Source: Fibrobacterota bacterium (GTDB lineage: Bacteria; Fibrobacterota; Chitinivibrionia; Chitinivibrionales; FEN-1185). From it: DNA of 64,000 nucleotides. The position numbers and the translations under genes are program-made. The stretch covers positions 269,542-333,541 of the forward strand of contig PLWQ01000012.1 of the NCBI GenBank assembly GCA_003165595.1. Reading direction: 5' to 3'. Every line of letters begins with the position of its first letter. Position 1 is the first letter of the stretch. This document shows, piece by piece, positions 1 to 64,000 of the stretch. A model generated the notes under the pieces. The model ran no database searches. It was not told the origin of the DNA and worked only from the letters and a program-made list of their open reading frames with translations.

Positions 1-681
1 GTCAAAAAAGCTTACTGCGAGCCGGCCGACCCCCAGCGGATGCCATTTTCGGGGCCCGCCGTCCGTGCCGGCAATCAATCCCTGCGTTGGATCAAATCCT
101 CCTAGATTGTACGCCACCCCGACGAATTTTGAACCGTAAAACCCGCCGATATTCACGCCGGTTTCACGTCCGCTTGTCCTGCCTGTTAAAAAGGACCGCA
201 GGTACATGCTCGTTAACCCTTTGTCAAGAGAATTGACCCCTGCGTCGGGAGCGATGTTTTCATGTCCGCTTTGCGGCCGGAAATACCCGAAGGTGATATT
301 CGCAAACGTTGAATCAAGCGCGTAGCTCATGTACAAGTCATAGAGCTGGAAGGTGGTATTGGTGGTGGCCTGTGCAGTGCCCAGCGAACCCGTGAACTGG
401 TCTTTGCCGAGATTATCAAAGGCAAAGATAGTGGAATAGGTAAGTCCCGGGATCGCCTGCCCCTTCACGCCGACCCTGCCTTGTTTTAAAAAAAGATCGG
501 CGCACGAAGAGGTGGCAGGCACGTCATTGGGATTCTGCGTGTATGCTCCCCACAATTGGTATGATTGTGTAAGTTCGCAAGAGCTTTTCCCGTCGTTGAA
601 CGTGAGCTTAGGGCCGGCAAAAACCACACAAAAGCAAACCAAGCCAAATAGACATGCCGAAACGAAAGCGCGTGCTTTCAT
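1..681 (-). CDS. Outer-membrane anion-porin-like protein, N-terminal 227 codons (gene runs off the left edge)
   Basis: Absent from the ORF track because it has no stop in the window. Hand translation of the minus strand from ATG 681-679 gives MKARAFVSACLFGLVCFCVVFAGPKLTF..., open to position 1. It has a signal peptide. The KQGRVGVKGQ and GRLAVSFF segments resemble phosphate-selective porin O/P-type proteins. The + ORF 512..700 is its antisense shadow. Confidence 0.5.
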   Translation of the reverse strand, partial: MKARAFVSACLFGLVCFCVVFAGPKLTFNDGKSSCELTQSYQLWGAYTQNPNDVPATSSCADLFLKQGRVGVKGQAIPGLTYSTIFAFDNLGKDQFTGSLGTAQATTNTTFQLYDLYMSYALDSTFANITFGYFRPQSGHENIAPDAGVNSLDKGLTSMYLRSFLTGRTSGRETGVNIGGFYGSKFVGVAYNLGGFDPTQGLIAGTDGGPRKWHPLGVGRLAVSFFD

Positions 682-726
682 AAGCATCCCTTTCCATTAA
701 ATGAAAAATGGCTGACTAAACATTCT

Positions 727-750
727 TGTTATGTAAAATATTATACAACG
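727..750. promoter_or_regulatory. ModE-operator-like inverted repeat upstream of the porin-like gene
   Basis: TGTTATGTA-AAATAT-TATACAACG. The minus-strand reading TGTAT-N7-TACAT has one mismatch to the TATAT-N7-TAYAT ModE core. It lies 46-69 nt upstream of the ATG at 681. Its right half is identical to the right half of the 12992-13015 site. Confidence 0.4.
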
Positions 751-902
751 GAAGAACAGTCAACTCCCTTTGCATTGGAGAGAGGCGGAGCGAAAAGTGG
801 AGCAGCGAAAAAAAGAATAGCGGCCCTATGCGCAAATTAATTATTACACCTTTTTGAAAAGATTCCGCAGAGTGGATGTTTCGACACTTTGTTTGACGGT
901 TT

Positions 903-1709
903 CTATTCGGTTACCGCAACAATGACCTGCGAGGCATTGAACACGGCGCATACCTCGCTGCCCAGGGAAAGCTTCATGCTTTCTGAGCTTTTTTTAGTGA
1001 TGGTGGCGACAATGGTCCTGTTGCCGTCGAGTGCGATCTTTATTTCGTTGTTCACAGCGCCCTTTGTTATCCAAATGACTTTTCCGCACAGACGGTTCAT
1101 GGCGCTCGTTTTGGTTTCTTCATCATCGACAACCATGAGGATCACGGCCGAAGCCTTGATAAGCGCCGTCGCTTTTCCGCCCTTCCTCAGGTCAAGCGCC
1201 CGAGCGCTTTCGTTTGTGATAACCGCCGTGATCGAGTCCTTTTCGCTGATGCGGAGCACGACTTCGGCTGATACCGGTCCACGCACTATCCTATCGATCG
1301 TGCCGGAAAACTGGTTGCGCGCGCTGGTTTTCACGATGAGGCCCCTTGCGAAATCGGTAAAAAAAGCAAAGTCGTTCTTTCTCCCGGATAGGGTTTTCGT
1401 GATAATTTCGAATTGCCGCTGCTGGTGACCGTACTCATCGAGGATCTTTTTACCGTAGTCCGACAGTCTGCATCCGCCACCGTGTCTGCCGCCCGTGCTG
1501 GTGACGACAAGCGATTTGGACGAAAGGTTGTTGAGCCTGTCGATAAGATCCCAGGCGGTCTTGTAGCTGATGCCGACTTCTTTGGCGGCCGAGGTGATCG
1601 ATCCGAGTTTGTCAACGCTTTGAAGAAGATCGATGGCGTTTTTTTCGAGCAGGTGGCGTCCACCGAACAGGAGCCACAGTGGGCCGAAAGAGGGGGAATT
1701 GGAGTTCAT
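903..1709 (-). CDS. modE: Molybdate-responsive transcriptional regulator ModE (N-terminal HTH plus two Mop/TOBE domains)
   Basis: 268 aa. The N-terminus has GSITSAAKEVGISYKTAWDLIDRLN (ModE-type HTH). The C-terminus has two repeats of the SARNQFxGTI...GPVSAEV / TSAMNRLCGKV molbindin motif. Confidence 0.9.
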   Translation of the reverse strand: MNSNSPSFGPLWLLFGGRHLLEKNAIDLLQSVDKLGSITSAAKEVGISYKTAWDLIDRLNNLSSKSLVVTSTGGRHGGGCRLSDYGKKILDEYGHQQRQFEIITKTLSGRKNDFAFFTDFARGLIVKTSARNQFSGTIDRIVRGPVSAEVVLRISEKDSITAVITNESARALDLRKGGKATALIKASAVILMVVDDEETKTSAMNRLCGKVIWITKGAVNNEIKIALDGNRTIVATITKKSSESMKLSLGSEVCAVFNASQVIVAVTE

Positions 1710-1786
1710 GCGCTTCCGAAAAGAGAGGTGTAGTATTTCTAATATTCGCTAGAAAGAAAATAGTCTTATCCCATTGTCGAAACAAT

Positions 1787-1826
1787 ATTGAAGAATCCTC
1801 GTAGTAAGCTGCGAGGATTCTTCAAT
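1787..1826 (-). terminator. Stem-loop downstream of mop (15-bp perfect stem)
   Basis: ATTGAAGAATCCTCG-tagtaagctg-CGAGGATTCTTCAAT, 60 nt after the mop stop. On the minus strand it is followed by a moderately T-rich tract (ATTGTTTCG). Confidence 0.5.
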
Positions 1827-1887
1827 CCCTGCAGAATAAGAACATACTCTTAGTCGTTCGCTAATTCGTCCCCTTTGGGTTCCCGCG

Positions 1888-2316
1888 TTACTGCTTAATC
1901 GCCAGAATAACGTGCGAAGCTTTGACGAGCGCGCAAATGGTCTCGCCATTTTTCAGCTTCATGTCGTCAAGGCTTTTTTTGGTAATAGTGGCTACGATGG
2001 AATTCCCGTCGTCAAGATGTATGGTTACTTCGTCGGTCACCATGCCTTCGACGATTCCGTCCACCTTACCGCAGAACCGGTTCTTGGCGCTGGTCTTTAC
2101 ATGTTCGTCAGGTTCCATAAGAATTACCGACGAGGCCTTTATGAGAGCGGTAGCTGTATCGCCTTTCTTAAGGCCGAGGTATTGGGCGCTTTCGTTGGTG
2201 ATCACGGCTGTCACGCTGTTTTCTTTACTGATGTGCAAAACGACTTCAGCCGATACCGGACCGTGAACAACCTTTTCGATGACGCCCGTAAGTTGGTTGC
2301 GTGCGCTTGTTTTCAT
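1888..2316 (-). CDS. mop: Di-Mop molybdenum/tungsten-binding protein (molbindin, two TOBE/Mop domains)
   Basis: ORF 1888..2418 trimmed to ATG 2316, which is preceded by AAGGAG. Two repeats are present: MKTSARNQLTGVIEKVVHGPVSAEV and KTSAKNRFCGKVDGIVEG. They are paralogous to the ModE C-terminal half. Confidence 0.85.
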   Translation of the reverse strand: MKTSARNQLTGVIEKVVHGPVSAEVVLHISKENSVTAVITNESAQYLGLKKGDTATALIKASSVILMEPDEHVKTSAKNRFCGKVDGIVEGMVTDEVTIHLDDGNSIVATITKKSLDDMKLKNGETICALVKASHVILAIKQ

Positions 2317-2362
2317 GTCCTCGCTCCTTTTCTTGAAAATTGAATTAGGCCATGTGTTCGAA

Positions 2363-2387
2363 TTATCTACGCATCTTTCGTAGATAA
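2363..2387. promoter_or_regulatory. Perfect 9-bp inverted repeat upstream of mop
   Basis: TTATCTACG-CATCTTT-CGTAGATAA, 47 nt upstream of the mop ATG. The CG is on the inner side, so the architecture differs from the ModE-like boxes. Confidence 0.3.
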
Positions 2388-2950
2388 GATCAAGTAAGAG
2401 AAAGAAAGGATCTTTCAAAAGTTAACATCAGGTTAATCATTTTGCTATCCGGAGAATCCTGGTTAGGTTATTGCAAAGATAATTTTCCCTTGCAAGAATC
2501 GGTGCTTTGAGACAGGAACATTAGGCTCTTTGATTAATAACGCCGCAAATACTGGGCCACTCCCACAATCCGCAGCTATCCTTGATTTCGGTTTCTTTTC
2601 GATTAAAATTTGCAGAAATGATAAGAAACAAGCTTTACGGCACCTGACAATTCGTGCGGCCGGTGTCGACGGACCCGGATACCGGTTTCATCTGGTAGCA
2701 GGCACCAGTAGCGCATACGTCCATGACCTCGGCACGCCGACATTCTCTTCAATGTTAAGCCTGTCGGACAACGCTTCTGCTGCAAGAAACTGTTCATGAT
2801 TCAGCGAAACCTCGCCATGAACAGTTTCTAATCATTTGGAGTAGCCGCGCTAGCGAACCTTCGAGGGTATGGCAATCACTATAATGATTGGCGCGAAGCA
2901 CCATTACCATACCATAAGGTAACGAAGTGACAATGCGCTCGCTATGGGAT

Positions 2951-5137
2951 TCAATCCCAATTGAAATTCGTATGGAGGTTGACAAAGAACGTACGTCCCT
3001 CCTCCGGATATCCTGCTTCTAAAAAGTAGTTCTTATCAGAGACATTCCTTACTCCCCCCTCGAATGACGCGTTTGCACCCAGAGGAACATTTAATGATGC
3101 ATTCCAGAGAGCGTACTCGGGAACCGTTGATCCTTGACTTGTCGTATAGCGCCAAGAATCGTATTCTGCACTTATAAGGGCATAGCATCCGGTGATCGGG
3201 GTATATTTGACATATCCGACGACTTTGCCCGGAGGTATGTCGGTAAATTTGATCGCCGGATGAGAGAGGTTGTGTTTGTCTAGATAGCTGGCGTTTGCGC
3301 CAATCTCCAACGCTTTCGCCCACTCAACATCGTGAAAAACCGTAGCGTCAAGGCTCAGTTCAACTCCCGGCATCTCGGCCTCACCGGTATTCTGCATCTG
3401 TGCACGTGCATTGGCATCCAGCACGCCTGCTTTAATCACGCTGTCAACCGACTGTATCGCATCATACAAATGCGTGTAGAAAAGGCTCACATGGCCGGAT
3501 AATGACCATTTCCCCAGATTCAATCCCGCATCATAGGCCGCCTCATAATTAACGGCATCTTCAGGTTGAAGAGTAGGATTGGGAATCGCCGTGCCCAGCT
3601 TGTAGGAATATCGATCCTTGAGCGTCGGGAACCTTGTCTTGCGCGCTATCGATATACTGGCATTCTGTGAACTATTGATATCAATTGTCGCCTTGCCCTC
3701 CGCATTAAAAGCTTGGGCGTTGTTGCTCGGGAAAGGGACTATCGAGTCAAAAACATTCTGAAATATCTTACCGTTGTAATGCGAGTAGAAATTGTCCGCT
3801 TCAACACTTGACCGGTTATCATAGGAAATTCCTCCTGTCAAGTTGAGAATCTTGAGAATAGTGGCGCCGTCCTCTAAACCAAGCGAAAACGTGTTGTCCT
3901 TGAAATGCCGTAAAGGCTCTTCCTGAAACGGTTTGGTGTTGGCTACCTTGACGGTGTCGTAGGCATTATGTTCTTCATGATAGTCTCGTTTGCCGTGAAG
4001 GGCGACACTCATCTCGTTTCCCGGAATAATGGTAGTGCCGAGTTCAACGGCGCCGCCTGCTGTCCAGTCATCATAATTGCTTTTAAAAGAAGACCTTTTC
4101 TTGAATGTCGAATAGGTCGAATCGTCACAAGCGAAAAGGCTGTTGCTCAACTCATTATAATAGACCGGAACCTTGAGGGAAAAATTATCGGAAAGCACGG
4201 TTTTTGAAGACAGGTAGACGCTCTGTTTGTCCCAATAGGGCCAATACCAGTAGCGTACCATGCCCGTGGGATCGACGGTCGGCGGTACACCTTTTTCCCC
4301 ATGTTGATTATCATAGGAGAGTGCATATTCATCACCTGGCGCCGGGTCCCACCCGATTTTTGCACTCGCCTTTGCATCACGGTGATATGAATTTGCGCGT
4401 AACCCGCCACTCTGGAGCACAGTCGGGGTAAATGCTTTCGACAACTCATAATTGCCTTTGTCAAGATCGGAAATCGAGCCCATCAGAAAAAAATTACCCA
4501 ATCGAGACCCTACGCCTATGTTCATGAGACTGCCGTTTAAATGGGGCATAAGCGTTGAGTCGCGCTTGGTGTCGACATACCCCATGGTGCCCACATCCGC
4601 TTGCAGTTCGAGCTTGTGCACCGGTTTCCGGGTAACCAGATTGATCGCTCCCCCAATTGCATTCGGGCCGTAGAGTACCGAAGAATATCCTTTTTCAACC
4701 TTTATTTCCGAATAATCGAACGTCGTGAAACGTCCCAGGTCGACATATCCGTCGTACGGCACATAAATCGGAACGCCGTCGATATAGAGGGGAACCGAGC
4801 GCAGATCAAATCCTCGGATATATACTTGCGACTCGTTTCTTGGACCGATATCGGAAACGTTTACTCCGGGAAGAAGCGAAAGTGCGCGGGCAACATCGGT
4901 GCGGCCGAATTCCTTCATTTGTGCACTGGTGACAACATCCTTATTCTGTTGTTTTTTCTCGCTGCCGGTGACAACAACGGTTCCAAGCGAAAAAACCGAT
5001 GATGTATCCTGCTTGAGCGCCGTGTCACGCTGACTTGTGCCGGTAACATCAGCGGCTCTCGATGGAAATGCATTTACTATAAGGCATAATGAAAACAGGA
5101 TTAAGGAGTGATTGGTTATTGGGTGCGCACGAGACAT
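2951..5137 (-). CDS. TonB-dependent outer-membrane receptor (plug plus 22-strand barrel type), substrate unknown
   Basis: 728 aa with a signal peptide. It has a TonB-box-like LGTVVVTG and plug motifs (IRGFDLRSVPLYIDGVPIY, YGPNAIGGAINLVT). The terminal aromatic barrel end is ...NLHTNFNWD. No N-terminal STN signalling extension is present. Confidence 0.9.
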   Translation of the reverse strand: MSRAHPITNHSLILFSLCLIVNAFPSRAADVTGTSQRDTALKQDTSSVFSLGTVVVTGSEKKQQNKDVVTSAQMKEFGRTDVARALSLLPGVNVSDIGPRNESQVYIRGFDLRSVPLYIDGVPIYVPYDGYVDLGRFTTFDYSEIKVEKGYSSVLYGPNAIGGAINLVTRKPVHKLELQADVGTMGYVDTKRDSTLMPHLNGSLMNIGVGSRLGNFFLMGSISDLDKGNYELSKAFTPTVLQSGGLRANSYHRDAKASAKIGWDPAPGDEYALSYDNQHGEKGVPPTVDPTGMVRYWYWPYWDKQSVYLSSKTVLSDNFSLKVPVYYNELSNSLFACDDSTYSTFKKRSSFKSNYDDWTAGGAVELGTTIIPGNEMSVALHGKRDYHEEHNAYDTVKVANTKPFQEEPLRHFKDNTFSLGLEDGATILKILNLTGGISYDNRSSVEADNFYSHYNGKIFQNVFDSIVPFPSNNAQAFNAEGKATIDINSSQNASISIARKTRFPTLKDRYSYKLGTAIPNPTLQPEDAVNYEAAYDAGLNLGKWSLSGHVSLFYTHLYDAIQSVDSVIKAGVLDANARAQMQNTGEAEMPGVELSLDATVFHDVEWAKALEIGANASYLDKHNLSHPAIKFTDIPPGKVVGYVKYTPITGCYALISAEYDSWRYTTSQGSTVPEYALWNASLNVPLGANASFEGGVRNVSDKNYFLEAGYPEEGRTFFVNLHTNFNWD

Positions 5138-5195
5138 AGGAATCCTTTCGGAAAAGAATGGATGAAAGTCCCCGGATTAGTTGCCTGACAAATAG

Positions 5196-5219
5196 CGTTA
5201 TATATTTTTCTATATTACG
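5196..5219. promoter_or_regulatory. ModE operator-like inverted repeat upstream of the TonB-dependent receptor gene
   Basis: CGTTATATA-TTTTTC-TATATTACG. It contains an exact TATAT-N7-TATAT and has ATCG/CGCT-type flanks. It lies 59-82 nt upstream of ATG 5137, in the 124-bp gap after the DUF364 gene. Confidence 0.65.
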
Positions 5220-5261
5220 ATGAGTGACATATGACTCCTTTGAATATGTTGACGAGGATAA

Positions 5262-6068
5262 TTACTCAGAACCTTTCAGATTCACTTCCGCAGCGCCGGA
5301 TCTGTCATCGAATAGTTTAGGGGAATCAGGCCTTGTGATGTTGATTTTCTGCAATGCGCCTTGCGGAGCATGCATAATGCTGCCTCCACCCATCCCGAAA
5401 TAGCGAAGAGTTTTGTTGACATCCATGATTCGTGAAGTGCCGAGCCGATGCAGACCCAATTTGAAGAGGCTGGGCGTGAGCGGCACCGTGGGCCCCATTA
5501 TGACACGGGTTGTTGCGTTAGGGGTCCTGCAAATTACCTCCCCGAACGTCCCGTTCACGAGCGTGAGCCCGGTCATGAATACCAGTTTCGCGCGGGAAAG
5601 CACGCCATGCGAATCGTCCCAACGGATGTCCCCCGGTCTGGGCAAAAGCTCCACAATCGATACCGGCCGCCCTTCATCGCGCCACATCTCCGCATCATGA
5701 AAATGGCCGATAAAGCAGGTTGGGCGTGTCTTGGTTTGCTCGGAAAACGGGTCTATTGCCGAGCTTACCGTGAATTCGGGAACCGGTGGGATCACGCATT
5801 TCAGGCAGGCCATGCCCACGGCAATCCGAAGAACGTCCGTCGAAGCGAGGTATTCTTGCGCGATTTCCGCCGCCTTCCGTCCAATCAGATCGCCCAGCCA
5901 GGTGTCCCGGGGATTTTCCGTGAGCCCGGGAGTGGCCGAGAAGCAGGTTGACATTTCATAGCGCCCGGCTTTGACCACCACCCAGTGATGGAAGAGATGG
6001 ATGTCCTCCATCAGAGTTGAATAGTCCGTGATAGCGGAAATGAGCGTTTCACGTACAATTGTTTCCAT
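5262..6068 (-). CDS. DUF364/DUF4213-family protein (putative heavy-metal chelation Rossmann-like fold), copy 2
   Basis: 268 aa. GHFHD...ELLPRPGDIRWDD...AKLVFMTGLTLVNGTFGEVI...VIMGPTVPLTP matches the DUF364 pattern. It is paralogous to 6111..6905. Confidence 0.7.
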   Translation of the reverse strand: METIVRETLISAITDYSTLMEDIHLFHHWVVVKAGRYEMSTCFSATPGLTENPRDTWLGDLIGRKAAEIAQEYLASTDVLRIAVGMACLKCVIPPVPEFTVSSAIDPFSEQTKTRPTCFIGHFHDAEMWRDEGRPVSIVELLPRPGDIRWDDSHGVLSRAKLVFMTGLTLVNGTFGEVICRTPNATTRVIMGPTVPLTPSLFKLGLHRLGTSRIMDVNKTLRYFGMGGGSIMHAPQGALQKINITRPDSPKLFDDRSGAAEVNLKGSE

Positions 6069-6110
6069 AAGATTTCTTCTTCTACAAGTCGAACAACAAT
6101 GTAACTCTAG

Positions 6111-6905
6111 TCACCTGACGTCGGCCGGATACAGCTTCACCATGTGCGCGCCCTGTTTGAAGATTGATCGGTCGCCTCCCTGCGCCACATGTTGCCAGAT
6201 CCTGTCGGCATCGATAACCGTGGTGCCGGCCAGGGACGCGATTCCTTTACTGAACCACAAAGGGGTCAGCGGGACACTCGGACCCACCATAACCATGCAG
6301 GCGTTGCGGCCCAATTCCATAAGCCGGGGCAATGTCTTGTTGGTAAACGTAACGCCGGTCATAAACAGGAAATCCTGATCTTCCAAAATGTATTCGCACG
6401 CCGGATCAGGGAAATCGCCCTCCAGGGGGTTCCGCTCCAGGATGGAAAGCCGGCACATGGTCGAAAGCTCGGCCAGGTCCGGAAAGTGACCCACCACGGT
6501 CACCTTCTTGCCGGTGAGCTCGGGTTTCATGACGATAAAGACACTCTCGTTGACCTGCGACTCCGGCTGAGTCTTCCAAACATTCGCCATAGTGGAAGGC
6601 GCATTGACATAGGCGTTGATCGCCGCAACACCAAGGGCCGCCTCATAGGGCTGCCACGACTTGACAAAAGCAGCGAGTTCACGCAACCTGCGGCCCTTGA
6701 AGGCTCCGGCGCCCGAAATGGAGTGGGAACCATGCGGAGGCGTCATGGCGACGCCAACCCCCACGGAACGCACGAGTGTCCAGTGAATGCCGACAAGCAC
6801 GTCGTCGACCACCAGGTCGTCGGGGATCAGCGAAATCAGTTGATCGTACAACTCCCACTTCGATGGAGTGGTTCCTGATGAATCGCGGGAATCCGAGTTC
6901 TTCAT
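6111..6905 (-). CDS. DUF364/DUF4213-family protein, copy 1
   Basis: 264 aa. VVGHFPDL...ILERNPLEGDFPDPACEYILEDQDFLFMTGVTFTNKTLPRLMEL...VMVGPSVPLTP. Its start overlaps the xdhC-like stop (ATGA). Confidence 0.75.
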   Translation of the reverse strand: MKNSDSRDSSGTTPSKWELYDQLISLIPDDLVVDDVLVGIHWTLVRSVGVGVAMTPPHGSHSISGAGAFKGRRLRELAAFVKSWQPYEAALGVAAINAYVNAPSTMANVWKTQPESQVNESVFIVMKPELTGKKVTVVGHFPDLAELSTMCRLSILERNPLEGDFPDPACEYILEDQDFLFMTGVTFTNKTLPRLMELGRNACMVMVGPSVPLTPLWFSKGIASLAGTTVIDADRIWQHVAQGGDRSIFKQGAHMVKLYPADVR

Positions 6906-7750
6906 TTCCCCTCCGATTTGTCAGGTGTGATGGTTCCCTCCTCATGCCAGGGAAATCTGAAATGCTCCGGCGTGCCTTTGTTGATGAGGAGGATTATCTG
7001 GGCCACTATTGCCAAAGCGATCTGCTCCGGAAGATTGTTGGCGATTTTCAAACCCACCGGCGAGTAGACCCTTTCATCAACATGTCCGCCCCTGGAACGG
7101 ATGTTGTTGACAACGATTCCGATTTTATTCTGGCTGCCGATCATGCCAATGTAGGGAACATCTTTGTTCCGAAGGATCTGTTCCAGACAAGTCTCGTCGT
7201 GTTTGTGCCCATGAGTCAGTATGACGCAGTAACTCGCACTGGTCAGCTTCATCGTCTCACTCAACGATTCATACGGTTTACATACACACTCGACTGCCGA
7301 AGGAAACCGTTCGGCGGATGAGAAATCTTCCCGGTTGTCAAACACGCGGTATGGCATATTGAGGATTTCGCAATACTTGGAAACCTTTTCACCGATATGG
7401 CCTCCGCCAAAAATCACGACTTCAGCCTCGGGCAAAACAGGCTCGATGAACACGGTTACCGATCCGCCGCAAAGGCCCTGCACCGTCCTGTCAGGTGTTA
7501 CCTGCCACAGGTCTCCCGCAAGAGAGAAATCCAAGCTGATGCAGCGGTTGTCTTTGATGGCCTTTAAAGCTTCTGCACGGCTGATGTGCTCAACCGGTCC
7601 TCCTCCGACCGAACCGGCAATCTCGTTCGCCACGCTCACCACCATCTTGGAGCCGACACCCCGTGGCACCGACCCTTCGGCCTTGACGATTGTGACGATC
7701 GCGCAGGCAATGCCCTTGTTCTTCCATTCATTCAAACTCTTGAGCCACAT
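6902..7750 (-). CDS. XdhC/CoxI-family accessory protein (molybdenum-cofactor handling family)
   Basis: ORF 6902..7789 trimmed to ATG 7750, which is preceded by AGGAG. The N-terminus has ACAIVTIVKAEGSVPRGVGSKMVV...GSVGGGPVE (XdhC_CoxI). A Rossmann-like VVIFGGGHIGEKV follows. Confidence 0.8.
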   Translation of the reverse strand: MWLKSLNEWKNKGIACAIVTIVKAEGSVPRGVGSKMVVSVANEIAGSVGGGPVEHISRAEALKAIKDNRCISLDFSLAGDLWQVTPDRTVQGLCGGSVTVFIEPVLPEAEVVIFGGGHIGEKVSKYCEILNMPYRVFDNREDFSSAERFPSAVECVCKPYESLSETMKLTSASYCVILTHGHKHDETCLEQILRNKDVPYIGMIGSQNKIGIVVNNIRSRGGHVDERVYSPVGLKIANNLPEQIALAIVAQIILLINKGTPEHFRFPWHEEGTITPDKSEGK

Positions 7751-7804
7751 GTTCGCTCCTTTCAACTTTGTGTGTATCCAACCGGACACGTGACGCGGCG
7801 GCCC

Positions 7805-8470
7805 TTACTCCATCCGATATTCCAACGGGAACTTCAAGATAACCCGTACCGGCGGATGGGGAAATGGGGCCGCCCGTCTGACCGTGGCAACGGCATCCCG
7901 ATCGAGTATCGAAGCCCCTGATCCCTTGAGTATCTCAATACTGTCAACGTCGCCGTCTTCGCGTACGCAGAATGAGAGTAAGACCGTGCCGGAGATTTTC
8001 ATTTCGAGCGCCATGGGCGGATAAACTGCTTTGCGGTAGATGATGTCCCGGATGTATTCGAACTGCTCTTTCAAATACCGCTGCCTCTCCCTCTCCCGCA
8101 CTTGGCCCGTGTCCTGCGGCATTCCTAGCGGGCCGATCGAGGCAACCTGGACCAACTGATTGTCAACTCCGCTTGGTTCGGCATCCGTGAACTGCGCCGT
8201 ATCGGCAATGATATCTTCGGCGGTTGTGTCGGGAAATTTCTCTTCTTCCTTAACCGGCGGAGGCGCGGGTCTTCTGGCGTGCCGAGGAGCCGGTTCCGGC
8301 ACGGGGACCGTTGATGCCGCCGGCTGTATCACCGGCGATTTCTCGATGTTAAAGTCGATCGTGAGCGTACGAGCCGCCGGAGCGGAAAACGCCGCAATGC
8401 CGGTAACGGCGGCGATAAAAACCCCATGGATCGTCAGCGACACAAGCGTTGCACGTTTCTGATACTTCAT
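7805..8470 (-). CDS. tonB: TonB energy transducer
   Basis: It has an N-terminal TM helix, a Pro-rich spacer (VPVPEPAPRHARRPAPPPVKEEE) and a C-terminal TonB domain (YPPMALEMKISGTVLLSFCVREDGDV...). Confidence 0.85.
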   Translation of the reverse strand: MKYQKRATLVSLTIHGVFIAAVTGIAAFSAPAARTLTIDFNIEKSPVIQPAASTVPVPEPAPRHARRPAPPPVKEEEKFPDTTAEDIIADTAQFTDAEPSGVDNQLVQVASIGPLGMPQDTGQVRERERQRYLKEQFEYIRDIIYRKAVYPPMALEMKISGTVLLSFCVREDGDVDSIEILKGSGASILDRDAVATVRRAAPFPHPPVRVILKFPLEYRME

Positions 8471-8847
8471 CGCACGGACTCCGTCTGCAAGCTGACCCGC
8501 GTGAACCCCCGGGTCTTGACGACATCGAGCACGTCCACGAACGTCTGAAGGGCAATTTTCCTGTCTGCGCGGATAAGGATCGGTGTGGACCGATCTATGT
8601 GCATGAGCGCCTCAAACAGCGCCCGTTGGCACACGGCAGAGGAGTTGTAGTAGATGGTGCCTGTGCGGTCGATCTCGATTGTCTGTATTCGCAGCAGATC
8701 CTCCCGGTTCTTGGATGCCTGCGGCAGCTGCAACGGGATGGATCCCGCCGCGACCAGCGTTGATGTGGTGAGCACGATGGTGAGCAGCACCAGCATCACG
8801 TCAACAAACGGTATCACGTTGATATAGTCGAATTCCTTTTCATCCAT
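8467..8847 (-). CDS. exbD: ExbD/TolR biopolymer transport protein
   Basis: ORF 8467..8970 trimmed to ATG 8847 ([26 protein letters not shown]...). It overlaps the exbB stop by 8 nt and the tonB start by 4 nt. Confidence 0.85.
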
Positions 8848-9262
8848 GATGAATGTCCCACTCAAGGAGCAGCCTTTTGACTTTCCGCAAAAGGAAATTA
8901 TAGAGTACCACGGACGGTATTGCGACAAGAAGGCCTGCCGCCGTCGCCTTGAGCGCCAGGGCAAGGCCAACCATGATCTTGCCCGTGTCCATGAATCCCT
9001 GGTTGCCCAGGGTGTAGAATGTCAACATGATGCCCAGCACCGTGCCCAGCAGGCCCACATACGGCGCGCTGCTGCCGATGGTGGCGATTACATGAACCCG
9101 GGACGTCAGCATGAGTTCCAGTTCCTTTTTGCTGCCAAAGTCGGCGGGCCGGATGCGGCGGTACGTGAGCCACCGTTCGATCGCCACGCTCACCGAGACT
9201 ACGCTGAGAAATACCAGAAGTCCGATGATGCCGAAGTCGATCCCGAATTTCAGCCATTCCAT
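8840..9262 (-). CDS. exbB: ExbB/TolQ/MotA-family proton channel
   Basis: 140 aa with three TM segments. The [17 protein letters not shown] signature is typical of ExbB/TolQ. Confidence 0.85.
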
Positions 9263-9292
9263 GGTTTACTTCCCATCGCCAGTGTCGTACGT

Positions 9293-10375
9293 TCAATGCG
9301 CAAGCGCCCGTTCCAGCAGCTCCGCGCATTCCGTGTCATTGAGCTTTTTGAAATAGAACAGTTCGTAGAATCGCCTTGTTTCTGCGCGCATGTCGATCTT
9401 CATCCGGTCCGGATACAGCAGATTGGCCAGCCACCGCAGGCCGATAATACGGTTGACAGAGGGCGGCCGATCGAACCAGCCGAAGGGCAGTGATGGTATC
9501 TCGAATACCTTCTTGTTCTTTACGGCATCGAGGTTCCGCCACGCGGGGTCGGACATGATTTTTGCGAAGTTTTCCGTGCCGTGCGCGAACCCGTGGTCCA
9601 CCTGCACGATGATCATCTCCGGTTTCCACAGCAGAAGCTGCTCGAACGAGACTGCTGCGCGGCCGTACCCGCGCACCATGGGTACATCGGCCACGTTATC
9701 TCCGCCCACCATATCAAGCACCTCGGCATGCGTTGACCCCTTCGGGTCCGTTTCCAGCCCGTTGAGTCCTTCGGCGTAGTAAACCCGTATACGCTTCTGC
9801 GCCGGCATCGACGCAACGACAGCGGCGACCGTATTGAGGGTCTGCCGGCAATAACCGGCAAGGGTATCGGCGCGGCGCTCCTCACCAATGAGGCCGCCCA
9901 CAAAGCGGTACGACGTGTCAAGCGATGTCAGCCGACCGTCGACCATCACCACCGGCGTTCCAAGTTGTTTCTCCATGCGCTCCGCTGCGGAAACGTCTGT
10001 TTTGTCAATATACCCCATCGACAGAACGATGTCGGGTTTCGCCTTGATGATCACCTCGGGGTTACCGGTGGTACTTTTGCCGAACCACCCTCCGAGAAGC
10101 GGTTTTTTGTTGTACTCCTCAACAAGGAATCGTCGTTCGTCCGCGTCAGGGTTCCATGTTGTGCCGGTGATTTTGCCGGGCGCAAGTGTGTACATCAACA
10201 CCTCGCCCATCGGCGACGTCGAGTAGACGGAACGTATGGCAGAAGGAATAGTGACATGGCGGCCTGCCATGTCCACGATCGTTCTTACGGAAGGAGACCC
10301 GGCCCAGCAGGCGCCCGTTGCGAGCGCCGCGAAGACCAGCACCGGAGTCATTACGCACAGATTCTTGTTTGTCAC
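9293..10375 (-). CDS. Periplasmic binding protein of a FecB/BtuF-type (chelate) ABC importer
   Basis: 360 aa with a signal peptide. It has a class-III binding-protein layout (RIVSxxP..., KPDIVLSMG, WKPEMIIV, FEIPSLPFGWFDRPPSVNRIIGLRW). Confidence 0.85.
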   Translation of the reverse strand: MTNKNLCVMTPVLVFAALATGACWAGSPSVRTIVDMAGRHVTIPSAIRSVYSTSPMGEVLMYTLAPGKITGTTWNPDADERRFLVEEYNKKPLLGGWFGKSTTGNPEVIIKAKPDIVLSMGYIDKTDVSAAERMEKQLGTPVVMVDGRLTSLDTSYRFVGGLIGEERRADTLAGYCRQTLNTVAAVVASMPAQKRIRVYYAEGLNGLETDPKGSTHAEVLDMVGGDNVADVPMVRGYGRAAVSFEQLLLWKPEMIIVQVDHGFAHGTENFAKIMSDPAWRNLDAVKNKKVFEIPSLPFGWFDRPPSVNRIIGLRWLANLLYPDRMKIDMRAETRRFYELFYFKKLNDTECAELLERALAH

Positions 10376-11148
10376 TTAGCACCTCCCATGGCCGGAACGC
10401 ACAAAAATCGGCCTTCCGCCACTGAAATAATATCAACGTCGATCCCATACATTCTTTTGAGCAGCGTACAGGTTAGCACTTCTTTGGGTGGACCGTCGGC
10501 CGCGATGCGGCCGTCCAGCAGCGCTATCACCCGGGTGGCGCACGCGAATGCGTGGTCCGGGACATGGGTCGTGATCATCACTCCCATGTCTTGGGTTGCA
10601 AGTTCACGGATAAGATTCAGCGCCCGGATCTGGTTGCCGAAATCAAGGTGCAACGTGGGTTCGTCCATGATGAGAAATTGCGGCGACTGCGCCAGCGCGC
10701 GCGCGATCAGCACCAGTTGGCGTTCACCCCCGCTAATCTGCGCGTAGTTGCGGTCGCACAGATGACCGATATGCAGCAGGTCCATGACGCGCGCCGCTTC
10801 GCGCCTGTCATCCGCCGAGGGAATGGAGAAGGCGCCGATAAAGGGCGTCCTTCCCATGAGCACGACGTCCATGGCGCTGAAGGGAAATGGCGGGATGTGG
10901 ATCTGTGGGACATAGGCCAGCGTCCGAGCTCGTTCCCGCGTTGTGAACGTGCAGGCGGACCGCTGATCGAATTGGATATCTCCTCGCGAGGGAATGAGCC
11001 CAAGAATCGCCTTGAAAAGCGTGGTCTTGCCCGAGCCGTTGGGTCCCAGCAAGCAGACGACCTCGCCCGAATGCAACGATGCGCTGATTTCCGAAATAAC
11101 CGTGCGCGACCCGTATCCCGCCGATATGTTGCTTATCGCCAGTTTCAT
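10372..11148 (-). CDS. ABC transporter ATP-binding protein (FecE/BtuD-like)
   Basis: This is the real 258-aa product inside ORF 10372..12042 (MKLAISNISAGY...). It has Walker A GPNGSGKTT, signature ISGGERQ and Walker B LIMDEPT. ATGA overlaps occur at both ends. Confidence 0.9.
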   Translation of the reverse strand: MKLAISNISAGYGSRTVISEISASLHSGEVVCLLGPNGSGKTTLFKAILGLIPSRGDIQFDQRSACTFTTRERARTLAYVPQIHIPPFPFSAMDVVLMGRTPFIGAFSIPSADDRREAARVMDLLHIGHLCDRNYAQISGGERQLVLIARALAQSPQFLIMDEPTLHLDFGNQIRALNLIRELATQDMGVMITTHVPDHAFACATRVIALLDGRIAADGPPKEVLTCTLLKRMYGIDVDIISVAEGRFLCVPAMGGAK

Positions 11149-12308
11149 ACCCACCCCCTGCGCCCCCGGGCGAGCAGGAATACGAAAAACGGCGCGCCGA
11201 TGATCGCGGTCAGGATGCCGATGGGTATCTCGATGGGGAACGCGACGCGCGCCACGGTGTCGACGACGAGTAGGAACGTACCGCCCAGGAGCAGCGATGC
11301 GGGGAGCAGCACCGGGAAAGAGGGGCCCACCAGCATACGCGCCAGGTGCGGAACCACCAACCCGATCCAGCCGATCATACCGCTGATGGACACCGCCGCG
11401 GCGGTCATGAGCGTTGAAGACACGATCGCGATCGCCCGTATCCGACCCGCGTCCACTCCCATGGCTTTGGCTTCCTCGTCGCCGAACGAGAGTACGTTGA
11501 TCCGCCACCGCACGAGGAGTAAAGGGATTGCGCCCGCTACGGTCGCGATTGCGGCGATGCGGGCGTCGGACAAATTGACCGAGGCCAGGCTTCCCATGAG
11601 CCAATAGGTGATCGCGGGGAGCTTTGAGTATGGATCGGCGACATACTTGACAAGCGAAAGCAAGGCGGAAAACAGGGTGCCGGTCACGATGCCGCACAGT
11701 ACGAGCGTCAATGTCTTTTCTCCGCGCTTTCCGACAAAGGCGGACAGCATGACCGTGGCAAACACCGAGACAAGGCCAAAGCCAAAGGAAAAAAGCTGGA
11801 TCCCGACCACCCCGACCGAAAGCAGTATCGCCAGGGCCGCACCGAACGCCGATCCCGCGGTGACACCCAGAAGAGAAGGATCCACCATGGGGTTGCGGAA
11901 TATACCTTGGTAGCACGCGCCAGAACCCGACAGGGCCATGCCGACAAGAACCGCCGCACACATGCGCGGCAGACGGACATGGAACAAAACGGTGCTGCTT
12001 GCACCGAACACCATGGTGTCGTGGTGCCATAGTGATTTCCACACCAAGTGCAGCAGTTCACCGATACTGACGGGGTAACGTCCAACTGTCAAGGCTGCCA
12101 CGGCCATCACGCACAGGGCGATCGCCAGGCCAGCCAGAACCAGGGGTCCCTTTGGCCCCACAGAATTGACCGACTGGTTTGTTGTGCCGCCGTTCGTTCC
12201 TTTGTGCGTCTCTGCGGTCCCGGCAGTTGCCAGATGAGAATTAGCCGGTTCCGGACCATGCGGCTGATCATTCTTGACAGGCGGTTTACTCGTGGTGTTC
12301 GGTATCAT
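11145..12308 (-). CDS. FecCD/BtuC-family ABC permease
   Basis: ORF 11145..12833 trimmed to ATG 12308 (MIPNTTSKPP...). It has about 9-10 TM segments. GILTAIIGAPFFVFLLARG at the C-terminus is typical of FecCD. Confidence 0.85.
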   Translation of the reverse strand: MIPNTTSKPPVKNDQPHGPEPANSHLATAGTAETHKGTNGGTTNQSVNSVGPKGPLVLAGLAIALCVMAVAALTVGRYPVSIGELLHLVWKSLWHHDTMVFGASSTVLFHVRLPRMCAAVLVGMALSGSGACYQGIFRNPMVDPSLLGVTAGSAFGAALAILLSVGVVGIQLFSFGFGLVSVFATVMLSAFVGKRGEKTLTLVLCGIVTGTLFSALLSLVKYVADPYSKLPAITYWLMGSLASVNLSDARIAAIATVAGAIPLLLVRWRINVLSFGDEEAKAMGVDAGRIRAIAIVSSTLMTAAAVSISGMIGWIGLVVPHLARMLVGPSFPVLLPASLLLGGTFLLVVDTVARVAFPIEIPIGILTAIIGAPFFVFLLARGRRGWV

Positions 12309-12322
12309 CGAAAGTTGATGTG

Positions 12323-12874
12323 TCAATGTGCCGTGTAGTAGCTGCCAGACGAGCAGGCCATGCATACCGGCCCTTTTTCCCCGATTGTATCCTTGCCGTC
12401 GAAGACCTTTTCTCCGCACTCGACGCAGGTGACAACCCGCTTTGGCTTTCCGGGCATCTCTTCGGGCCGCAGGTTGACCTTCACTTCCCGCCATGCGAGC
12501 ATCTCTTCGTCCGGGATGTAAAGTGCCTGTCGAACCGCATCTTCGTCTTCGCCGTTGATCGTGCGATCCATGGCAACGTTTAGACGCCATGAATGGTTCG
12601 TGGTGACATTCATGAATGTCGCGGCCATCCTGCCGTAGTCCTTGAGTTTGAAGCTCCGCCGCCCCAGGCGCGTACCGGTGACCGTCTGGATGGCGTCGGC
12701 GATGCAGCGATCGTTCTCCACCACGACGATCAGGTCCTTGTAGGTGGACGGCGCCGCCAGGGACAACCCCTTGACGGCAAGGCGCACTCCCAGCACCTGC
12801 CCCATGCAGAGGTGACCGTGGAATGTGACGCATTTGTCCAGAAGCTCGCCGAGTTCTTCCTTTGTTTTGCTCAT
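12323..12874 (-). CDS. FmdE-family protein with C-terminal zinc ribbon
   Basis: ORF 12323..12892. MSKTKEEL is the likely start at 12874. It has the FHGHLCMGQVLG motif (FmdE FHGHxCPG type) and a C-terminal CVECGEKV...CMAC ribbon. Confidence 0.8.
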   Translation of the reverse strand: MSKTKEELGELLDKCVTFHGHLCMGQVLGVRLAVKGLSLAAPSTYKDLIVVVENDRCIADAIQTVTGTRLGRRSFKLKDYGRMAATFMNVTTNHSWRLNVAMDRTINGEDEDAVRQALYIPDEEMLAWREVKVNLRPEEMPGKPKRVVTCVECGEKVFDGKDTIGEKGPVCMACSSGSYYTAH

Positions 12875-12991
12875 GATATTCAGCCTCATCACACTAAGGT
12901 TATGTTACCTCATTGAAATACCTTCGGAAACAGCTCATGAATTATGTTTACCCCGAAATTGACAGAATAAGAAGACAATGTCTTGCAGTTT

Positions 12992-13015
12992 CGTAATATA
13001 CCTATTTATACAACG
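12992..13015. promoter_or_regulatory. ModE operator-like inverted repeat upstream of the fmdE-ABC-exbBD-tonB-xdhC-DUF364 operon
   Basis: CGTAATATA-CCTATT-TATACAACG, flanked by TT/AA. The minus-strand reading TGTAT-N7-TATAT has one mismatch to the core. It lies 118-141 nt upstream of ATG 12874. Its left half is identical to a half-site of the 5196-5219 box. Confidence 0.55.
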
Positions 13016-13139
13016 AAAGCACAAAAAAACTTCCGCTGCATACAGCCACGGAAGCCTTGTGTTCACTCATCAACCGCAATGATTGTCTGCGAAGCGTTGA
13101 ACACCTCGCAGGATTTGTCATATCATGAAGAAATACAAA

Positions 13140-13910
13140 TCAAGAAATGGCATCGTAGGTTGCCTTCACGGCGGCGACTAGAATAACGACAGCGAACACG
13201 CGTTGGAGCATACAGCAAGAGATCTTCTTCTCTGCTAGCGTCGCGCCGCAAAGTCCGCCGATGAGCGCAGCCCCTGCCAACGGCAAGACGATACTCAACT
13301 CAATTCCACCTCTAATTCCATGTGCTGCTAACCCAATGCCTGACAATGCTAATACCAGGACGGAATTCATTGCAGCCATCTGTTTTGGTCCTGCCAATCC
13401 GAGAAATAGAATGAGCGGCCCGAGAAACACGCCGCCCCCAATTCCCAGGAAACCTGAAAGGAACCCGATAACAAGCCCTGCCGGGATTCCTATTAAGAAA
13501 AGACGAAGACGCCCCGGATCTTTTTCCTGCTCTTGAGCATTTGGCGCAGCTCGAAACATCGCGATGGCGGCGATTGCAAGGGTTGCCGCCAATAATGCAA
13601 AAAATATCTTCCGATCGGCTGTTATGAATCCACCCAGGAATGCAGCCGGCATGGCGGGTAATAAAAACGGCAGGATAAGTCTCCAATTCAAACGTCCGGC
13701 CAAACCGAAACGCAGTAATGCCGCCCCCGTCACTACAATGTTTAACAACAAGACAGTTGGCGTCATTGCAGCAGCGGACATTCCACAGAGGGACAAGATG
13801 GCAAGATATCCTGTGCCGCCACCGAGGCCGACGGATGCATATGCCCCGGCAACAACCATAACCAAAGGCACTAGAAGTAGAAAAGTCCCAAGCGTCAATG
13901 TATCTGACAT
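13140..13910 (-). CDS. TauE/SafE (TSUP) family anion permease
   Basis: 256 aa with about 8 TM segments. It shows a Gly-rich internal duplication (GLGGGTGYLAILSL / GIGGGVFLGPLILFL). Confidence 0.85.
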   Translation of the reverse strand: MSDTLTLGTFLLLVPLVMVVAGAYASVGLGGGTGYLAILSLCGMSAAAMTPTVLLLNIVVTGAALLRFGLAGRLNWRLILPFLLPAMPAAFLGGFITADRKIFFALLAATLAIAAIAMFRAAPNAQEQEKDPGRLRLFLIGIPAGLVIGFLSGFLGIGGGVFLGPLILFLGLAGPKQMAAMNSVLVLALSGIGLAAHGIRGGIELSIVLPLAGAALIGGLCGATLAEKKISCCMLQRVFAVVILVAAVKATYDAIS

Positions 13911-13933
13911 TTCATTCTCGCATTACCATTAAG

Positions 13934-14830
13934 TTATTTGCTTGCTTTTTGCTTGCCGGTCACCGCAAGGGGAAAGTTGGTCTGGCGTTTGAATTTTTGT
14001 ACGCCGGAATTGGCTATGTACTCCTGTATTTTCGGGGAAGTCAGATACCCTATGAAAGTCATTGCATCAACGTAATGGGCGTCCGGATATTTCTGCGGGT
14101 TTGCAGCCAGGACCTCATAGGCGGTTACCAGCTTATTGTCCATGTTACCGTCGACCATGACGTTCATATCAAGGGTTTCCTGCTGTTGTATGAATGAAGG
14201 ATAATGGACAATCGTATATCCCCTCTTTCTATTCGCTATCACGAGGGTCGCGTCCGTGCCGGCATTTGTTGTGATATACCAGTCGCCCTTTGGCTCAATC
14301 TTCGCCAGTTTCCACATTTTCATTTCCAATCCGTAAGTGCCGGAGTTGTCTCCCCGGGAGAAAAACAGCGCTTTCTTCTTTGCTATAATTTTGAGCGCCT
14401 CGGTCGGGTCTTTCATTCCCCTTATACCCGCCGGGTCTTCCTTGGGACCGACAATCGCGAAGATCGAATACATCACTTCTCTTAAATTGACCAAATATCC
14501 GTCGGCTACGAGTTTGTTTTCAATATCCTTTTCGTGCCCTATAAAAACATCTATTGGTTGCGCACTGTCGGAACGCATGAGTTTGTCCCCGTCTCCGGTG
14601 CACAAGTTTAATTTCTTAATGGGTATGTTGTACTCTTTTGTGAACATGCCGATGAGTTCATCCGGCAGTTCGGTGGAGCAAAGGGTGGCTGGGAAAATTA
14701 CTGCGAGCGTTTTTGAATCTCTTGATTCCGGAGGGGTTGGTTGAGCCGACATCACGGGTAAACCCGCCAAGGATATCAGGACTGCTGAAAAACATAACAA
14801 CCTGATACCTGAGACTTTGCCTCTAAGCAT
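13934..14830 (-). CDS. TupA-like periplasmic substrate-binding protein (PBP-like_2 family), orphan
   Basis: 298 aa with a signal peptide. FFSRGDNSGTYGLEMKMWK resembles the SRGDxSGTHxxExxLW motif of tungstate-binding TupA. The N-terminal anion-binding TTTS/DSGL motif is not conserved (ATLCSTELPDEL). No tupBC genes are adjacent. Confidence 0.6.
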   Translation of the reverse strand: MLRGKVSGIRLLCFSAVLISLAGLPVMSAQPTPPESRDSKTLAVIFPATLCSTELPDELIGMFTKEYNIPIKKLNLCTGDGDKLMRSDSAQPIDVFIGHEKDIENKLVADGYLVNLREVMYSIFAIVGPKEDPAGIRGMKDPTEALKIIAKKKALFFSRGDNSGTYGLEMKMWKLAKIEPKGDWYITTNAGTDATLVIANRKRGYTIVHYPSFIQQQETLDMNVMVDGNMDNKLVTAYEVLAANPQKYPDAHYVDAMTFIGYLTSPKIQEYIANSGVQKFKRQTNFPLAVTGKQKASK

Positions 14831-15878
14831 GAATCCTCCCTGTTTTTACAGAACAGATTTGATTATTTCCGTTCAAAGGCCCGAATCCCTGTTCGTTGAG
14901 CCCTTTTTCCTGCCAGAAAACACGCACTTTGAATTTATTTTCGTTAGCCTCTTTGCCGAAAAGCTGCAGGTGATCCGCCTTTTTCCCAGGGGTATATTCA
15001 GAAGCGTAAATACAATCGCAGAGGGACTGAACAGCCGCATATATCTTCTGCTTGACGGCAGTACTCTTTTCGGATTCTGATTCGACAGCCGTCATTTGTT
15101 GCTGATACGTTATTCTGCCATTTTCAGCTAATACCGTCTTTTGCCCTTTATTCAGTACTATTTCTTCTAAGGGATATTTAATTACTAATTTCCCCTCAAA
15201 CACGATGCAGGTCGTTTCCGTTTTTAATACACCATTTTCCAGTCTCGCGACCGTTTGTATCTTTGAATTTGTATTCCTTGAAAGTAATAATCCGTCGGGA
15301 GTCTCAATCTGAAGTTCTTTATCTCCCGACAGAAGCGATATTTCCCCACGCGATAATGCTATGTGCCGTGAGCCTTTAACCCTGACCATCGTATTATGGT
15401 GAATCTGTAATTCGTTTTTGCTTTCCAGACTTATGGCTGCAGTGGTACTGTCTCCCGTATATAACTCGTCGCCCGACTTAATATTTTCAAATTGCGCGAT
15501 TTTGAACCTTTCCGACAGATTTTCAACATACCCTATATTCTTGTTGGCCAGGCACGCGTATGACAATATGGCAACCAGCAGCACAAAAAAGCCGGCAAGA
15601 GCAGGCCTTAGCTTGGGGTTGAATAGGGGTCTGAATATGGAACGAGGTTCTTTACTTGTTGATTGATTAAGACTATCCAATATTCTCTTTTCAATATTCG
15701 GCAGAACATCTTCAGGAGCCTTCTCCAGCGAACCTTTCTGGGAGCCGAGAGCCAAGATAAACTGGTGGAAATTCTTGCATTCTTTGCAATCACTCAGGTG
15801 TTCTTGTATTTCGATCGGCACAACAGTATCACTAAGATCATTCTCCTTTAGATACTTTTCAAAAATATCACATTTCAT
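14823..15878 (-). CDS. Anti-sigma factor (zf-HC2 N-terminus, one TM, FecR-like periplasmic domain)
   Basis: HLSDCKECKNFH is a zinc-finger motif. A TM helix follows at ALAGFFVLLVAILSY, then a beta-rich FecR-like region. Its stop overlaps the next gene's start (ATGCTTAG). Confidence 0.75.
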   Translation of the reverse strand: MKCDIFEKYLKENDLSDTVVPIEIQEHLSDCKECKNFHQFILALGSQKGSLEKAPEDVLPNIEKRILDSLNQSTSKEPRSIFRPLFNPKLRPALAGFFVLLVAILSYACLANKNIGYVENLSERFKIAQFENIKSGDELYTGDSTTAAISLESKNELQIHHNTMVRVKGSRHIALSRGEISLLSGDKELQIETPDGLLLSRNTNSKIQTVARLENGVLKTETTCIVFEGKLVIKYPLEEIVLNKGQKTVLAENGRITYQQQMTAVESESEKSTAVKQKIYAAVQSLCDCIYASEYTPGKKADHLQLFGKEANENKFKVRVFWQEKGLNEQGFGPLNGNNQICSVKTGRIHA

Positions 15879-15935
15879 ATGGAGTATCCCCTATAATGAA
15901 TAGACACCGAAGACCCATCAACGGTTACAACTATT

Positions 15936-16511
15936 TTAGAAAATGTTTTTGAACTTGTTGTAGAGAAACTGCCGTCCCCTAAAGAGCTGTATTTTTACGT
16001 TTGAAGCGGACGTCTTGAAAATCCCGGCTATTTCCTGGCAAGTTTGACCTGAAATATAATAAAGTATGAACATTTGTTTTTGTTCCAACGGCAGGAAAGA
16101 AATCACATCATCGACTACTTGTCTTAGTTCCTCAGCATCAAATTCCATGTTCGCGTCAGATAGTTCTCTTAACCTCTTCCCCTTTTCATCGACAAAAGGC
16201 CTCAATTCCGATTCTGCAATAACGAATCTGTTCTTCTTGTCTCTCCAATAATTTTTAACCTGGTTTACGGCAATCGTGTAAAGCCATGTCAGAAGCGAAC
16301 TTTCCTTTCTGAAGTTTTTGAGATTCGAAAACGCCTTAAGAAAGACGTTTTGAGTGATATCTTTCGCATCTTCCCGATTCTTTATGGATCTCAAAACAAG
16401 GGTATATATCCGGTCTTGATACTTTACGGTAATATTGCTGAACGCCCGAACGTTCCCCTGCAGGGTTTGGTCTATCCACAGAAAATCACTGGTTTCATCA
16501 CTATTTGTCAT
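15936..16511 (-). CDS. ECF (group IV) RNA polymerase sigma factor
   Basis: 191 aa. Region 2 is AKDITQNVFLKAF...SSLLTWLYTIAVNQVKNYWR. Region 4 is GQTCQEIAGIFKTSASNVKIQLFRGRQ. Confidence 0.9.
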   Translation of the reverse strand: MTNSDETSDFLWIDQTLQGNVRAFSNITVKYQDRIYTLVLRSIKNREDAKDITQNVFLKAFSNLKNFRKESSLLTWLYTIAVNQVKNYWRDKKNRFVIAESELRPFVDEKGKRLRELSDANMEFDAEELRQVVDDVISFLPLEQKQMFILYYISGQTCQEIAGIFKTSASNVKIQLFRGRQFLYNKFKNIF

Positions 16512-16610
16512 AGAATTTATTTGTCGGATATGACTTCGTTCTTACAAAATGACACTTTAATATACTATGACCCCGTATTTCGGGATAACACTTATCAAAG
16601 AGGCCATGGC

Positions 16611-17537
16611 ATGCCAAAAAATATCATGTTTTCAATTTCCTTGCTTGTCTTTCTTCTCCTGCAAAACCTTTACGGGAGCAGCGAAGGGTTACGGGAACAG
16701 GCAAGAATGCTGGAAAATTATGAGCATGTTGAAATCAATTCAATCATCGACACCATTAAGAAAGATTTACTTTCGGAAGATGCTTTAGTGCAGGATGCCG
16801 GATGTATCATACTGTTAAAAACGCTTGAACGGCTCAAGCAGGGCGACGGAAAGGCGGAACTTGTATTTGCCCAATTATCCGGTGACAAAAAAGCAGTCAA
16901 TGCTGCGGCCGACATAATTGATTCGAGATTGCTGGGATGGTACAGCCGGGCAAAGGCGGATGAAAACGACGATGACATACAACTATACACTCCCCTGTTC
17001 TATATCCTCGGGAAAGCAGACGACAGAAGCGCCAGGGGAACGCTGGTCAGGTCAATTCTCTATCTTAGCGGCCGCAAGGATATTCTCGAAGGAATACCCA
17101 TGAGCGAGGAAATGGTTGCGGTTTCATTGAGAAGACTTGCGGTAATCGAAGAAAAGCTGTGCTGCGTTTATCCGGGAAGAGATTTCGTTATTGAGATGCT
17201 GGATAAGGATTCACGATTCGACATGCTGGATATATTCGAAACTTTTCTTCTGGCGAATAAGAACCTCAGCGAGAAAACGAAAAAGGAAATAAAGGAATTT
17301 GTCACCGACTGCATGGGGTATGGGGATTCGAAAAACGGCTATTTGATCCGAATCAAGGCGGTAAAAATAGCCGCGATACTTGTGAAAAATGGAGAAAATG
17401 ATCTGACGAGCAAAATCGAGGATTTGTCGAAAAACGACCCATATTATGTACACAAATCTACTGGCAAGGCAGGATATAGCATGACGGAATTGATTTATCC
17501 GGTGAGGGAAATCGGTTCGAAAATCCTCCTGCGCTAA
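16611..17537 (+). CDS. Secreted alpha-helical-repeat protein, function unknown
   Basis: ORF 16350..17537 trimmed to ATG 16611 (MPKNIMFSISLLVFLLLQNLYG is a signal peptide). It is AT-richer than neighbouring genes and divergent from the ECF sigma gene. No motif recognised. Confidence 0.45.
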   Translation: MPKNIMFSISLLVFLLLQNLYGSSEGLREQARMLENYEHVEINSIIDTIKKDLLSEDALVQDAGCIILLKTLERLKQGDGKAELVFAQLSGDKKAVNAAADIIDSRLLGWYSRAKADENDDDIQLYTPLFYILGKADDRSARGTLVRSILYLSGRKDILEGIPMSEEMVAVSLRRLAVIEEKLCCVYPGRDFVIEMLDKDSRFDMLDIFETFLLANKNLSEKTKKEIKEFVTDCMGYGDSKNGYLIRIKAVKIAAILVKNGENDLTSKIEDLSKNDPYYVHKSTGKAGYSMTELIYPVREIGSKILLR

Positions 17538-17552
17538 AAGGCTTCGGCGGAC

Positions 17553-18305
17553 TCATTTCATCATGATCTTGCCTAGCGGCGATGCGCCAGGATGGCTCGT
17601 AAGGTACTCTTCCCATGTTGTCCAGGATGGGGTAGTCCCCGTATGACAATCTTTGCAATCTCCCTTGTCAAAAACGCCATTGATGTGGCGTGACCAATCA
17701 ACGGTTCCGGTGCCCACGTTGTACAAAGAATCTGTAAGAGATTTTCCGTGACAATTGAAACAATATTGCACATTCGCACCCTGCACCTGGTTCCCCAGGC
17801 TATCCTTTTTCCCGTTGCGTGAATGCCCGTAATGGCCGGCATACATCCCGGGGGAAGTCGTACTCAAGTCGTGGCAGGCCCTGCAATTGGCAGGATCAAC
17901 CGTATCCGTACCATTCCAATGAACGGAAGCATGGGTTCCCTGCGGGATACCGCCGTGACAATAGACGTTGTTGCATTGCTTTGAGGCTTTGGTGAAACTT
18001 GCTTTGCCGCTGTCGTCCCAGGGAGAGGAAAAAACGACGTCGGTATCGCCGTTCCTGTGGGTCACGGGATTTACGATAAAAGAGTCAGTCATTGAGTCCA
18101 TTGCATATCCCTTGTGACAATACGAGCATTTATAGCCAATCCCGGCAACGTGGTATGTATGCCCGGCGTCGGCGGGAGGAAGCGCGTGACAGCTTCCGCA
18201 ATTTGCCTTCGTTATCACAAGCGGTGCCGGTTCGGTCGCTTTCTGGGCGCAGTTGACTGCTGCCAGCAACATCCCGGCCGCAAAGATCTTAATGAGTGTT
18301 TTCAT
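17553..18305 (-). CDS. Multihaem c-type cytochrome lipoprotein (5 CxxCH plus 1 CxxxxCH)
   Basis: ORF trimmed to ATG 18305, which is preceded by GGAGG. It has a lipobox LLAAVNC. Haem motifs are CGSCH, CSYCH, CNNVYCH, CRACH, CFNCH and CKDCH. This resembles the Geobacter-type CxxxxCH...CxxCH domain family. Confidence 0.85.
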   Translation of the reverse strand: MKTLIKIFAAGMLLAAVNCAQKATEPAPLVITKANCGSCHALPPADAGHTYHVAGIGYKCSYCHKGYAMDSMTDSFIVNPVTHRNGDTDVVFSSPWDDSGKASFTKASKQCNNVYCHGGIPQGTHASVHWNGTDTVDPANCRACHDLSTTSPGMYAGHYGHSRNGKKDSLGNQVQGANVQYCFNCHGKSLTDSLYNVGTGTVDWSRHINGVFDKGDCKDCHTGTTPSWTTWEEYLTSHPGASPLGKIMMK

Positions 18306-18785
18306 CGTAGCCCGGCCTCCTGTCGTAAAGAGCACGAATTTCCTGTCCAGCAGTACATGGCGCAGTTGACCGCGCCCCTCGTCAGAGTATCGTTAACCTT
18401 CAATGAAAAATATAGGTGTTTGCGGACGCCATCGTCAAGAAAGGAAAAACCAGGCATGTGGTTTTTTCTCAAAGCCTATTCTTTGGCGGTGGCCCGCCAA
18501 AGGTTCCGTGCTTCTCCATGTCCAAGCCAACGGGAATATAGCCCTGGATTATGAATTTCCCTGAGCAGGCATTGAAATAAATGAACAAAGGATACAAGCA
18601 GGAGCGGAAGTGAAAAACCCCGCCGCACACCGCGACTACGACTGCATATTTACCTACAGGAGTAGCCGCTTTGCGAACTGCGGGGCATCTTCCATCCATA
18701 AGGAAGAAGAACTTCATGGTCGTTTGCTAACCCCGGAGCACCACCACTACGGCTGCGAACCTTCGGGGTTAGTAAACGTTGGAAT

Positions 18786-18998
18786 TCAACACGAAACTAT
18801 CATCTGCTCTCCGCAGCACATGATGTCATGCGGGACCGCGCAACCACATTCATCAACAACCTCTAACTGCAAGCCGCATTCCCTGCAGGAAAGCTTGGAA
18901 CCTTTACTTATGGCCTTTTTCGATTTTGGGCGAGCCGCTTTTTTCGGTTTCTTGTTCATTGCAGAATCCCCTTTCTTGGTGAAAAGTTTTCCGAACAT
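18786..18998 (-). CDS. Small Cys-rich protein with desulforedoxin-like CxxC...CC metal site and Lys-rich N-terminus
   Basis: The motif is SCRECGLQLEVVDECGCAVPHDIMCCGEQM (compare desulforedoxin CxxCG...CCGxxM). It lies 6 nt downstream of the cupredoxin gene. Confidence 0.5.
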   Translation of the reverse strand: MFGKLFTKKGDSAMNKKPKKAARPKSKKAISKGSKLSCRECGLQLEVVDECGCAVPHDIMCCGEQMIVSC

Positions 18999-19004
18999 TT
19001 GTCT

Positions 19005-19655
19005 TTATCGGTTCACGACCATCCCTATTCCGACAATCTCAGTTCCGTCGACCGACAACCTGGCGAAATACGGCCCGGCCGCCAGCCGGGGATTAATCGG
19101 CACGCGGAAAGCCCCGGCGTCGTACATACGCTGTGTCGGTGTGGTAACAGCGCGGCCACGCTCATCGAAGACCTCAATCTTTACAAATGCAGCGCGAGGA
19201 ATCCTAAACTCGGCCGCCGCCAGGGGAGCCGCGATCATATGAACGGCTATTCCCGCGAACGTTTGTCCGGCACGACCATACTGTCCGGTTTCTCTCACTG
19301 CCGAGCCGCTTGCTTCGAATGAACCGACCATGCCAAGACCCGCATGCACGTCACACTGATAATTGTACGTTCCCGTCACGGTTATCGCATAGAGAAACTT
19401 GGTTCCGGAAGTGTTGTGCCAGGTCGGGGCCCCGGCGGGAATCGTGGTAGAACTCAGCGGGTGCATGCCGAAATCTCCATCCCACTCGACCGTGTCTCCT
19501 ACGGATGCCGAAAAAGTCTTAGGTGAATACGCATAACCCAAACTTCCGCCGAACTGAACCATATGAGTTGTTGACCAGTCGTCCTTTGCAGCCAGCAAAA
19601 GAATCATGGCCGGAATGATTCCGAGAATCGGGAAGGTCGGAACACGGTGATTCAT
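19005..19655 (-). CDS. Cupredoxin (plastocyanin/azurin-like blue copper protein) with T9SS C-terminal sorting domain
   Basis: YNYQCDVHAGLGMVG supplies Cys/His/Met copper ligands, with MHPL upstream. The C-terminal ~70 aa (VKIEVFDERGRAV...GPYFARLSVDGTEIVGIGMVVNR) fits the Por secretion tail pattern. Confidence 0.75.
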   Translation of the reverse strand: MNHRVPTFPILGIIPAMILLLAAKDDWSTTHMVQFGGSLGYAYSPKTFSASVGDTVEWDGDFGMHPLSSTTIPAGAPTWHNTSGTKFLYAITVTGTYNYQCDVHAGLGMVGSFEASGSAVRETGQYGRAGQTFAGIAVHMIAAPLAAAEFRIPRAAFVKIEVFDERGRAVTTPTQRMYDAGAFRVPINPRLAAGPYFARLSVDGTEIVGIGMVVNR

Positions 19656-20123
19656 AAGATACCTCCAGTTTGTCCTTCAAGACTAAAGGGGCGCATGAGG
19701 GTGGGGCCATCCAGGTTTGGCAGGCTCCATTCCTCGAATGCTAAAAGAGAAGAAACTGCAGAAAAGAAAACAGCAATCGCAAAAACAGGTCGATTCATGA
19801 ATCCCAGATCGTCGCAAAAGTTGTGCCGTATCGTATTTCTGCGGGTCAACCTCCAAGAAAGGCTGAACTTCCACAATGATTATCAATCAATGGTGCAATG
19901 TCTGATTATAATAGGATGAGGCATCTCCACAATCAAGATTCGCAGATATGCCAAGTTCTTTAGAAATGAGAAAAGAGCGCCGGCTAAGCTTATGGCACCC
20001 ATTTCCAGTAAACAACCACCGCCACAGGGAATGGTAACTGGAATTGGGCGCCCCGCCTCCGAATTTGGAACGAAACTTGCGAAAGAATAATTCTTCGAAA
20101 CATCACATCCAAAGGAGGATCTC

Positions 20124-20753
20124 ATGGCAAGCAGCGTTGCCCCTGTGCGCAAGGGTCGTTTCAGTGCGAGATTAATACGCGCTTTTGCAATTCTGTTCCT
20201 TTTCAACTCCCCGTTTGTTTATGCTCAGAACAACTATCTTGGCGAAATCAAACTGTTCGCTGGAAATTTCGCCCCTGTCGGCTGGGCGTTCTGCGACGGC
20301 TCGCTTCTGCCGATCACCCAAAACCAGGCTTTGTTCTCCCTGCTCGGAACAACCTATGGGGGTAATGGAACGACCACATTTGCGCTGCCCGATCTTCGGG
20401 GACGGTTTCCCATGAATGCCGGCACCGGGACAAATTTGACCCCCAGGCTTCTGGGGGACGTTGGAGGCCAGGAGACCGAAACGCTCACCGAGGCCCAAAT
20501 GCCCGTACATACGCACGGTGCGGTTGTAGCAGTCGATTCGACTGTCGCAACTACCGACCGACCGCAGAACGCGCTGGCCGCCCGCAACGCATCGGCGACT
20601 CCCTCGTACGGGAAAACAGGCAACGCGACATTGGCCTCTTCGGCGGTGGCGGTGAGCCCCGCCGGCGGCGGGCAGCCGCACCCGATCATGCCGCCGTTTG
20701 AATGTGTCAATTTCATCATCGCGCTGACGGGAATATTCCCCGCACGCAATTAG
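20124..20753 (+). CDS. Phage-tail-collar-domain (MdpB-like) secreted protein
   Basis: It has a signal peptide. GEIKLFAGNFAPVGWAFCDGSLLPITQNQALFSLLGTTYGGNGTTTFALPDLRGRFP is the canonical collar-domain motif. An AGGAGG RBS is present. Confidence 0.85.
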   Translation: MASSVAPVRKGRFSARLIRAFAILFLFNSPFVYAQNNYLGEIKLFAGNFAPVGWAFCDGSLLPITQNQALFSLLGTTYGGNGTTTFALPDLRGRFPMNAGTGTNLTPRLLGDVGGQETETLTEAQMPVHTHGAVVAVDSTVATTDRPQNALAARNASATPSYGKTGNATLASSAVAVSPAGGGQPHPIMPPFECVNFIIALTGIFPARN

Positions 20754-20805
20754 TCCGGAACCGGCGCAGCCTTCACGGCGGCTGCGTTCACGAAAGGAGT
20801 TTGCA

Positions 20806-21978
20806 ATGGGGAAAATTACGGTTGCGGCACGGGGAATAATGGTGTGCTGCATCGCTGCGTGCGCGTTTCGCGCACACGGCGTCACGTTGTATTGGATGGA
20901 GGCAAATTTCACCTCACCCCGGCTGGTCATGGCCGACGAAAGCGGTACCGTAAAATCGACACTCGCCCTTGCTGCGCAGTCCCTTCCGCAGGCACTGGCG
21001 GCAAGCCGGGGGACCAACGCGGTTTTCTGGACCGAACTCGCGTTTGTTAATGCTCATATCAAATTCGCGGGCGCGGATCCCGGCGACTCGGGCACGGTGA
21101 TGTCTTTGCAATCGTGCGCCAGAGGGATCACGATCGACTCGACAAACGGGAAGATTTACTGGACCGCCACCAATCTCACGGCAGGTCCCGGGATATTCCG
21201 CTCAAACCTCGACGGATCTTCAGCCGAGCCGCTCGAATTCTTCGGCGCATCGAGCCTGCACACGCCCTTTGGAATCGCAGTCGACGAAAGATCGCAAACG
21301 ATGTACTGGGCCGATTTCGGGGCAGGAGCGATTGAACGGGCCGCAGCCACGTCACAGGCGCCGTGGCAGGCAATTGTGACCGGTCTTTCCGGGCCAGTGG
21401 GAGTGGCTCTCGACCCGGACAGCGGGTTCGTATTTTGGACAGATGCGAATGCGGGAAACATCGGCAGATCAAAACTCGACGGGTCGGGCGTGACATCCAT
21501 TATTGCGCATTGTTCCAGCCCGCAATACCTGAGCGTGGGCCGGACAACGCAGAGGCTTTTCTGGACCGAATTCGGCGCGGATCTGGTGCGGTCCTGCAGG
21601 CTGGACGGCACCGACACAATCACGGTTGCCCATACTACTTTTCCACCATGCGGGATTGCCGTTCTCGACGGGCCCTCCGCATTGTCGAAACCGTTCAAGT
21701 CTCCGAATGCTCCGCTCGGCTATACTGTTTTTGTGCACCCAGAGGATCCGTTTGGCAGGATCATACGCATACGGTACCAGCTCCCGAAAACAAGCAGAGT
21801 GGCCATCGAGGTGTTCGACCTGCGGTCGCGCCGCGTTAAAGCGCCGCCCGCAGCCTCGCAGTCCGCCGGATACTATCATTGGGACCTTGACGCTTCCGCA
21901 CTTGCGGCCGGTGCCTACGTGGTGCGATTTACCGCGGGCCAATTTACTAATACGACTAAGTGTACTATTGTGAAATAG
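20806..21978 (+). CDS. YWTD (LDL-receptor class B) beta-propeller protein with T9SS C-terminal sorting domain
   Basis: It has repeated blades: IYWTATN, MYWADFG, VFWTDAN and LFWTEFG. The tail is VAIEVFDLRSRRV...GAYVVRFTAGQFTNTTKCTIVK. Confidence 0.75.
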   Translation: MGKITVAARGIMVCCIAACAFRAHGVTLYWMEANFTSPRLVMADESGTVKSTLALAAQSLPQALAASRGTNAVFWTELAFVNAHIKFAGADPGDSGTVMSLQSCARGITIDSTNGKIYWTATNLTAGPGIFRSNLDGSSAEPLEFFGASSLHTPFGIAVDERSQTMYWADFGAGAIERAAATSQAPWQAIVTGLSGPVGVALDPDSGFVFWTDANAGNIGRSKLDGSGVTSIIAHCSSPQYLSVGRTTQRLFWTEFGADLVRSCRLDGTDTITVAHTTFPPCGIAVLDGPSALSKPFKSPNAPLGYTVFVHPEDPFGRIIRIRYQLPKTSRVAIEVFDLRSRRVKAPPAASQSAGYYHWDLDASALAAGAYVVRFTAGQFTNTTKCTIVK

Positions 21979-22288
21979 ACCTTGAATCGAGCATTTCTTG
22001 ATTTTACGGTATTGCGCCAGAGACTCGGTACCTCCGGTCCTCGCGTTGCACATAATGATAATCAGACAACCATTTTTGCGAATCAATCCCTCAGACACAC
22101 CTTCCCACCGGCCACGGTGACCAGCGTGGCTGCTGATGATAACTGGATATCAACACCGGCCTCCCTCCCGTATTATTGGTGGCATATTACTTGCGTTGTT
22201 ACTCCAGCGGATCATCGGGTTATTCCGGCTGGGAACCCAGTCGACGCGATTGATCCGGCATGGAAACAGAAAAGGACATGAGTTCATT

Positions 22289-23755
22289 ATGGGAAACGGC
22301 AGTATTCCCGTTTTGGCAGCGTCCGTTTGCATTGCGATTTTCGCGGGATGCGTGTACGATGTACCACGCGTGTACGGAGTTCCGGGCGCTTCGCCGCGGC
22401 CGGACGCCGCGTGGGTCCCGCCGAAGAAAGCGGTTGAAAAACAGGAAGAGGCGGCCCGGGCCGAAAAATCGGGCTCTCCGATTCCTCGTGAGTACCTTGA
22501 CAACATAAGCAATCTCGGCCTGTGGGACATTGTGAATATTGCGCTCCGGAATAACAAGCTCACCCGCCAGACGTGGGCGCAGGCGCGGGCGGCAGCCGCG
22601 ACGTTCGCCGGCAAAGTCGGCTCCTATTTCCCTGATATCAATGGATCAGCCGCTGCAACCGACACCAAAAATCCCACGCTTGGAGGACGATACGTCAACG
22701 GCGTGTGGAGCTATTCCGCCGGCGCATCCCTGGACTGGCTTCTCTTCGACTTCGGTGGGAGAAGCGCCTCGGTCGAGGAATCGCGCCAGGCCTTGTTCGC
22801 AGCCGACTGGTCCCACAACGCCGAGATTCAGGGCGTCATTCTTCAGGTGGAGCAGGCATATTACGGCTACTTTACGGCCAAGAGTCTTCTCACAGCGCAG
22901 CAGGCTTCTGTGGAGGAAGCCAAGTCGAATCAAGCGGCCACCAACGACCGCCATTCGGCGGGACTTGCCACCATCGCAGACGTTCTTCAGGCGCGTACCG
23001 CCCTGTCGCAGGCTCAGCTCGGGCTGGCGACACTATCGGGGCAAGTCATGACAACGAGGGGAAGTCTGGCAACGGCAATGGGGCTTGAGGCAAATTCGGC
23101 GTTCGATGTCGTGCTTCCCGTTGGCGCGCCGCCCCGTGAGAAAAGAGTTCAGACGGTACAGGAATGTCTCGATAGCGCGATTCGCAAGCGCCCCGACCTC
23201 GCGGCCGCCCGGACCCTTGCCCTTGAGGCCGACGCGCATGCAAAGAACGTACAAGCCAACGAGTTTCCTTCGTTGTCTGCAACCGGGAGCCTCGGCTGGA
23301 TCTCGCTAGTCAACCTGAACGGCGGCTACACCACGTATAGCGCGGGTCTGGGGCTCAGCGTTCCGATTTTCGCGGGCTTTTCGCGTCACTACGACGCAGC
23401 AGCCGCTCGGGCACAGGCCGACGCTGCACACGCAAATGCGCAAAACGTCAAGGACCTCGTCACCCTCCAGGTCTGGACAAGTTACTACGGACTTGAAACG
23501 GCAGACCAGACCATTGTCGCCAGCGACGATCTGTTGGCAAGCGCCACGGAAAACCATGATGTTGCCCTGGGGCGCTACACGTCCGGGGTCGGAAGCATAC
23601 TCGACCTTCTCGTCGCCCAAACAGCGCTCGAAAGCGCCCGGGCGCAGCAAATTCAGGCTCGCGCCAACTGGTGGCTGGCCGCGGCGCAACTTGCGCATGA
23701 CATTGGTACGCTGGGAACAAAATCCGAAATGGAAAGAAAGGACGGCGGGCCATGA
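22289..23755 (+). CDS. TolC/NodT-family outer-membrane efflux lipoprotein
   Basis: ORF 22136..23755 trimmed to ATG 22289 (MGNGSIPVLAASVCIAIFAGC is a lipobox). It has two OEP repeats. It overlaps the MFP start by 4 nt. Confidence 0.85.
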   Translation: MGNGSIPVLAASVCIAIFAGCVYDVPRVYGVPGASPRPDAAWVPPKKAVEKQEEAARAEKSGSPIPREYLDNISNLGLWDIVNIALRNNKLTRQTWAQARAAAATFAGKVGSYFPDINGSAAATDTKNPTLGGRYVNGVWSYSAGASLDWLLFDFGGRSASVEESRQALFAADWSHNAEIQGVILQVEQAYYGYFTAKSLLTAQQASVEEAKSNQAATNDRHSAGLATIADVLQARTALSQAQLGLATLSGQVMTTRGSLATAMGLEANSAFDVVLPVGAPPREKRVQTVQECLDSAIRKRPDLAAARTLALEADAHAKNVQANEFPSLSATGSLGWISLVNLNGGYTTYSAGLGLSVPIFAGFSRHYDAAAARAQADAAHANAQNVKDLVTLQVWTSYYGLETADQTIVASDDLLASATENHDVALGRYTSGVGSILDLLVAQTALESARAQQIQARANWWLAAAQLAHDIGTLGTKSEMERKDGGP

Positions 23756-24909
23756 AGGCTTATCATCCGATCCTTCGGCTTATCGTGCTCGCGCCTCTGA
23801 TTGCAGGAGCGCTGGCCCTGTTCTCCGTCGGCTGCGCCACCAAGAAGGCCGGCAGAGGAGGTGCTTTTGCCGCTCCGGTAGTTGTTGAACAGGCCCTTTC
23901 GATGGATGTTCCGGTGGAGCTGCGACAAATCGGAACAGTGGAGGCGATAAACACCGTAGCCATCACTGCCCGGGTGGGAGGACAACTCGTGAGGGTGGGA
24001 TTTACCGAAGGCCGGAATGTCCGCAAAGGCGAAGTGCTTTTTCAAATCGACCCCGCGCCCTACCGTGCCGCGCTTGCCCAGGCGCGGGCGAACCTCGAGC
24101 GCGACAAGGCGGCATTGTCAAACGCCAGTGCGGATGTGGCACGATATCGAGATCTGGTGCAGAAAGATTACGTGACCAGGCAGACATACGACGCGGCAGT
24201 CTCGACCGCTGCCGAGACAAAGGCCATGGTCGACGCCGATTCGGCGGCCGCCCAGACCGCCAGCCTCAACCTCGCCTACTGCACGATTGCGGCGCCCATA
24301 ACGGGGCGAACCGGGCCACTGCTCGTTAAGCAAGGAAACCTCGTGGTTGCCAACGGCGCAACCCCGCTTGTCACCATCAATCAAATTGAGCCCATTTACG
24401 TGAGTTTCGCTATTCCCGAACAGCAACTTTCCGAAGTCCGGGCCCGCAGGCGCCAGGGGGAGCTCCCGGTGACGACGTATCTGCCTTCCGATTCCACAAA
24501 AATGTTCCAGGGCAGTCTCACCTTCGTCGACAACACGGTGGATCCGACAACCGGCACGGTCCTGCTCAAGGCGTCATTTGCAAATGCCGAAGGCGTGTTG
24601 TGGCCCGGCCTTTATGTAAAGGTGGCGCTTGTGCTCACCACCATTCGCAATGCCACCGTGGTGCCGGCCGCGGCCGTGCAAACGTCCCAGCAGGGGAATT
24701 TCGTGTATGTCGTGGCGCCGGGCGACACTGCGCAACTACGGCCGATCGAGATGGGGCCCTCGTACCTGCAATGGGTCGTTGTCGACAAAGGCGTTGCGTC
24801 CGGGGAAAAGGTGGTCACCGACGGACAGTTGGGAATACGGCAGGGAATGCGGGTTATGGTAAAAACCGGCCTCATGTCGGCTGCCGCCGGAGGAGGACGG
24901 CACCAGTGA
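23752..24909 (+). CDS. RND efflux membrane-fusion protein (AcrA/MexA-like)
   Basis: 385 aa with a lipobox LFSVGC. It shows the biotinyl-lipoyl, hairpin and beta-barrel pattern (VLFQIDPAPYRAAL...NLAYCTIAAPITGR). Confidence 0.9.
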   Translation: MKAYHPILRLIVLAPLIAGALALFSVGCATKKAGRGGAFAAPVVVEQALSMDVPVELRQIGTVEAINTVAITARVGGQLVRVGFTEGRNVRKGEVLFQIDPAPYRAALAQARANLERDKAALSNASADVARYRDLVQKDYVTRQTYDAAVSTAAETKAMVDADSAAAQTASLNLAYCTIAAPITGRTGPLLVKQGNLVVANGATPLVTINQIEPIYVSFAIPEQQLSEVRARRRQGELPVTTYLPSDSTKMFQGSLTFVDNTVDPTTGTVLLKASFANAEGVLWPGLYVKVALVLTTIRNATVVPAAAVQTSQQGNFVYVVAPGDTAQLRPIEMGPSYLQWVVVDKGVASGEKVVTDGQLGIRQGMRVMVKTGLMSAAAGGGRHQ

Positions 24910-27900
24910 ACATCTCCCGAATCTTTATTCTCCGCCCGGTCATGACCACGCTCGTCATGCTTGGCATACTCATGTTCGGCATCATCGCCTACCGCGGGCT
25001 TCCGGTGAGCGATTTGCCTACCGTGGATTTCCCAACCATCCTGGTGACCGCGACCCTGCCGGGAGCGACCTCGGAAACTATGGCATCGGCGGTAGCAACG
25101 CCGCTGGAGCAGCAATTTTCCACCATCGCCGGCGTTGCAACCATGACTTCGGTGAACAGGTCCGGGCTTTCGCAGATTACGCTGCAATTCGTTTTAAGCA
25201 AGAACATCGACGCCGCGGCCCAGGACGTGCAATCTGCGATCGCGCTTGCACTGCGGCTGCTGCCTCCCGGCATGCCCACGCCGCCTTCATACCGGAAAGT
25301 AAACCCGGCCGACCAGCCGATCCTGTACATCGCGCTCACCTCGCCCACACTGCCCTTGTATTCCCTTGATGAGTACGGCGAAACCATGCTTGCCCAGCAG
25401 ATATCCATGGTGGATGGTGTTGCGCAGGTCCAGGTGTACGGCTCGCAAAAGTACGCCGTGCGGGTCCAGTTGGATCCGAGCGCACTGGCCACCCGCGGCA
25501 TCGGCATCGACGATGTGCAAAACGCAATCAACGGCGCAAACGTAAACCTGCCAACCGGAATCCTTGACGGATCGAAAAAATCCTATGCGGTGCTCGCCAC
25601 CGGCCAGCTCCTTAACGCCAACGCCTACAAGGGAATAGTCGTATCATATCGAAACGGGCGGCCCGTACGTATGGGAGAAATCGGCAACGTTATCGACGAT
25701 GTGCAAAACAACAAGACCGCAGCCTGGTTCAAGGGCAAGCGCGGCATCATCCTGGCCATCCAGCGCCAGCCCGGCACCAATACCGTGGCCGTTGCCGAAG
25801 CCGTAAAAGCGCTCCTGCCGAGCTTTCGCGGCAAGCTACCGGCAGCCGTGGACCTGCAGATATTGTTCGACCGGTCCGACACCGTGAGGGACTCGGTTCT
25901 CGACGTAAAGATAACGCTCCTGATCGCCCTGATTCTTGTGATCCTCGTTATCTTCGCCTTTCTCCGAAACCCCTCGGCTACGCTCATTCCGTCGCTCTCG
26001 CTGCCGATGTCGCTGGTAGGCACATTCGCCGTCATGGGTCGCCTGGGTTATACGCTGGACACCTTGTCGCTCATGGCGCTCACCCTGTCCATCGGCTTCG
26101 TGGTCGATGATGCCATCGTGATGCTCGAGAACATCGTGCGGCACATGGAACTCGGCGAGAAGCCGCTGGAGGCGGCGCTCAGCGGATCCAAGGAAATAAG
26201 CTTTACCATTGTGTCAATGACTTTGTCTCTGGTTGCGGTATTCATCCCGGTGCTCTTTATGGGCGGCATAATCGGAAGACTGTTCCGGGAATTTTCGGTG
26301 ACCATCGTCGTTGCCGTGCTCATTTCCGGATTCGTGTCCCTCACCCTCACGCCAATGCTGGCAAGCCGTTTCATCCGGGCCCCGGGCGAGGTGCGCCACG
26401 GCAAGGTCTTCCTGGCAACCGAGCGCGGCTTCACGGTCGTTCGCGACGCCTACGGCCGCGGGCTTGCCTGGTCGCTCGACCACAAGGCGTTCACGCTTGT
26501 CGGGTCTCTCGTTGTGCTGGCGCTTACCGTGTTTCTCTTCGTCATCAGCCCCAAGGGGTTCTTCCCCGCGGACGACACCAACAGGCTGGTGGGAATTACG
26601 CAGGCACAGGAAGGGATTTCGTTTGAAGACATGAAGCGTCACCAGCTTGCCGCAATGGCAGTTGCCGACAGCGACCGCAACATTGATGCATACATGTCAA
26701 GCGTGGGAGGGTTCCTTTCGTCGAACCAGGGAGTGCTTTTTATCCGTCTTGTCCCCAGGGCAAACCGCGCCCTCGACGCCGACAAGGTGATCCAGGAGCT
26801 GCGGCCGAAGTTCGCCCAAATTCCCGGGCTGCGGGTGTTCTTGCAGAATCCACCCCCCATTTCATTCGGCGCCACTATTTCCCAAAGTCAATACCAGTTT
26901 ACGCTTCAGGCGGCCGAGACCGACAGGCTGTATCGCGTTGCGCAGCAAATGACGGATGGGATGCAGCGAATCAAGGGGCTTCAGGACGTCACGAGCGACC
27001 TGTTGATCCGCAATCCCCAGGTCAATATCGAAATCGACAGGGACAAAGCCGCGAGCCTCGGGATTTCCGCCGAAAAAATCGAATCCGCGCTCGCCGACGC
27101 CTACTCGTCGGGACAGATATCGACCATTTACGCGCCCAACAACGAGTATTGGGTGATCATGGAACTTTTGCCGCAGTATCAGTTCGATCCGGCGAATCTC
27201 TCATCCCTGTATATCCATTCGTCAAGCGGGCAGCTTGTGCCGCTCAAGACGCTGGCGCGAATCACTCAAGACATCGGTCCGGCAACGGTTAACCATCTCG
27301 GACAGTTGCCTTCGGTGACGATCTCGTTCAATCTGGCGCCGGGCACGGCAATCGGCACGGCAATCGGCGAGGTGCAGCGCTTGAGCCGGGAAGTTGTTCC
27401 CGTCGGTATCTCCACCTCCTTCCAGGGTACAGCCCAGGCATTCCAGTCCTCGCTGTCCGGACTTGGGCTGCTGCTCGTTATCGCAATTTTCGTGATCTAC
27501 CTTGTGCTGGGTATATTGTACGAAAGCTTCATACATCCGGTGACCATTCTGTCGGCCCTGCCTTTTGCCGGGTTCGGCGCCCTCATCACCTTGATGATTT
27601 TCAGGGTGGATCTCAGCATCTACGCGTTTGTGGGCATTATCATGCTTATCGGACTTGTCAAGAAGAACGGTATCATGATGATTGATTTTGCGCAACATGC
27701 CCAGCATCAGGGCGGAAAATCCCCGCGCGACGCTATATTCAGCGCCTGCCTGATCCGTTTCAGACCCATTATGATGACCACCATGTCGGCGCTTGCCGGC
27801 ACCTTGCCCATTGCGATTGGTCTGGGCGCGGGTTCGGAATCACGGCGGCCGCTCGGCCTTGCCGTGGTGGGCGGGCTTCTCTTTTCTCAATTTCTCACTT

Positions 27901-27983
27901 TGTTCGTGACGCCGGTATTCTATCTCTATTTTGACCGGCTCCCGACGGATATCGCCAGGATCTTGCGGCGCCAAAAGAGTTGA
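24906..27983 (+). CDS. RND inner-membrane efflux pump (AcrB/HAE1-like)
   Basis: ORF 24600..27983 trimmed to GTG 24906 (VNISRIFILRPVMTTLVML..., a GTGA overlap with the MFP stop). It is about 1025 aa with 12 TM segments and two large periplasmic loops. Confidence 0.9.
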   Translation: MNISRIFILRPVMTTLVMLGILMFGIIAYRGLPVSDLPTVDFPTILVTATLPGATSETMASAVATPLEQQFSTIAGVATMTSVNRSGLSQITLQFVLSKNIDAAAQDVQSAIALALRLLPPGMPTPPSYRKVNPADQPILYIALTSPTLPLYSLDEYGETMLAQQISMVDGVAQVQVYGSQKYAVRVQLDPSALATRGIGIDDVQNAINGANVNLPTGILDGSKKSYAVLATGQLLNANAYKGIVVSYRNGRPVRMGEIGNVIDDVQNNKTAAWFKGKRGIILAIQRQPGTNTVAVAEAVKALLPSFRGKLPAAVDLQILFDRSDTVRDSVLDVKITLLIALILVILVIFAFLRNPSATLIPSLSLPMSLVGTFAVMGRLGYTLDTLSLMALTLSIGFVVDDAIVMLENIVRHMELGEKPLEAALSGSKEISFTIVSMTLSLVAVFIPVLFMGGIIGRLFREFSVTIVVAVLISGFVSLTLTPMLASRFIRAPGEVRHGKVFLATERGFTVVRDAYGRGLAWSLDHKAFTLVGSLVVLALTVFLFVISPKGFFPADDTNRLVGITQAQEGISFEDMKRHQLAAMAVADSDRNIDAYMSSVGGFLSSNQGVLFIRLVPRANRALDADKVIQELRPKFAQIPGLRVFLQNPPPISFGATISQSQYQFTLQAAETDRLYRVAQQMTDGMQRIKGLQDVTSDLLIRNPQVNIEIDRDKAASLGISAEKIESALADAYSSGQISTIYAPNNEYWVIMELLPQYQFDPANLSSLYIHSSSGQLVPLKTLARITQDIGPATVNHLGQLPSVTISFNLAPGTAIGTAIGEVQRLSREVVPVGISTSFQGTAQAFQSSLSGLGLLLVIAIFVIYLVLGILYESFIHPVTILSALPFAGFGALITLMIFRVDLSIYAFVGIIMLIGLVKKNGIMMIDFAQHAQHQGGKSPRDAIFSACLIRFRPIMMTTMSALAGTLPIAIGLGAGSESRRPLGLAVVGGLLFSQFLTLFVTPVFYLYFDRLPTDIARILRRQKS

Positions 27984-28129
27984 CGGCGCCCGACAGAACC
28001 CCGCTGATTCTTGAGCCGGGAAGACTTTCCGAGAATCCGCTCGCTGTGCAATTCGAACATTTTCTTGTCAATACCCCTCGCTTTTTCTCCGTACTATTGC
28101 TGGAGAACGGGATCAAGGAGGTGATTGGT

Positions 28130-28570
28130 ATGTCAGAACTCATAAGATATGATTGGCCGGAAACGTCGGTTGGGACGCTTTTCGAGGATCTTCTTGCGGA
28201 CAGCTTTTTCAACAGGGTGGACCGCGATCTTAGCGATACCACATGGCCGCGCGTGGATATTATTGAGCGGCCTGATTCCTATGTGCTGAAAGCGGACCTG
28301 CCGGGGCTGGAAAAGGACGACATTTCCATCAAGGTCGACAGCAGAATGCTGACGATCAGCGGCGAGAAAGAAGAGACCAAAAGAGACGTCAAGAGAGGGA
28401 ACTATTATCATCTGGAAAGGGGTTACGGCAGCTTTTGCAGGTCGTTTACTCTTCCTTCGCATGTTGACGACAGGAAAGTAGAGGCCCATTTCAAAAATGG
28501 AGTTCTTGAGCTTATCCTCAAGAAAACCGGGGAAGTGACTTCGAAAGCGATAGCAGTAAAGGTTGACTAG
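28130..28570 (+). CDS. Hsp20/alpha-crystallin small heat-shock protein
   Basis: ORF trimmed to ATG 28130 after AAGGAGG. The motif is PRVDIIERPDSYVLKADLPGLEKDDISIKV...GVLELILKK. Confidence 0.9.
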   Translation: MSELIRYDWPETSVGTLFEDLLADSFFNRVDRDLSDTTWPRVDIIERPDSYVLKADLPGLEKDDISIKVDSRMLTISGEKEETKRDVKRGNYYHLERGYGSFCRSFTLPSHVDDRKVEAHFKNGVLELILKKTGEVTSKAIAVKVD

Positions 28571-28698
28571 TTTGGGATGGGCAAGAGTGCTCCGTGCAAA
28601 CGGACGCCGTAAGGTCGGGCTCCCAGACGCAAGGGGGTTCGGCCTTCTCTTTTGGTTTGGCATAGAAGTTGTTTGTTCTATTCCAAAAAGGAGGTCCC

Positions 28699-29157
28699 AT
28701 GGATGACAGAGAAGTAACGAGACGTGAGTTCATTAGAAATGCGGGAAGAACCGCCCTTGCGGCTGCAGTTGCAGTGCCCTTCATGAACCTGGAATCGAGC
28801 GCCTCAAGCGGCAAACCACCTCTTCCCATGCAGCCGATCACCGTTGATTTGACCAAACAGGAATTTGAGCCCCTTGCAAAGGTTGGCGGCGCTGTAAAGA
28901 TCCCCAACCCGCATGATGCTCACAAACCAATAATCGTGAGCAGGATATCCGAAACCGAGGTAGCCGCTTTTTCGTCAAAATGCACCCACTTCGGGTGCGA
29001 GGTGCCGCTTCCCGATAATAATGTGATTACCTGTCAGTGCCATGGCTCAAAATTTGACATAGGCGGAAAAGTCATCCATGGTCCAGCCAATAAACCCCTT
29101 AAGGCATTCTCGGCTGCCTTGTCAGGCACGACCATTACGATAAAGGACATAGAGTAG
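28699..29157 (+). CDS. Tat-exported Rieske [2Fe-2S] protein
   Basis: ORF trimmed to ATG 28699 after AGGAGG. It has a twin-arginine signal (TRREFIRNAG). Rieske boxes are CTHFGC and CQCHGS. Confidence 0.85.
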   Translation: MDDREVTRREFIRNAGRTALAAAVAVPFMNLESSASSGKPPLPMQPITVDLTKQEFEPLAKVGGAVKIPNPHDAHKPIIVSRISETEVAAFSSKCTHFGCEVPLPDNNVITCQCHGSKFDIGGKVIHGPANKPLKAFSAALSGTTITIKDIE

Positions 29158-29183
29158 TAGCCTTCGGCCGCAAGAACACCACG

Positions 29184-29217
29184 CCTTGCCGATTTGAAAA
29201 TCATCGAATCGGCAAGG
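29184..29217 (+). terminator. Hairpin after the Rieske gene (11-bp stem)
   Basis: CCTTGCCGATT-tgaaaatcatcg-AATCGGCAAGG, 27 nt after the stop. It has no clear U-tract. Confidence 0.35.
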
Positions 29218-29586
29218 TAAATATGAATGACGATATTCGCAATACCGGGAATTCTTTGTCATAACCAAGAATCGATATTTCCGAAAGATACTGCCATGGT
29301 TCAAGACTTGCCATACAGTCGATTCCGGGAGCGACACACGCTCAGGGGATGAATGCATATTTCCAATCGCTCTTCGGGCAGGGATGCACGCCAGAGGATT
29401 GTGATCGCCCTTCACAGCGAATCACTTTCCCGGCTTGTACAAAATGAACTTAATTTATTTGTGGCAAACCGCAAACACTCGCTACTATTTTGATTCCTAC
29501 ACGACGAAGTCGATCGCATCGAGGGGGCTCAACGCTTTCGGCAATGCGGCATTCCGGGGAAAAGCCAACAAAGGGGAAGGACGATC

Positions 29587-30147
29587 ATGAAAGAACTGGT
29601 CCGGTGCAAGTCCTGCGGGTACATCATGGAAAAGGGAAAACTGCACGGTAAATGCCCTGCCTGCGGCGTTCCGGACAAGATGTTCGAGCCATATTCGGAA
29701 AAAATCGCCCCTGTGCGAAAATTTATTCTGTCGCTCGACCTGCACCCGATGCTCGTGCATTTTCCGCAGGCATTTGTCACAACAGTGCTCTTGCTTTCCC
29801 TTCTCGCAATGGTTGTGCACGGTCGGGTCCGGGACCTCATCGTTTGCGCCGACACTGTAGTGGGAATCGCGCTCCCCTTTGCGGTCCTGCTTGCCTTTTG
29901 CGCAGGCCTTCTCGACGGCAAAATCCGTTTCCGCCGCGTCACCACGCCGCTTCTGGTAAAAAAGATTGTTTTCGGGTCTCTGTTCTTCCTGCTTTCATGC
30001 GGCATCGTTGCACTGGAGCTGGCATTACCTCTCAATGCATTTTCCACGTTTGCAAGCATTGCCGGCCTGAGCCTTGTCGCTCTTGCCTGCGCCGTTTACC
30101 TCGGCTTGATGGGCGTCGGCCTTCTTAATTCAAAATTCCCGGGGTAG
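29587..30147 (+). CDS. Rubredoxin-like zinc-ribbon fused to DUF2231 membrane domain
   Basis: The N-terminus has CKSCGYIMEKGKLHGKCPACG. HPMLVHFPQAF and four TM helices follow, typical of DUF2231. Confidence 0.65.
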   Translation: MKELVRCKSCGYIMEKGKLHGKCPACGVPDKMFEPYSEKIAPVRKFILSLDLHPMLVHFPQAFVTTVLLLSLLAMVVHGRVRDLIVCADTVVGIALPFAVLLAFCAGLLDGKIRFRRVTTPLLVKKIVFGSLFFLLSCGIVALELALPLNAFSTFASIAGLSLVALACAVYLGLMGVGLLNSKFPG

Positions 30148-30173
30148 CGAGGAGCCGGGGCCCGGGTTCTTTT

Positions 30174-31055
30174 TCAGCTCGGCTTCAGCACGCCGCTCCC
30201 GATGATCAGAAGAAAAACGATCCCTTGATAAACATAGAGGGACCCGAACAGCGTGGCGAAGTTGGGGGTTTGTCTCACCCGTACCAACCGTGCGCAGGAA
30301 AAGATCAGGAAAAGCGCGCCGGCTGCAATCAGCACGGCGGTTGCAACCTCCCCGGAAACGATACGAACCGCGAGAAGGCCGAGCGAGCCGCCCACGGCTG
30401 CCGTCATCCAGAGTAGAACGGAAATTCTGAGGCCTTTCTCATTTGTCGGCGACACCATTGCCGGAAAGCCCGCACGTTCGTACTCCCTTCCGTATTTTAC
30501 CAACAGCAGTTGAAAATGCGAAACCTGCCACAGGAACATGAACAGCGAAATAGCCAGGCAGGGACTGACGACGGGACCGCCGGCCGCGGTATACCCTATC
30601 AGCGGCGGAAGCGCGCCGGTGATCGCGCCGACGAGCACGGCAAACCGTGTCCTTCGTTTGAGCGGCGTGTAAACTCCGTTGTACCAGAGCAGAGTGAAGA
30701 TGCCGAGGGACGCCGCGAAGGACGTCGATTCGAAATACAACAGTGCCGCGCCGGCAAGGATCAGCAGCGCCGCGATACCAACCGCCAGCCGCCCCGAAAT
30801 TTGTCGCATCGGTAAAGGCCGGTTCTTCGTGCGGTCCATTTGAGCATCGGAGTCCCGTTCCTGGTATTGGTTGAGCGCCGATGCCCCGCATGCGAGCAGC
30901 AGCACGCCAGTAAACGCGGCCCAGGCACGGTGGTCGGCCGCATGCCGGAAGCAAACGAACCCGGTGAGCGCGGAAAATGCGACAACGAGCGAAAGGCCGA
31001 ATCGCGTGAGTGCGGGAATGGTTCGCCACGCCGGGCCGGGCTCGCCGGCAATCAC
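30174..31055 (-). CDS. ctaB: Protohaem IX farnesyltransferase (haem O synthase)
   Basis: It is UbiA-family with ALNQYQERDSDAQMDRTKNRPLP and about 8 TM segments. It has an ATGA overlap with the coxII stop. Confidence 0.85.
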   Translation of the reverse strand: MIAGEPGPAWRTIPALTRFGLSLVVAFSALTGFVCFRHAADHRAWAAFTGVLLLACGASALNQYQERDSDAQMDRTKNRPLPMRQISGRLAVGIAALLILAGAALLYFESTSFAASLGIFTLLWYNGVYTPLKRRTRFAVLVGAITGALPPLIGYTAAGGPVVSPCLAISLFMFLWQVSHFQLLLVKYGREYERAGFPAMVSPTNEKGLRISVLLWMTAAVGGSLGLLAVRIVSGEVATAVLIAAGALFLIFSCARLVRVRQTPNFATLFGSLYVYQGIVFLLIIGSGVLKPS

Positions 31056-31966
31056 TTGAGGCCTTTGAGATAGGAAATGATCCGGCCGATCTCGTCTTCG
31101 GAGACGACGTCCTTGGATGGCGGCATGGTGTTTGGAAATCCGGACACAATGTCGGCGCCGGGATCAACAATTGATTTATGGATATAGGCGCTGTCCGCGA
31201 CGACGGTCCGCTGCACGCCGGCGGTTGTCACAACCACCTGTGAGCCGAAGAGACCTTTAAACGGGGGGCCCATCATCTTGTTGTCTTCGAGCGAGTGGCA
31301 CGACACGCATCCGCGTTCGTAGAGCAGGCGCTCGCCGGCCGGCATGTTTGCATAACTCGCGCCGGTGAACTCGATCTTCTTGCCCTGGCGCCATGCCTCG
31401 AACTGGTCCGGCGGCACCACGATGAGCTTTGCGATCATTGCCGAATGCCTTCGCCCGCAGTACTGCGAGCAGAGAATGTAGTAACTCCCCATGGTGGTGG
31501 CGTTGAACCATGCGTAGGTCGCAAGTCCCGGCACCGCGTCCTGCTGGATGCGGAAAGCCGGGACGTAAAAGCCATGGATCACGTCGGCGGAAATGAGCTC
31601 GCAGCGGACGTTTTTCCCCAGCGGCACGATAAGGTCGGCGCTCTTTTTGCCGTTGTCGTATTCGAAGAGCCACGACCACTGGCGCGCGTACACCTTGACG
31701 ACAAGCGAATTGGCCGGCGCGGAGCGAAGGAACCGGAAGCCGGTAAGTCCGTAGATGAACATCGTGGTAACCAGCAGCGTCGGCACGATAACCCATATCG
31801 CCTCGATAAGCGGGCTTTCCGGCAGCTCACTCGGCACCGGGTTGCGCGAGGCACGGTAGCGGACCGCGAAGTAGATCATGAAGAAGACAATGAGGAACAA
31901 CAGGAGCACCGACATCGCCAGAATGTAAATGAGCGCTCCGTCAACGACGCCGGTCGATGTTGCCAT
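31052..31966 (-). CDS. Cytochrome c oxidase subunit II with C-terminal cytochrome c domain
   Basis: It has two TM helices. The CuA site is CSQYCGRRHSAM. The C-terminal haem c motif is CVSCHSL, with a distal Met region. Confidence 0.9.
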   Translation of the reverse strand: MATSTGVVDGALIYILAMSVLLLFLIVFFMIYFAVRYRASRNPVPSELPESPLIEAIWVIVPTLLVTTMFIYGLTGFRFLRSAPANSLVVKVYARQWSWLFEYDNGKKSADLIVPLGKNVRCELISADVIHGFYVPAFRIQQDAVPGLATYAWFNATTMGSYYILCSQYCGRRHSAMIAKLIVVPPDQFEAWRQGKKIEFTGASYANMPAGERLLYERGCVSCHSLEDNKMMGPPFKGLFGSQVVVTTAGVQRTVVADSAYIHKSIVDPGADIVSGFPNTMPPSKDVVSEDEIGRIISYLKGLK

Positions 31967-31981
31967 GGCGGTTCTTCCCCG

Positions 31982-32269
31982 TTATCTCGTGATGACGTCC
32001 GAAAACGTAAGACCGATAAAGATGGCGAGCGCGCCGATTGCAATCGGGATCAACAGCTTGATAATGAGCCGGTGTTCGTACCGAAGGTGCATAAAATAGA
32101 ACAGCACGAGCGTTGACTTCACCGCCGCGATGCCCAGGCACACGATAATGGCGATCTTCTGGAGATTGAAACCGGCAACGGCAACGGTCGTTGCGGTGAG
32201 CACGATGAGCGCACCCCACACCGCCACATAGGAACGAGTCGTCGGCCCATGGGGCCGTGCGTCCGGCAT
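31982..32269 (-). CDS. Cytochrome c oxidase subunit IV (small prokaryotic type)
   Basis: ORF 31982..32584 trimmed to ATG 32269. It is 95 aa with three TM helices (VKSTLVLFYFMHL). Its position between coxIII and coxII supports the call. Confidence 0.7.
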   Translation of the reverse strand: MPDARPHGPTTRSYVAVWGALIVLTATTVAVAGFNLQKIAIIVCLGIAAVKSTLVLFYFMHLRYEHRLIIKLLIPIAIGALAIFIGLTFSDVITR

Positions 32270-32301
32270 TTCCCGCGATGCGTCTGCGTTCACGACCGCC
32301 C

Positions 32302-32901
32302 CTAGGTAATAAGATAAAAAAGCGGGAAAAGGAATATCCAGATGATGTCGACAAGGTGCCAATACAAACCGGAATTCACCAGATACGTTGGATTCTGCGG
32401 AGTAATGGTGCCGCGCAGGACACGCACGAGCATTACCGATAGGACGCCGATGCCCACAATAACATGCACCCCGTGCAGCCCCGTCATCAGGTAATACAGC
32501 CCGAAGAAGAGGTTTTCCCCTTTGGGAAGTGACAGCAGCACCTTGGCATTCGGGTACAGGCCGTGATGGAATTTTGCGGTCCATTCGAAAAACTTTACTA
32601 TGAGGAAACCGAACGCGCAGGCAATGGTGGCGGCCACAAACCAGGCGGACTTCCGGGTCCTGCCTTTGCCGAGCGAATCAATGGCGAGCGCGACGCAAAG
32701 ACTGCTGGTAATGAGGATCACGGTGTTGAGCGTGCCCAGAACCCTGTTGAGTTCCAGGGATCCCGCGTGAAAATCCGCGGGATTCTTGAGCCGGTACATG
32801 GAATACAGGAGAAACAGGCCGCCAAACAGGATTATCTCGGTGGAAATAAACAGCCATATTCCCAGCCTGCCGGCCGCATGTGCATCTTCGGAGGCGTTCA
32901 T
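32302..32901 (-). CDS. Cytochrome c oxidase subunit III
   Basis: 199 aa with five TM helices. It has WHLVDIIWIFLFPLFYL. Its start overlaps the coxI stop. Confidence 0.9.
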   Translation of the reverse strand: MNASEDAHAAGRLGIWLFISTEIILFGGLFLLYSMYRLKNPADFHAGSLELNRVLGTLNTVILITSSLCVALAIDSLGKGRTRKSAWFVAATIACAFGFLIVKFFEWTAKFHHGLYPNAKVLLSLPKGENLFFGLYYLMTGLHGVHVIVGIGVLSVMLVRVLRGTITPQNPTYLVNSGLYWHLVDIIWIFLFPLFYLIT

Positions 32902-34526
32902 GCGCCGGACTCCTTTTTGTCAAATTCGTACGGTCCGTGAGTGATCACCGGAATTTCTTCGAAGTCCTCCTGGCCTGGCGGCGACGGCAGTGTCCACTCG
33001 AGTGTGGCGCCGCCCCACGGATTGGCTGGCGCCCTGGCGCCCGCCACAAGGCCGCGAAGCAGATTCCCCGCCACCAGCACAAGGCCGGCAACCATGATGA
33101 ACGACCCAATGCTCGCGACCTGGTGGAGCGTGGCAAACTGCGGCAGATAGTCGTAGTAGCGCCGAGGCATTCCTTCCCACCCCAGGATAAACATCGGGAA
33201 GTAGAAAATGTTGAACCCCACGAATACAACAAGCCAGGCAACCACCGACAACGGCTTGTTGTACATCTTGCCGGTCATCTTGGGGAACCAGTAATGAACC
33301 GCCGCGGCCAGCCCGAACCCCATGCCGCCGAAAATGACATAGTGGAAATGTGCCACCACGAAATAGGTGTTGTGGAGCTGGACATTGGGCGACAACGCTC
33401 CAAGGAAAAGACCCGTGAGCCCGCCGATGGAAAACAGGAAGATAAAGGACAGTGCATACAAAAAGGGCGGCTCCACCTGGATTGATCCCTTGTACATGGT
33501 GGCGAGCCAGTTGAACACCTTGATTGCGCTCGGGACCGCAACGAGAAATGTGAGCAGCGAAAAGATGATGCCGGCGGTGTCGCTCTGGCCGCTCACGTAC
33601 ATGTGATGGCCCCACACCAGCGACCCCACGCTCGCAATGGCAAGGCTCGAAAACGCGATCATCTTGTATCCGTAAATATTCTTCCTCGAAAACACGGGAA
33701 AAATGTCGGAAATCACCCCCATGGCGGGAAGTATCATGATGTAAACCGCGGGGTGCGAATAGATCCAGAACAAATGCTGGTAGAGCAGCGGGTCGCCGCC
33801 CTTTGCCGGATCGAACACGCCGATACCGAACAGCCTTTCCATGACCACGAGCAGCATGGTTATTCCGATGATGGGCGTCGCCAGGATCTGCACCCATGCG
33901 GTGGCGTAAAACCCCCATACAGACAGCGGCATCCTGAAGAATCCCATACCCGGCGCCCGAAGCTGGTGCACGGTTGTCACGATGTTGATGCCGGTGAGAA
34001 TCGACGACATGCCCAGGATAAACACGGCAAACACCGCGAGCGGAACGTTTACCGTTGTTTTGAGGCTGAACGGCACGTAGAAGGTCCAGCCGGTGTCAAC
34101 CGCTCCGCCGCCGAAGAAAACCGAAACCAGGGCGAGCACCGCGCCAAGCACGAACAAGTACCACGTAAAAAGGTTGAGCCTGGGGAAGATCATGTCGCGG
34201 CCGCCAATGAGGATGGGGAGAAAGAAGTTTCCAAAAATGGTGGGCACGGCGGGGATCACCACAAGAAAGACCATGATGATCCCGTGCAGGGTGAAAGCCG
34301 CGTTGTACTGTTGCGCTGTGAGAATGACATGACCGGGCAGCATGTTGATGCGCATGATCACGCCGATAATCACCGCAACTGAGAAAAACGTAGCGATGCA
34401 CGCCAGGTACAGGAGACCGATACGTTTGTGATCGGTGGCCAAAAGCCAGCCTAAGGCGCCCGGGTATTTCCCTTTGTGCAAAAAGTACGGGACGTAGTCG
34501 CTTTCGTGTGTTTCGCGTTCTGCCAT
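32898..34526 (-). CDS. Cytochrome c oxidase subunit I (haem-copper oxidase catalytic subunit)
   Basis: 542 aa. Motifs are GGGDPLLYQHLFWIYSHPAVYIMILPAMG and HFHYVIFGG, with 12 TM segments. Confidence 0.95.
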   Translation of the reverse strand: MAERETHESDYVPYFLHKGKYPGALGWLLATDHKRIGLLYLACIATFFSVAVIIGVIMRINMLPGHVILTAQQYNAAFTLHGIIMVFLVVIPAVPTIFGNFFLPILIGGRDMIFPRLNLFTWYLFVLGAVLALVSVFFGGGAVDTGWTFYVPFSLKTTVNVPLAVFAVFILGMSSILTGINIVTTVHQLRAPGMGFFRMPLSVWGFYATAWVQILATPIIGITMLLVVMERLFGIGVFDPAKGGDPLLYQHLFWIYSHPAVYIMILPAMGVISDIFPVFSRKNIYGYKMIAFSSLAIASVGSLVWGHHMYVSGQSDTAGIIFSLLTFLVAVPSAIKVFNWLATMYKGSIQVEPPFLYALSFIFLFSIGGLTGLFLGALSPNVQLHNTYFVVAHFHYVIFGGMGFGLAAAVHYWFPKMTGKMYNKPLSVVAWLVVFVGFNIFYFPMFILGWEGMPRRYYDYLPQFATLHQVASIGSFIMVAGLVLVAGNLLRGLVAGARAPANPWGGATLEWTLPSPPGQEDFEEIPVITHGPYEFDKKESGA

Positions 34527-35431
34527 CAGTGGTGTTCTCTCGACGTCCGTTTCATTCCGGAAACAATGAGGTATACGATGAAAATTCCCAGCAGCGTAAA
34601 AATAACCGTGGCGCTCACCTGGAGGATATTGAACACAAAGCAGTGGCTCTTGGGGTCGTAGCTGAAACAGGCGCGCAGCACGCGCGCGATAGTCGGCTGT
34701 ACGGTGCCGTTTGATGCCTCCATGAGCGACATGGATATGTCCATGGGAAGGTAATCGGTGCCCAGGATGTAGCGCACCACTTTGCCTTGCGGAGAAAGAA
34801 CAATGAGGCCGAGCGGGTGATCGAATTCGTCCCCCTTCTTAACAAATCGGAAGCCGACCGCGTCGGCCACCTGCCTGATGCTTGCCGCAGGCCCGGTAAG
34901 AAAATGCCATCGCTGCGCCGGGTATGGTTTCTGGACCGCCTCGAACGCGATTGTTTTGGCCTTCATCGCGTCGGCGGGGGTTTCCTTTTCGTCAATGCTG
35001 ATGCAGACGACGTTCGGCGCGGTTTCCGGTTTGTCGGAAAAGGGCCGGAGCGCGTTTGCGATTGAGGTGAGCAGGATGCTGCACGCATCGGGACACTTGT
35101 AATACAGCAGGGAGAGTATGGTTGGTCCCTTTACCACGGCCCCGAGCCGCACCGAATCGCCTCTCTCGGTGACAAAGGGGAGGTCGAGCGGAACAAGCGC
35201 GCCGGGATGTTCCTCCATGCCCATGGTGCCGGTTGCCGCCGTGTCGGCCGAGGCGGGCCGGACGGTTATTGAGTCGAGCGCCGACCCGCGGGAGGCAGCC
35301 GGCTGGTGACTGTGCCCCCCGTGAGCAAAAAGAGGCGACCCCATTGCCGACACCGCGATGATCGCGGCAAGGGCGGCGCACCGCCGCACCGCATCAACCG
35401 AGCTCTTCACGCCGGAAATTTTGCGCCGCAT
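34526..35431 (-). CDS. SCO1/SenC copper chaperone with His-rich N-terminus and C-terminal TM helix
   Basis: ORF trimmed to ATG 35431 (MRRKISGV...). It has HGGHSHQP and a CPDAC thioredoxin-fold copper motif. The C-terminal TM is FNILQVSATVIFTLLGIFIVYLIV. The TGATG junction overlaps the coxI start by 1 nt. Confidence 0.8.
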   Translation of the reverse strand: MRRKISGVKSSVDAVRRCAALAAIIAVSAMGSPLFAHGGHSHQPAASRGSALDSITVRPASADTAATGTMGMEEHPGALVPLDLPFVTERGDSVRLGAVVKGPTILSLLYYKCPDACSILLTSIANALRPFSDKPETAPNVVCISIDEKETPADAMKAKTIAFEAVQKPYPAQRWHFLTGPAASIRQVADAVGFRFVKKGDEFDHPLGLIVLSPQGKVVRYILGTDYLPMDISMSLMEASNGTVQPTIARVLRACFSYDPKSHCFVFNILQVSATVIFTLLGIFIVYLIVSGMKRTSREHH

Positions 35432-35438
35432 GGGTACC

Positions 35439-36011
35439 CTACCTTTCCTGTTGTCGTGCAGGGCTCGTGGAGGCAGCAGGATTCCTTGCGGAATCAGGTT
35501 TCGCGCGGCCGGTGTCGGCCGGATTGCCCGTTCCTGGCGAACCCGTTGCCACGACCGAGGATTTCGGCGCCTTGATCTGCAATCCGCGTCCGTAAATAAT
35601 GCCCGAACCAAAATAGCCCAGTCCTATCATGACGACGAAGGCGACAACGTATAGAATGGTCATGGTCATGGTGTGCAGCTTGATTTCGGAACCGAGAATG
35701 ATCCCCGTGCCGAGTACGATGAGCGCGATGCCGGCAAGCGCCATCTTTATCATGATGGGTACAAACAGTGTTGCGTGGTAGAAATGGATCCAGTCCATAA
35801 CGCCGAGCATGATGGTGGGAAACGCGAAGATAAACGCAAGTATGGAGGCATGCCGCGCCGTGAGCGCCAGGTTCTTTTTCTTGAAAATGACGGCCACGAG
35901 GAAAAATATCAAGGCCCCCACAACAAGCCCTATCGGCATATGCGTCATCGGCGAATGGAGCGGCTCATTAAAACCGAATTTGGCAAGCAAGGCATAGAGG
36001 TCATCGATCAT
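35439..36011 (-). CDS. DUF2231 membrane protein
   Basis: ORF trimmed to ATG 36011 after GGAG. It has PLHSPMTHMPIGLVVGALIFF and five TM helices. It is paralogous to the membrane part of 29587..30147. Confidence 0.6.
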   Translation of the reverse strand: MIDDLYALLAKFGFNEPLHSPMTHMPIGLVVGALIFFLVAVIFKKKNLALTARHASILAFIFAFPTIMLGVMDWIHFYHATLFVPIMIKMALAGIALIVLGTGIILGSEIKLHTMTMTILYVVAFVVMIGLGYFGSGIIYGRGLQIKAPKSSVVATGSPGTGNPADTGRAKPDSARNPAASTSPARQQER

Positions 36012-36170
36012 TGGCGTTCTCCGGAGAATTTCCTTAAGGAAAATATATTCCGGGACTAAAACAGATTCCAAACCGGTGCTTCCGCAAGAGGGGACGCTTA
36101 ACGAAATTTCATTCTGTCATGGCTGCCAATCAAGCGGCAACCAATAAAAAAGCAAATTGTATTCCAGACA

Positions 36171-37586
36171 TCAGCCGAAGATCTGCATTTTTCGCTTTTC
36201 GATGCCGATCACCCTGTTTGCCCATAAAGAAGCGATTATCCCGGCAACAACATTGGCGAGAGACAACCCGAAAAAGGCCCCGGATATGCCTAAGAAATGC
36301 GCCCCAAAAAAAGCCAACGGAATCCAGAGGCAGAACGCAAGGATCCCTTCCAGGATCAGGGAATCGTAGGGTCGGCCTATGACATTGAGCGCCGTCCAGA
36401 TTATCTGGTGCACGCCCCTGAGGCCAAGGCTTGCGCCCAGAATCCACAAATAGAGCCGGGCACACGAAACCACGTGCAGGTCATTTGTAAACAGCGCCGC
36501 AAACCGGCCGCCCATAAGCAGAAACAGAGCAGCGAGCACCGCGCCCCATGCGAGGGAAAACCGCGAAGCGAACTGGAGACCCTTTTGTATTCTGTCTATT
36601 TTTCGCGCCCCATAGTTTTGCCCTACGAAGGGGCTCACGCCGGTTGAAAGGGCTATGATAAGAGTAAAACCCAGCGCCTCGATGCGCGTGGCCACGCCGA
36701 ACCCGGCAACCGCCTCGGCGCCGAAAGCGCTCACGATCCGGGTAATGATGCCGGTTGCGATTGGGACAACAGCGTTTGAAACCGCCACCACGAGCCCTGT
36801 GGCAAGAATGGTTTTCCAGGATTCTAAAAGCGTCGCGAGTCCGGGCCATGGCCGGCAAAGCAGCCCGTTGCGAAAGTAAAGCACCCACAACGAAACGCCG
36901 AGCATGAGACCCCGGGACACGAGGGAGGCAACTGCCGCACCCGCTATCCCCATGGCTGGAACAGGCCCCAACCCGAAGATAAACAGCGGGTCGAGGAGTG
37001 TGTTGGCGAGCATCCCGCCGGCCATGATGATGCTTGGCGTAAGCGTATCGCCGGTTGCCCGCATCACATTGTTGCCGATCATGGGGACCACAAAGAAGAC
37101 CATGCCCGGATACCAGACATACAGGTAACTCTTGACAAACGGCATGGTCGCATCCGTCGCGCCGAGGGCGCGAAACAGAGGCTCCACGCTGGCCAGCCCG
37201 CCGGCGGTGAGAACGATCACGCACGCGGCCGACAGCGTGAGGGAATCGGTTGCATAGCGCCGGATGCGGGACCGGTCTCCCTCGCCGATGCTTTTTGAAA
37301 TCGCCGCCATTGCTCCCACGCCGATACCGATTGTGAATGTGCTGATGACCATGACCACCGGAAAGGTGAGGGTAATTGCTGCAAGCGGAAGTGTGCCAAG
37401 CCGGGCCACAAAAAGCGTGTCTACAAGATTGAACGCCATCATGGAGAAAATGGCCAGGAGCATGGGCGCGGAAAGGCGGATAAGGGTGGGAGCGATAGGA
37501 CTGGAAATCAGTTTCGCGGAAGATGATGGAGAATTCATTACCGGGTTTGCTGCCTGTGCTGGTGAAAGAGAAAAATAGATTGTCAC
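36171..37586 (-). CDS. MATE-family efflux transporter
   Basis: 471 aa with 12 TM segments and a duplicated 6-TM architecture. The start may instead be the internal Met at 37538. Confidence 0.85.
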   Translation of the reverse strand: MTIYFSLSPAQAANPVMNSPSSSAKLISSPIAPTLIRLSAPMLLAIFSMMAFNLVDTLFVARLGTLPLAAITLTFPVVMVISTFTIGIGVGAMAAISKSIGEGDRSRIRRYATDSLTLSAACVIVLTAGGLASVEPLFRALGATDATMPFVKSYLYVWYPGMVFFVVPMIGNNVMRATGDTLTPSIIMAGGMLANTLLDPLFIFGLGPVPAMGIAGAAVASLVSRGLMLGVSLWVLYFRNGLLCRPWPGLATLLESWKTILATGLVVAVSNAVVPIATGIITRIVSAFGAEAVAGFGVATRIEALGFTLIIALSTGVSPFVGQNYGARKIDRIQKGLQFASRFSLAWGAVLAALFLLMGGRFAALFTNDLHVVSCARLYLWILGASLGLRGVHQIIWTALNVIGRPYDSLILEGILAFCLWIPLAFFGAHFLGISGAFFGLSLANVVAGIIASLWANRVIGIEKRKMQIFG

Positions 37587-37807
37587 TCACGCGGTGACAA
37601 TGATGAAGCAAAATCGGATACAGACCGTCCGTCTGCTTGCAGCAATGGCGATTCCTGAGATATTGGAACAACAGGCCTTTCAGAAGATTCTCACTTTTAG
37701 GAATTATTCCTAAAATTGAAAATTCACCATTGCCTTACTTTCTGCGTTATCAATGGAAAACCCCATTGGTATATTTTTTGCGAAAATCCGTCAACATCGG
37801 CTATACC

Positions 37808-38944
37808 ATGCAACAAGAAACACCTTTGCCTCAAAATCCATCAGCAAAGCCGGCGGCAAGCGGGCCGTCCGAACGTTTGAGGTTCGGGGACAACAGGTCC
37901 TTTCAGATCGAACTCAGACGAAGGATAGATGGCTTCTTTGGAACCAATGGAATCTCGCAGGTTGACAATTGGCAGATGTATTTGAAGAGTGCGATCATTC
38001 TTGCGTGCTTCGTGACCTCATATGCACTCCTGGTGTTCGCGTCGCGCACTTTCTGGATGGGTATCCCGCTTGCGGTCTTGCTGGGTCTTACCATGGCGGG
38101 CATCGGTTTCTGCGTCCAGCATGATGGCGGTCATAATGCCTACTCAAAACACCGGGCCATCAACAAACTCGCGGCAATGACGCTCGACCTTATCGGCGGA
38201 AGTTCGTATGTATGGCATTTCAAGCATGCGGTTATCCACCACACGTATGTCAACATCACGGGGTGGGACACCGACATCGATTTCGGCAGGCTCGCGCGTA
38301 TCTCCCCGCACCAGAAGCTGCTGCCGTTTCACCGATGGCAGCACCTCTACCTGTGGCCGCTCTACGGGTTCCTGGCAATCAAGTGGCAGCTTTTCGACGA
38401 TTTCCAGTATATCATTACGGGCCGTCTGGGCAGGCACCGCGTTCCCCGACCCCGCAGAAAAGACCTCGCGGTCTTTATCGTTGGAAAAGTCGTATTCTTC
38501 TTATGGGTATTCGCGATTCCGCTTATGTTTCATCCCTTCCTTGCAGTTCTTTTTTACTACGGCATTGCGGTACTGGTGCTCGGGCTGGTCCTCAGCATGA
38601 TATTTCTGTTGCCGCACTGCGTGGGGCAAGCCGACTTTCCCCTGCCCATAACCGGCTCGCAATCGATTGAAAAACCCTGGGCCCAGCATCAGGCCGGGGT
38701 AACACTTGACTTCGCACAAAGCAACTGGGCGGCCACCTGGCTGCTCGGCGGCCTCAACTATCACCTTGAACACCACCTGTTTCCCACAATTTGCCACGTC
38801 AATTACCCGGCAATGTCGAAGATCGTCAGGGAAACCTGCCGGGAATTCGGCGTGCCCTACCGGGCTCACCCTACATTTATCGAGGGGGTTGTGTCGCACT
38901 ATCGCTGGCTAAGACAAATGGGAATGCCGGACAATGGCTCGTGA
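37808..38944 (+). CDS. Membrane fatty-acid desaturase family protein
   Basis: ORF trimmed to ATG 37808. It has three His boxes: HDGGH, HAVIHH and HLEHHLFP. Confidence 0.85.
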   Translation: MQQETPLPQNPSAKPAASGPSERLRFGDNRSFQIELRRRIDGFFGTNGISQVDNWQMYLKSAIILACFVTSYALLVFASRTFWMGIPLAVLLGLTMAGIGFCVQHDGGHNAYSKHRAINKLAAMTLDLIGGSSYVWHFKHAVIHHTYVNITGWDTDIDFGRLARISPHQKLLPFHRWQHLYLWPLYGFLAIKWQLFDDFQYIITGRLGRHRVPRPRRKDLAVFIVGKVVFFLWVFAIPLMFHPFLAVLFYYGIAVLVLGLVLSMIFLLPHCVGQADFPLPITGSQSIEKPWAQHQAGVTLDFAQSNWAATWLLGGLNYHLEHHLFPTICHVNYPAMSKIVRETCREFGVPYRAHPTFIEGVVSHYRWLRQMGMPDNGS

Positions 38945-38983
38945 CCGGGGTTCATTGAATATGGGGTCGTGCCACGCCGGTTC

Positions 38984-39175
38984 TTATCCCGTAACCGCTA
39001 TCGCCTTTACCGGGCAACCTTCGGCGGCTTCGCTGCAGCACGCTTCATCTTCCGGAGGGACAGTGCCTGCCAAAGCGTGAGCAACGCCATCTACGGCCAT
39101 CGAAAAAAAAGACGGACATATCTGGGTACACAATTCACACCCGATGCAGAGGTCCTTGTCGACTGTCGCTTTCAT
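38984..39175 (-). CDS. Small [4Fe-4S]/[3Fe-4S] ferredoxin
   Basis: ORF trimmed to ATG 39175 after GGAGG. It is 63 aa with CIGCELCTQICP...CP. Confidence 0.8.
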   Translation of the reverse strand: MKATVDKDLCIGCELCTQICPSFFSMAVDGVAHALAGTVPPEDEACCSEAAEGCPVKAIAVTG

Positions 39176-39291
39176 AGTGATCCTCCAGCTTTCTTTCCAC
39201 TTTTGCTTCTTCGCCCGCGTAAAAGACGAGCGACCTGTTGCTGAGGTCGTTGGCCGGCGTGCGGCAAACAACCGACAGCAGCAAAGATTCA

Positions 39292-40350
39292 TCAGAGAAG
39301 CCTTTTCTCCATGAGCCATCTCTCCGCATCCATCGCCGCCATGCACCCGCCTCCCGACGCGGTCACCGCCTGACGGTATCTCTTGTCAACAATATCGCCG
39401 GCCGCAAATACTCCTTCGACCGAGGTGGCTGTCGTGCCCGGTTCGCACCGGATGTGTCCGGATTCATCGAGGCCAAGCTGGTTCGAAAGAAAAGCCGTGT
39501 TCGGCAAATGTCCAATGGCCTCAAAGGCGCCGCATACTTCCAATTCCCGTATGTCTCCCGTTGTTGCACTTTTTAGCCTGAGGCCTTCCAGAAGTTCGCT
39601 GCCAAAAAACTCCGCAACGGTCCGATCCCAGAGCACCTCAATACCCGGAGTATTCTGCACGCGATGCTGCATGATTTTGCTGGCGCGCAGCCGATCGCCC
39701 CGGTGTATCAGATAAACCTTCGAAGCGAATCGAGTGAGATGAAGCGCGCTTTCCGCGGCGGTATCTCCCCCTCCGATCACGGCAAGAGGCTTGTTCCGGA
39801 AGATCGGCAAAGCCCCGTCGCACACGGCGCAGGCCGAAATTCCCTTGCCCCAATATTTTTCCTCCGATGCGAGGGGCAGTCGCCTTGCCGCAGCGCCTGT
39901 TGCGACGATTACCGAATGCGTTTCCCACGCGCTGCCGTTCGAGCATACAATTGAAAAGGGACGTGCCCGCAAATTGGCCTCCTTCACGTCAGCCGCAACA
40001 ACTCGCAGGTTATACCCCTTTAACTGGTCTCTCATCAGTTGAATGAGTCCCGATCCATCAACCTCCCCTGCGAGGGCGGGAAAATTTTCGATTTTCCCTG
40101 CCACCATGAGTTGACCTCCCGCCATACCCCCCGTACCAGCGCCTTCAATGATTAAAGGGTTAATATTTGCACGTGCTGCATAAAGCGCGGCAGTCAAGCC
40201 GGCGGGGCCGGATCCTACGATGATAAGCTTTTCGGGTTGAGCCAACGCAATCTTCCTTGTGCGCCCTTTGTCGCATTTGGCCTGGTGAAGAGTTCTTGCG
40301 CAGGTAAACAGCAACAATGATACCAAAGACGAGGAAAACACAACGATCAC
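39292..40350 (-). CDS. trxB: Thioredoxin-disulfide reductase
   Basis: It has IIVGSGPAGLTAALYAAR (FAD), the CAVCDG redox site and VIGGGDTAAE (NADPH). The true start is probably downstream of 40350, because the first ~40 codons are not family-like. Confidence 0.85.
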   Translation of the reverse strand: MIVVFSSSLVSLLLFTCARTLHQAKCDKGRTRKIALAQPEKLIIVGSGPAGLTAALYAARANINPLIIEGAGTGGMAGGQLMVAGKIENFPALAGEVDGSGLIQLMRDQLKGYNLRVVAADVKEANLRARPFSIVCSNGSAWETHSVIVATGAAARRLPLASEEKYWGKGISACAVCDGALPIFRNKPLAVIGGGDTAAESALHLTRFASKVYLIHRGDRLRASKIMQHRVQNTPGIEVLWDRTVAEFFGSELLEGLRLKSATTGDIRELEVCGAFEAIGHLPNTAFLSNQLGLDESGHIRCEPGTTATSVEGVFAAGDIVDKRYRQAVTASGGGCMAAMDAERWLMEKRLL

Positions 40351-40728
40351 AGGAATAACGCTTTGGCGCTATTGCCGTATTTCGCATATCCGGGATTTCT
40401 TCAGAACTGACAATTGATTCTCTTGAAAACAAGAATACAAAACTCCTTTGCTCCTCGTTGCCAGGAAATGATCTCCCACTTGCAAACTCCCTATTCCGAT
40501 TCGACCGGAACCGCCTCCGGCGCCACCTTCTCGGTAAAATGCCTGAGCAGCACAAGTGAGCACCTTTTCCCCACTATGTCGATCACCAAGGTACGCGCTT
40601 TCTTCCGGGCATAGCGATTGCTCAATAATGTCTCCAGTGCATTAGGACGCTTCCTTAAGTTGTTGGTTGGGGAACTTTAGGCCGATGGAAATAATGCAGT
40701 TTTGAACTTGACAAAAAAGGAGATCCCT

Positions 40729-41148
40729 ATGATTGATTTCAGTATTTCCGTTCTACCGCTTATTGTCCTGGCCGTGGTCAATTTTATTCTCAGCTGGGTC
40801 TGGTACTCACCGCTTTTGTTTGCAAAACCCTGGATGAAAGCACTGGGAATTGATCCTCAGCATACAATGACCGAGCAGGATAAAAAGAAGATGCCATGGC
40901 TGTTCCTGAGCGGCATTGTCGCTTCTCTCTTTGTGGTCTATGCCATGATGGTGATCATCCACAGTTTAAGGGCAACCGATTTCTTTTCCGGCCTGGCCGT
41001 GGGCATAGTTATCTGGGCAGGTTTTGCCCTCACGCATAGCCTTAATACACTCTGGGAAGGAAGAAAACCGCTGGTTCTGGTGATCAATAACGGCTTGTTC
41101 CTCCTGACATATGCCTTATACGGAGGAATCCTGGCAATCTGGCGATAG
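40729..41148 (+). CDS. DUF1761 membrane protein
   Basis: ORF trimmed to ATG 40729 after AAGGAG. It has FILSWVWYSPLLFAKPWMKALG. Confidence 0.7.
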   Translation: MIDFSISVLPLIVLAVVNFILSWVWYSPLLFAKPWMKALGIDPQHTMTEQDKKKMPWLFLSGIVASLFVVYAMMVIIHSLRATDFFSGLAVGIVIWAGFALTHSLNTLWEGRKPLVLVINNGLFLLTYALYGGILAIWR

Positions 41149-41149
41149 T

Positions 41150-41578
41150 ATGGACAAGAATCTTGTTGCAAAAGCTTCAATAATTATCAACGCATCGTGC
41201 CCAAAAGTCTGGGCTGCGCTGGTGAATCCGGAAGCCATCAAACAATACATGTTCGGCACGACGGTTGTGACGGACTGGCGCGAAGGCAGCGATATAGTGT
41301 GGAAAGGCGTGTGGCAGGGCAAATCGTATGAAGACAAAGGGGTAATCCTCAAAAACAAACCGCTCAACATAATTCAATACAGTCATTTCAGCCCGTTTTC
41401 GGGACTCAGTGATAAACCGGAGAACTATCACATTGTGACAATTGAATTGACAGACGAAGGAGATCATACCCGGGTGGCGCTGACCCAGGATAAGAATCCG
41501 ACTCAGGCAGTGCGCGACCATTCCCAAAAAAACTGGGAAATGCTGCTTGCGGGCCTAAAAAGGTTTGCGGAACAATAG
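41150..41578 (+). CDS. SRPBCC/AHSA1-family protein
   Basis: ORF trimmed to ATG 41150. The pattern is ASIIINASCPKVWAALVNPEAIKQYMFG...W.G. Confidence 0.75.
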   Translation: MDKNLVAKASIIINASCPKVWAALVNPEAIKQYMFGTTVVTDWREGSDIVWKGVWQGKSYEDKGVILKNKPLNIIQYSHFSPFSGLSDKPENYHIVTIELTDEGDHTRVALTQDKNPTQAVRDHSQKNWEMLLAGLKRFAEQ

Positions 41579-41610
41579 CGCTGCATACGGCATCGAATGC
41601 CGCCTGCGAA

Positions 41611-41994
41611 CTACTTTCGGGCGGCAGCATCCTGAACCGCGGGAGGAAATTCCGAGAACTCCTGCACCTGTCGCACCTCGATAATATCGTTGTCCGAGGC
41701 GGGACAGCGCGATGCCCAGGCAATCGCCTCCTCTTTTGACTTCACCCGGATCATCCAATACCCGCCGAGAATTTCATTTACATCAGGAAATGGGCCGCCG
41801 GTCACCGAGGGTTTCCCTTTGTTAAATGCGATACGCGCGCCCATTGAGGGCGGGTGCAGGCCTTCGAGCGAGAGCAGCACACCCGCCTCCTGCAGCGTTT
41901 TGTTGTACTTCGCCATCGCCTCAACGGCCTTGGCATCGGGCATGGTGCCCGGCGCAGCCTTTTCATATCCTTTGGGTATCTTCCGCTTTGTCAT
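41611..41994 (-). CDS. YciI-like (DGPF domain) protein
   Basis: 127 aa with ...VTGGPFPDVNEILGGYWMIRVKSKEEAIAWASRCP. Confidence 0.7.
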   Translation of the reverse strand: MTKRKIPKGYEKAAPGTMPDAKAVEAMAKYNKTLQEAGVLLSLEGLHPPSMGARIAFNKGKPSVTGGPFPDVNEILGGYWMIRVKSKEEAIAWASRCPASDNDIIEVRQVQEFSEFPPAVQDAAARK

Positions 41995-42109
41995 TGAACC
42001 ACAAAAAGGGGATGATCTTTTTCACAAGCAATCCTCCTCATCCAAAGGCGATTATGGGAAGCCGCACCGTTCCGCACGACGGCTTAAATTCGTGGGGGAT
42101 CTCCTTACG

Positions 42110-43141
42110 TCAATATTCTTCCCGGGCCGGAAGAAGCGGAACCTCCAGTGCCTGTTTCGGAATTGCGCCCGTAAGGGCGTTCAGGAACGCCATAAGGTTC
42201 TTCAGCTCGTCGCCGGGCAACGTTCTGTTGAGCTGCGCTTTTGCCATGATGTATACCGCATCGGTCAACGAATTGACCGAACCGTCATGGAAATACGGAG
42301 GAGTCATGGCGACGTTCCGGAGCACCGGCACCTTGAACACGTATTTGTCGTTTTCGTCCCCCGTCACCACGAACCGCCCCAGATCGGGCGATTGGCTCTT
42401 CGTAAATGTCCAATATGGCGCGCTCACTCCGAACTTTTTGTACGACTGCCCGCCAAAATACACGCCGGAATGACATGAGGCGCACCCCTCGGATACAAAT
42501 GTCTTCAACCCTTTCTTTTGCCCCGGCGTCAACGCATCGGGGTCTCCATTTACAAACGCATCAAAGAGACCCGGGGTAACCAGGGTCCGCTCGAACGCTC
42601 CCACCGCGAGGGCAAAATTCTGCTCCTTGATCGGCTGGGTGTCGAGCGGAAAGGCCGCCTTGAAAAGCGGTTCGTACCCGTGGATGGCTTTGAGCACCTT
42701 CATCGCCGAATCGTACGAGGGCATCCCGAAGGACGGCGGACCGATGAGGGCCTGCCGTGCCTGGTCCTCCACGCTCGTCCTGTTTCCGATCCAGTGGGCA
42801 GAGATCTGCGCCGCGGCATTGAGAATTGTGGGGGCGTTTCTCGGGTTTATTTTACAGGAATTCCCAATTGCCATTGGCAAGCCATCCGCCGCGTACAGCC
42901 CCAGGGGGTGACACCGCGAGCAGCTTACCGTGCCGTCGGCCGAAATGCGGGTCTCGTAAAAAAGGATTTTGCCGAGTGCGGCTTTCTCCGGTGTGATCGG
43001 GTTCTCGGGCGAAGCCATCTGGAGCGGAAGGATGCCGAACGTTTTTTGGGCCAGGGCAGCCAGATCCGATCCGTTCCCCTGGGCAAAAAGAAAAACAGGC
43101 GCAATTACGATAAAGATTGTGAGACGCATTGAAGGTATCAT
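42110..43141 (-). CDS. Dihaem cytochrome c peroxidase (CCP/MauG family)
   Basis: Haem sites are CSRCHP and CASCHSG. It also has PPYFHDGS and a signal peptide. The start is at 43141 or 43129. Confidence 0.85.
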   Translation of the reverse strand: MIPSMRLTIFIVIAPVFLFAQGNGSDLAALAQKTFGILPLQMASPENPITPEKAALGKILFYETRISADGTVSCSRCHPLGLYAADGLPMAIGNSCKINPRNAPTILNAAAQISAHWIGNRTSVEDQARQALIGPPSFGMPSYDSAMKVLKAIHGYEPLFKAAFPLDTQPIKEQNFALAVGAFERTLVTPGLFDAFVNGDPDALTPGQKKGLKTFVSEGCASCHSGVYFGGQSYKKFGVSAPYWTFTKSQSPDLGRFVVTGDENDKYVFKVPVLRNVAMTPPYFHDGSVNSLTDAVYIMAKAQLNRTLPGDELKNLMAFLNALTGAIPKQALEVPLLPAREEY

Positions 43142-43442
43142 AGCCGCTTTTTCCTCCGACAGCAGGGGCGACGTTTCTGTAAACAGCAATCCGCGTTCCA
43201 GATCCTTTAACGCGCATGCATGAGCGATTTGAGGAATTGATTCGACGTTTTTGAAACTGCGAAATGTTTCTTACTATTGGAGATGCCGTGCGGGTACGTC
43301 CCTAAAGTTCTTGTTGAGACGGGTCCTCATGAGACGGCACATGGTTTGCAAACCATTATCCGGTAAACGCCGTCGGCTACCCGCAAAACGAGCAGGCGGT
43401 AACACTGTCAATCCACATTCAAAATTAAGGGAAGGAGTCATT

Positions 43443-43616
43443 ATGAGTAGTGCAGTCGACCGTGAAAAAATCGCCCAGCGCGCCTACCAGATTTACGAAC
43501 AGCGCGGAAAGCGTCCGGGTTCTGAACTTGACGACTGGATAAAGGCGGAACAGGAACTCATGGATCAGGGAAAGCCGAAGAGTCAGTCGAGCAAGAAGAA
43601 ATCATTCCCCTACTGA
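43443..43616 (+). CDS. DUF2934-like small protein
   Basis: ORF trimmed to ATG 43443 after GGAAGGAG. It has IAQRAYQIYEQRGKRPGSELDDWIKAEQEL. Confidence 0.6.
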   Translation: MSSAVDREKIAQRAYQIYEQRGKRPGSELDDWIKAEQELMDQGKPKSQSSKKKSFPY

Positions 43617-43628
43617 TTGCGTTTGCGG

Positions 43629-43668
43629 AAAGGCCCTTGGCGCATTCCGGCAAGGGCCTTTTCTTCCT
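43629..43668 (+). terminator. Rho-independent terminator
   Basis: AAAGGCCCTTG-gcgcattccgg-CAAGGGCCTTT followed by TCTTCC, 13 nt after the stop. Confidence 0.6.
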
Positions 43669-43886
43669 GCAAAGATTGCCTGGCGCTGCCGGGACAGAGC
43701 TTTCGCGGCGAATACCATTACCCTGCAAAAGCCAAATCAAGAAGCCTTTCGATTTTCCCATTTCTAAAACCGTTTTGCAGGAATGAAAATACCGACTGCG
43801 CCTATTCTACCTTTTCGGGGTAAACGGAGAAGGTCTTGCGATAATTTCAACTCAGTTATTAGTCAGAGCACAAATGGGTGACATGT

Positions 43887-44003
43887 GTCACTCCCACGAA
43901 AGTGGGAGTCCATCTTTTCTTCATGCAGTGGATTGGCAAGTGCCTCTGCTCCAAGAGTTCTGTATGCTGGTGAAGTCGCGGCCCCGCTTTCGCGGGAATG
44001 ACA
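43887..44003 (+). repeat. MITE/REP-like palindromic element, copy 1 (117 bp)
   Basis: The left end is GTCACTCCCACGAAAGTGGGAGTCCATCTTTTC. The right end is CCCCGCTTTCGCGGGAATGACA. The termini are inverted copies and each is itself a GC hairpin. Confidence 0.6.
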
Positions 44004-44067
44004 TACGCCACGGATGTCAACTAATTACCAACTTTCAATACTTATGCCTGAGGCCGTGGTTGTTTGC

Positions 44068-44640
44068 TCAGTTCAAAACTGTCTCCGCCGAATAATCGGG
44101 TACAATGGTTTCATGCGAGGTCAAACTTAATACCCTTTCGGCCTCTTTGTGGTTAAGATACCAGATCTTTACGTCAAACAGGAATTCTCTGGCCACGTCC
44201 GCCATCATGAGGAGGAGCGAGTGCGCCCTTGCGTTTCTTTCAACAGCGGCATACGCCAGATAGAATTCCAGTTCGTCGGCTGAGATTTCATGGATGAGGG
44301 TAAAGATGTCCCCGAAACTTTCATCCGCCAATTCGGCGTTTTCGTAGCTATTTTCAAAATGCGGCAACCAGGAAACAGGCTTTAGCTCCAGTCCCATGCT
44401 GAGGGAAATTTTTTCAAGGACCCTTCTCTGTGCATCTTTTTTCACGCCCAGGTACTGGAAAAATGCCTTATTCACCAGGCTCGGGCTCAAACCTCCCATC
44501 TTTTCAAAAAACAGAATCGCCTTGGATGCCCTTTCATGGCCGCACTCCAGGATATTGGCAAACCGAGTAAGACAGTCGTCTTTGTTCTCTGCATTGTTTG
44601 AAGGAGAGCTGATATGATTATGTTCAAGAATTCTTTCCAT
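44068..44640 (-). CDS. Hypothetical protein (190 aa), no recognisable motif
   Basis: It is the only long ORF in an AT-richer segment bracketed by the two palindromic elements. It looks predominantly helical by eye. Confidence 0.45.
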   Translation of the reverse strand: MERILEHNHISSPSNNAENKDDCLTRFANILECGHERASKAILFFEKMGGLSPSLVNKAFFQYLGVKKDAQRRVLEKISLSMGLELKPVSWLPHFENSYENAELADESFGDIFTLIHEISADELEFYLAYAAVERNARAHSLLLMMADVAREFLFDVKIWYLNHKEAERVLSLTSHETIVPDYSAETVLN

Positions 44641-44773
44641 TGAAATCCTCCATAGTATTTTTTCAATAATCGGTTAAATAACTCTTTTCTTTTCAATAAA
44701 ATGCAATAGCCATGCCAATTGAAAGATCTATTTCTAAAGGGAACCTCTATTTATTCACAAAATTTGATTTGAT

Positions 44774-44850
44774 GTCACTCCCGCGAAAGCGGGAGTCCAT
44801 CTTTTCCTATGGAAACCAACAAATGGATTCCCGCTTTCGCGGGAATGACA
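44774..44850 (+). repeat. MITE/REP-like palindromic element, copy 2 (77 bp)
   Basis: GTCACTCCCGCGAAAGCGGGAGTCCATCTTTTC...GGATTCCCGCTTTCGCGGGAATGACA, in the same orientation as copy 1. An outer inverted repeat GGGAACCTCTA / TAGAGGTTGCC flanks it at about 44740 and 44867. Confidence 0.65.
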
Positions 44851-45120
44851 CTTAACCCTGCAATTTCTAGAGGTTGCCTAAAATGATTCTAATAAGAACA
44901 TGTGGTATTTGATTTGCTGAATATTATTGAATGCTTCTTGACTCTAATAAAATGATCGGAATCCGGCAAGGTGTTGTGCCCCTTTCGTGGAATTTTGATA
45001 GTACCCGGCAGTAATCCGAACGCAGCGGACCCTTAATGGTCCCGACTACTTGCCTGCGGTTAGCTTTATGACCGCTGGTTTATTATTTTGTCTTATAATT
45101 TAACCGTAAAACGGATACCT

Positions 45121-46932
45121 ATGAAATTGTCCGGCTTTCTTCCCCGCCTGGCGCGGGCCTCGCTTTATGCCCTAACAGGTGCTGTCCCGGAAACCGCCGG
45201 GCTGGTTCGCGAGCGGGAGCAACAGGAAGAGCTCCTTCGCAAGAACGCGGAAGCGCTCGAACAGGCGAATAATCAGCTTGTCAAGGAAATCGAGGAGCAA
45301 AAACAGGCCAAAGAACAAATAAAGATGCTCGTTCGTTTCCCGGCAGACGACCCTTCGCCGGTAGTCCGTATCGACGCGGACGGAACCGTGGTCTATGGCA
45401 ACGCATCGTCGGCTCCCCTGCTGCGCGCCTGGCAATCCGGCGTGGGACTCCTTGTGCCCGACGTCATCAAAGACACGGTGCACGGTTCGCTCGCCTCCCA
45501 GAAAGGCGTGGAAATGGAGCATTTTGCCGACGGCAGGATCTATTCCCTCCAGGTAGTCCCTTTTCCCGATTCCGGATATGTCAACGTGTACGGCCGGGAC
45601 ATCACCAAGCGCAAAAACACCGAAGACCAGCTCGCCAGAGTTCACGAACACCTGGAAAATGAGGTTCTGGCCCGCACCGGCGAACTCCGGGGCACCAACG
45701 AACTTCTCAGGATGGAAATCAACGAGCGGGCAAAGGCCGAGGCGGCCCTCTCGAAACGCCAGCAGGTGCTGGAATCCATCTACGCCATCGAAACGACGTT
45801 TTCCGAATCGCTCGAAAACGCCTACGACCAGATCGCCCTCACCATTGCGCATATCATCAACGTACCGTACGCGGCCGTGGGCCAAGTGGAAAAAGGCAGG
45901 TTCAGGTACCTGTCGCAGTTGACAAACGGTGTCTTGACGCACGAGAAAGACACCCCGGTTGCCGGACACCCCTGCGGGATCGTGTACCGGGAAAAGAAGA
46001 TTTGCCACTTTAATGGCGACCTCCGCGCCATGTTTCCCGAACAGGCCGGGTCTCTCGCCGAAGCCTATTCATCGTACGTGAGCATCCCGATTCTTTCGAA
46101 GAAGGGCGAGGTCAACGGCATGATCTGCGTACTTGCTAAAGAAGAGATGGCGTTCGAAGACAATGATGTCCACCTGATGGAAATATTTGCGCGGTATATG
46201 GGCCACGAAATAGAACACGGTGTCATGGACGAACAGCTGCGCTCGGCCCACGAAATTTCCCTCCTGGGAACGCTCGCCTCAGGCGTGGCGCACGAGGTGC
46301 GCAACCCGCTTAACGGCATCCTCGCAATTAGCGAGGCCCTTTTCCAGAGCATCGGCGACAACAAGGAGTACCTCCCCTACCTCGAACACATACGCAATCA
46401 GGTGCACCGGCTGTCGGCCCTCATGAAAGACCTGCTCGATCTCGGCAAGCCGCTTATGCAGTCCGAATTCATGCCGCACCCGCTCGACGAACTTATCAGG
46501 ACCGTCATCGACACATTCCGTCATTCGTCGGCCCACAAAATGCGCACGATCGATTTCGTCTCAGCCCCGTCCGCCGGCGTCTGCCTCGTTATGGCGAACT
46601 CGACCAAGCTGCAGCAGGTTTTTTTCAACCTGCTCGAAAACGCCTGCGACCACAGCCCGGAAAACGAACCGGTGGTCGTCGAAATTTCCCGGCCGGAGGA
46701 ATTGTTCGTTGTCGTCCGCGTCGTCGACCGGGGAAAGGGGATTCCGCCGGAACTGATCGACCGCGTGTTCGAGCCTTTCTTTACCACGCGCAAAGGCGGC
46801 ACGGGCCTGGGCTTGAGCATTGTTAAACATATCGTGGAAATGCACTTGGGTGCGATATCCTTGTCAAATAACACACCGCCGCCGGGCCTCACCGTGGAAG
46901 TGAGACTTCCGCATTTTGCGGAACAGAAATAG
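45121..46932 (+). CDS. Sensor histidine kinase (PAS-like, GAF, HisKA, HATPase_c)
   Basis: ORF trimmed to ATG 45121. The H-box is LASGVAHEVRNPLNGI. The N and G boxes are NLLENACDHS and DRGKGIP...GTGLGLSIV. Confidence 0.85.
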   Translation: MKLSGFLPRLARASLYALTGAVPETAGLVREREQQEELLRKNAEALEQANNQLVKEIEEQKQAKEQIKMLVRFPADDPSPVVRIDADGTVVYGNASSAPLLRAWQSGVGLLVPDVIKDTVHGSLASQKGVEMEHFADGRIYSLQVVPFPDSGYVNVYGRDITKRKNTEDQLARVHEHLENEVLARTGELRGTNELLRMEINERAKAEAALSKRQQVLESIYAIETTFSESLENAYDQIALTIAHIINVPYAAVGQVEKGRFRYLSQLTNGVLTHEKDTPVAGHPCGIVYREKKICHFNGDLRAMFPEQAGSLAEAYSSYVSIPILSKKGEVNGMICVLAKEEMAFEDNDVHLMEIFARYMGHEIEHGVMDEQLRSAHEISLLGTLASGVAHEVRNPLNGILAISEALFQSIGDNKEYLPYLEHIRNQVHRLSALMKDLLDLGKPLMQSEFMPHPLDELIRTVIDTFRHSSAHKMRTIDFVSAPSAGVCLVMANSTKLQQVFFNLLENACDHSPENEPVVVEISRPEELFVVVRVVDRGKGIPPELIDRVFEPFFTTRKGGTGLGLSIVKHIVEMHLGAISLSNNTPPPGLTVEVRLPHFAEQK

Positions 46933-46977
46933 GCTGAACCCGTGTTCCGGCGGCAGGAGACCCCGGGGAGTTGATCG

Positions 46978-49284
46978 ATGGCAAAAAAACGGAAACCGGC
47001 GCGTTCGGCGGCGGCACGAAAAACGGAACGTCTTCCTGCCCAAAAAGACGCGGGGAAAAAGCACGCCAAGGCCACAGCTTCACAAAGCAGACAAACCGCG
47101 TTTCGCCCGGCTTCCCCAAAACCGGGTTTCCCCGTAGTCGGCATCGGCGCTTCGGCCGGCGGGCTCGAGGCACTCGACGACCTTTTCAGGAACCTGCCCC
47201 CGGATACCGGAATGGCCTATATCGTCGTCACCCATCAGCACCCGGGGCACACGAGCCTTCTTCCGGAGCTTTTGAGCAAAGAAACAGAAATCTCCGTCGT
47301 GCAGGCCAAAGACGGCGCGGTCTTGGAACCGAACCACGTCTACGTTTCACCGCCCGGGGCCTACGTTGCGGTGATGGATTCCACCATCCAACTCATGGAA
47401 CCGCCTGCCAAGGAAATCCCTCCGCTTCCAATTGACTTCTTCTTTCGCTCACTGGCACTGGATCTTGAAGAACGTGCCATCTGCATTGTGCTTTCCGGCA
47501 CCGGCTCCGACGGCACCATAGGCCTCAGGGACATTAAGAGCCACGGGGGAATGGCGATTGTACAGGAGGTGAAATCGGCACGATACGCGGGAATGCCCGT
47601 GAGCGCCATAAGCACGTCCCTGGCGGACTGCATCCTGCCGCCCGCGGCAATGCCCTCCCGGCTTGTTGCCTATGTCAATGGAACAAACTTGGTGCGACCG
47701 CTGCCGGAACCCGTGGAAATCCCCCGGGAAATGGAACGGCCGTTGCAGAAGATCTTCGTCCTCCTGCGCACGCGTCTCGGCCACGATTTCTCGTCGTACA
47801 AATTGAGCACCCTCCGCAGGCGCATCGAGCGCAGGATGAACGCGCACCAGATTTCCCGGCCGGAGCAGTACGCGCTGTCACCCGTTGCTCCCGTCAAGAA
47901 GGAAGGCATTTCCACGGTGGTGGAAAAGTTGCTGCTTTCCCGCTTTGCACCGCCGAGCGTCGTGGTGGACTCGCGAGGCGACATCGTGTACGTGCACGGT
48001 CGCACAGGCTCCTATTTCGAGCCGGCAAGCGGTCAACCTCGGCTCAACGTCTTTGATATGTCGCGCGAGGGCCTCAAGACGTTCCTCGCCTCTGCCGTCA
48101 GGTCGGCCCTCTCCCGGAACAAGGAGGTGGTGCACGAACGGGTGCGCATCCGGTCGAACGAAGGCTACGAATATGTCAACATTTCCGTGTCGCCGATACA
48201 AGACCCCGAACCGGTGCGCGGGTTGCTGCTGGTGACCTTTTCGCAGGCCCCGCAGCACGGCAAAGAGCAACCCATCCGCGCGACGGTCGGCCCGGCCGTA
48301 CCGGTCCCCCACAAAACCGACCTGGAGCGCGACCTGCAATTTACCAGGGAGTCCCTGCGAACGACCGTGGCGGAATTGGACACTTCCAACGAGGAGTTGA
48401 AATCGACAAACGAAGAATTGCAGTCGACAAACGAGGAAATGCAAAGCGCCAACGAGGAACTCGAAACGTCCAAAGAGGAATTGCAATCCCTCAACGAGGA
48501 GCTCACCACGGTCAACACGGAATTGCAGAGAAGGGTGGAAGAGCTTTCGCAAACCAACGACGACATGCAGAACCTGCTCAACGGAACCGACATCGCCACG
48601 ATCTTCCTGGACAACGACCTCAAAATCAAACGCTATACCGACAAAGCGGTCAAGATCGTCAAGCTCATTCCGACCGACGTGGGCAGGCCCGTTGGCGACC
48701 TGGCCTCGAATATCGAGTACGACGGGTTTGAGCGCGACGCCCGGCAAGTGCTTGCAACCCTCAATTTCAAGGAAACCGAAGTTTTTTCCAAAGACAACAC
48801 CTGTTACCAAATGCGCATTATGCCCTATCGCACGGCACGAAACGTTATTGACGGCCTGGTGGTCACCTTCGTTGACGTCAACCGCGTCAAACAAGCCGAG
48901 ACCGCCGGGCGAGAGGCCCGCGAACTGTTTGAAAGCATCTTTTCGTCCATGCGTGAGCCTATGATCGTGCTCGACGAGAATCTGCATTTGGTCCAGGCCA
49001 ATTCGAGCTGGTATGGGCTTTTCCAAACCTCCTCAAAATTATGCGACGGTAAGCCGATATTCGAACTCATGGGCGATTCGTGGAGCTCCCCGGCCGCGCG
49101 GCAATGGTTGGAAAGAACCGTGAGCAGCGGCGGCCCCTTAACAAAGAACCTGGACCTGTCGGTAGAAGTACCGCTGGCAGGACACCTGCGGTTCCATGTT
49201 GTTGCCAGGCGTGTGGAAAGCGGCGGCAAAGGCCGGCCGGCCAGGGCCTTGCTGCTTATGGAAAAGGCCGGAGAAAAATCGTGA
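46978..49284 (+). CDS. CheB-like methylesterase domain, CheR N-terminal remnant, PAS_10-like domain, coiled coil and PAS protein
   Basis: It has VVGIGASAGGLEAL...VLSGTGSDGT (CheB type), then FSSYKLSTLRRRIERRM (CheR_N). After that it jumps straight to LLLSRFAPPSVVVDSRGDIVYVHGRTG. The coiled coil is NEELKSTNEELQSTNEEMQSANEELETSKEELQSLNEEL. Confidence 0.8.
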   Translation: MAKKRKPARSAAARKTERLPAQKDAGKKHAKATASQSRQTAFRPASPKPGFPVVGIGASAGGLEALDDLFRNLPPDTGMAYIVVTHQHPGHTSLLPELLSKETEISVVQAKDGAVLEPNHVYVSPPGAYVAVMDSTIQLMEPPAKEIPPLPIDFFFRSLALDLEERAICIVLSGTGSDGTIGLRDIKSHGGMAIVQEVKSARYAGMPVSAISTSLADCILPPAAMPSRLVAYVNGTNLVRPLPEPVEIPREMERPLQKIFVLLRTRLGHDFSSYKLSTLRRRIERRMNAHQISRPEQYALSPVAPVKKEGISTVVEKLLLSRFAPPSVVVDSRGDIVYVHGRTGSYFEPASGQPRLNVFDMSREGLKTFLASAVRSALSRNKEVVHERVRIRSNEGYEYVNISVSPIQDPEPVRGLLLVTFSQAPQHGKEQPIRATVGPAVPVPHKTDLERDLQFTRESLRTTVAELDTSNEELKSTNEELQSTNEEMQSANEELETSKEELQSLNEELTTVNTELQRRVEELSQTNDDMQNLLNGTDIATIFLDNDLKIKRYTDKAVKIVKLIPTDVGRPVGDLASNIEYDGFERDARQVLATLNFKETEVFSKDNTCYQMRIMPYRTARNVIDGLVVTFVDVNRVKQAETAGREARELFESIFSSMREPMIVLDENLHLVQANSSWYGLFQTSSKLCDGKPIFELMGDSWSSPAARQWLERTVSSGGPLTKNLDLSVEVPLAGHLRFHVVARRVESGGKGRPARALLLMEKAGEKS

Positions 49285-49312
49285 GTACTCCCAAAAAACA
49301 AGGCGGACGAGA

Positions 49313-52300
49313 ATGAATCTTACTCGCCGTTCCATATCCCGGCTTCGCAAGGAAGCCGAATCGATCCTGAAGGAAAATCCGAATGCCGCGCCCGTCCTAA
49401 AGACGGCGAGCGTCCAAGAACTGCTTTACGAGCTTCAAGTTTACGAAACGGAGCTCGAAATTCAGAACGAGGACCTTCGGAAGGCGCACTTCGACCTTGT
49501 CGAGACGCGCGACCGCTTCGCCGAGTTGTACGACTTTGCTCCTACGGGTTACTTCACCCTGGACGCCGAAACAAGGATAGTGGAAGCCAACCTGACCGCG
49601 GTGAAATTGTTCGGCCTCAACCGTTCGGAAATCAAGGACGGCCGTTCCAAATTCTCCGACCTTGTCGCACCCCAAAGCCAGGACGACTGGTTCAGGTTCC
49701 GGCGGCGGATGTTTATCGGCGACGAAAAGCAGTCGTGCGAGCTCGATTGCGGCAGCGTCAAAGGCCCGTTTTTCAGGTGCCAGATCGAAAGCGTGGTGGT
49801 TCGCGGGGACGGGCATTCCGGCGACCAAAGTCTCATCGCCCTTATCGACATCACCGACCGCAGCAAGGCCCGGGAAGCCCTTCTGCACGCCAACAAAGTT
49901 ATCGGCGCCATTGCGACGCACGACGGTCTCGTAATTGCCGACGCGTCGGGAAAGATAACGGACATGAACCAAACCGCACTCGCCCTGTTCGGGTTCGGGT
50001 CCAAAGAAGATATGGTGCGGGTGATGTCCGGCGATGCAAAGGTGATGGACCTCTCCGGCCCGGACGGCAAGGAGCTATCCATAGGGCAATGGCCTCTAAT
50101 GCGGGTTTGCGCCGGAGAAAGTTTTGCGGAACAGGAATATTCGGTATACGTCCGCGCAACCAAACGGCGCTGGTACGCAGTCTTTAGCGGCGCGCCGGTC
50201 CGCGACGAAAACGGCAAGATAGAAAATGCAGTCTTGACAATACGCGATATTTCGGACAGGAAACAGGCCGAATGGGCAGAACAGGCGGCGCGCGAGCTCG
50301 CCGATCACAAGATGGAAGAGGCCCTGGAAATGAAGAATCGGCTCGAAGCCGTAATGCAGGTTCTACCCGTGGGCGTCGCCTTGCTCGACACCCAGGGCGG
50401 GACCATCTCGGCCAACCGGGCATTCGATGAAATCTGGGGTAACCCAAGGCCGGCAGCAAGAACTATCGGCGATTACATCCAGGATAAGGCGTCGTGGGCG
50501 GATACGGGGAAAACCGTATTGCCCGATGAGTGGGCGTCTTCGCGTGCGTTGCGCAACGGGAAAACCGTTACCGGCCAGATTATCCGGATCGTCGGCTTTG
50601 ACGGCGTCCAGCGCGTTGTCCTTGACAACGCGGCACCCATTTTGGACACGTTCGGCGAAGTTGCCGGATGCGCAGTGACCATCCAGGACCTCACCCGGCA
50701 AATGGAAAACGAAAGAGCGGTCCGGGAAAGCGAAGAACGGCTGCGTCTTGCCCAGGTGAGCGCAAAAGTCGGGATATGGGACTGGGACCTTGCAAAGGAC
50801 TCCGTGGCCTTTACCCCGGAGCTCAACCTTATCTACGGCCTTGCGCCCGGCACCATCAAGACCTACCGGGACTGGCGCGGGTTCGCTGATCCGGACGACA
50901 TGGAAAATGCCGAAAAGGAGCGCGACAAGGCAATTGCCAAACGCGAACCGTTCAACCTGGAATTTCGCATCCGTCACAGCTCGGGCGAAGTGCGGTGGGT
51001 AAACGCCAAGGGCGGGGCCATGCGCGACAATGCCGGCAAACCCGTGCGCGTGCTCGGAGTCGTTATCGACATCACCGAGCGCAAACGAATGGAAGCATTG
51101 CTGCGGGAAAGCGAAGAACGGTATCGGCTCCTTGTCCAGAAGGCGCCGGCAGGCATTTTTGAGGTGGGTTTCCCCGACGGGAAACTATCAGATGTAAATG
51201 ACGCTATGTGCAACATCCTTGGCTACTCGCGCGCGGAGATCTCAAGCATCACCGCGTTCGACCTCCTCGACGACGAGGGGAAAATCCGCTTTGCCACCCG
51301 CATTCGCCAGGGGGAGTCCGGAGAAAAACCCGGAGAGTCCGTGGAATACAGGGTGCGGACAAAAGACGGGCACTTTTTGTGGGCGCTCCTGAACACCACC
51401 TTCAAATGGAACAACGGAAAGATCGTTGGGGCGATGGTGGTGGCGCACGATATCACCGAGCGCAAACAGATGGAAGAAAAGCTGCAAACCACGCTGCGGC
51501 GATTTTATCTGATCCTTTCGAATATGCATTTCGGGATCCTGCTCGTCACCAACGAAAATCGGGTTGAATTCGTCAACCAGTCGTTTTGTGATATGTTCGG
51601 TCTTAAAGATCTTCCCGACGATCTTATGAAACTGTCCGCGAATGAAATGATTGACAAAATCAGGCCTTGCTATGCAAAGCCCGACGAGGCCGTGGCCCGC
51701 ATCGGGGAACTGGTGCTTCTCGGCCAAACGGTAAGCGGCGAAGACGTGGGCATGGCCGGCGGACAGTCGCTGCTGCGGGATTTTATTCCTATCCGGATCG
51801 GCGACAAACTGTACGGCCGGCTTTGGGTCCATACGGACATCACCGAGCGCAAAAAGGCCGAGGAAACGCTGCGGGAAAGCGAACAGCGGTTTAAGTCGCT
51901 CTACTTGTCAATGTCGGAAGGGCTTGCCAACCATGAAATCGTCTATATCGATGAAAAAGCCGCCGACTACATCATCACCGATGCAAACCCGGCCTTCGAA
52001 CGTATCACCGGACTCGATCGAACGTCCTCCGTGGGTAAAAAGGCCTCGATTCTCTACGGGACGGGAAGCCCGCCCTTCCTGGACATCTACGCAAGGGTGG
52101 CGGAGAGCGGCGTGCCGGAGTATTTTGAAACGCCATTCCCTCCCATGAAGAAGCACTTTGCCATTTCGGTGTTCTCTCCGGGTAAGGGAAAGTTCGCCAC
52201 GGTGTTCGCCGACATCACCGAGCGCAAACAGGTCGAAGAAGCATTGGCTGCCGAATCGACTGCCACAGCTCTCCTTCAGAAGATCACCGCGCGCTTTGTA

Positions 52301-53299
52301 CGGGCAGGTGAGCTTGAGGACGCCCTCGGAGAGATCGTGGATGCCGCGATTGCCATGACCCATGCCGACATGGGCAACATCCAGCTTCTCCAGCCGGAAT
52401 CGGTTTGCCTCAAAATTGCAGCGTATCGCGGATTCGAAGAACCGTTCCTGAATTTCTGGAACGCGGTCGCCGGGGGCCAGGGCAACTGCGGTACGGCAAT
52501 AAAGAAAGCGGAGCGCTCAATTGTCGAGGACGTCACCAAAAGCGATATTTTGGTCGGAACCCCATCCCTCAAGGTTCAGCTCGACGCGGGCGTTCGTGCC
52601 GTCCAATCCACTCCCTTGATAAGCCATTCGGGCACTCTTATTGGAATGCTGTCCACGCACTGGCGTGTTCCCCATCGGCCGCAGCAACGCGAATTGGATC
52701 TGCTCGACCTGCTGGTCCAGGAGGCGGTGGATATTATCGAGCTTGCCCGTGCCGAAGATGCCCTGCGCGAAAGTGAGGAACGGTTCAAGGCCATTGCAGA
52801 AACCACACCGGTCGGCATTGGGGTGGTCGGGCTCTCCGAGGCAACATTTCTATATGTCAATCCAGCGTATGTAAAATCGTTCGGCTACACCGAAAGCGAG
52901 ATTCTTGGCAAGGGCGTGCAAGACATTTATTGGAGCATTGAAGACCGGGACCGGGTACTGGGCATCCTCAAGAAAGAAGGAAATGTTGCAGAATATGAAG
53001 TGAAACTCAAACGCAAGGACGGGGCGCCGTTCTGGGGATTGTCGTCGGTGCGGCCCATAACCTATGGCGGCAGACCGGCGCTCCTTGGCGCATTCGTCGA
53101 CATCACCGAGCGCAGGCGTGCGGAGGATGAGGTCAAGCGGCACGCCGAGGAACTGAAAGCGGCGAATGAGGAACTGGTGCGCTTTAACCGCGCCATGGTC
53201 GACCGTGAATTACGCATGATCGAGCTTAAGAAACAAGTGAACGAATTGTGCGGAAAAATGGGGATGGAGCCGATGTATAAGGTGGGAAAAGAACAATAA
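49313..53299 (+). CDS. Multi-PAS/GAF sensor protein without recognisable output domain (about 1328 aa)
   Basis: ORF 49196..53299 trimmed to ATG 49313. The N-terminus has ELQVYETELEIQNEDLR. Repeated PAS units are separated by DITERK...LRESEERxx linkers, and there is one GAF. The C-terminal coiled coil is NEELVRFNRAMVDRELRMIELKKQVNELCGKMG. Confidence 0.85.
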   Translation: MNLTRRSISRLRKEAESILKENPNAAPVLKTASVQELLYELQVYETELEIQNEDLRKAHFDLVETRDRFAELYDFAPTGYFTLDAETRIVEANLTAVKLFGLNRSEIKDGRSKFSDLVAPQSQDDWFRFRRRMFIGDEKQSCELDCGSVKGPFFRCQIESVVVRGDGHSGDQSLIALIDITDRSKAREALLHANKVIGAIATHDGLVIADASGKITDMNQTALALFGFGSKEDMVRVMSGDAKVMDLSGPDGKELSIGQWPLMRVCAGESFAEQEYSVYVRATKRRWYAVFSGAPVRDENGKIENAVLTIRDISDRKQAEWAEQAARELADHKMEEALEMKNRLEAVMQVLPVGVALLDTQGGTISANRAFDEIWGNPRPAARTIGDYIQDKASWADTGKTVLPDEWASSRALRNGKTVTGQIIRIVGFDGVQRVVLDNAAPILDTFGEVAGCAVTIQDLTRQMENERAVRESEERLRLAQVSAKVGIWDWDLAKDSVAFTPELNLIYGLAPGTIKTYRDWRGFADPDDMENAEKERDKAIAKREPFNLEFRIRHSSGEVRWVNAKGGAMRDNAGKPVRVLGVVIDITERKRMEALLRESEERYRLLVQKAPAGIFEVGFPDGKLSDVNDAMCNILGYSRAEISSITAFDLLDDEGKIRFATRIRQGESGEKPGESVEYRVRTKDGHFLWALLNTTFKWNNGKIVGAMVVAHDITERKQMEEKLQTTLRRFYLILSNMHFGILLVTNENRVEFVNQSFCDMFGLKDLPDDLMKLSANEMIDKIRPCYAKPDEAVARIGELVLLGQTVSGEDVGMAGGQSLLRDFIPIRIGDKLYGRLWVHTDITERKKAEETLRESEQRFKSLYLSMSEGLANHEIVYIDEKAADYIITDANPAFERITGLDRTSSVGKKASILYGTGSPPFLDIYARVAESGVPEYFETPFPPMKKHFAISVFSPGKGKFATVFADITERKQVEEALAAESTATALLQKITARFVRAGELEDALGEIVDAAIAMTHADMGNIQLLQPESVCLKIAAYRGFEEPFLNFWNAVAGGQGNCGTAIKKAERSIVEDVTKSDILVGTPSLKVQLDAGVRAVQSTPLISHSGTLIGMLSTHWRVPHRPQQRELDLLDLLVQEAVDIIELARAEDALRESEERFKAIAETTPVGIGVVGLSEATFLYVNPAYVKSFGYTESEILGKGVQDIYWSIEDRDRVLGILKKEGNVAEYEVKLKRKDGAPFWGLSSVRPITYGGRPALLGAFVDITERRRAEDEVKRHAEELKAANEELVRFNRAMVDRELRMIELKKQVNELCGKMGMEPMYKVGKEQ

Positions 53300-53303
53300 A
53301 GAG

Positions 53304-53630
53304 TGATTGGGAAAAAAGAGAAAAGGGTCATTGGTCATCGGGAAAACGGAGAAGAGAGTCATTGGTCATTAGAACAAAAACCGAGAATCGGTCATTAGAA
53401 AGAATGGAGAAGAGGTCATCGGTTATCGGGAAAACAGAGAAAAGGGTTATTGGTCATCGGTCATTAGAAACAAGGCCGAGACGAGTTTCTTCCAATGACT
53501 AATGACTACTTCTCCCAATGACCTTTTCCGAATGACTAATGACTTTCTTTCCCAGTGACCTTTTCCCAATGACTAATGACTTCTTCTCCCAATGACCTTT
53601 TCCCAACGACGAATGACTTCTATTGGGGTA
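53304..53630. repeat. Dyad-symmetric array of GTCATTGGTCAT-type units (left flank of the four-helix-bundle gene)
   Basis: About 5 forward units (purine-rich GGGAAAAC/GAGAAAAGG spacer plus GTCATTGGTCATyrG) span 53304-53470. About 5-6 reverse units (CCAATGACTAATGAC plus TTCTTCTCCC) span 53490-53630. The centre is near 53480. Confidence 0.7.
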
Positions 53631-53637
53631 ACGGAAT

Positions 53638-54072
53638 ATGGTATTAGAAGAACTCGAAGTTTACAGGCTGGCAATAGACATCGGGGAACGCGTTTGGACC
53701 GAAGTCGCCCGCTGGGATTTCTTCGCGAAAGACACTGTCGGGAAGCAGCTTGTGAGAGCGGCGGACTCCGTTGCCGCAAACATCGGCGAGGGATTCGGCA
53801 GGTTCCACTATAAAGAAAACAAACATTTCCTCTACTACGGCAGGGGATCTCTGTTCGAAACCAAGACCTGGCTTCTCAAAGCCGAAAAACGAAAGTTGAT
53901 TTCCGGGGAAAGCCACCGGAATTTCGAGCAGGATCTCAACCGTCTCGGGCGAATGCTCAATGCCTATATCAAGTCCATCGGGAACGACTATCAGCGTGTT
54001 GCGGAAGATGGCGCCCAATGGAATTTGGATCCATCTCCGGAGGCGGGAGACCCGTTTGCGAATGAAAAATAG
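53638..54072 (+). CDS. Four-helix-bundle protein of the 23S rRNA intervening-sequence protein family
   Basis: 144 aa. LEVYRLAIDIGERVW...GKQLVRAADSVAANIGEGFGRFHYKENKHFLYYGRGSLFETKTWL matches the family signature. Confidence 0.8.
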   Translation: MVLEELEVYRLAIDIGERVWTEVARWDFFAKDTVGKQLVRAADSVAANIGEGFGRFHYKENKHFLYYGRGSLFETKTWLLKAEKRKLISGESHRNFEQDLNRLGRMLNAYIKSIGNDYQRVAEDGAQWNLDPSPEAGDPFANEK

Positions 54073-54074
54073 AA

Positions 54075-54480
54075 AGAAATGGTCATTAGTCATTGGAAAT
54101 CATAAGATGGAAAGAAATGGTCATTAGTCATTGGAAATCGTGGGCGGAAAATGTGTGTATGCTGTTGCAAATGAAAATAGAAAGAATGGGCATTAGTCAT
54201 TGGAAATCGTGAGTGGAAAATGGCGCATATCCTGTTGCAAATAAAAATAGAAAGAATGGGCATTAGTGATTGGAAATCAAAAGACGGAAAGAAATGGTCA
54301 TTAGTTATTAGAAATTGGAAGTAGAAGGTGGTACACATGTCTTTCCAGGACCTTTTCCCAATGACCAATGACCTTTTTCCAATGACCAATGACTCTTTTC
54401 CTGTGTTCAATGACTTTTTTGACGACCAATGCCCCTTTCCCAATGACGAATGACTCTCTTTATGACCAATGACCTTTTCT
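54075..54480. repeat. Second dyad-symmetric GTCATTAGTCATTGG / CCAATGACCAATGAC array (right flank), including 70-bp tandem repeats
   Basis: Forward units span 54080-54312 and reverse units span 54350-54480. Within the forward half, a ~70-bp unit recurs starting at 54163 and 54233 and copies the ORF 3' end. Confidence 0.7.
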
Positions 54481-54492
54481 TGTGATTCCGGG

Positions 54493-55119
54493 ATGACCAT
54501 GCCAAACAAAACCAACCTTACTTTTGTCAAGGTGCTGTCCGGCATCGTGGCCGCTGCGGGCCTCGCGGTCATGGCGGGCTGGATATTCAACGTCGTCCTT
54601 GTCAAGAGCGTAGCTCCGGGCCTTATTACAATGAAGTTCTCAACCGCATTTGCTTTTGTGGTAAGCGGGATCACCCTTTACTTTCTGGTACGGGCGCGGG
54701 AGGGCGAGTTCGAGAAGGCGCAGGTCGCGCTTTCCATAACCTCGTTCATCCTCGCTCTTCTCATGGGCCTGCTTTTCTTCTCCGCCGTCTTTGGTATCGA
54801 GACCGGGATCGAGAGCCTGTTCGTTAGGGACACTGGAGACGCGAGAAGCGTGGTGCCGGGAATGCCGTCCATTCCCACTACGTTCAATTTTCTGCTGGTC
54901 GCTCTTGCGGGGATCCTTGCCATCCTCAATCCTACCGGGAAACGCCAAAAGTTCAGAACCATTGGCGCCATTCTCGGCGTTACTGGTGCGCTGGCCGCTG
55001 CGGGATACGTTCTCGGCGCCCCGCTGCTGTATTATTTCATTCCAGCCGTCAACTCAGCCATGGCTTTGCATACGGCTCTGTTGTTCGTGGCATTGGGAGC
55101 GGGGTTGCTATGTCTATAA
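54493..55119 (+). CDS. Six-TM membrane protein resembling stand-alone N-terminal sensor modules of histidine kinases
   Basis: ORF trimmed to ATG 54493. The pattern is AGLAVMAGWIFNVVLVKSVAPGLITMKFSTAFAFVVSG. Its stop overlaps the next gene's ATG by 10 nt. Confidence 0.6.
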   Translation: MTMPNKTNLTFVKVLSGIVAAAGLAVMAGWIFNVVLVKSVAPGLITMKFSTAFAFVVSGITLYFLVRAREGEFEKAQVALSITSFILALLMGLLFFSAVFGIETGIESLFVRDTGDARSVVPGMPSIPTTFNFLLVALAGILAILNPTGKRQKFRTIGAILGVTGALAAAGYVLGAPLLYYFIPAVNSAMALHTALLFVALGAGLLCL

Positions 55120-58100
55120 GATCAAGGCTCATTATTATTATTCTTTCGTTGGTCACCATTCCCCTGCTTTTCGTGAGCACCGTTACCTTTTCCAATTACA
55201 AGAATTCCCTGACGGAAAGCCGGCTTACACAACTGCAGAGCCTGGCCCATTTCAAAGCGAAAGAAATCCAAGCGTACTTTGAGAGCCTTAAGAACACCCT
55301 GGAAATGTCCCGCGGATTCTATAATGTCAGGAAGAACATCCCCGAATTGTCCCGGTTGCAAAGGGACCCGCTTAACCCGGCAGCAGCCATTGCCCGGAAG
55401 ACGCTCGACGGACAATTGGTAAGAATGCAGAAAGCCCTGGACCTGGCGGATATCATGCTTGCGGACACGGGCGGCACCGTTGTCTACGTGAGCAACCCCA
55501 GGCACAAAATGGACCTGTCCAGGTCACTCGGCGAAATCTCCCCGGAGATCCTGAGCCAAAGGTCGACAGACCTTTACTTTTCGGACGTATTCATCAACAG
55601 GCTGGCGGGGAACAGGCCGGAAATACTCGCAACCGTTCCGATCGCCGACCTTAACGGGGCGCCGGCAGGCACCCTCATCCTCGAAATAGACATGGAGCCC
55701 TTGTATCGGCTGATCCAGGACACCACGGGACTGGGAGCCACCGGAGAGATTCTCGTGGGTAAACGATCCGGAAGCGATATCGTGTACCTGAATCCTTTGC
55801 GGCACGACAACAAAGCGGTCCTGTCGAGGCATGTCGGCATCGGAAAGAAAATAGCGCTTCCAATCCAGAATGGTGTTGCCGGCAAGACAGGAATCGGCAT
55901 GTCGGTCGATTACCGCGGGAATAATGTCGTGGCGGCCTGGACGCATATTGCGTTCCCCGATTGGGGGCTGGTTGCAAAGATAGACGCCCGGGAAGAATTT
56001 GCAGTGGTGACGAATTTGCAGCGTTTGTTGTTCATGGTGCTTGCCGTTGTTTTCGTGATGGCCGGCATCATAACGTTTTCAGTCGCGCAATCCATTTCCG
56101 TCCCCATTCAAAAACTCGCCAAAGGCGCGGAGATCATCGGCGGCGGCAACCTCGACCATAAGGTCGGGATGACTTTGAACGACGAAATAGGCCGGCTTTC
56201 CCGGTCATTCGACAAAATGACGCACGATTTAAGAACGACTCTCGCCTCGCGCGACGAGTTGAACAGGGAAATAGAGCGCCGCAAGGCCGCGGAAGGGGAG
56301 CGGGAAATTGCCGTTGAGTTCCTGCAGCTTGTCAATGATTCCAAGGGACTCGAAGAGTTGGTGAGATCGGCCGTCTCCTTTTTAAAGCAGAAGTCGGGGT
56401 TCGAATCGGTGGGGATAAGGCTCAGGCAGGGCGACGACTACCCCTATTTCGAAACACGGGGATTTCCCGAAGAATTCGTGCTCGCCGAAACGCACCTGTG
56501 CAGCCGCGACAGCGCCGGCATGCCTGTTCGCGGCAGCGACGGGTACCCCATCATGGAATGCATGTGCGGCAATGTGATTCAGGGCCGGACTGACCCGTCC
56601 AAGAGTTTTTTTACAAAGCGGGGCAGCTTCTGGAGCAACGGCACGACGGAATTGCTCACCACCACCACCGAAGCCGACCGGCAGGCGCGCACGCGGAACC
56701 GCTGCAACGGCGAGGGATACGAATCGGTGGGGCTCTTTGCCCTGCGCATGAGCGGCGAGAGTCTGGGCCTGCTGCAGCTTAACGACAAGAAGAAGGGGAT
56801 GTTCTCCCACTCGTCGCTTGCCTTGTGGGAAAGGCTTTCCGACGATCTCTCCGTTGCGTTGTCGAAATTTCTTGCCGAGAAGGAACTTCGCAAAAGTGAA
56901 GAGGGCCTCAAACAGGCGCAGGAACTTTCGCACCTGGGAAACTGGGAACTCGACCTCACCAACAACCGGCTCACCTGGTCCGACGAGATCTACCGGATCT
57001 TCGGTCTTGCGCCCCAGGAATTCGGCGCCACCCACGAGGCATTTCTCCATGCGGTGCATCCGGACGACCGTGCAGCGGTGGACGCGGCGTATTCCGGGTC
57101 GGTTCGCGAAAACAAGGATTCCTACGAAATAGAACACCGGGTGGTACGCAAGGGAAGCGGCGAGGTCCGCATCGTGCACGAGAAATGCGAGCATTTCCGG
57201 GACGCGGAAGGAAGAGTCGTCCGCTCGGTGGGCATGGTGCACGATATTACCGAGCGCAAACTCGCGGAGGAGAAGATCATTCTTGCAAAAGAGGAATGGG
57301 AGAGGACGTTCAACAGCGTGCCCGACCTTATCGCCATTCTCGACCGTAAACATACCATAATGCGGGTAAACATGGCGATGGCGAAAAAGATCGGGCGGAC
57401 GCCCGACGAGTGCGCGGGGCTCAAATGCTACGAAGTGGTGCACGGCTCCAACGCGCCGCCCTTCTTTTGTCCGCACGCGGTTTTGTTGACGGATGGTAAA
57501 GAGCATGCCGTCGAGGTCCACGAGGACAATTTGGGGGGCGATTTTCTCGTTACCACGACCCCGCTATTCGGCACGGACGGTCAAATGACGGGATCGGTGC
57601 ACGTCGCGCGCGACATCACCGAACGCAAGAAGGCCGAAGAGGCCCTCCGCGAAAGCCAGGAACGGTTCCGCGTGATTGCCGACGCGTCGCCGATTCAAAT
57701 ATCCGTAGGCCGCGAGGAAGACGGTACTATTCTCTTTACGAACCCTGAATACGATCGGGCGTTCGGATTTGCCAAAGGGGAACTCCTCGGCCGCAAGACG
57801 CCGGAACTCTACAACGATCCCGCCGAGCGGAACAAGCTTATCAAGGCCCTTAAAGAAGCGGGGGCTCTAAAAAATTATGAAATACAAGTGAAGAAATCCG
57901 ACGGAACCCCGTTCTGGGTCTCGATTTCCATTAATCGTATCATCTATTCGGGCGAACCTGCGCTTCTTGCCACGTCAATAGACATCACCGACCGCAAACG
58001 TGCCGAAGAGGACCTGCGGATGCGCACCGAAGAGCTCAGGGAAACCAATGAAGAGTTGACGTTCTTCAACCGCACCATGGCGGACCGGGAAGAGCGCATG

Positions 58101-58190
58101 ATCGAATTGAAAATGCAAATCAACGAATTGTGCAAACAACTGGGCAAGCCACCGCACTATGACGTCGATTTCGGCGAGGAAAAAGCATGA
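55110..58190 (+). CDS. Cache-HAMP-GAF-multi-PAS sensor protein without recognisable output domain (1026 aa)
   Basis: It has an N-terminal TM, a periplasmic Cache-like region, a second TM and a HAMP (QKLAKGAEIIGGGNLDHKV...FDKMTHDL). PAS units have DITERK linkers. The C-terminal NEELTFFNRTMADREERMIELKMQINELCKQLG is paralogous to the 49313..53299 tail. Confidence 0.85.
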   Translation: MSIRSRLIIIILSLVTIPLLFVSTVTFSNYKNSLTESRLTQLQSLAHFKAKEIQAYFESLKNTLEMSRGFYNVRKNIPELSRLQRDPLNPAAAIARKTLDGQLVRMQKALDLADIMLADTGGTVVYVSNPRHKMDLSRSLGEISPEILSQRSTDLYFSDVFINRLAGNRPEILATVPIADLNGAPAGTLILEIDMEPLYRLIQDTTGLGATGEILVGKRSGSDIVYLNPLRHDNKAVLSRHVGIGKKIALPIQNGVAGKTGIGMSVDYRGNNVVAAWTHIAFPDWGLVAKIDAREEFAVVTNLQRLLFMVLAVVFVMAGIITFSVAQSISVPIQKLAKGAEIIGGGNLDHKVGMTLNDEIGRLSRSFDKMTHDLRTTLASRDELNREIERRKAAEGEREIAVEFLQLVNDSKGLEELVRSAVSFLKQKSGFESVGIRLRQGDDYPYFETRGFPEEFVLAETHLCSRDSAGMPVRGSDGYPIMECMCGNVIQGRTDPSKSFFTKRGSFWSNGTTELLTTTTEADRQARTRNRCNGEGYESVGLFALRMSGESLGLLQLNDKKKGMFSHSSLALWERLSDDLSVALSKFLAEKELRKSEEGLKQAQELSHLGNWELDLTNNRLTWSDEIYRIFGLAPQEFGATHEAFLHAVHPDDRAAVDAAYSGSVRENKDSYEIEHRVVRKGSGEVRIVHEKCEHFRDAEGRVVRSVGMVHDITERKLAEEKIILAKEEWERTFNSVPDLIAILDRKHTIMRVNMAMAKKIGRTPDECAGLKCYEVVHGSNAPPFFCPHAVLLTDGKEHAVEVHEDNLGGDFLVTTTPLFGTDGQMTGSVHVARDITERKKAEEALRESQERFRVIADASPIQISVGREEDGTILFTNPEYDRAFGFAKGELLGRKTPELYNDPAERNKLIKALKEAGALKNYEIQVKKSDGTPFWVSISINRIIYSGEPALLATSIDITDRKRAEEDLRMRTEELRETNEELTFFNRTMADREERMIELKMQINELCKQLGKPPHYDVDFGEEKA

Positions 58191-61100
58191 GCACGGAAGT
58201 CCGGCACGTTATGCCCCGTAAGACCGCCGGCCAATGGCGCAACCTGGCCTGGTTGCCCGTTCCCTTATTGGCGGCCGCGATAGTTGCGCTATGGGTGGCG
58301 GACATGCGGGTCGTTTGGACCTTGCCATTCTTGTACGGCCTCGTCCAATATGGTTCAGGGATTCTCGGTATTGTTTTCATCGTCATTCCGGCCGCCCGCA
58401 GCTTCGCGGCCAATGGTCAACCTACCGTTTTGATGCTTGGCTGCGGAGTGCTGATGTCGCAGATTGGTGCGTTTGCCATGCCGTTCGTGCCGGGGCATGG
58501 TTTGAACCAGGGCTTCGCGATCTACAACACGTCCGTTTTGCTGTCGGCATTGTTTCAATGTACAGGCGTAGCCATCGCCTCCAGGCGCAAAGTCCCGCTG
58601 GTCCATTCGACCGCGTGGCTGACGTATGTATATCTGGGCGGCATGGGGTTGATGGGGCTGGTGATCTGGGGCTCATTGACAAATATGATGCCGGTTTTCT
58701 TTGTCGACGGCCAGGGCGGGACCCTGCTGCGCAGCCTGGCGGTGAGCGCGGCCGTGGCGCTTTTTCTTGCGACGTCCGGCCTTCTTTGGCGGATGCACCG
58801 CCGTTCACCGTCGCCATTCCTCTTTTGGTATGCGCTTGGCCTGGTTTTGCTGGCAACCGGTCTTGCCGGATCAATGGTAATTGCCGTCCGGGACTCACCT
58901 TTGCAGTGGGTAACGCGGTCAACGCAGGTTCTCGGGTTGGTTTACATGTGCATTGCGGCGTTGGCGTCGGCGCGAAAGACCGGCGTATGGCAGGTTCCGG
59001 GAGAATTCACTCTGCGCAAACAGGCCGAGGAATCGCTGCGGGAAAGTGAGGAGAAATACCGCCGCCTCATCGAAACGGCAAGCGAAGGCATCATGATGGG
59101 CGGGCTGGACGGAAGAATAACGTTTGCAAACAAGAAGATTTCGGACATGCTCGGCTATTCCATCGACGAATTGGTCGGGGAAATAGGCCTGGATTTCATG
59201 CCTGCGGACCAGAAAGAAAAAGTGATTGCCGCCCGTACAGAACTCATAAAGAAGAACAATGTTCAAATCGAAGTTTGCTTCCTTCGCAAAGACGGCTCCC
59301 GGCTCTGGACAATAGGAAGCTATGCCCCGATTACGGATCATACGGGCGAACATACCGGCAACCTCGCGATGTACACTGATATCACCCGGCGCAAAAAGAC
59401 GGAAGAAGCGCTGCGCATCAGCGAGGAACGGTATCACAACTTGTTCAGTACGATGGAGGAAGGTTTTTGCATCATCGAGATGATATTCGACAAAGAGGGC
59501 AGGCCCGCCGATTACCGTTTCCTTGAAATCAACTCAGCCTTCGAAAAGCAAACCGGGCTGCACGGCGCGGAGGGAAAACTGATGCGCGAGCTTGCGCCGG
59601 CCCATGAGGCATATTGGTTCGAGATATACGGGAACGTCGCGCTCACGGGCGAATCGATCCGTTTTGTCAACGAAGCCAAAGCATTGAATCGCTGGTTCGA
59701 AGTGTACGCCTATCGCATCGGCAAGCCGGAGGAACGTCAAGTCGTCATCGTTTTCAACGATATCAGCGAAAACAAACGGGCCGAAGCGGCGCTGCGGGAG
59801 AGCGAGGCGCGCTTCCGCAGCACTATGGACAACATGCTGGAAGGCTGTCAGATTCTCAACCGGCAGTGGCAGTACGTTTATATCAACGACGCCGCGGAGC
59901 GACAAAACCGCAGACCAAGAGCGGAACTCATGGGCAAGCGGTACATGGACATATGGCCCGGCATCGAATCCACGCATGTCTTTTCCGCCATTGGACGCTG
60001 TCTGGAGGAAGGAAAGGCCGAGACATGGGAGAACGAGTTCACCTTCCCGGACGGCGCCATTGGATGGTTCGACCTCACGATTCAACCGGTGCCGGAGGGC
60101 GTGTTCATCCTCTCAATGGACGTGACGGTGCGGAAAAAGGCGGAGGCGGTGCTCCTCGATGCAAAGACGCAGAAACAGGTCGCCCAGTATTCCCGGAACC
60201 TTCTCGAAACGTCACTCGATCCCCTGGTCACCATTTCGGCTGAGGGAAAAATCACCGACGCAAACGCCGCCGCCGTCCGGGCCACGGGCATGCCCAAGGA
60301 AGACCTTATCGGGACGGATTTCTCAATTTACTTTACGGAACCAGAAAAGGCGGACCTCGGCTACCGGCAGGTCTTTGAGCAGGGTTCCGCCATCGATTAT
60401 CCCCTTACCATCCGGCACAAAAACGGTTCGCTCATGAACGTCCTTTATAACGCCGCGGTTTACAAAGACGAAGGCGGCAACGTGCTGGGGGTATTTGCCG
60501 CGGCGCGCGATGTAACCGCGCGCAAACGGGCGGAGGAAGAACTGGCGGTGCACCAGCGGCACCTCGAAGGGCTGGTCGCCGCGCGAACAGCCGAACTGCA
60601 GAAGGCAAACCAGGACCTGCGCGGCTCGCGCCGGGCCGCCCTCAACCTGCTCAAGGATGCCGTTGAGGCGCGCCGCGCGGTCGAACAGGCCGAAGAGGGG
60701 CTGCGCCGTTCCGCGGAAGATCTTGGCCGCAGCAACAAGGACCTTGAGCAGTTCGCCTACGTCGCCTCGCACGACCTGCAGGAACCTTTGCGCGCCGTGG
60801 GCGGATTTATGGGCCTGCTCAAGAATCAATACTACAACAAACTTGACGACCAGGCCCGGGAATACATTGATTTTTCGGTAGAGGGAGCAGAACGGATGCA
60901 GAGCCTTATCGAAGGCCTGCTTGCTTTCTCCCGGGTGGGCACGCGTGGCGGGGAATTCGCGCCAATCGGCCTTGAGAGTGCGTTCAACGCGGCGACTGCC
61001 AACCTTAAATTCCTGATTACGGAAAGCCAGGCCGCCATCACCAGCGACCCCTTGCCCGTTGTCACGGCGGATCTGCTGCAGATGACCCAACTTTTGCAGA

Positions 61101-61414
61101 ACCTTATCGCCAACGCGGTAAAGTTCCACGGCCCGCTTAGCCCCAAGATACATATCGGCGCGCAGCGCAAGGAACGTGCATGGGAAATTTGCGTGCGCGA
61201 CAACGGGATTGGTATTGATTCGCAGTACTTCGACAGAATATTTTTGATCTTCCAGCGCCTCCACACCCGGACGCAGTACAAAGGCACGGGCATCGGCCTT
61301 GCCGTCTGCAAAAAGATCGTGGAGCGTCACGGCGGGAAAATATGGGTCGAATCCGTCCCCGGGCAGGGATCGACCTTCCGTTTCACCATTCCAGACAAAG
61401 GAGAATCAGCGTGA
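58187..61414 (+). CDS. Membrane-anchored multi-PAS sensor histidine kinase
   Basis: It has about 8 N-terminal TM helices and several PAS units. The H-box is FAYVASHDLQEPLRAV. HATPase_c motifs are NLIANAVKF, DNGIGID and GTGIGLAVCKKIV. It has an ATGA overlap with the upstream gene. Confidence 0.9.
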   Translation: MSTEVRHVMPRKTAGQWRNLAWLPVPLLAAAIVALWVADMRVVWTLPFLYGLVQYGSGILGIVFIVIPAARSFAANGQPTVLMLGCGVLMSQIGAFAMPFVPGHGLNQGFAIYNTSVLLSALFQCTGVAIASRRKVPLVHSTAWLTYVYLGGMGLMGLVIWGSLTNMMPVFFVDGQGGTLLRSLAVSAAVALFLATSGLLWRMHRRSPSPFLFWYALGLVLLATGLAGSMVIAVRDSPLQWVTRSTQVLGLVYMCIAALASARKTGVWQVPGEFTLRKQAEESLRESEEKYRRLIETASEGIMMGGLDGRITFANKKISDMLGYSIDELVGEIGLDFMPADQKEKVIAARTELIKKNNVQIEVCFLRKDGSRLWTIGSYAPITDHTGEHTGNLAMYTDITRRKKTEEALRISEERYHNLFSTMEEGFCIIEMIFDKEGRPADYRFLEINSAFEKQTGLHGAEGKLMRELAPAHEAYWFEIYGNVALTGESIRFVNEAKALNRWFEVYAYRIGKPEERQVVIVFNDISENKRAEAALRESEARFRSTMDNMLEGCQILNRQWQYVYINDAAERQNRRPRAELMGKRYMDIWPGIESTHVFSAIGRCLEEGKAETWENEFTFPDGAIGWFDLTIQPVPEGVFILSMDVTVRKKAEAVLLDAKTQKQVAQYSRNLLETSLDPLVTISAEGKITDANAAAVRATGMPKEDLIGTDFSIYFTEPEKADLGYRQVFEQGSAIDYPLTIRHKNGSLMNVLYNAAVYKDEGGNVLGVFAAARDVTARKRAEEELAVHQRHLEGLVAARTAELQKANQDLRGSRRAALNLLKDAVEARRAVEQAEEGLRRSAEDLGRSNKDLEQFAYVASHDLQEPLRAVGGFMGLLKNQYYNKLDDQAREYIDFSVEGAERMQSLIEGLLAFSRVGTRGGEFAPIGLESAFNAATANLKFLITESQAAITSDPLPVVTADLLQMTQLLQNLIANAVKFHGPLSPKIHIGAQRKERAWEICVRDNGIGIDSQYFDRIFLIFQRLHTRTQYKGTGIGLAVCKKIVERHGGKIWVESVPGQGSTFRFTIPDKGESA

Positions 61415-61857
61415 GTCCACTCCAGACACGGCCCATCCAGATACTTTTGGTGGAAGACAGCCCGAGCGACGCAAAGCTGACGATTTCGGCGCTCAAGCTT
61501 GCCAAGGTGGCCAATGAACTTCATCACGTCGATGACGGTGTGGAAGCAATGGAATTTCTCAAGCGACGGGGAAAATATGAGAAGTCGCCGAGGCCGGACC
61601 TGATCCTGCTCGACCTCAATCTTCCGAGAAAAGACGGACGGGAGGTTCTGGAAGAGATGAAGGAGAATCCCGATTTCAGCAGCATCCCGGTGATCGTGCT
61701 CACAACTTCGAGCGCCGAGCAGGATATCCTTCGATCCTATCAGCTCCATTGTAATTGTTATGTTACCAAGCCGGTAAATTTCGACCGCTTTCTCGAATGT
61801 GTCCGATCCATAGAACATTTTTGGTTGTCGGTGGTTGTGCTCCCCGTAAAAGAATAG
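61411..61857 (+). CDS. Stand-alone response-regulator receiver protein
   Basis: ORF 61342..61857 trimmed to GTG 61411 (GTGA overlap with the kinase stop). It has ILLVEDSPSD, DLILLDLNLPRKDG and TKP. Confidence 0.8.
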   Translation: MSPLQTRPIQILLVEDSPSDAKLTISALKLAKVANELHHVDDGVEAMEFLKRRGKYEKSPRPDLILLDLNLPRKDGREVLEEMKENPDFSSIPVIVLTTSSAEQDILRSYQLHCNCYVTKPVNFDRFLECVRSIEHFWLSVVVLPVKE

Positions 61858-61867
61858 GGACATTGCA

Positions 61868-64000
61868 ATGTCGGCATTGCCGGAAATAAGAATTCTTCTC
61901 GTGGAAGACAGTCCATCGGACGCCCTGTTGCTCCAAGAGTCCCTCAAGGAGGTCCAGGGCGCCCTTTTTGTGGTGTCGTGGGTAGAACGTCTCGCCGATG
62001 CAATAAAAGCACTTGGCGAAAAAACCTTTGATGTTGGCCTGCTCGACCTGAACCTGCCGGACAGCTCCGGCACCGCCACCTACCGAAGAATCCAGGAGGC
62101 GGTGCCGGAGCTCGCCCTTGTGGTGCTCACCGGAGCCGCAGACGAAACCGCCGGTGCCGACGCCATCCGTCACGGCGTGCAGGACTATCTTGTTAAAGGG
62201 GTTGCCGGCGGCACAACCGTTGCTCGCGTCATACGGTATGCCATAGAACGCAAGCAGGCCACTGCAAGGGTGCAGCAGCTCAACACCGAACTGGAACGCC
62301 GGGTAAACGAAATCCAGGTCGCAAACACGGCGCTTCAGGAATCACGAACTGCCGCACTCAACCTCATGGAAGACGCGGTGGAGGCAAGGAAGCTGGCCGA
62401 GCAAACAAGCATTGAGCTCAAACACGTCGCGGAAGAGCGAGGCCGGGCCTTGGAATCGCTCCGTACGCTTAACCGCGCGCTCAAGGCGTTGAGCGCAAGC
62501 AGCAAGGCCCTTACGCTTACGACCGAGGAAGACGATTTCCTCAGGGAAGTATGCAGGATAGTCCAAGAGGACTGCGGCCACGCGATGGTATGGATAGGGT
62601 TTGCAAGTGAGAATGACGGAGAAGCAATAAGGCCCGCGGCATACGCCGGCTTTGAAGAAGGATATCTGGAAACCCTGAAGCTAACCTGGTCGGACTCGGA
62701 ACGCGGACGCGGCCCCACCGGCACCGCAATCCGCACCGGACTGCCTTCGGAATGCAGGAACATGCTCACCGACCCGGCCTTCACACCCTGGCGGGAAGAA
62801 GCGGTCAAGCGCGGCTATGCATCATCCGTCGCCCTGCCGCTCTTCACCATGGCGCGGGGCAGGGCCTTTGGCGCAATCACCATTTACGACAGGAAACCCG
62901 AAGGGTTTTCGGCCGACGAGGTAATGCTGCTTTCCGAATTGGCAAGCGACCTTGCCCTCGGGATTCAGACCATCCGGCTTCGCGCCGCGCATGCAAGAGC
63001 CGAAGAGGCCGTCCACGAAAGCGAAGCGCGCTACCGTTCGCTCTTTAATGGCATGACCGAAGGGTTCGCGCTCCACGAACTCATCTGCGACGAAAAAGGA
63101 AATCCGGCCGATTACCGCTTTCTTGATGTCAATCCCGCGTTCGAAAAACTCACCGGGCTGTCACGTGTGGACATTGTTGGAAAAACCAGGAGCGCTATTC
63201 CGCTGCTTCTGGATGATGATTCCAAACTGAAATCGATCTATAGCCGGGTGGCGATTTCGGGAGAACCGGTTCATTTCGAGAGTTATTCCACCGCACTCAA
63301 GGCGCATTTCAACATTTTTTCCTACCAGCCGGCCCCCATGCAATTTGCCGTTATTGTCATGAACATTACCGAACAAATGGAAAACCGAAAAAAAATCGAA
63401 GAACTCAATACGTTTCTCAAACGACGGGCCGCGGAACTCAGCTCGTCGTACAACGAGCTCCAGTCGCTCACCCGGTTGCTCTCGCACGATCTCCGCGTCC
63501 CGCTACGGGTAGTGAGCGGATACAGCCACCTGCTTCTCAAAGAGTACGCCGACAAGATCGACGCTTCGGGTAACAAATACATAAAATTGCTTGACAGCGG
63601 GGTTCAGCAGGTGAACCAGCTTCTCGACAGCGTTCTGCTCCTGTCGGGAATTTCCCAGAAGCAGATGTGGCTGCAGCGTGTGAACCTGAGCGGGCTTGCA
63701 CGTGAAGTTGCGGAGAATCTCCAAAGGTCTCAGCCAAACCGCAAAGCGGATTTCGTGATCCGGGAAAACGTGACGGAATGGGCGGACTACGGTTTTATGA
63801 AGCAGGTGTTGCAGAACCTGTTCGAAAACGCATGGAAATTCACCTCCACCCGTCAAAGGCCGTGCATCGAATTCGGTATTGTTGACGGACAGGAACCGCA
63901 GGTCTGTTTCGTCCGCGACAACGGGATAAGTTTCGATTCGCAAGACGCCACGAAGCTGTTTACCCCTTTCCACCGGTTTACGGCCGGAAATGATGCCGCC
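61868..64000 (+). CDS. Hybrid sensor: receiver, coiled coil, GAF, PAS, HisKA and HATPase_c (3' end beyond window)
   Basis: Absent from the ORF track because it has no stop in the window. Hand translation from ATG 61868 (MSALPEIRILLVEDSPSD...) is open to 64000, 711 codons. It has DVGLLDLNLPDSSG and a GAF (GPTGTAIRTG). The H-box is LLSHDLRVPLRVV and the N-box is NLFENAWKF. Confidence 0.85.
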   Translation, partial: MSALPEIRILLVEDSPSDALLLQESLKEVQGALFVVSWVERLADAIKALGEKTFDVGLLDLNLPDSSGTATYRRIQEAVPELALVVLTGAADETAGADAIRHGVQDYLVKGVAGGTTVARVIRYAIERKQATARVQQLNTELERRVNEIQVANTALQESRTAALNLMEDAVEARKLAEQTSIELKHVAEERGRALESLRTLNRALKALSASSKALTLTTEEDDFLREVCRIVQEDCGHAMVWIGFASENDGEAIRPAAYAGFEEGYLETLKLTWSDSERGRGPTGTAIRTGLPSECRNMLTDPAFTPWREEAVKRGYASSVALPLFTMARGRAFGAITIYDRKPEGFSADEVMLLSELASDLALGIQTIRLRAAHARAEEAVHESEARYRSLFNGMTEGFALHELICDEKGNPADYRFLDVNPAFEKLTGLSRVDIVGKTRSAIPLLLDDDSKLKSIYSRVAISGEPVHFESYSTALKAHFNIFSYQPAPMQFAVIVMNITEQMENRKKIEELNTFLKRRAAELSSSYNELQSLTRLLSHDLRVPLRVVSGYSHLLLKEYADKIDASGNKYIKLLDSGVQQVNQLLDSVLLLSGISQKQMWLQRVNLSGLAREVAENLQRSQPNRKADFVIRENVTEWADYGFMKQVLQNLFENAWKFTSTRQRPCIEFGIVDGQEPQVCFVRDNGISFDSQDATKLFTPFHRFTAGNDAA

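Follow-up and report, generated by a model that had tools for sequence, protein, structure and literature searches.

A putative, possibly autoregulated ECF signalling operon with a TupA-type binding protein beside a molybdenum/tungsten island of an uncultured Fibrobacterota bacterium

At the border of a molybdenum/tungsten (Mo/W) island in the genome of an uncultured Fibrobacterota bacterium, four genes follow each other in direct succession on the minus strand (Table 1), those for an ECF sigma factor, an anti-sigma factor, a TupA-like periplasmic binding protein and a TSUP permease. The window, i.e., the whole stretch of DNA analysed, is 64,000 nucleotides long and the positions given are its own. 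The junctions are just as the original prediction had them, with a 57-nt gap between the sigma and anti-sigma genes (15879-15935), an 8-nt overlap of the anti-sigma stop with the start of the binding-protein gene (ATGCTTAG, 14823-14830), and a 23-nt gap before the permease gene (13911-13933). The unit spans from a conserved block upstream of the sigma gene to a hairpin and T-run past the permease gene. The 50-nt segment with that hairpin has a minimum free energy of -18.8 kcal/mol, and a consensus terminator scan missed it, probably due to its long interrupted loop. Is the juxtaposition fortuitous? The same four-gene order recurs in the independent metagenome contigs L013, L020 and L001, and so is more than chance; on a 1.18-Mb scaffold (L171) the arrangement is 100% identical.

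Table 1. Features of the four-gene unit and its border (positions in the window)
Feature	Position	Strand	Basis
ModE-like box CGTTGTATAAATAGGTATATTACG, outside the ECF unit and marking its border	12992..13015	-	Separated by 125 nt from the TSUP stop; precedes the FmdE/FecCD/ExbBD/TonB operon
Likely intrinsic terminator at the end of the four-gene unit	13023..13056	-	Hairpin GGCTTCCGTGGCTGTATGCAGCGGAAG, then TTTTTTT (T7)
TSUP (TauE/SafE) family permease, 256 aa	13140..13910	-	Pfam TauE 107.1 bits (cut-off 32.6), residues 17-249
TupA-derived binding protein, secreted to the periplasm, 298 aa; anion pocket remodelled	13934..14830	-	Profile scores, AlphaFold2 model, structure match
Anti-sigma gene	14823-15878	-	ORF
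Anti-sigma C-terminal tail, residues 262-351, lineage-restricted	14826..15095	-	Invariant C287-x-C289, H303
Anti-sigma periplasmic FecR-fold beta domain, residues 116-261	15096..15533	-	AlphaFold2 pLDDT 80-94; Foldseek
Anti-sigma transmembrane helix, residues 88-111	15546..15617	-	Hydrophobic segment; single long helix (H88-111) in AlphaFold2 model
Anti-sigma cytoplasmic domain, residues 1 to ~87, predicted zinc-binding motif	15620..15878	-	Motif conservation; helical in AlphaFold2 model
ECF sigma factor, 191 aa	15936..16511	-	Pfam Sigma70_r2 55.6 bits, Sigma70_r4_2 39.9 bits
Candidate autoregulated ECF promoter or leader (putative function)	16512..16545	-	Conserved block directly 5' of the sigma ATG, with AACGAAGTCATATC at 16527-16540

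The sigma factor is of the ECF (sigma-70 group 4) type in having regions sigma-2 and sigma-4 only and in exceeding the family threshold (NCBIfam TIGR02937, score 91.5, cut-off 42.9). Among the more specific models those of the RpoE and SigW types score best, all under their cut-offs. The block upstream, AACGAAGT-N4-TC..GAC..ATAAAT..ATG, is kept in the window and in L005, L008, L013, L020 and L175, and the sequence farther upstream is not kept. The original prediction had called for a search for the ECF promoter motif; within the window, the block was not repeated above chance, and as a candidate promoter it has no match to a known -35/-10 pattern.

Motif conservation and modelling identify the anti-sigma factor as a single-pass protein that combines an anti-sigma domain of the zinc-binding type, a periplasmic domain of FecR fold and a unique Cys/His tail. 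In the first of these C3, H27, C31 and C34 do not vary among 40 homologues, and an N-terminal H-x3-C-x2-C with an upstream Cys is the signature of class I ZAS anti-sigma factors, from which zinc binding is predicted. For the periplasmic domain the Pfam FecR score of 18.7 bits falls short of the cut-off of 24 and the fold was instead established by Foldseek, with matches to the C-terminal signalling domain of PupR (6ovk, E = 3.3e-8) and to a Parabacteroides anti-sigma factor (4m0n, E = 7.6e-6). The Foldseek alignment covers only 141 columns, and the subdomain with which FecR docks on a TonB-dependent transducer is absent; by sequence and model, it is replaced by the conserved tail. The latter has an AlphaFold2 pLDDT of ~30, with residues 277-351 lacking a usable model, and a search of 1.84 billion proteins with it yielded 10 representatives only, all within its own small family. 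Invariant in the anti-sigma factor are C224, C287, C289, H303 and a KFKVRVFW block. Could a receptor nonetheless be the source of the signal? TonB, ExbBD and a TonB-dependent receptor are encoded near the operon, and the receptor (2951-5137) consists of a plug, from residue 63, and a barrel only, with neither an N-terminal signalling (STN) domain nor any other domain match. Together with the replacement of the docking subdomain, this leaves no canonical Fec-type route.

The third protein belongs to a distinct clade of ~73 clusters. It scores 51 bits with Pfam PBP_like_2 and 110.6 bits with the NCBIfam TupA model (NF041772), the equivalog cut-off of which is 400. The fold is that of TupA, as its AlphaFold2 model (pLDDT 87.8) has target-normalised TM-scores of 0.89 and 0.86 with the TupA proteins of Geobacter (3lr1) and Desulfovibrio (5my5), respectively. 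The ligand residues of TupA are TTTS, His59, Arg118, Thr124 and Asp170 (PMC5517513). His59, Arg118 and Thr124 have their equivalents in H99, R159 and T165, and S158-R159-G-D-N-S-G-T165 and Y238 are also present. Across the clade, TTTS has become FP(A/V)T (here F46-P47-A48-T49), Gly has become Cys77, GMG has become GTD, Asp-Arg has become His209-Tyr210, with the His at the place of Asp170, and Asn has become Thr236. The comparison thus bears out the earlier perception that a TupA-like SRGDxSGT motif is kept and the N-terminal anion-binding motif lost: judged from alignment and model, half of the anion site is retained and half replaced. With the pocket so remodelled, the ligand is uncertain.

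The surroundings are informative on this. Three ModE-like boxes are present in the window, that in Table 1 and others at 5196-5219 and 727-750, each upstream of other operons; all are outside the ECF unit and none is upstream of the sigma gene. The original prediction drew attention to the box close to the 3' end of the unit, and its position is right, but since it sits upstream of the FmdE operon it is predicted to regulate that operon and not the ECF operon. L001, L167 and L175/176 have boxes of this type at the corresponding place. The more general claim, that the operon abuts a Mo/W island, has gained strength: in relatives with no sigma gene, the orthologue of the binding protein is encoded first in a porin-modABC operon, with a ModE-like box immediately upstream (L019, L087), which ties the clade to Mo/W. 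Adjacent genes for a TupB permease or TupC ATPase are absent from the window and from every clade locus, the neighbours being mod-type or FecCD-type systems. So the assertion that there is no ABC partner holds for TupB/TupC-type genes, but not for ABC transporters at large, as a FecCD-type importer with its own Peripla_BP_2 protein starts ~250 nt downstream of the unit, and a porin gene, presumably with modABC behind it, extends beyond the start of the window. Perhaps, though, the ligand is neither molybdate nor tungstate, but another species, for instance a thiometallate, an oxyanion of sulfur, or a metal in chelated or cationic form, with the Mo/W neighbourhood reflecting shared regulon or ancestry only. 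The clade-wide replacement of half of the ligand residues of TupA would fit, as would the location of other clade members beside genes for MacB-type ABC proteins and hemerythrin, or for sulfatase-like, Fe-S and HGD-D proteins. Nevertheless, we think it unlikely in view of the retained H99, SRGDNSGT loop and Y238, of the ModE-like boxes directly upstream of the binding-protein gene in the two sigma-less operons just mentioned, and of the modA, ModD and TOBE genes which adjoin clade members.

What of the permease? Its TauE match is above the gathering score and its length, about 250 aa, is that of TSUP proteins. The first suggestion in the original prediction was that it and the binding protein constitute a binding-protein-dependent secondary transporter, in the manner of TRAP or TTT. 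The two genes do adjoin in the window, L013, L020 and L001, at most 23 nt apart, and no TupBC is present, but the association dissolves on wider comparison. The permease gene follows that of the binding protein in only ~5 of ~15 clade arrangements; the binding protein is without it in L005/7, L008/9, L012, L177, the P0048 contig and all sigma-less clade members, and L175/176 have the reverse, the permease without the binding protein. Further, the permease has >370 close homologue clusters, many standing alone, as against the ~73 of the binding-protein clade, and solitary homologues of 69-74% identity occur in unrelated contexts (L168, L169 and L170, including a Kiritimatiellales genome). A joint carrier is therefore highly improbable.

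A second possibility gives the permease a different importance, with the unit sensing excess periplasmic oxyanion and turning on the permease as an exporter for detoxification, much as CnrYXH controls CnrCBA. Characterised TauE/SafE members are exporters, the Pfam family TauE is described as one of sulfite exporters, and ECF systems with a periplasmic metal sensor, CnrYXH being the example, control efflux. In the window, L013 and L020 the permease is the sole non-regulatory membrane cargo of the unit, and in L020 a CpxP/Spy-like metal-resistance gene is nearby. However, transport direction cannot be read from a TSUP sequence, the unit is located in an uptake island, and in relatives it precedes uptake genes, i.e., those for an anion-selective porin, modABC and ModD. 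Detoxification is accordingly rated as rather improbable.

It is the order of the first three genes that endures. Sigma, anti-sigma and binding-protein genes are in this order in the window, L001, L005/7, L008/9, L010, L012, L013, L020, L167, L177 and the P0048 contig, and what comes after varies, being a TSUP gene, ModD-TSUP, porin-modABC, modA with ABC genes, Trx-DsbD (thioredoxin-DsbD) or nothing. In ~11 related arrangements, the binding-protein gene follows the anti-sigma gene in 10, whereas a TSUP gene is present in only 6, so the idea that the operon partners are conserved together in relatives stands for the three-gene core and not for the permease. At least 24 of 53 anti-sigma clusters are on contigs equal in size to one bearing a clade binding protein. 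Since all loci are from one lineage, some of the synteny is shared ancestry. Between the anti-sigma and binding-protein ORFs there is an overlap of 8 nt in the window and three of nine other arrangements, of 11 nt in two of the nine and of 71-74 nt in a further two; in L005 they are 423 nt apart and in L167 145 nt apart.

Does the binding protein then serve the signalling pair, or is it mere cargo? As cargo, it would be an alternative or scavenging substrate-binding protein that supplies a Mo/W species to an ABC permease, be it ModBC or another, just as Sbp and CysP share one sulfate permease, and the anti-sigma factor would sense through its own periplasmic tail, the invariant C-x-C, His and Cys of which could bind ligand, with the ECF pair simply controlling expression. 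Several features suit such a role. The sigma-less orthologues come first in operons that have a ModE-like box as predicted control element, continue with porin and modABC genes and encode ModA as well, and modA-type transporters directly follow the binding protein in L005 and L008/9. The binding-protein gene has its own strong Shine-Dalgarno sequence, so the amounts of its product and of the anti-sigma factor need not match. In L175/176, where sigma, anti-sigma and permease genes are present and the binding-protein gene is cleanly absent, the anti-sigma factor is intact with its tail still conserved; it can thus persist without an adjacent binding-protein gene, which argues against an obligate partnership. 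However, when parted from porin-modABC the binding protein remains with the anti-sigma factor and not with a transporter (window, L013, L020, L012, L177), the two ORFs overlap in most loci, and the docking of a TupA-type protein on ModB, with no TupB/TupC-type partner at hand, is hypothetical. On balance the cargo role is doubtful, though it deserves to be taken seriously.

The binding protein probably acts together with the signalling pair and not with the permease, and as periplasmic partner of the anti-sigma factor it is the best fit to the comparative data. This was the second suggestion in the original prediction, and it has fared better than the first: gene order, ORF overlap, the replacement of the docking subdomain and a receptor with no signalling domain all favour it, but the L175/176 variant does not. 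The binding protein would be a ligand-binding partner in the manner of RseB or CnrX, taking the place that a TonB-dependent transducer has in Fec-type systems. Its ligand-dependent closure would alter its hold on the periplasmic part of the anti-sigma factor, which would thereby be inactivated and so free the sigma factor to transcribe its own operon, yielding more binding protein and whichever transporter follows, the permease here and porin-modABC in relatives. The permease itself would be an ordinary stand-alone secondary anion permease. If so, substrate-induced control would complement ModE repression of the neighbouring operons. Counting against this are the separation of the two genes in L005 and L167, the independent ribosome-binding site, the sigma-less relatives in which a place in a transport operon fits a plain transport role, and a candidate promoter with neither a known -35/-10 match nor a second copy in the window. 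The explanation as a whole, inclusive of the partnership of binding protein and anti-sigma factor, is of a self-contained, probably autoregulated ECF signalling operon in a Mo/W-type oxyanion economy, and we hold it tentatively, at somewhat below an even chance.

How does the unit compare with characterised systems? Closest in layout is RpoE-RseA-RseB-RseC of E. coli envelope stress, also with an ECF sigma factor, a single-pass anti-sigma factor, a secreted periplasmic protein and an inner-membrane protein in that order, and it is RpoE-type models with which the present sigma factor scores best. By analogy with RseB, the third protein may modulate the periplasmic domain of the anti-sigma factor in response to a ligand, but its fold is the Venus-flytrap of TupA and not that of RseB, the anti-sigma factor differs from RseA in its periplasmic FecR fold and novel tail, the fourth gene encodes a TSUP permease and not RseC, and the context is Mo/W uptake and not envelope stress. 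CnrH-CnrY-CnrX of Cupriavidus metallidurans is likewise a three-component ECF system that regulates transport genes for its ligand, with a separate periplasmic protein that binds an inorganic ligand and controls a membrane anti-sigma factor, the role proposed here. Yet CnrX is a small helical sensor of metal cations, CnrY is a very short anti-sigma factor, the output is efflux, and its proteins are not homologous to those described here. With FecI-FecR-FecA, including PupI-PupR-PupB, the anti-sigma factor shares the fold of its periplasmic domain, TonB, ExbBD and a receptor are again nearby, and the logic would be similar, substrate-induced expression of uptake being superimposed on a metal-responsive repressor, Fur there and ModE here. 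The differences are the receptor with no N-terminal signalling domain, the Cys/His tail in place of the docking subdomain, the H-x3-C-x2-C zinc motif of the cytoplasmic domain, and a sigma factor closer to the RpoE and SigW types than to any other model listed.

From TupA of TupABC (Desulfovibrio alaskensis, Geobacter sulfurreducens), to which its identity is 29-35%, the binding protein has the fold and the conserved half of the pocket, but it departs in the altered half, with its clade-invariant Cys77 and GTD motif, in a score far under the TupA cut-off, and in being encoded with no tupB or tupC and joined to an anti-sigma gene. Recognition of a ligand by a periplasmic Venus-flytrap protein on behalf of a non-ABC membrane partner is familiar from LuxP-LuxQ, TorT-TorS, ChvE-VirA, PstS-PhoR, and the TRAP and TTT carriers, the last two differing in that the TSUP permease does not co-occur consistently with the binding protein here. 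To our knowledge, the partners through which such proteins signal are histidine kinases or chemoreceptors, and anti-sigma factors are not among them. The unit is probably a variant of three-component ECF signalling in which a TupA-type protein is the third component and, by analogy with RseB and CnrX, would be the sensor.

The four minus-strand genes, for an ECF sigma factor, an anti-sigma factor, a TupA-like periplasmic binding protein and a TauE/SafE-type permease (TSUP), lie where the original prediction had placed them, and its junctions were read in the sequence just as it had them: a 57-nt gap 3′ of the sigma gene, an 8-nt overlap of the anti-sigma stop with the binding-protein start (ATGCTTAG), and a 23-nt gap 5′ of TSUP. 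The operon is 100% identical to a stretch of a 1.18-Mb metagenome scaffold (L171), the closest named relatives being Fibrobacterota and Chitinivibrionales genome bins; the organisms are uncultured, and all assignments of function rest on sequence, models and gene neighbourhoods. Is the operon also under the control of the Mo/W island that, as had been claimed, adjoins it? Since a hairpin and T7 follow TSUP, the ModE-like box lies beyond them, and there is no such box upstream of sigma in the window, the four genes are a separate transcription unit, beside but outside the operons controlled by ModE boxes. A scan with consensus promoters and terminators gave match counts equal to those of shuffles and missed the real hairpin. 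The candidate ECF promoter is a conserved block 5′ of sigma that does not match the standard −35/−10 spacing; used as a search query it had 5 matches in the window, 3.8 being expected by chance, and none was upstream of a transport gene. G+C is 0.40–0.47 in sigma, anti-sigma, binding protein and the divergent gene, 0.52 in TSUP and 0.58–0.62 (GC3 up to 0.75) in the FmdE and ABC genes, a step in composition between 13140–17537 and 9293–12892, and low G+C is also seen in other island genes. Homologues of the divergent 307-aa protein adjoin sigma in L001, L005, L013, L020 and L177 (L-numbers being other, metagenome, contigs with related genes), and adjoin ModE in L019 and L175.

Coordinates of the features discussed (in the window unless a contig is named)
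Feature	Position	Strand	Remarks
ModE-like box	727-750		upstream of anion-porin gene
ModE	903-1709		
ModE-like box	5196-5219		upstream of TonB-dependent receptor gene
Over-extended ORFs	10372-12042, 11145-12833		G+C-rich stretch; checked against gene calls on identical L171
ATPase (258 aa), FecCD permease (387 aa)	within 10372-12833		true genes (L171 gene calls)
ModE-like box CGTTGTATAAATAGGTATATTACG	12992-13015		125 nt from TSUP stop, 100 nt upstream of FmdE gene
Hairpin then T7	13023-13056		3′ of TSUP; -18.8 kcal/mol
TSUP	13140-13910	minus	TauE 107 bits
Binding protein	13934-14830	minus	PBP_like_2; TupA model 110.6, cut-off 400
Anti-sigma	14823-15878	minus	FecR match sub-threshold, 18.7 bits against 24
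Anti-sigma periplasmic tail	14826-15095		residues 262-351, strongly conserved SLCDCI...H...KFKVRVFW
ECF sigma	15936-16511	minus	r2 and r4_2; TIGR02937 91.5 bits, cut-off 42.9 (Pfam, NCBIfam)
Secreted 307-aa protein	16614-17537	plus	divergent from sigma; no Pfam/NCBIfam match
Multihaem cytochrome	17553-18335	minus	Geobacter-type CxxxxCH...CxxCH motif, MtrC/MtrF-like domains
Sigma, anti-sigma, TSUP	L175/176 6397-8812		
Sulfatase-like gene	L005 4930-5952, L008 1186-2160, L175 5345-6388		just upstream of sigma
Sulfatase-like gene	L021 4545-5468, L115 8879-9805		just downstream of distant-clade binding protein
ModD and second TSUP type	L019 3713-5503, L167 8900-10672, L175 4351-5211		

The island, at 1–13 kb, comprises a Porin_O_P-like gene, ModE, a di-TOBE protein, a TonB-dependent receptor without a signalling domain, two DUF364 ('heavy-metal chelation') genes, XdhC, TonB, ExbD and ExbB, a Peripla_BP_2/ATPase/FecCD importer and FmdE. 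Its three boxes, including the one predicted close to the 3′ end of the operon, are near-palindromic (consensus CGTTRTATA-N6-TAYATWACG) and each is intergenic, upstream of a minus-strand Mo/W operon (porin, TonB-dependent receptor or FmdE/FecCD); boxes of matching type and position occur in L001, L019, L087, L167 and L175/176. The stretch 2951–12892 is apparently a ModE-box-controlled, TonB-dependent uptake island, and looks like one for chelated Mo/W species, not the free oxyanion. In the literature no description of such an island was found, nor any link between TonB-dependent uptake and molybdate. The multihaem cytochrome is kept beside Mo genes in L019, L171 and L175.

What, then, is TSUP doing behind a binding protein? 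A TSUP carrier dependent on that protein, the first of the two ideas in the original prediction, calls for the two to co-occur tightly, and they do not. Though neighbours in several loci, binding proteins of this clade are mostly without TSUP; close homologues of TSUP number more than 370, and three of them (69–74% identity, one from a Kiritimatiellales genome) have nothing but unrelated genes around them; and in L175/176 TSUP comes after anti-sigma with no binding protein. That the pair is a joint secondary transporter is, accordingly, very improbable. Judged by its sequence, TSUP may serve uptake or detoxification, and no link between TSUP and molybdate transport was found in the literature. 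As ModD (QRPTase-like; TIGR01334 208 bits in L167) recurs in Mo neighbourhoods along with another, more distant type of TSUP, the lineage may regularly use TSUP permeases in handling Mo/W.

Gene orders around the binding protein and its relatives
Loci	Gene order	Anti-sigma and binding-protein ORFs	Remarks
Window/L171-174, L013, L020, L001	sigma, anti-sigma, binding protein, TSUP	overlap 8 nt (window, L001, L013, L020)	
L167	sigma, anti-sigma, binding protein, ModD, TSUP, box, porin, modA, TOBE, modBC	spaced +145 nt	
L008/9	sigma, anti-sigma, binding protein, porin, modABC	overlap 11 nt	47-nt gap, without box
L005/7	sigma, anti-sigma, binding protein, modA-type ABC system	spaced +423 nt (L005)	
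P0048 contig	sigma, anti-sigma, binding protein, thioredoxin, DsbD		
L012, L177	sigma, anti-sigma, binding protein, unrelated genes	overlap 71-74 nt (L012, with L010); spaced +33 nt (L177)	
L010	sigma, anti-sigma, binding protein, contig end	overlap 71-74 nt (with L012)	
L175/176	sigma, anti-sigma, TSUP		binding-protein gene and FmdE cleanly absent; shared upstream block AACGAAGTTATTTC present; perfect ModE-like box 3′ of TSUP
L019, L087	ModE-like box, binding protein, porin, modABC		without sigma
L002-4	MacB-type ABC system, binding protein, hemerythrin		without sigma
L011	binding protein beside convergent ABC system		without sigma
L017/18/21/22/115	770-800-aa protein of no assigned family, binding protein, sulfatase-like protein, Fe-S proteins		without sigma

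The 750–800-aa proteins encoded 5′ of the distant clade binding proteins were considered as TonB-dependent receptors, which Pfam ruled out: that of L019 is a BNR/sortilin propeller with a type IX secretion tail, and those of L021 and L115 have no Pfam match. Another recurring neighbour, absent from the window, is a sulfatase-like protein of ~310–340 aa (alkaline-phosphatase superfamily), whose two sets, one by sigma and one by distant-clade binding proteins, are homologous (E = 2e-32).

By the tests applied the binding protein is a TupA derivative, not TupA. Database search put it in a distinct clade of ~73 clusters (46–95% identity, 263–637 bits), and canonical TupA proteins, at 192 bits or less, drop below the clade range. 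The fold is that of TupA, the AlphaFold2 model (pLDDT 87.8) having a TM-score of 0.89 against Geobacter TupA and 0.86 against that of Desulfovibrio, whose site residues are Thr9-11 and Ser12 (TTTS), His59, Arg118, Thr124 and Asp170 (PMC5517513). The clade keeps His59 as H99, the Arg118 and Thr124 of the SRGDNSGT loop as R159 and T165, and a Tyr as Y238; replaced are TTTS by FP(A/V)T, a Gly by an invariant Cys77, GMG by GTD, Asp-Arg by His209-Tyr210 and an Asn by Thr236, so that retention of SRGDxSGT and loss of the N-terminal motif had been rightly called. The name under which clade proteins are now annotated, 'tungstate transport substrate-binding protein', is probably inaccurate in its details. 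The ModE-like boxes that L019 and L087 have 44–55 nt 5′ of the start of the binding-protein gene, along with modA, ModD and TOBE neighbours, connect the clade with the Mo/W regulon; with the pocket remodelled, a Mo/W-type oxyanion is a candidate for the exact ligand species.

The anti-sigma has only 53 detected homologues, at least 24 of them on contigs of equal size to those bearing a clade binding protein. Invariant C3, H27, C31 and C34 form an apparent zinc-type anti-sigma motif, and the periplasmic part has further invariant residues, C224, C287-x-C289 and H303. AlphaFold2 gave cytoplasmic helices, a membrane helix (88–111) and a confident β domain (116–261), and left residues 277–351 unmodelled (pLDDT ~30; 40 sequences). 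Structural matches of the β domain are the signalling domain of PupR (6ovk, E = 3.3e-8) and an anti-sigma of Parabacteroides, so the predicted 'FecR-like' character holds at the level of the fold. A search with the tail alone against 1.84 billion proteins retrieved only ~10 representatives (clusters), with none outside the anti-sigma family; the tail is possibly a metal- or partner-binding element. Because the anti-sigma has no recognisable docking subdomain and the receptor no signalling domain, the canonical Fec route is closed.

How else could the periplasm be read? The second idea in the original prediction, that the binding protein is the periplasmic partner of the anti-sigma and its ligand sensor, is one we favour tentatively, at somewhat short of an even chance. 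Sigma, anti-sigma and binding protein keep a fixed order whichever transporter genes follow, the binding protein stays with the anti-sigma where it is split from porin-modABC, and the anti-sigma and binding-protein ORFs usually overlap; the core order and overlaps speak for a sensor, but the L175/176 variant, lacking a binding protein, speaks against one. That variant would suit a rather unlikely alternative, in which the binding protein is plain transport cargo, the anti-sigma senses by itself and the ECF pair just sets expression. Also against a sensor are the spacing apart of the anti-sigma and binding-protein genes in two loci, the strong ribosome-binding site that the binding protein has of its own, the sigma-less orthologues, which point to an ancestral role in transport operons, and the derivation of all loci from one lineage. 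If the sensor idea fails, what is left is an ordinary ECF operon with two transport-related cargo genes.

More doubtful than a sensor role as such is the fuller scheme built on it, recruitment of a substrate-binding protein as ligand sensor of an ECF sigma/anti-sigma switch for Mo/W control. The TupA-derived Venus-flytrap protein would dock on the FecR-fold anti-sigma via the Cys/His tail and so replace the TonB-dependent transducer of Fec-type signalling, and uptake of Mo/W-type oxyanions would then be induced by substrate from the periplasmic side, beside cytoplasmic ModE repression. Its origin may be preserved in a series from ModE box, binding protein, porin and modABC (L019/L087), through L008/9, where sigma and anti-sigma precede the binding protein, porin and modABC, to the window order with TSUP after the binding protein. 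This suggests that the ECF pair was inserted before a binding-protein gene once under ModE-box control, which would have brought that gene under control from the periplasm, probably dependent on substrate.

The partners to which binding proteins are known to pass on a ligand signal are histidine kinases and chemoreceptors; in the literature no account of such a protein working with an ECF anti-sigma was found, nor any link between TupA and anti-sigma factors or between binding proteins and ECF signalling. The known ECF readers of the periplasm are outer-membrane transducers, RseB-type modulators and CnrX-type metal sensors, and control of Mo/W acquisition has hitherto been explained by the cytoplasmic repressor ModE. 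Were the sensor role true, ECF systems would have a fourth means of reading the periplasm, Mo/W acquisition would have its first case of periplasmic, positive control, and a subfamily derived from TupA would be defined whose pocket bears Cys and His. By gene order and by the mechanism proposed, the nearest system is rpoE-rseA-rseB-rseC, in concept CnrYXH, in anti-sigma fold FecR/PupR and in binding-protein fold TupA, while the logic of Fec, with Fur and FecIR, is paralleled with ModE standing for Fur. None of these comparators supplies a family for the system as a whole, which is to be filed as a variant of three-component ECF signalling.

Follow-up and report, generated by a model that had tools for sequence, protein, structure and literature searches.

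A four-helix-bundle gene set in mirrored repeat arrays: an apparent operon-borne cassette related to 23S rRNA intervening sequences

INTRODUCTION

In a Fibrobacterota genome, a gene for a 144-aa four-helix-bundle protein sits among arrays of a short core repeat that alternate in polarity, between genes for sensor proteins. Because the same package of gene plus repeats is found inside ordinary operons of many phyla, it looks like a widespread guest cassette, and the locus described here like a resident copy of one. We found no earlier description of such a gene-in-arrays cassette, which looks to be of a kind related to the known intervening sequences (IVSs) of 23S rRNA. Of its identity as a cassette we are highly confident. 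The mechanism that we propose for it—RNase III cleavage, protein binding, transfer—is inferred, and may well prove wrong. Identity and mechanism taken together, we consider the reading probable, with ample room for error.

Proteins of this family, PF05635/TIGR02436, are abundant, two separate searches having each listed more than 2,200 of them, and we know of no function for them outside diversity-generating retroelements (DGRs). A fixed link between the gene and a subfamily-specific repeat supplies this orphan family with a function that can be tested, namely that a pentamer binds its own core. Since the early 1990s it has been asked where rRNA intervening sequences come from, and the cassette, the same gene-in-hairpin element in ordinary operons, offers a source population for them. 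Intergenic heptamer hairpins serve as fingerprinting markers and are not understood; the cassette suggests an explanation for those inside operons. There is a practical side as well, for cassettes split operons, yield spurious ORFs—a 194-aa example is described below—and probably break metagenome assemblies, and annotators could recognize them by their core arrays.

THE LOCUS

The window (the whole 64,000-nt stretch of DNA that was analyzed) carries the gene at 53638..54072 on the plus strand, where it matches the PF05635 and TIGR02436 profiles. Four arrays, also given here as plus-strand features, flank it in pairs. Array A (53304..53470) consists of forward GTCATT(G/A)GTCAT units and purine-rich spacers; it starts 5 nt past the stop codon of the upstream sensor gene, and Tandem Repeats Finder reports it at 53309–53460 with a period of 31, 5.1 copies and the consensus GGGAAAAAAGAGAAAAGGGTCATTGGTCATC. 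Array B (53490..53625; Tandem Repeats Finder 53492–53621; period 37, 3.5 copies, 88% matches) is made of reverse-polarity AATGAC/TAATGAC units and ends 13 nt short of the ORF. On the far side, array C (54072..54315; Tandem Repeats Finder 54072–54315 and 54110–54278) sets in at the stop codon of the ORF and repeats forward GGTCATTAGTCATTGG units with a period of 38 and a 70-nt super-repeat, and array D (54349..54480; Tandem Repeats Finder 54349–54479; period 21/40), of reverse-polarity CCAATGACCAATGAC units, finishes directly ahead of the next gene. Nowhere in these arrays do more than two cores adjoin, and the periods run from 21 to 38 nt. The neighbors, all on the plus strand and known from the ORF list and public gene calls, are a multi-domain sensor with PAS/GAF Pfam domains upstream (49196..53299) and, downstream, a membrane protein (54493..55119) and a dCache/HAMP/PAS sensor (55110..58190).

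With at most one mismatch allowed, GTCATTRGTCAT occurs 15 times in the window, and every occurrence falls inside 53327–54473: on the plus strand at 53327, 53358, 53446 and 53453 in array A and at 54082, 54120, 54189 and 54297 in array C, and on the minus strand at 53495, 53532 and 53569 in array B and at 54361, 54382, 54443 and 54462 in array D. Dinucleotide shuffles of the window give an expectation of 0.42 and a maximum of 3.

What the original prediction, made from the letters of the DNA alone, had said of the layout stands: the 144-aa ORF and all of the repeat elements are present, each flank switches polarity midway (A forward, B reverse; C forward, D reverse), and sensor genes lie on both sides. 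It had also placed the element outside any rRNA gene, and the neighbors do encode sensor proteins, while a search of the window against Rfam and for tRNAs returned no known RNA family and no tRNA. A 194-aa ORF on the minus strand (54090..54674), dismissed in the prediction as an artefact, appears in the ORF list and translates arrays C and D (…SLVIGKRSLVIGKRS…); it is missing from the public gene calls of the three loci that cover the region (L001–L003), and the dismissal is reasonable.

Could chance low complexity, faulty assembly or the decay of a CRISPR-like array account for the region? Many of the homologues come from very short contigs, which implies that such repeats disturb assembly, and a survey of 2013 reported members of the family within cas loci (PMC3936711). 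We regard the idea as already refuted, nonetheless, and give it virtually no weight. The interval 53250–54550 is the same, base for base, in four assemblies from differing samples and sources, the count of motif matches lies far outside chance, and conservation of the feature extends to syntenic relatives and to 80 further species. CRISPR arrays are defined by identical repeats of 24–40 nt and unique spacers, usually near cas genes; here the cores are 6–7 nt, the spacers are purine-rich and repeated rather than unique, the polarity is mirrored, the gene calls near the cassette include no cas genes, and PADLOC finds no defence-system match. A CRISPR array is excluded on these grounds.

THE ENCODED PROTEIN

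The assignment to the IVS-protein family, as originally predicted, is borne out by matches well above the cut-offs: E = 3.2e-26 and 92 bits for PF05635 (cut-off 33.8), E = 2.9e-26 and 91.8 bits for TIGR02436 (cut-off 24). These families go under the names ‘23S rRNA intervening sequence protein’, ‘S23p’ and Avd-like. An AlphaFold model (mean pLDDT 75) has helices at 3–24, 28–50, 71–84 and 90–120, and its best Foldseek match is 2GSC (Xcc0516; target TM 0.80, E 1.6e-4), followed by 2RLD (BT_0352) and then by Avd (8UBE/4DWL); the crystal structures 2GSC and 2RLD contain five chains each. Of the reported family motif GxxRxxxSxxxNxxE (PMC3936711), the RxxxSxxxNxxE portion is present as R40-S44-N48-E51, and S44, N48 and E51 are invariant in the homologue alignment.

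Avd shares this fold, and its pentameric barrel contacts a structured RNA that is encoded beside its own gene: all five protomers touch a single stem-loop via equivalent crevices, the same residues of different protomers making the contacts (bioRxiv 10.1101/2023.10.23.563531). Avd and its stem-loop could thus serve as a model, by analogy, for a pentamer that reads a repeated core, and on the same analogy the window protein is probably an Avd-like pentamer that recognizes its own flanking repeats. Binding is inferred here; there are no binding data for members of the family outside DGRs. The cassette differs from DGRs in several respects. In place of a single stem-loop, its putative RNA element consists of a core repeated before and after the gene; neither a reverse transcriptase nor template or variable repeats occur nearby; and the score against the NCBIfam Avd equivalog NF033474 falls below the cut-off (16.7 bits against 80). 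The PHROG Avd match to the protein is likewise weak.

FOLDING OF THE FLANKS

Folding energies were compared with those of 100 dinucleotide shuffles. Every pairing of arrays of opposite polarity beats the shuffled controls: A with B (−120.3 kcal/mol, z −8.4), C with D (−110.1 kcal/mol, z −5.7), A with D (−118.4 kcal/mol, z −5.4) and B with C (−118.5 kcal/mol, z −6.0). The same-polarity controls do not, either for A with C (−62.7 kcal/mol, z +1.4) or for B with D (−18.1 kcal/mol, z +3.8). The long imperfect hairpin predicted for each flank is therefore supported by the A–B and C–D values, and the giant stem with the ORF in its loop is possible too, given those for A–D and B–C; the minimum-energy fold of the whole region agrees with the latter, pairing A with D and B with C. 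When the right flank is folded in one piece, of 441 nt, the result is weaker (z −2.6). Across 72 loci, the flank-to-flank duplex has a median z of −2.9 against 0.0 for controls (p = 5e-9). Of the spacers that separate cores, 23% are self-complementary, with GAA/GCA loops, as opposed to 6% in shuffles.

How much of this has been selected as RNA structure is another matter. Core variants on the sense strand exhibit no G·U wobble bias (45 compatible versus 62 incompatible, p = 0.12), and once the cores are masked, the complementarity between flanks is only slightly higher within a locus than between loci (20 versus 18). Selection for an RNA stem beyond the core must thus be weak, and the ‘giant perfect stem’ was dropped as a selected feature. 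The original prediction put the weight on stem complementarity; the decisive feature is instead a rigid, subfamily-specific 6-nt core, without which little complementarity remains.

GENE AND CORE ACROSS PHYLA

The comparative set comprises 80 homologous loci from about ten phyla, drawn from among the matches listed in the collection scans, and includes no cyanobacterial, Leptospira or Coxiella loci; the family does have cyanobacterial members, such as alr0549 of Nostoc PCC 7120. Over the 400 nt that precede the gene, forward GTCATT occurs at 8.65/kb, falling to 0.34/kb farther off (about 25-fold), and AATGAC at 8.68/kb downstream and 0.52/kb farther off (about 17-fold). A motif-free search for enriched 7-mers recovers the same core, with a peak no more than ~150 nt from the start and stop codons. 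The canonical layout, in which forward cores precede the gene and reverse cores follow it, is found at 64 of 77 loci, and only three of the 77 lack cores altogether. So close is the join that the downstream array begins at a median offset of −2 nt from the stop codon, and at 25 of 77 loci a TGA stop lies inside a core. Gene and core are thus demonstrably linked across about ten phyla, as far as sequence comparison can establish it, and our literature search found no description of a link between PF05635 genes and repeats.

The question, raised in the original prediction, of whether four-helix-bundle genes in other genomes carry similar flanks is answered in the affirmative insofar as flanking arrays are common to the homologues; the ‘double-dyad’ form that the window displays is not general, and occurs at only 4 of 70 loci. 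Elsewhere pure 7-nt runs are found, as at L032 and L054, and forward-then-reverse dyads without an ORF occur at L023, L010, L020 and L058.

A second subfamily of the protein has the same layout and a different core, GCAGTAR before the gene and YTACTGC after it. AGTARG reaches 11.1/kb upstream of these genes and CYTACT 5.9/kb downstream, over a background of about 0.3/kb, and GTCATT is not enriched near them; only about 40% of the subfamily-2 loci have arrays on both sides. At one locus, L014, genes of both subfamilies stand in tandem, each with its own core.

The core is rigid, with 486 perfect copies to about 107 transition variants, and its spacing has modes at 10–11 nt. Both features, the second equal to the DNA helical repeat, suit an explanation at the level of DNA, in which the arrays would be double-stranded binding sites for the protein or a partner, comparable with iterons, plasmid omega-repressor heptads or the subterminal repeats of transposons, and would act in regulation of the gene or in synapsis of the ends for excision and insertion. 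The lack of wobble asymmetry is in keeping with this, as are the opposite orientations of the arrays at the two ends, which recall transposon ends, and the ORF-less dyads, which resemble non-autonomous derivatives. Yet the cassette encodes no transposase, no recombinase and no known DNA-binding fold, the nearest characterized relative, Avd, binds RNA and a reverse transcriptase, and an enrichment of mini-hairpins in the spacers would be meaningless in duplex DNA. We think this explanation unlikely, though it is the one among the rivals that we take most seriously.

OPERON CONTEXT AND INSERTION

Cassettes occupy the junctions of mutA and mutB, of gltB and gltD, of PseB-like and DegT genes, of genes for a thiolase and an acyl-CoA dehydrogenase, and of genes for an ABC binding protein and its permease. 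Culturable carriers include Roseimarinus sediminis DSM 28824 (L062), where the cassette lies between PseB-like and DegT genes, and Chryseosolibacter indicus PWU20 (L053). Both neighbors are co-oriented in 88% of cases. This is only modestly above the local background of about 74% (p = 0.006), and so we relied on a sense/antisense comparison instead: at all 60 loci whose two neighbors share a strand, the cassette lies on that strand, too. A scan of the cassette for sigma-70-like promoters found none (only sigma-70-type sites were sought), and terminator-like sites are at chance level. Four universally conserved 23S motifs, sought across 171 fetched loci, gave a single isolated 10-mer match (L040), and none of these loci resembles 23S rRNA.

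One junction offers a before-and-after comparison. Between mutA and mutB the gap is 673 nt in L020, which has a cassette, and 24–62 nt in four relatives whose MutB is 85–93% identical; since the junction is empty in these close relatives, the cassette must have come by insertion. The suspicion that the element is ‘selfish or mobile’ is in this way upheld elsewhere in the family. The empty sites are short heptamer arrays (TTGAAAG) unlike the cassette core, from which it follows that the arrays travel in with the gene. At this one insertion, comparison of L020 with L168–L171 reveals no target-site duplication (at most 3 nt are shared at the junctions); apart from the arrays there are no inverted repeats at the termini, the outer ends are unrelated, and a transposase is lacking. 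On the evidence of this single insertion, the cassette does not fit the definition of a transposon or MITE. A viral vehicle was rejected as well, there being no relative among 2.9 million viral contigs.

For the DNA-level explanation these results cut both ways, as the insertion polymorphism is genuine, whereas no target-site duplication is present and the strict sense orientation is not what DNA transposition alone would predict. A further possibility is a non-autonomous retroelement, in which an Avd-like pentamer on the repeats of the cassette RNA recruits a reverse transcriptase from elsewhere, and the cDNA enters transcribed intergenic sites. Sense-only orientation and the absence of a target-site duplication are compatible with RNA-templated, recombination-like insertion, the heptamer arrays of empty sites are possible microhomology, and Avd is an obligate cofactor of its reverse transcriptase that binds structured RNA beside the template. 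The proposal rests wholly on analogy, however: the gene calls within 3 kb of the window cassette are for PAS/GAF and dCache/HAMP sensors and include no reverse transcriptase, the cassette lacks poly-A tracts as well as template and variable repeats, and the Avd equivalog score falls far short. We judge it improbable, more so than the DNA-level explanation.

RELATIONSHIP TO KNOWN ELEMENTS

Among the closest parallels to the guest cassette is the 23S IVS of Leptospira, Coxiella burnetii and others, in which an S23p (PF05635) gene likewise occupies the loop of a stem with complementary flanks and is transcribed, sense-orientated, within a host RNA. The original prediction had drawn attention to this topology, and the literature on the Coxiella rRNA IVS bears it out: the termini are inverted repeats that RNase III cuts, and variable-copy tandem GACAGAT heptamers lie directly upstream of the S23p ORF (PMC4990558). 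ORF-bearing 23S IVSs have long been suspected of being selfish or once mobile (PMC4990558). Unlike these elements, the cassette is found in operons, between genes that encode proteins, and outside rRNA genes; a conserved core, repeated in multi-copy arrays, makes up its flanks in place of one 28-bp stem; its ORF is under strong purifying selection whereas that of the Coxiella IVS is decaying; and excision by RNase III has been demonstrated for IVSs and is only inferred for the cassette.

The short tandemly repeated repetitive (STRR) sequences of filamentous cyanobacteria, with units of 7 bp, form hairpins between genes that are transcribed together, hupS and hupL for example, and have no known function (PMC2670836). 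They resemble the ORF-less dyads as well as the A–B and C–D dyads of the window. Their runs are of pure heptamers, though, whereas the window's units pair two cores with an 18-nt purine-rich spacer; their hosts are filamentous cyanobacteria, and those here are not; and no link to a four-helix-bundle gene appears in the literature examined. The original prediction likened the TTGGTCA core to repeats of the STRR type, and TTGGTCA may be a named STRR unit; a literature search found no occurrence of that string among the papers listed. Arrays of TAACTGA in Beggiatoaceae, Cyanobacteria and Bacteroidetes are short intergenic direct repeats near start codons, scattered patchily over distant phyla in a way that suggests horizontal spread; in close relatives the intergenic regions are shorter and free of the repeats (PMC4679880). 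Those arrays are built on another motif, direct repeats prevail in them and only one set is inverted, and the paper makes no mention of a four-helix-bundle gene (PMC4679880).

Such elements invite the view that generic, STRR-like host hairpins stabilize or process operon transcripts, and that the four-helix-bundle gene is an unrelated passenger with a tendency to land there. ORF-less heptamer hairpins between operon genes are known (PMC2670836), ORF-less dyads occur in our own set, the empty mutA–mutB sites are themselves short heptamer arrays, and the TAACTGA arrays are spread over several phyla without a reported gene link. Against this stands the enrichment of the core exactly at the ends of the gene, 17- to 25-fold, with fixed polarity and in about ten phyla. 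It is the protein subfamily, and not the host, that the core follows—two cores adjoin in L014—and the empty-site heptamers are unlike it. A passenger gene strikes us as slightly less credible even than a retroelement.

REP/BIME elements with their RAYT transposases, and MITEs, are short palindromic intergenic repeats that occur in operons, are transcribed and have gene-less derivatives. All of them rely on a transposase, of the HUH or DDE type, and either their ends are defined or they make target-site duplications. The cassette, by contrast, has a four-helix-bundle gene as the only one linked to it, and its insertion at L020 showed no target-site duplication.

HOW THE CASSETTE MIGHT WORK

The guest-cassette reading, which we prefer, runs as follows. 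A PF05635 gene would travel with its own core arrays—GTCATT before and AATGAC after, in this subfamily—as the counterpart, outside rRNA, of those 23S intervening sequences that bear an ORF. Lacking a recognizable promoter or terminator, it would be transcribed by read-through from the host operon, although there are no transcript data. In the window, the RNA might form the local hairpins A–B and C–D or, at about equal energy, nest A–D around B–C with the ORF in the loop; at most other loci a single stem would enclose the ORF. RNase III, by analogy with the rRNA intervening sequences, is inferred to cut the array duplexes, which would free a small mRNA and separate the host cistrons. Subfamilies have different cores, even where they adjoin within a single genome, which rules out a general host factor as reader of the core; the likeliest candidate would be the encoded pentamer, one repeat to each protomer, as with Avd on the DGR RNA stem-loop. 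Binding might result in self-regulation, in protection of the RNA, or in help with copying to new sites.

Some observations pull the other way. The 10–11 nt spacing would equally suit a protein on one face of double-stranded DNA; gene and core may co-vary merely through joint inheritance; and as the cassette has no recombinase, transposase or reverse transcriptase, its route to new sites is unexplained.

A broader conjecture can be entertained only tentatively, and we would not be surprised to see it fail: that PF05635 genes and their repeats form one large, undescribed class of mobile cassettes, each subfamily reading its own code (GTCATT, GCAGTAR, GACAGAT and so on), of which rRNA IVSs are copies that landed in rRNA, and STRRs and ORF-less operon heptamer hairpins are footprints or gene-less derivatives.

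AGE AND SELECTION

At the window locus itself the cassette is no newcomer. The relatives of this locus all carry it, and gene order around it is syntenic in two of them, L005 and L006, whose proteins are 88% and 79% identical to that of the window. The original prediction spoke of an insertion between the sensor genes; a recent one did not take place here, and by these comparisons the cassette is an old, conserved resident. Set against the syntenic orthologues, the ORF has dN/dS values of 0.125 and 0.031. Repeats are conserved in the syntenic relatives, and the cores are kept in both the window and L006 at a dS of about 4, which is saturated. Judged from sequence alone, the gene and its cores are clearly under purifying selection in this lineage while the rest of the arrays turns over. 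The downstream gene, for its part, opens with a core-like sequence of its own (MTMPN, at 54493, begins ATGACC), and MTMPN(K/Q)TN is kept in L005.

The gene and its arrays

Between the stop codon of a PAS/GAF sensor gene (1367 aa; stop at 53299) and the start of a membrane protein gene (54493), the window holds a single 144-aa ORF and, apart from it, almost nothing but repeats. The ORF (53638–54072, + strand) clearly belongs to the four-helix-bundle family, also named '23S rRNA intervening sequence protein' (PF05635/TIGR02436; E about 3e-26). Around it, Tandem Repeats Finder and a repeat finder place four arrays: A (53304–53470) and B (53490–53625) upstream, C (54072–54315) and D (54349–54480) downstream. 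A and C carry the core in forward orientation, GTCATT; B and D carry it in reverse, AATGAC. The motif GTCATTRGTCAT matches 15 times in the window, all within one 1.2-kb stretch, against 0.42 expected. The arrays have a G+C content of 40%, the ORF 52% and the whole window 54%. The observation is real, and the sequence of the region is identical across four assemblies of differing samples and sources. No Rfam families or tRNAs were found in the window, and no promoter-like sites in 52800–55200, where terminator-like sites occur only at chance level.

We call such a gene, together with its own core-repeat arrays, a cassette. The original prediction, that this ORF and its foldable flanks form a possibly mobile element, is supported, and flanks, pairing, recurrence and insertion (at locus L020) all extend well beyond the window. 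We regard it as very likely that the window locus is one of a widespread kind of gene-plus-repeat cassette that is competent to insert.

Folding of the flanks

The prediction would have failed had the arrays paired no better than shuffled controls. When array pairs were co-folded, with z from 100 dinucleotide shuffles, every pair of opposite polarity did far better than that: A with B (−120.3 kcal/mol, z −8.4), C with D (−110.1, z −5.7), A with D (−118.4, z −5.4) and B with C (−118.5, z −6.0), versus the same-polarity controls A with C (−62.7, z +1.4) and B with D (−18.1, z +3.8). Because all opposite-polarity pairs co-fold well, two topologies are predicted to be about equally stable: a local one, with a hairpin on either side of the ORF, and a nested one, with the ORF in the loop of a stem, which is the one chosen by the minimum-energy fold of 1.2 kb. 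Family-wide, flank-to-flank duplexes have a median z of −2.9, with z < −3 in 36 of 72 loci; control flank pairs have a median of 0.0, with 1 of 67 below −3 (p = 5e-9).

A family-wide pattern

Subfamily 1, to which the window protein belongs, was surveyed in a set with a single genome for each species, an alignment of 21 homologues serving as query, and 80 loci were taken among the matches listed. These span Fibrobacterota, Lentisphaerota, Verrucomicrobiota, Planctomycetota (Scalindua) and Bacteroidota; further hosts include Ignavibacteriota, Desulfobacterota, Nitrospinota, KSB1 and Cloacimonadota, among others. Forward GTCATT reaches 8.65/kb within 400 nt upstream of the gene, versus 0.34/kb farther off, and AATGAC 8.68/kb downstream, versus 0.52/kb; the opposite orientations near the gene stand at 1.85 and 0.92/kb. 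Motif-free 7-mer enrichment recovers the same core, as TAGTCAT, AGTCATT and GTCATTA/G upstream and AAATGAC and AATGACA/G downstream, each in 40–56 loci. Whether homologues elsewhere carry similar flanks had been posed as a check, and they do: at 64 of 77 loci there is at least one forward core upstream and at least one reverse core downstream, and only three have none.

Cores are densest no more than about 150 nt from the start and stop codons. Spacing is chiefly 7, 10–11 or 14–15 nt, with a median of three cores per flank. The downstream array sets in at the stop codon (median offset −2 nt), and a core includes the TGA stop at 25 of 77 loci. The window's own layout is a minority form: arrays of both polarities on either side of the gene occur in 4 of 70 loci, versus 52 with the canonical layout.

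Several cassettes have ORF-less, forward-then-reverse GTCATT dyads nearby (L023:4445–4885, L010:3503–3816, L020:126–265, L058:2641–2712), their arms separated by loops of roughly 25–155 nt; these may be gene-less derivatives. Usual polarity is broken in a Bacteroidota locus (L066:1–684), where reverse AATGAC-type arrays flank the gene on both sides, 19 upstream and 20 downstream. Another locus has a second subfamily-1 copy about 1.1 kb downstream of the first (L022:3964–4392); GTCATT cores overlap the start of its ORF at the 5' end, and AATGAC cores follow it. Extra arrays beside canonical ones, TATTGAC x5 (L053:2899–2950) and GATAGTCAGT x4 (L069:2890–2980), suggest core drift or several array types per site. 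A large share of subfamily-1 and -2 homologues, among the matches listed, lie on contigs below 2 kb, as would be expected if arrays break short-read assemblies (the collection's overall median is about 1 kb).

A second subfamily, and other cores

At L014, a divergent, more Avd-like four-helix-bundle gene with different repeat flanks adjoins a subfamily-1 gene. The two cassettes stand in tandem (2501–3367), the first with GTCATT/AATGAC and the second (2987–3367) with TACTGC-type heptamers, in the same orientation on both sides. At eighty metagenome loci of this subfamily 2, among the matches listed, AGTARG-type heptamers reach 11.1/kb upstream and their complement CYTACT 5.9/kb downstream, against a background of about 0.3/kb; GTCATT enrichment is absent from these loci. 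When the dominant shared 6-mer is called locus by locus without supervision, subfamily 1 yields GTCATT or a rotation of it, and subfamily 2 yields rotations of GCAGTA(A/G). Another divergent copy (L074) is flanked by a third core, GGAGACG-like, and in the Coxiella rRNA IVS the ORF is preceded by GACAGAT heptamers (PMC4990558). Judged from sequence, then, the architecture is common to the subfamilies and the core specific to each, with two cores adjoining one another in a single genome.

Among known objects, the ORF-bearing intervening sequence of 23S rRNA comes closest: it shares the protein family and the ORF-in-stem topology, and its Coxiella version also has heptamers ahead of the ORF. The cassette, however, is not in rRNA, and so does not meet the defining location. 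Cyanobacterial STRR hairpins, ORF-less heptamers between operon genes (PMC2670836), and TAACTGA arrays (PMC4679880) are similar repeats, with no reported link to a gene. We found no paper on the repeat strings or the gene–repeat link; the search lay mostly outside subscription journals, so an earlier description is possible.

Setting and insertion

By Pfam, cassettes separate the two subunit genes of methylmalonyl-CoA mutase (small and large) and those of glutamate synthase (large and small); others lie between genes for a PseB-like dehydratase and a DegT aminotransferase, for thiolase and acyl-CoA dehydrogenase, or for an ABC binding protein and its permease. Gaps to the neighbors are short (medians 113 and 79 nt). 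In all 60 loci with same-strand neighbors the cassette shares their strand; by our calculation, the binomial probability of this under random insertion orientation is about 2e-18. By a looser measure, co-orientation of both neighbors, the share is 88%, only a little higher than the roughly 74% of the local background.

One insertion can be read directly. In L020 the mutA–mutB gap is 673 nt, cassette included; in four relatives without it (MutB 93, 93, 90 and 85% identical) the gap is 48, 62, 55 and 24 nt. Alignment places about 625 nt at …aaagttt|gaagtata…; the junctions share 3 nt at most, and apart from the arrays there are no terminal repeats. The empty junctions are themselves short tandem heptamer arrays, TTTAAAG/TTGAAAG/TATAAAG (L168:2952–3001, L169:2938–3001, L170:2945–3001), of a motif unrelated to the cassette core, and the L020 cassette sits inside such an array; heptamer arrays may be preferred targets. 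A search of viral contigs found no relative. PF05635-family genes have been found inside cas operons, between cmr3 and cmr2 for example (2013 survey, PMC3936711), and genome papers count them among strain-specific genes.

The window's cassette is an old, maintained resident and no recent arrival. The scaffold is a metagenome assembly whose nearest genome is a Fibrobacterota MAG. Two syntenic relatives share the order PAS sensor, four-helix-bundle gene, membrane protein, dCache sensor, and both retain the repeats, loss of which would have counted against the prediction: on each side of the gene, forward GGTCATT units and then reverse AATGACC units. Their arrays are shorter, with other spacers, and only the cores align with the window's. 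The four-helix-bundle protein is the best-conserved of the neighborhood (88 and 79% identity, versus 40–69% for the sensors), with dN/dS of 0.125 and 0.031. Against the 79% relative, synonymous sites are saturated (dS about 4), and cores that persist through this are either under selection or continually regenerated.

What reads the core?

In the mechanism we propose, the cassette would be transcribed by read-through, its flanks would fold and be processed by RNase III (excision is inferred), and the encoded pentamer would recognize the core. We advance this whole chain only tentatively, as something rather short of an even bet; the explanation as stated, overall, we consider somewhat favored.

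Among core variants, G·U-compatible changes on the sense strand are not in excess (45 vs 62), and once cores are masked, complementarity between the two flanks of a locus only slightly exceeds that between flanks taken from different loci. It seems, therefore, to be the core sequence that is selected, rather than a stem as such. A general host factor cannot, on this sequence evidence alone, be the reader, because the core differs between subfamilies within one genome. The sole element-encoded candidate is the four-helix-bundle protein, its binding inferred. Its model matches pentameric 2GSC and 2RLD, and also Avd; in a DGR ribonucleoprotein, all five Avd protomers touch a single RNA stem-loop, whose flipped-out bases sit in equivalent crevices (bioRxiv 10.1101/2023.10.23.563531). 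By analogy, a repeated core could plausibly be read through such contacts.

Spacers form mini-hairpins more often than shuffles do (23% vs 6%), with GAA/GCA loops, and about three times more commonly downstream. These, the sense-only orientation and the lack of a detected promoter or terminator favor a single-stranded substrate, probably RNA. The 10–11 nt spacing and the rigid core leave reading at the DNA level open.

Neighboring genes

The sensor proteins flanking the cassette have closely similar C-terminal segments (53120–53299 and 58010–58190), with the shared tail …EEL(K/R)xxNEEL…FNRxMxDRExRMIELKxQ(V/I)NELC…, and from this likeness are probably paralogues; the cassette lies directly after the tail of the upstream one. 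Within ORF 46978–49284, a 21-nt tandem repeat of 5.5 copies (48386–48500) codes for a seven-residue, (S/T)NEELQS-like unit (SNEELKSTNEELQSTNEEMQSANEELETSKEELQSLNEE). The downstream gene has three candidate starts (54469–54499), all used among public gene calls. The one kept in the syntenic relative L005 is the ATG at 54493 (MTMPN(K/Q)TN), and since this lies in a core-like ATGACC, array D may affect the gene's translation initiation.
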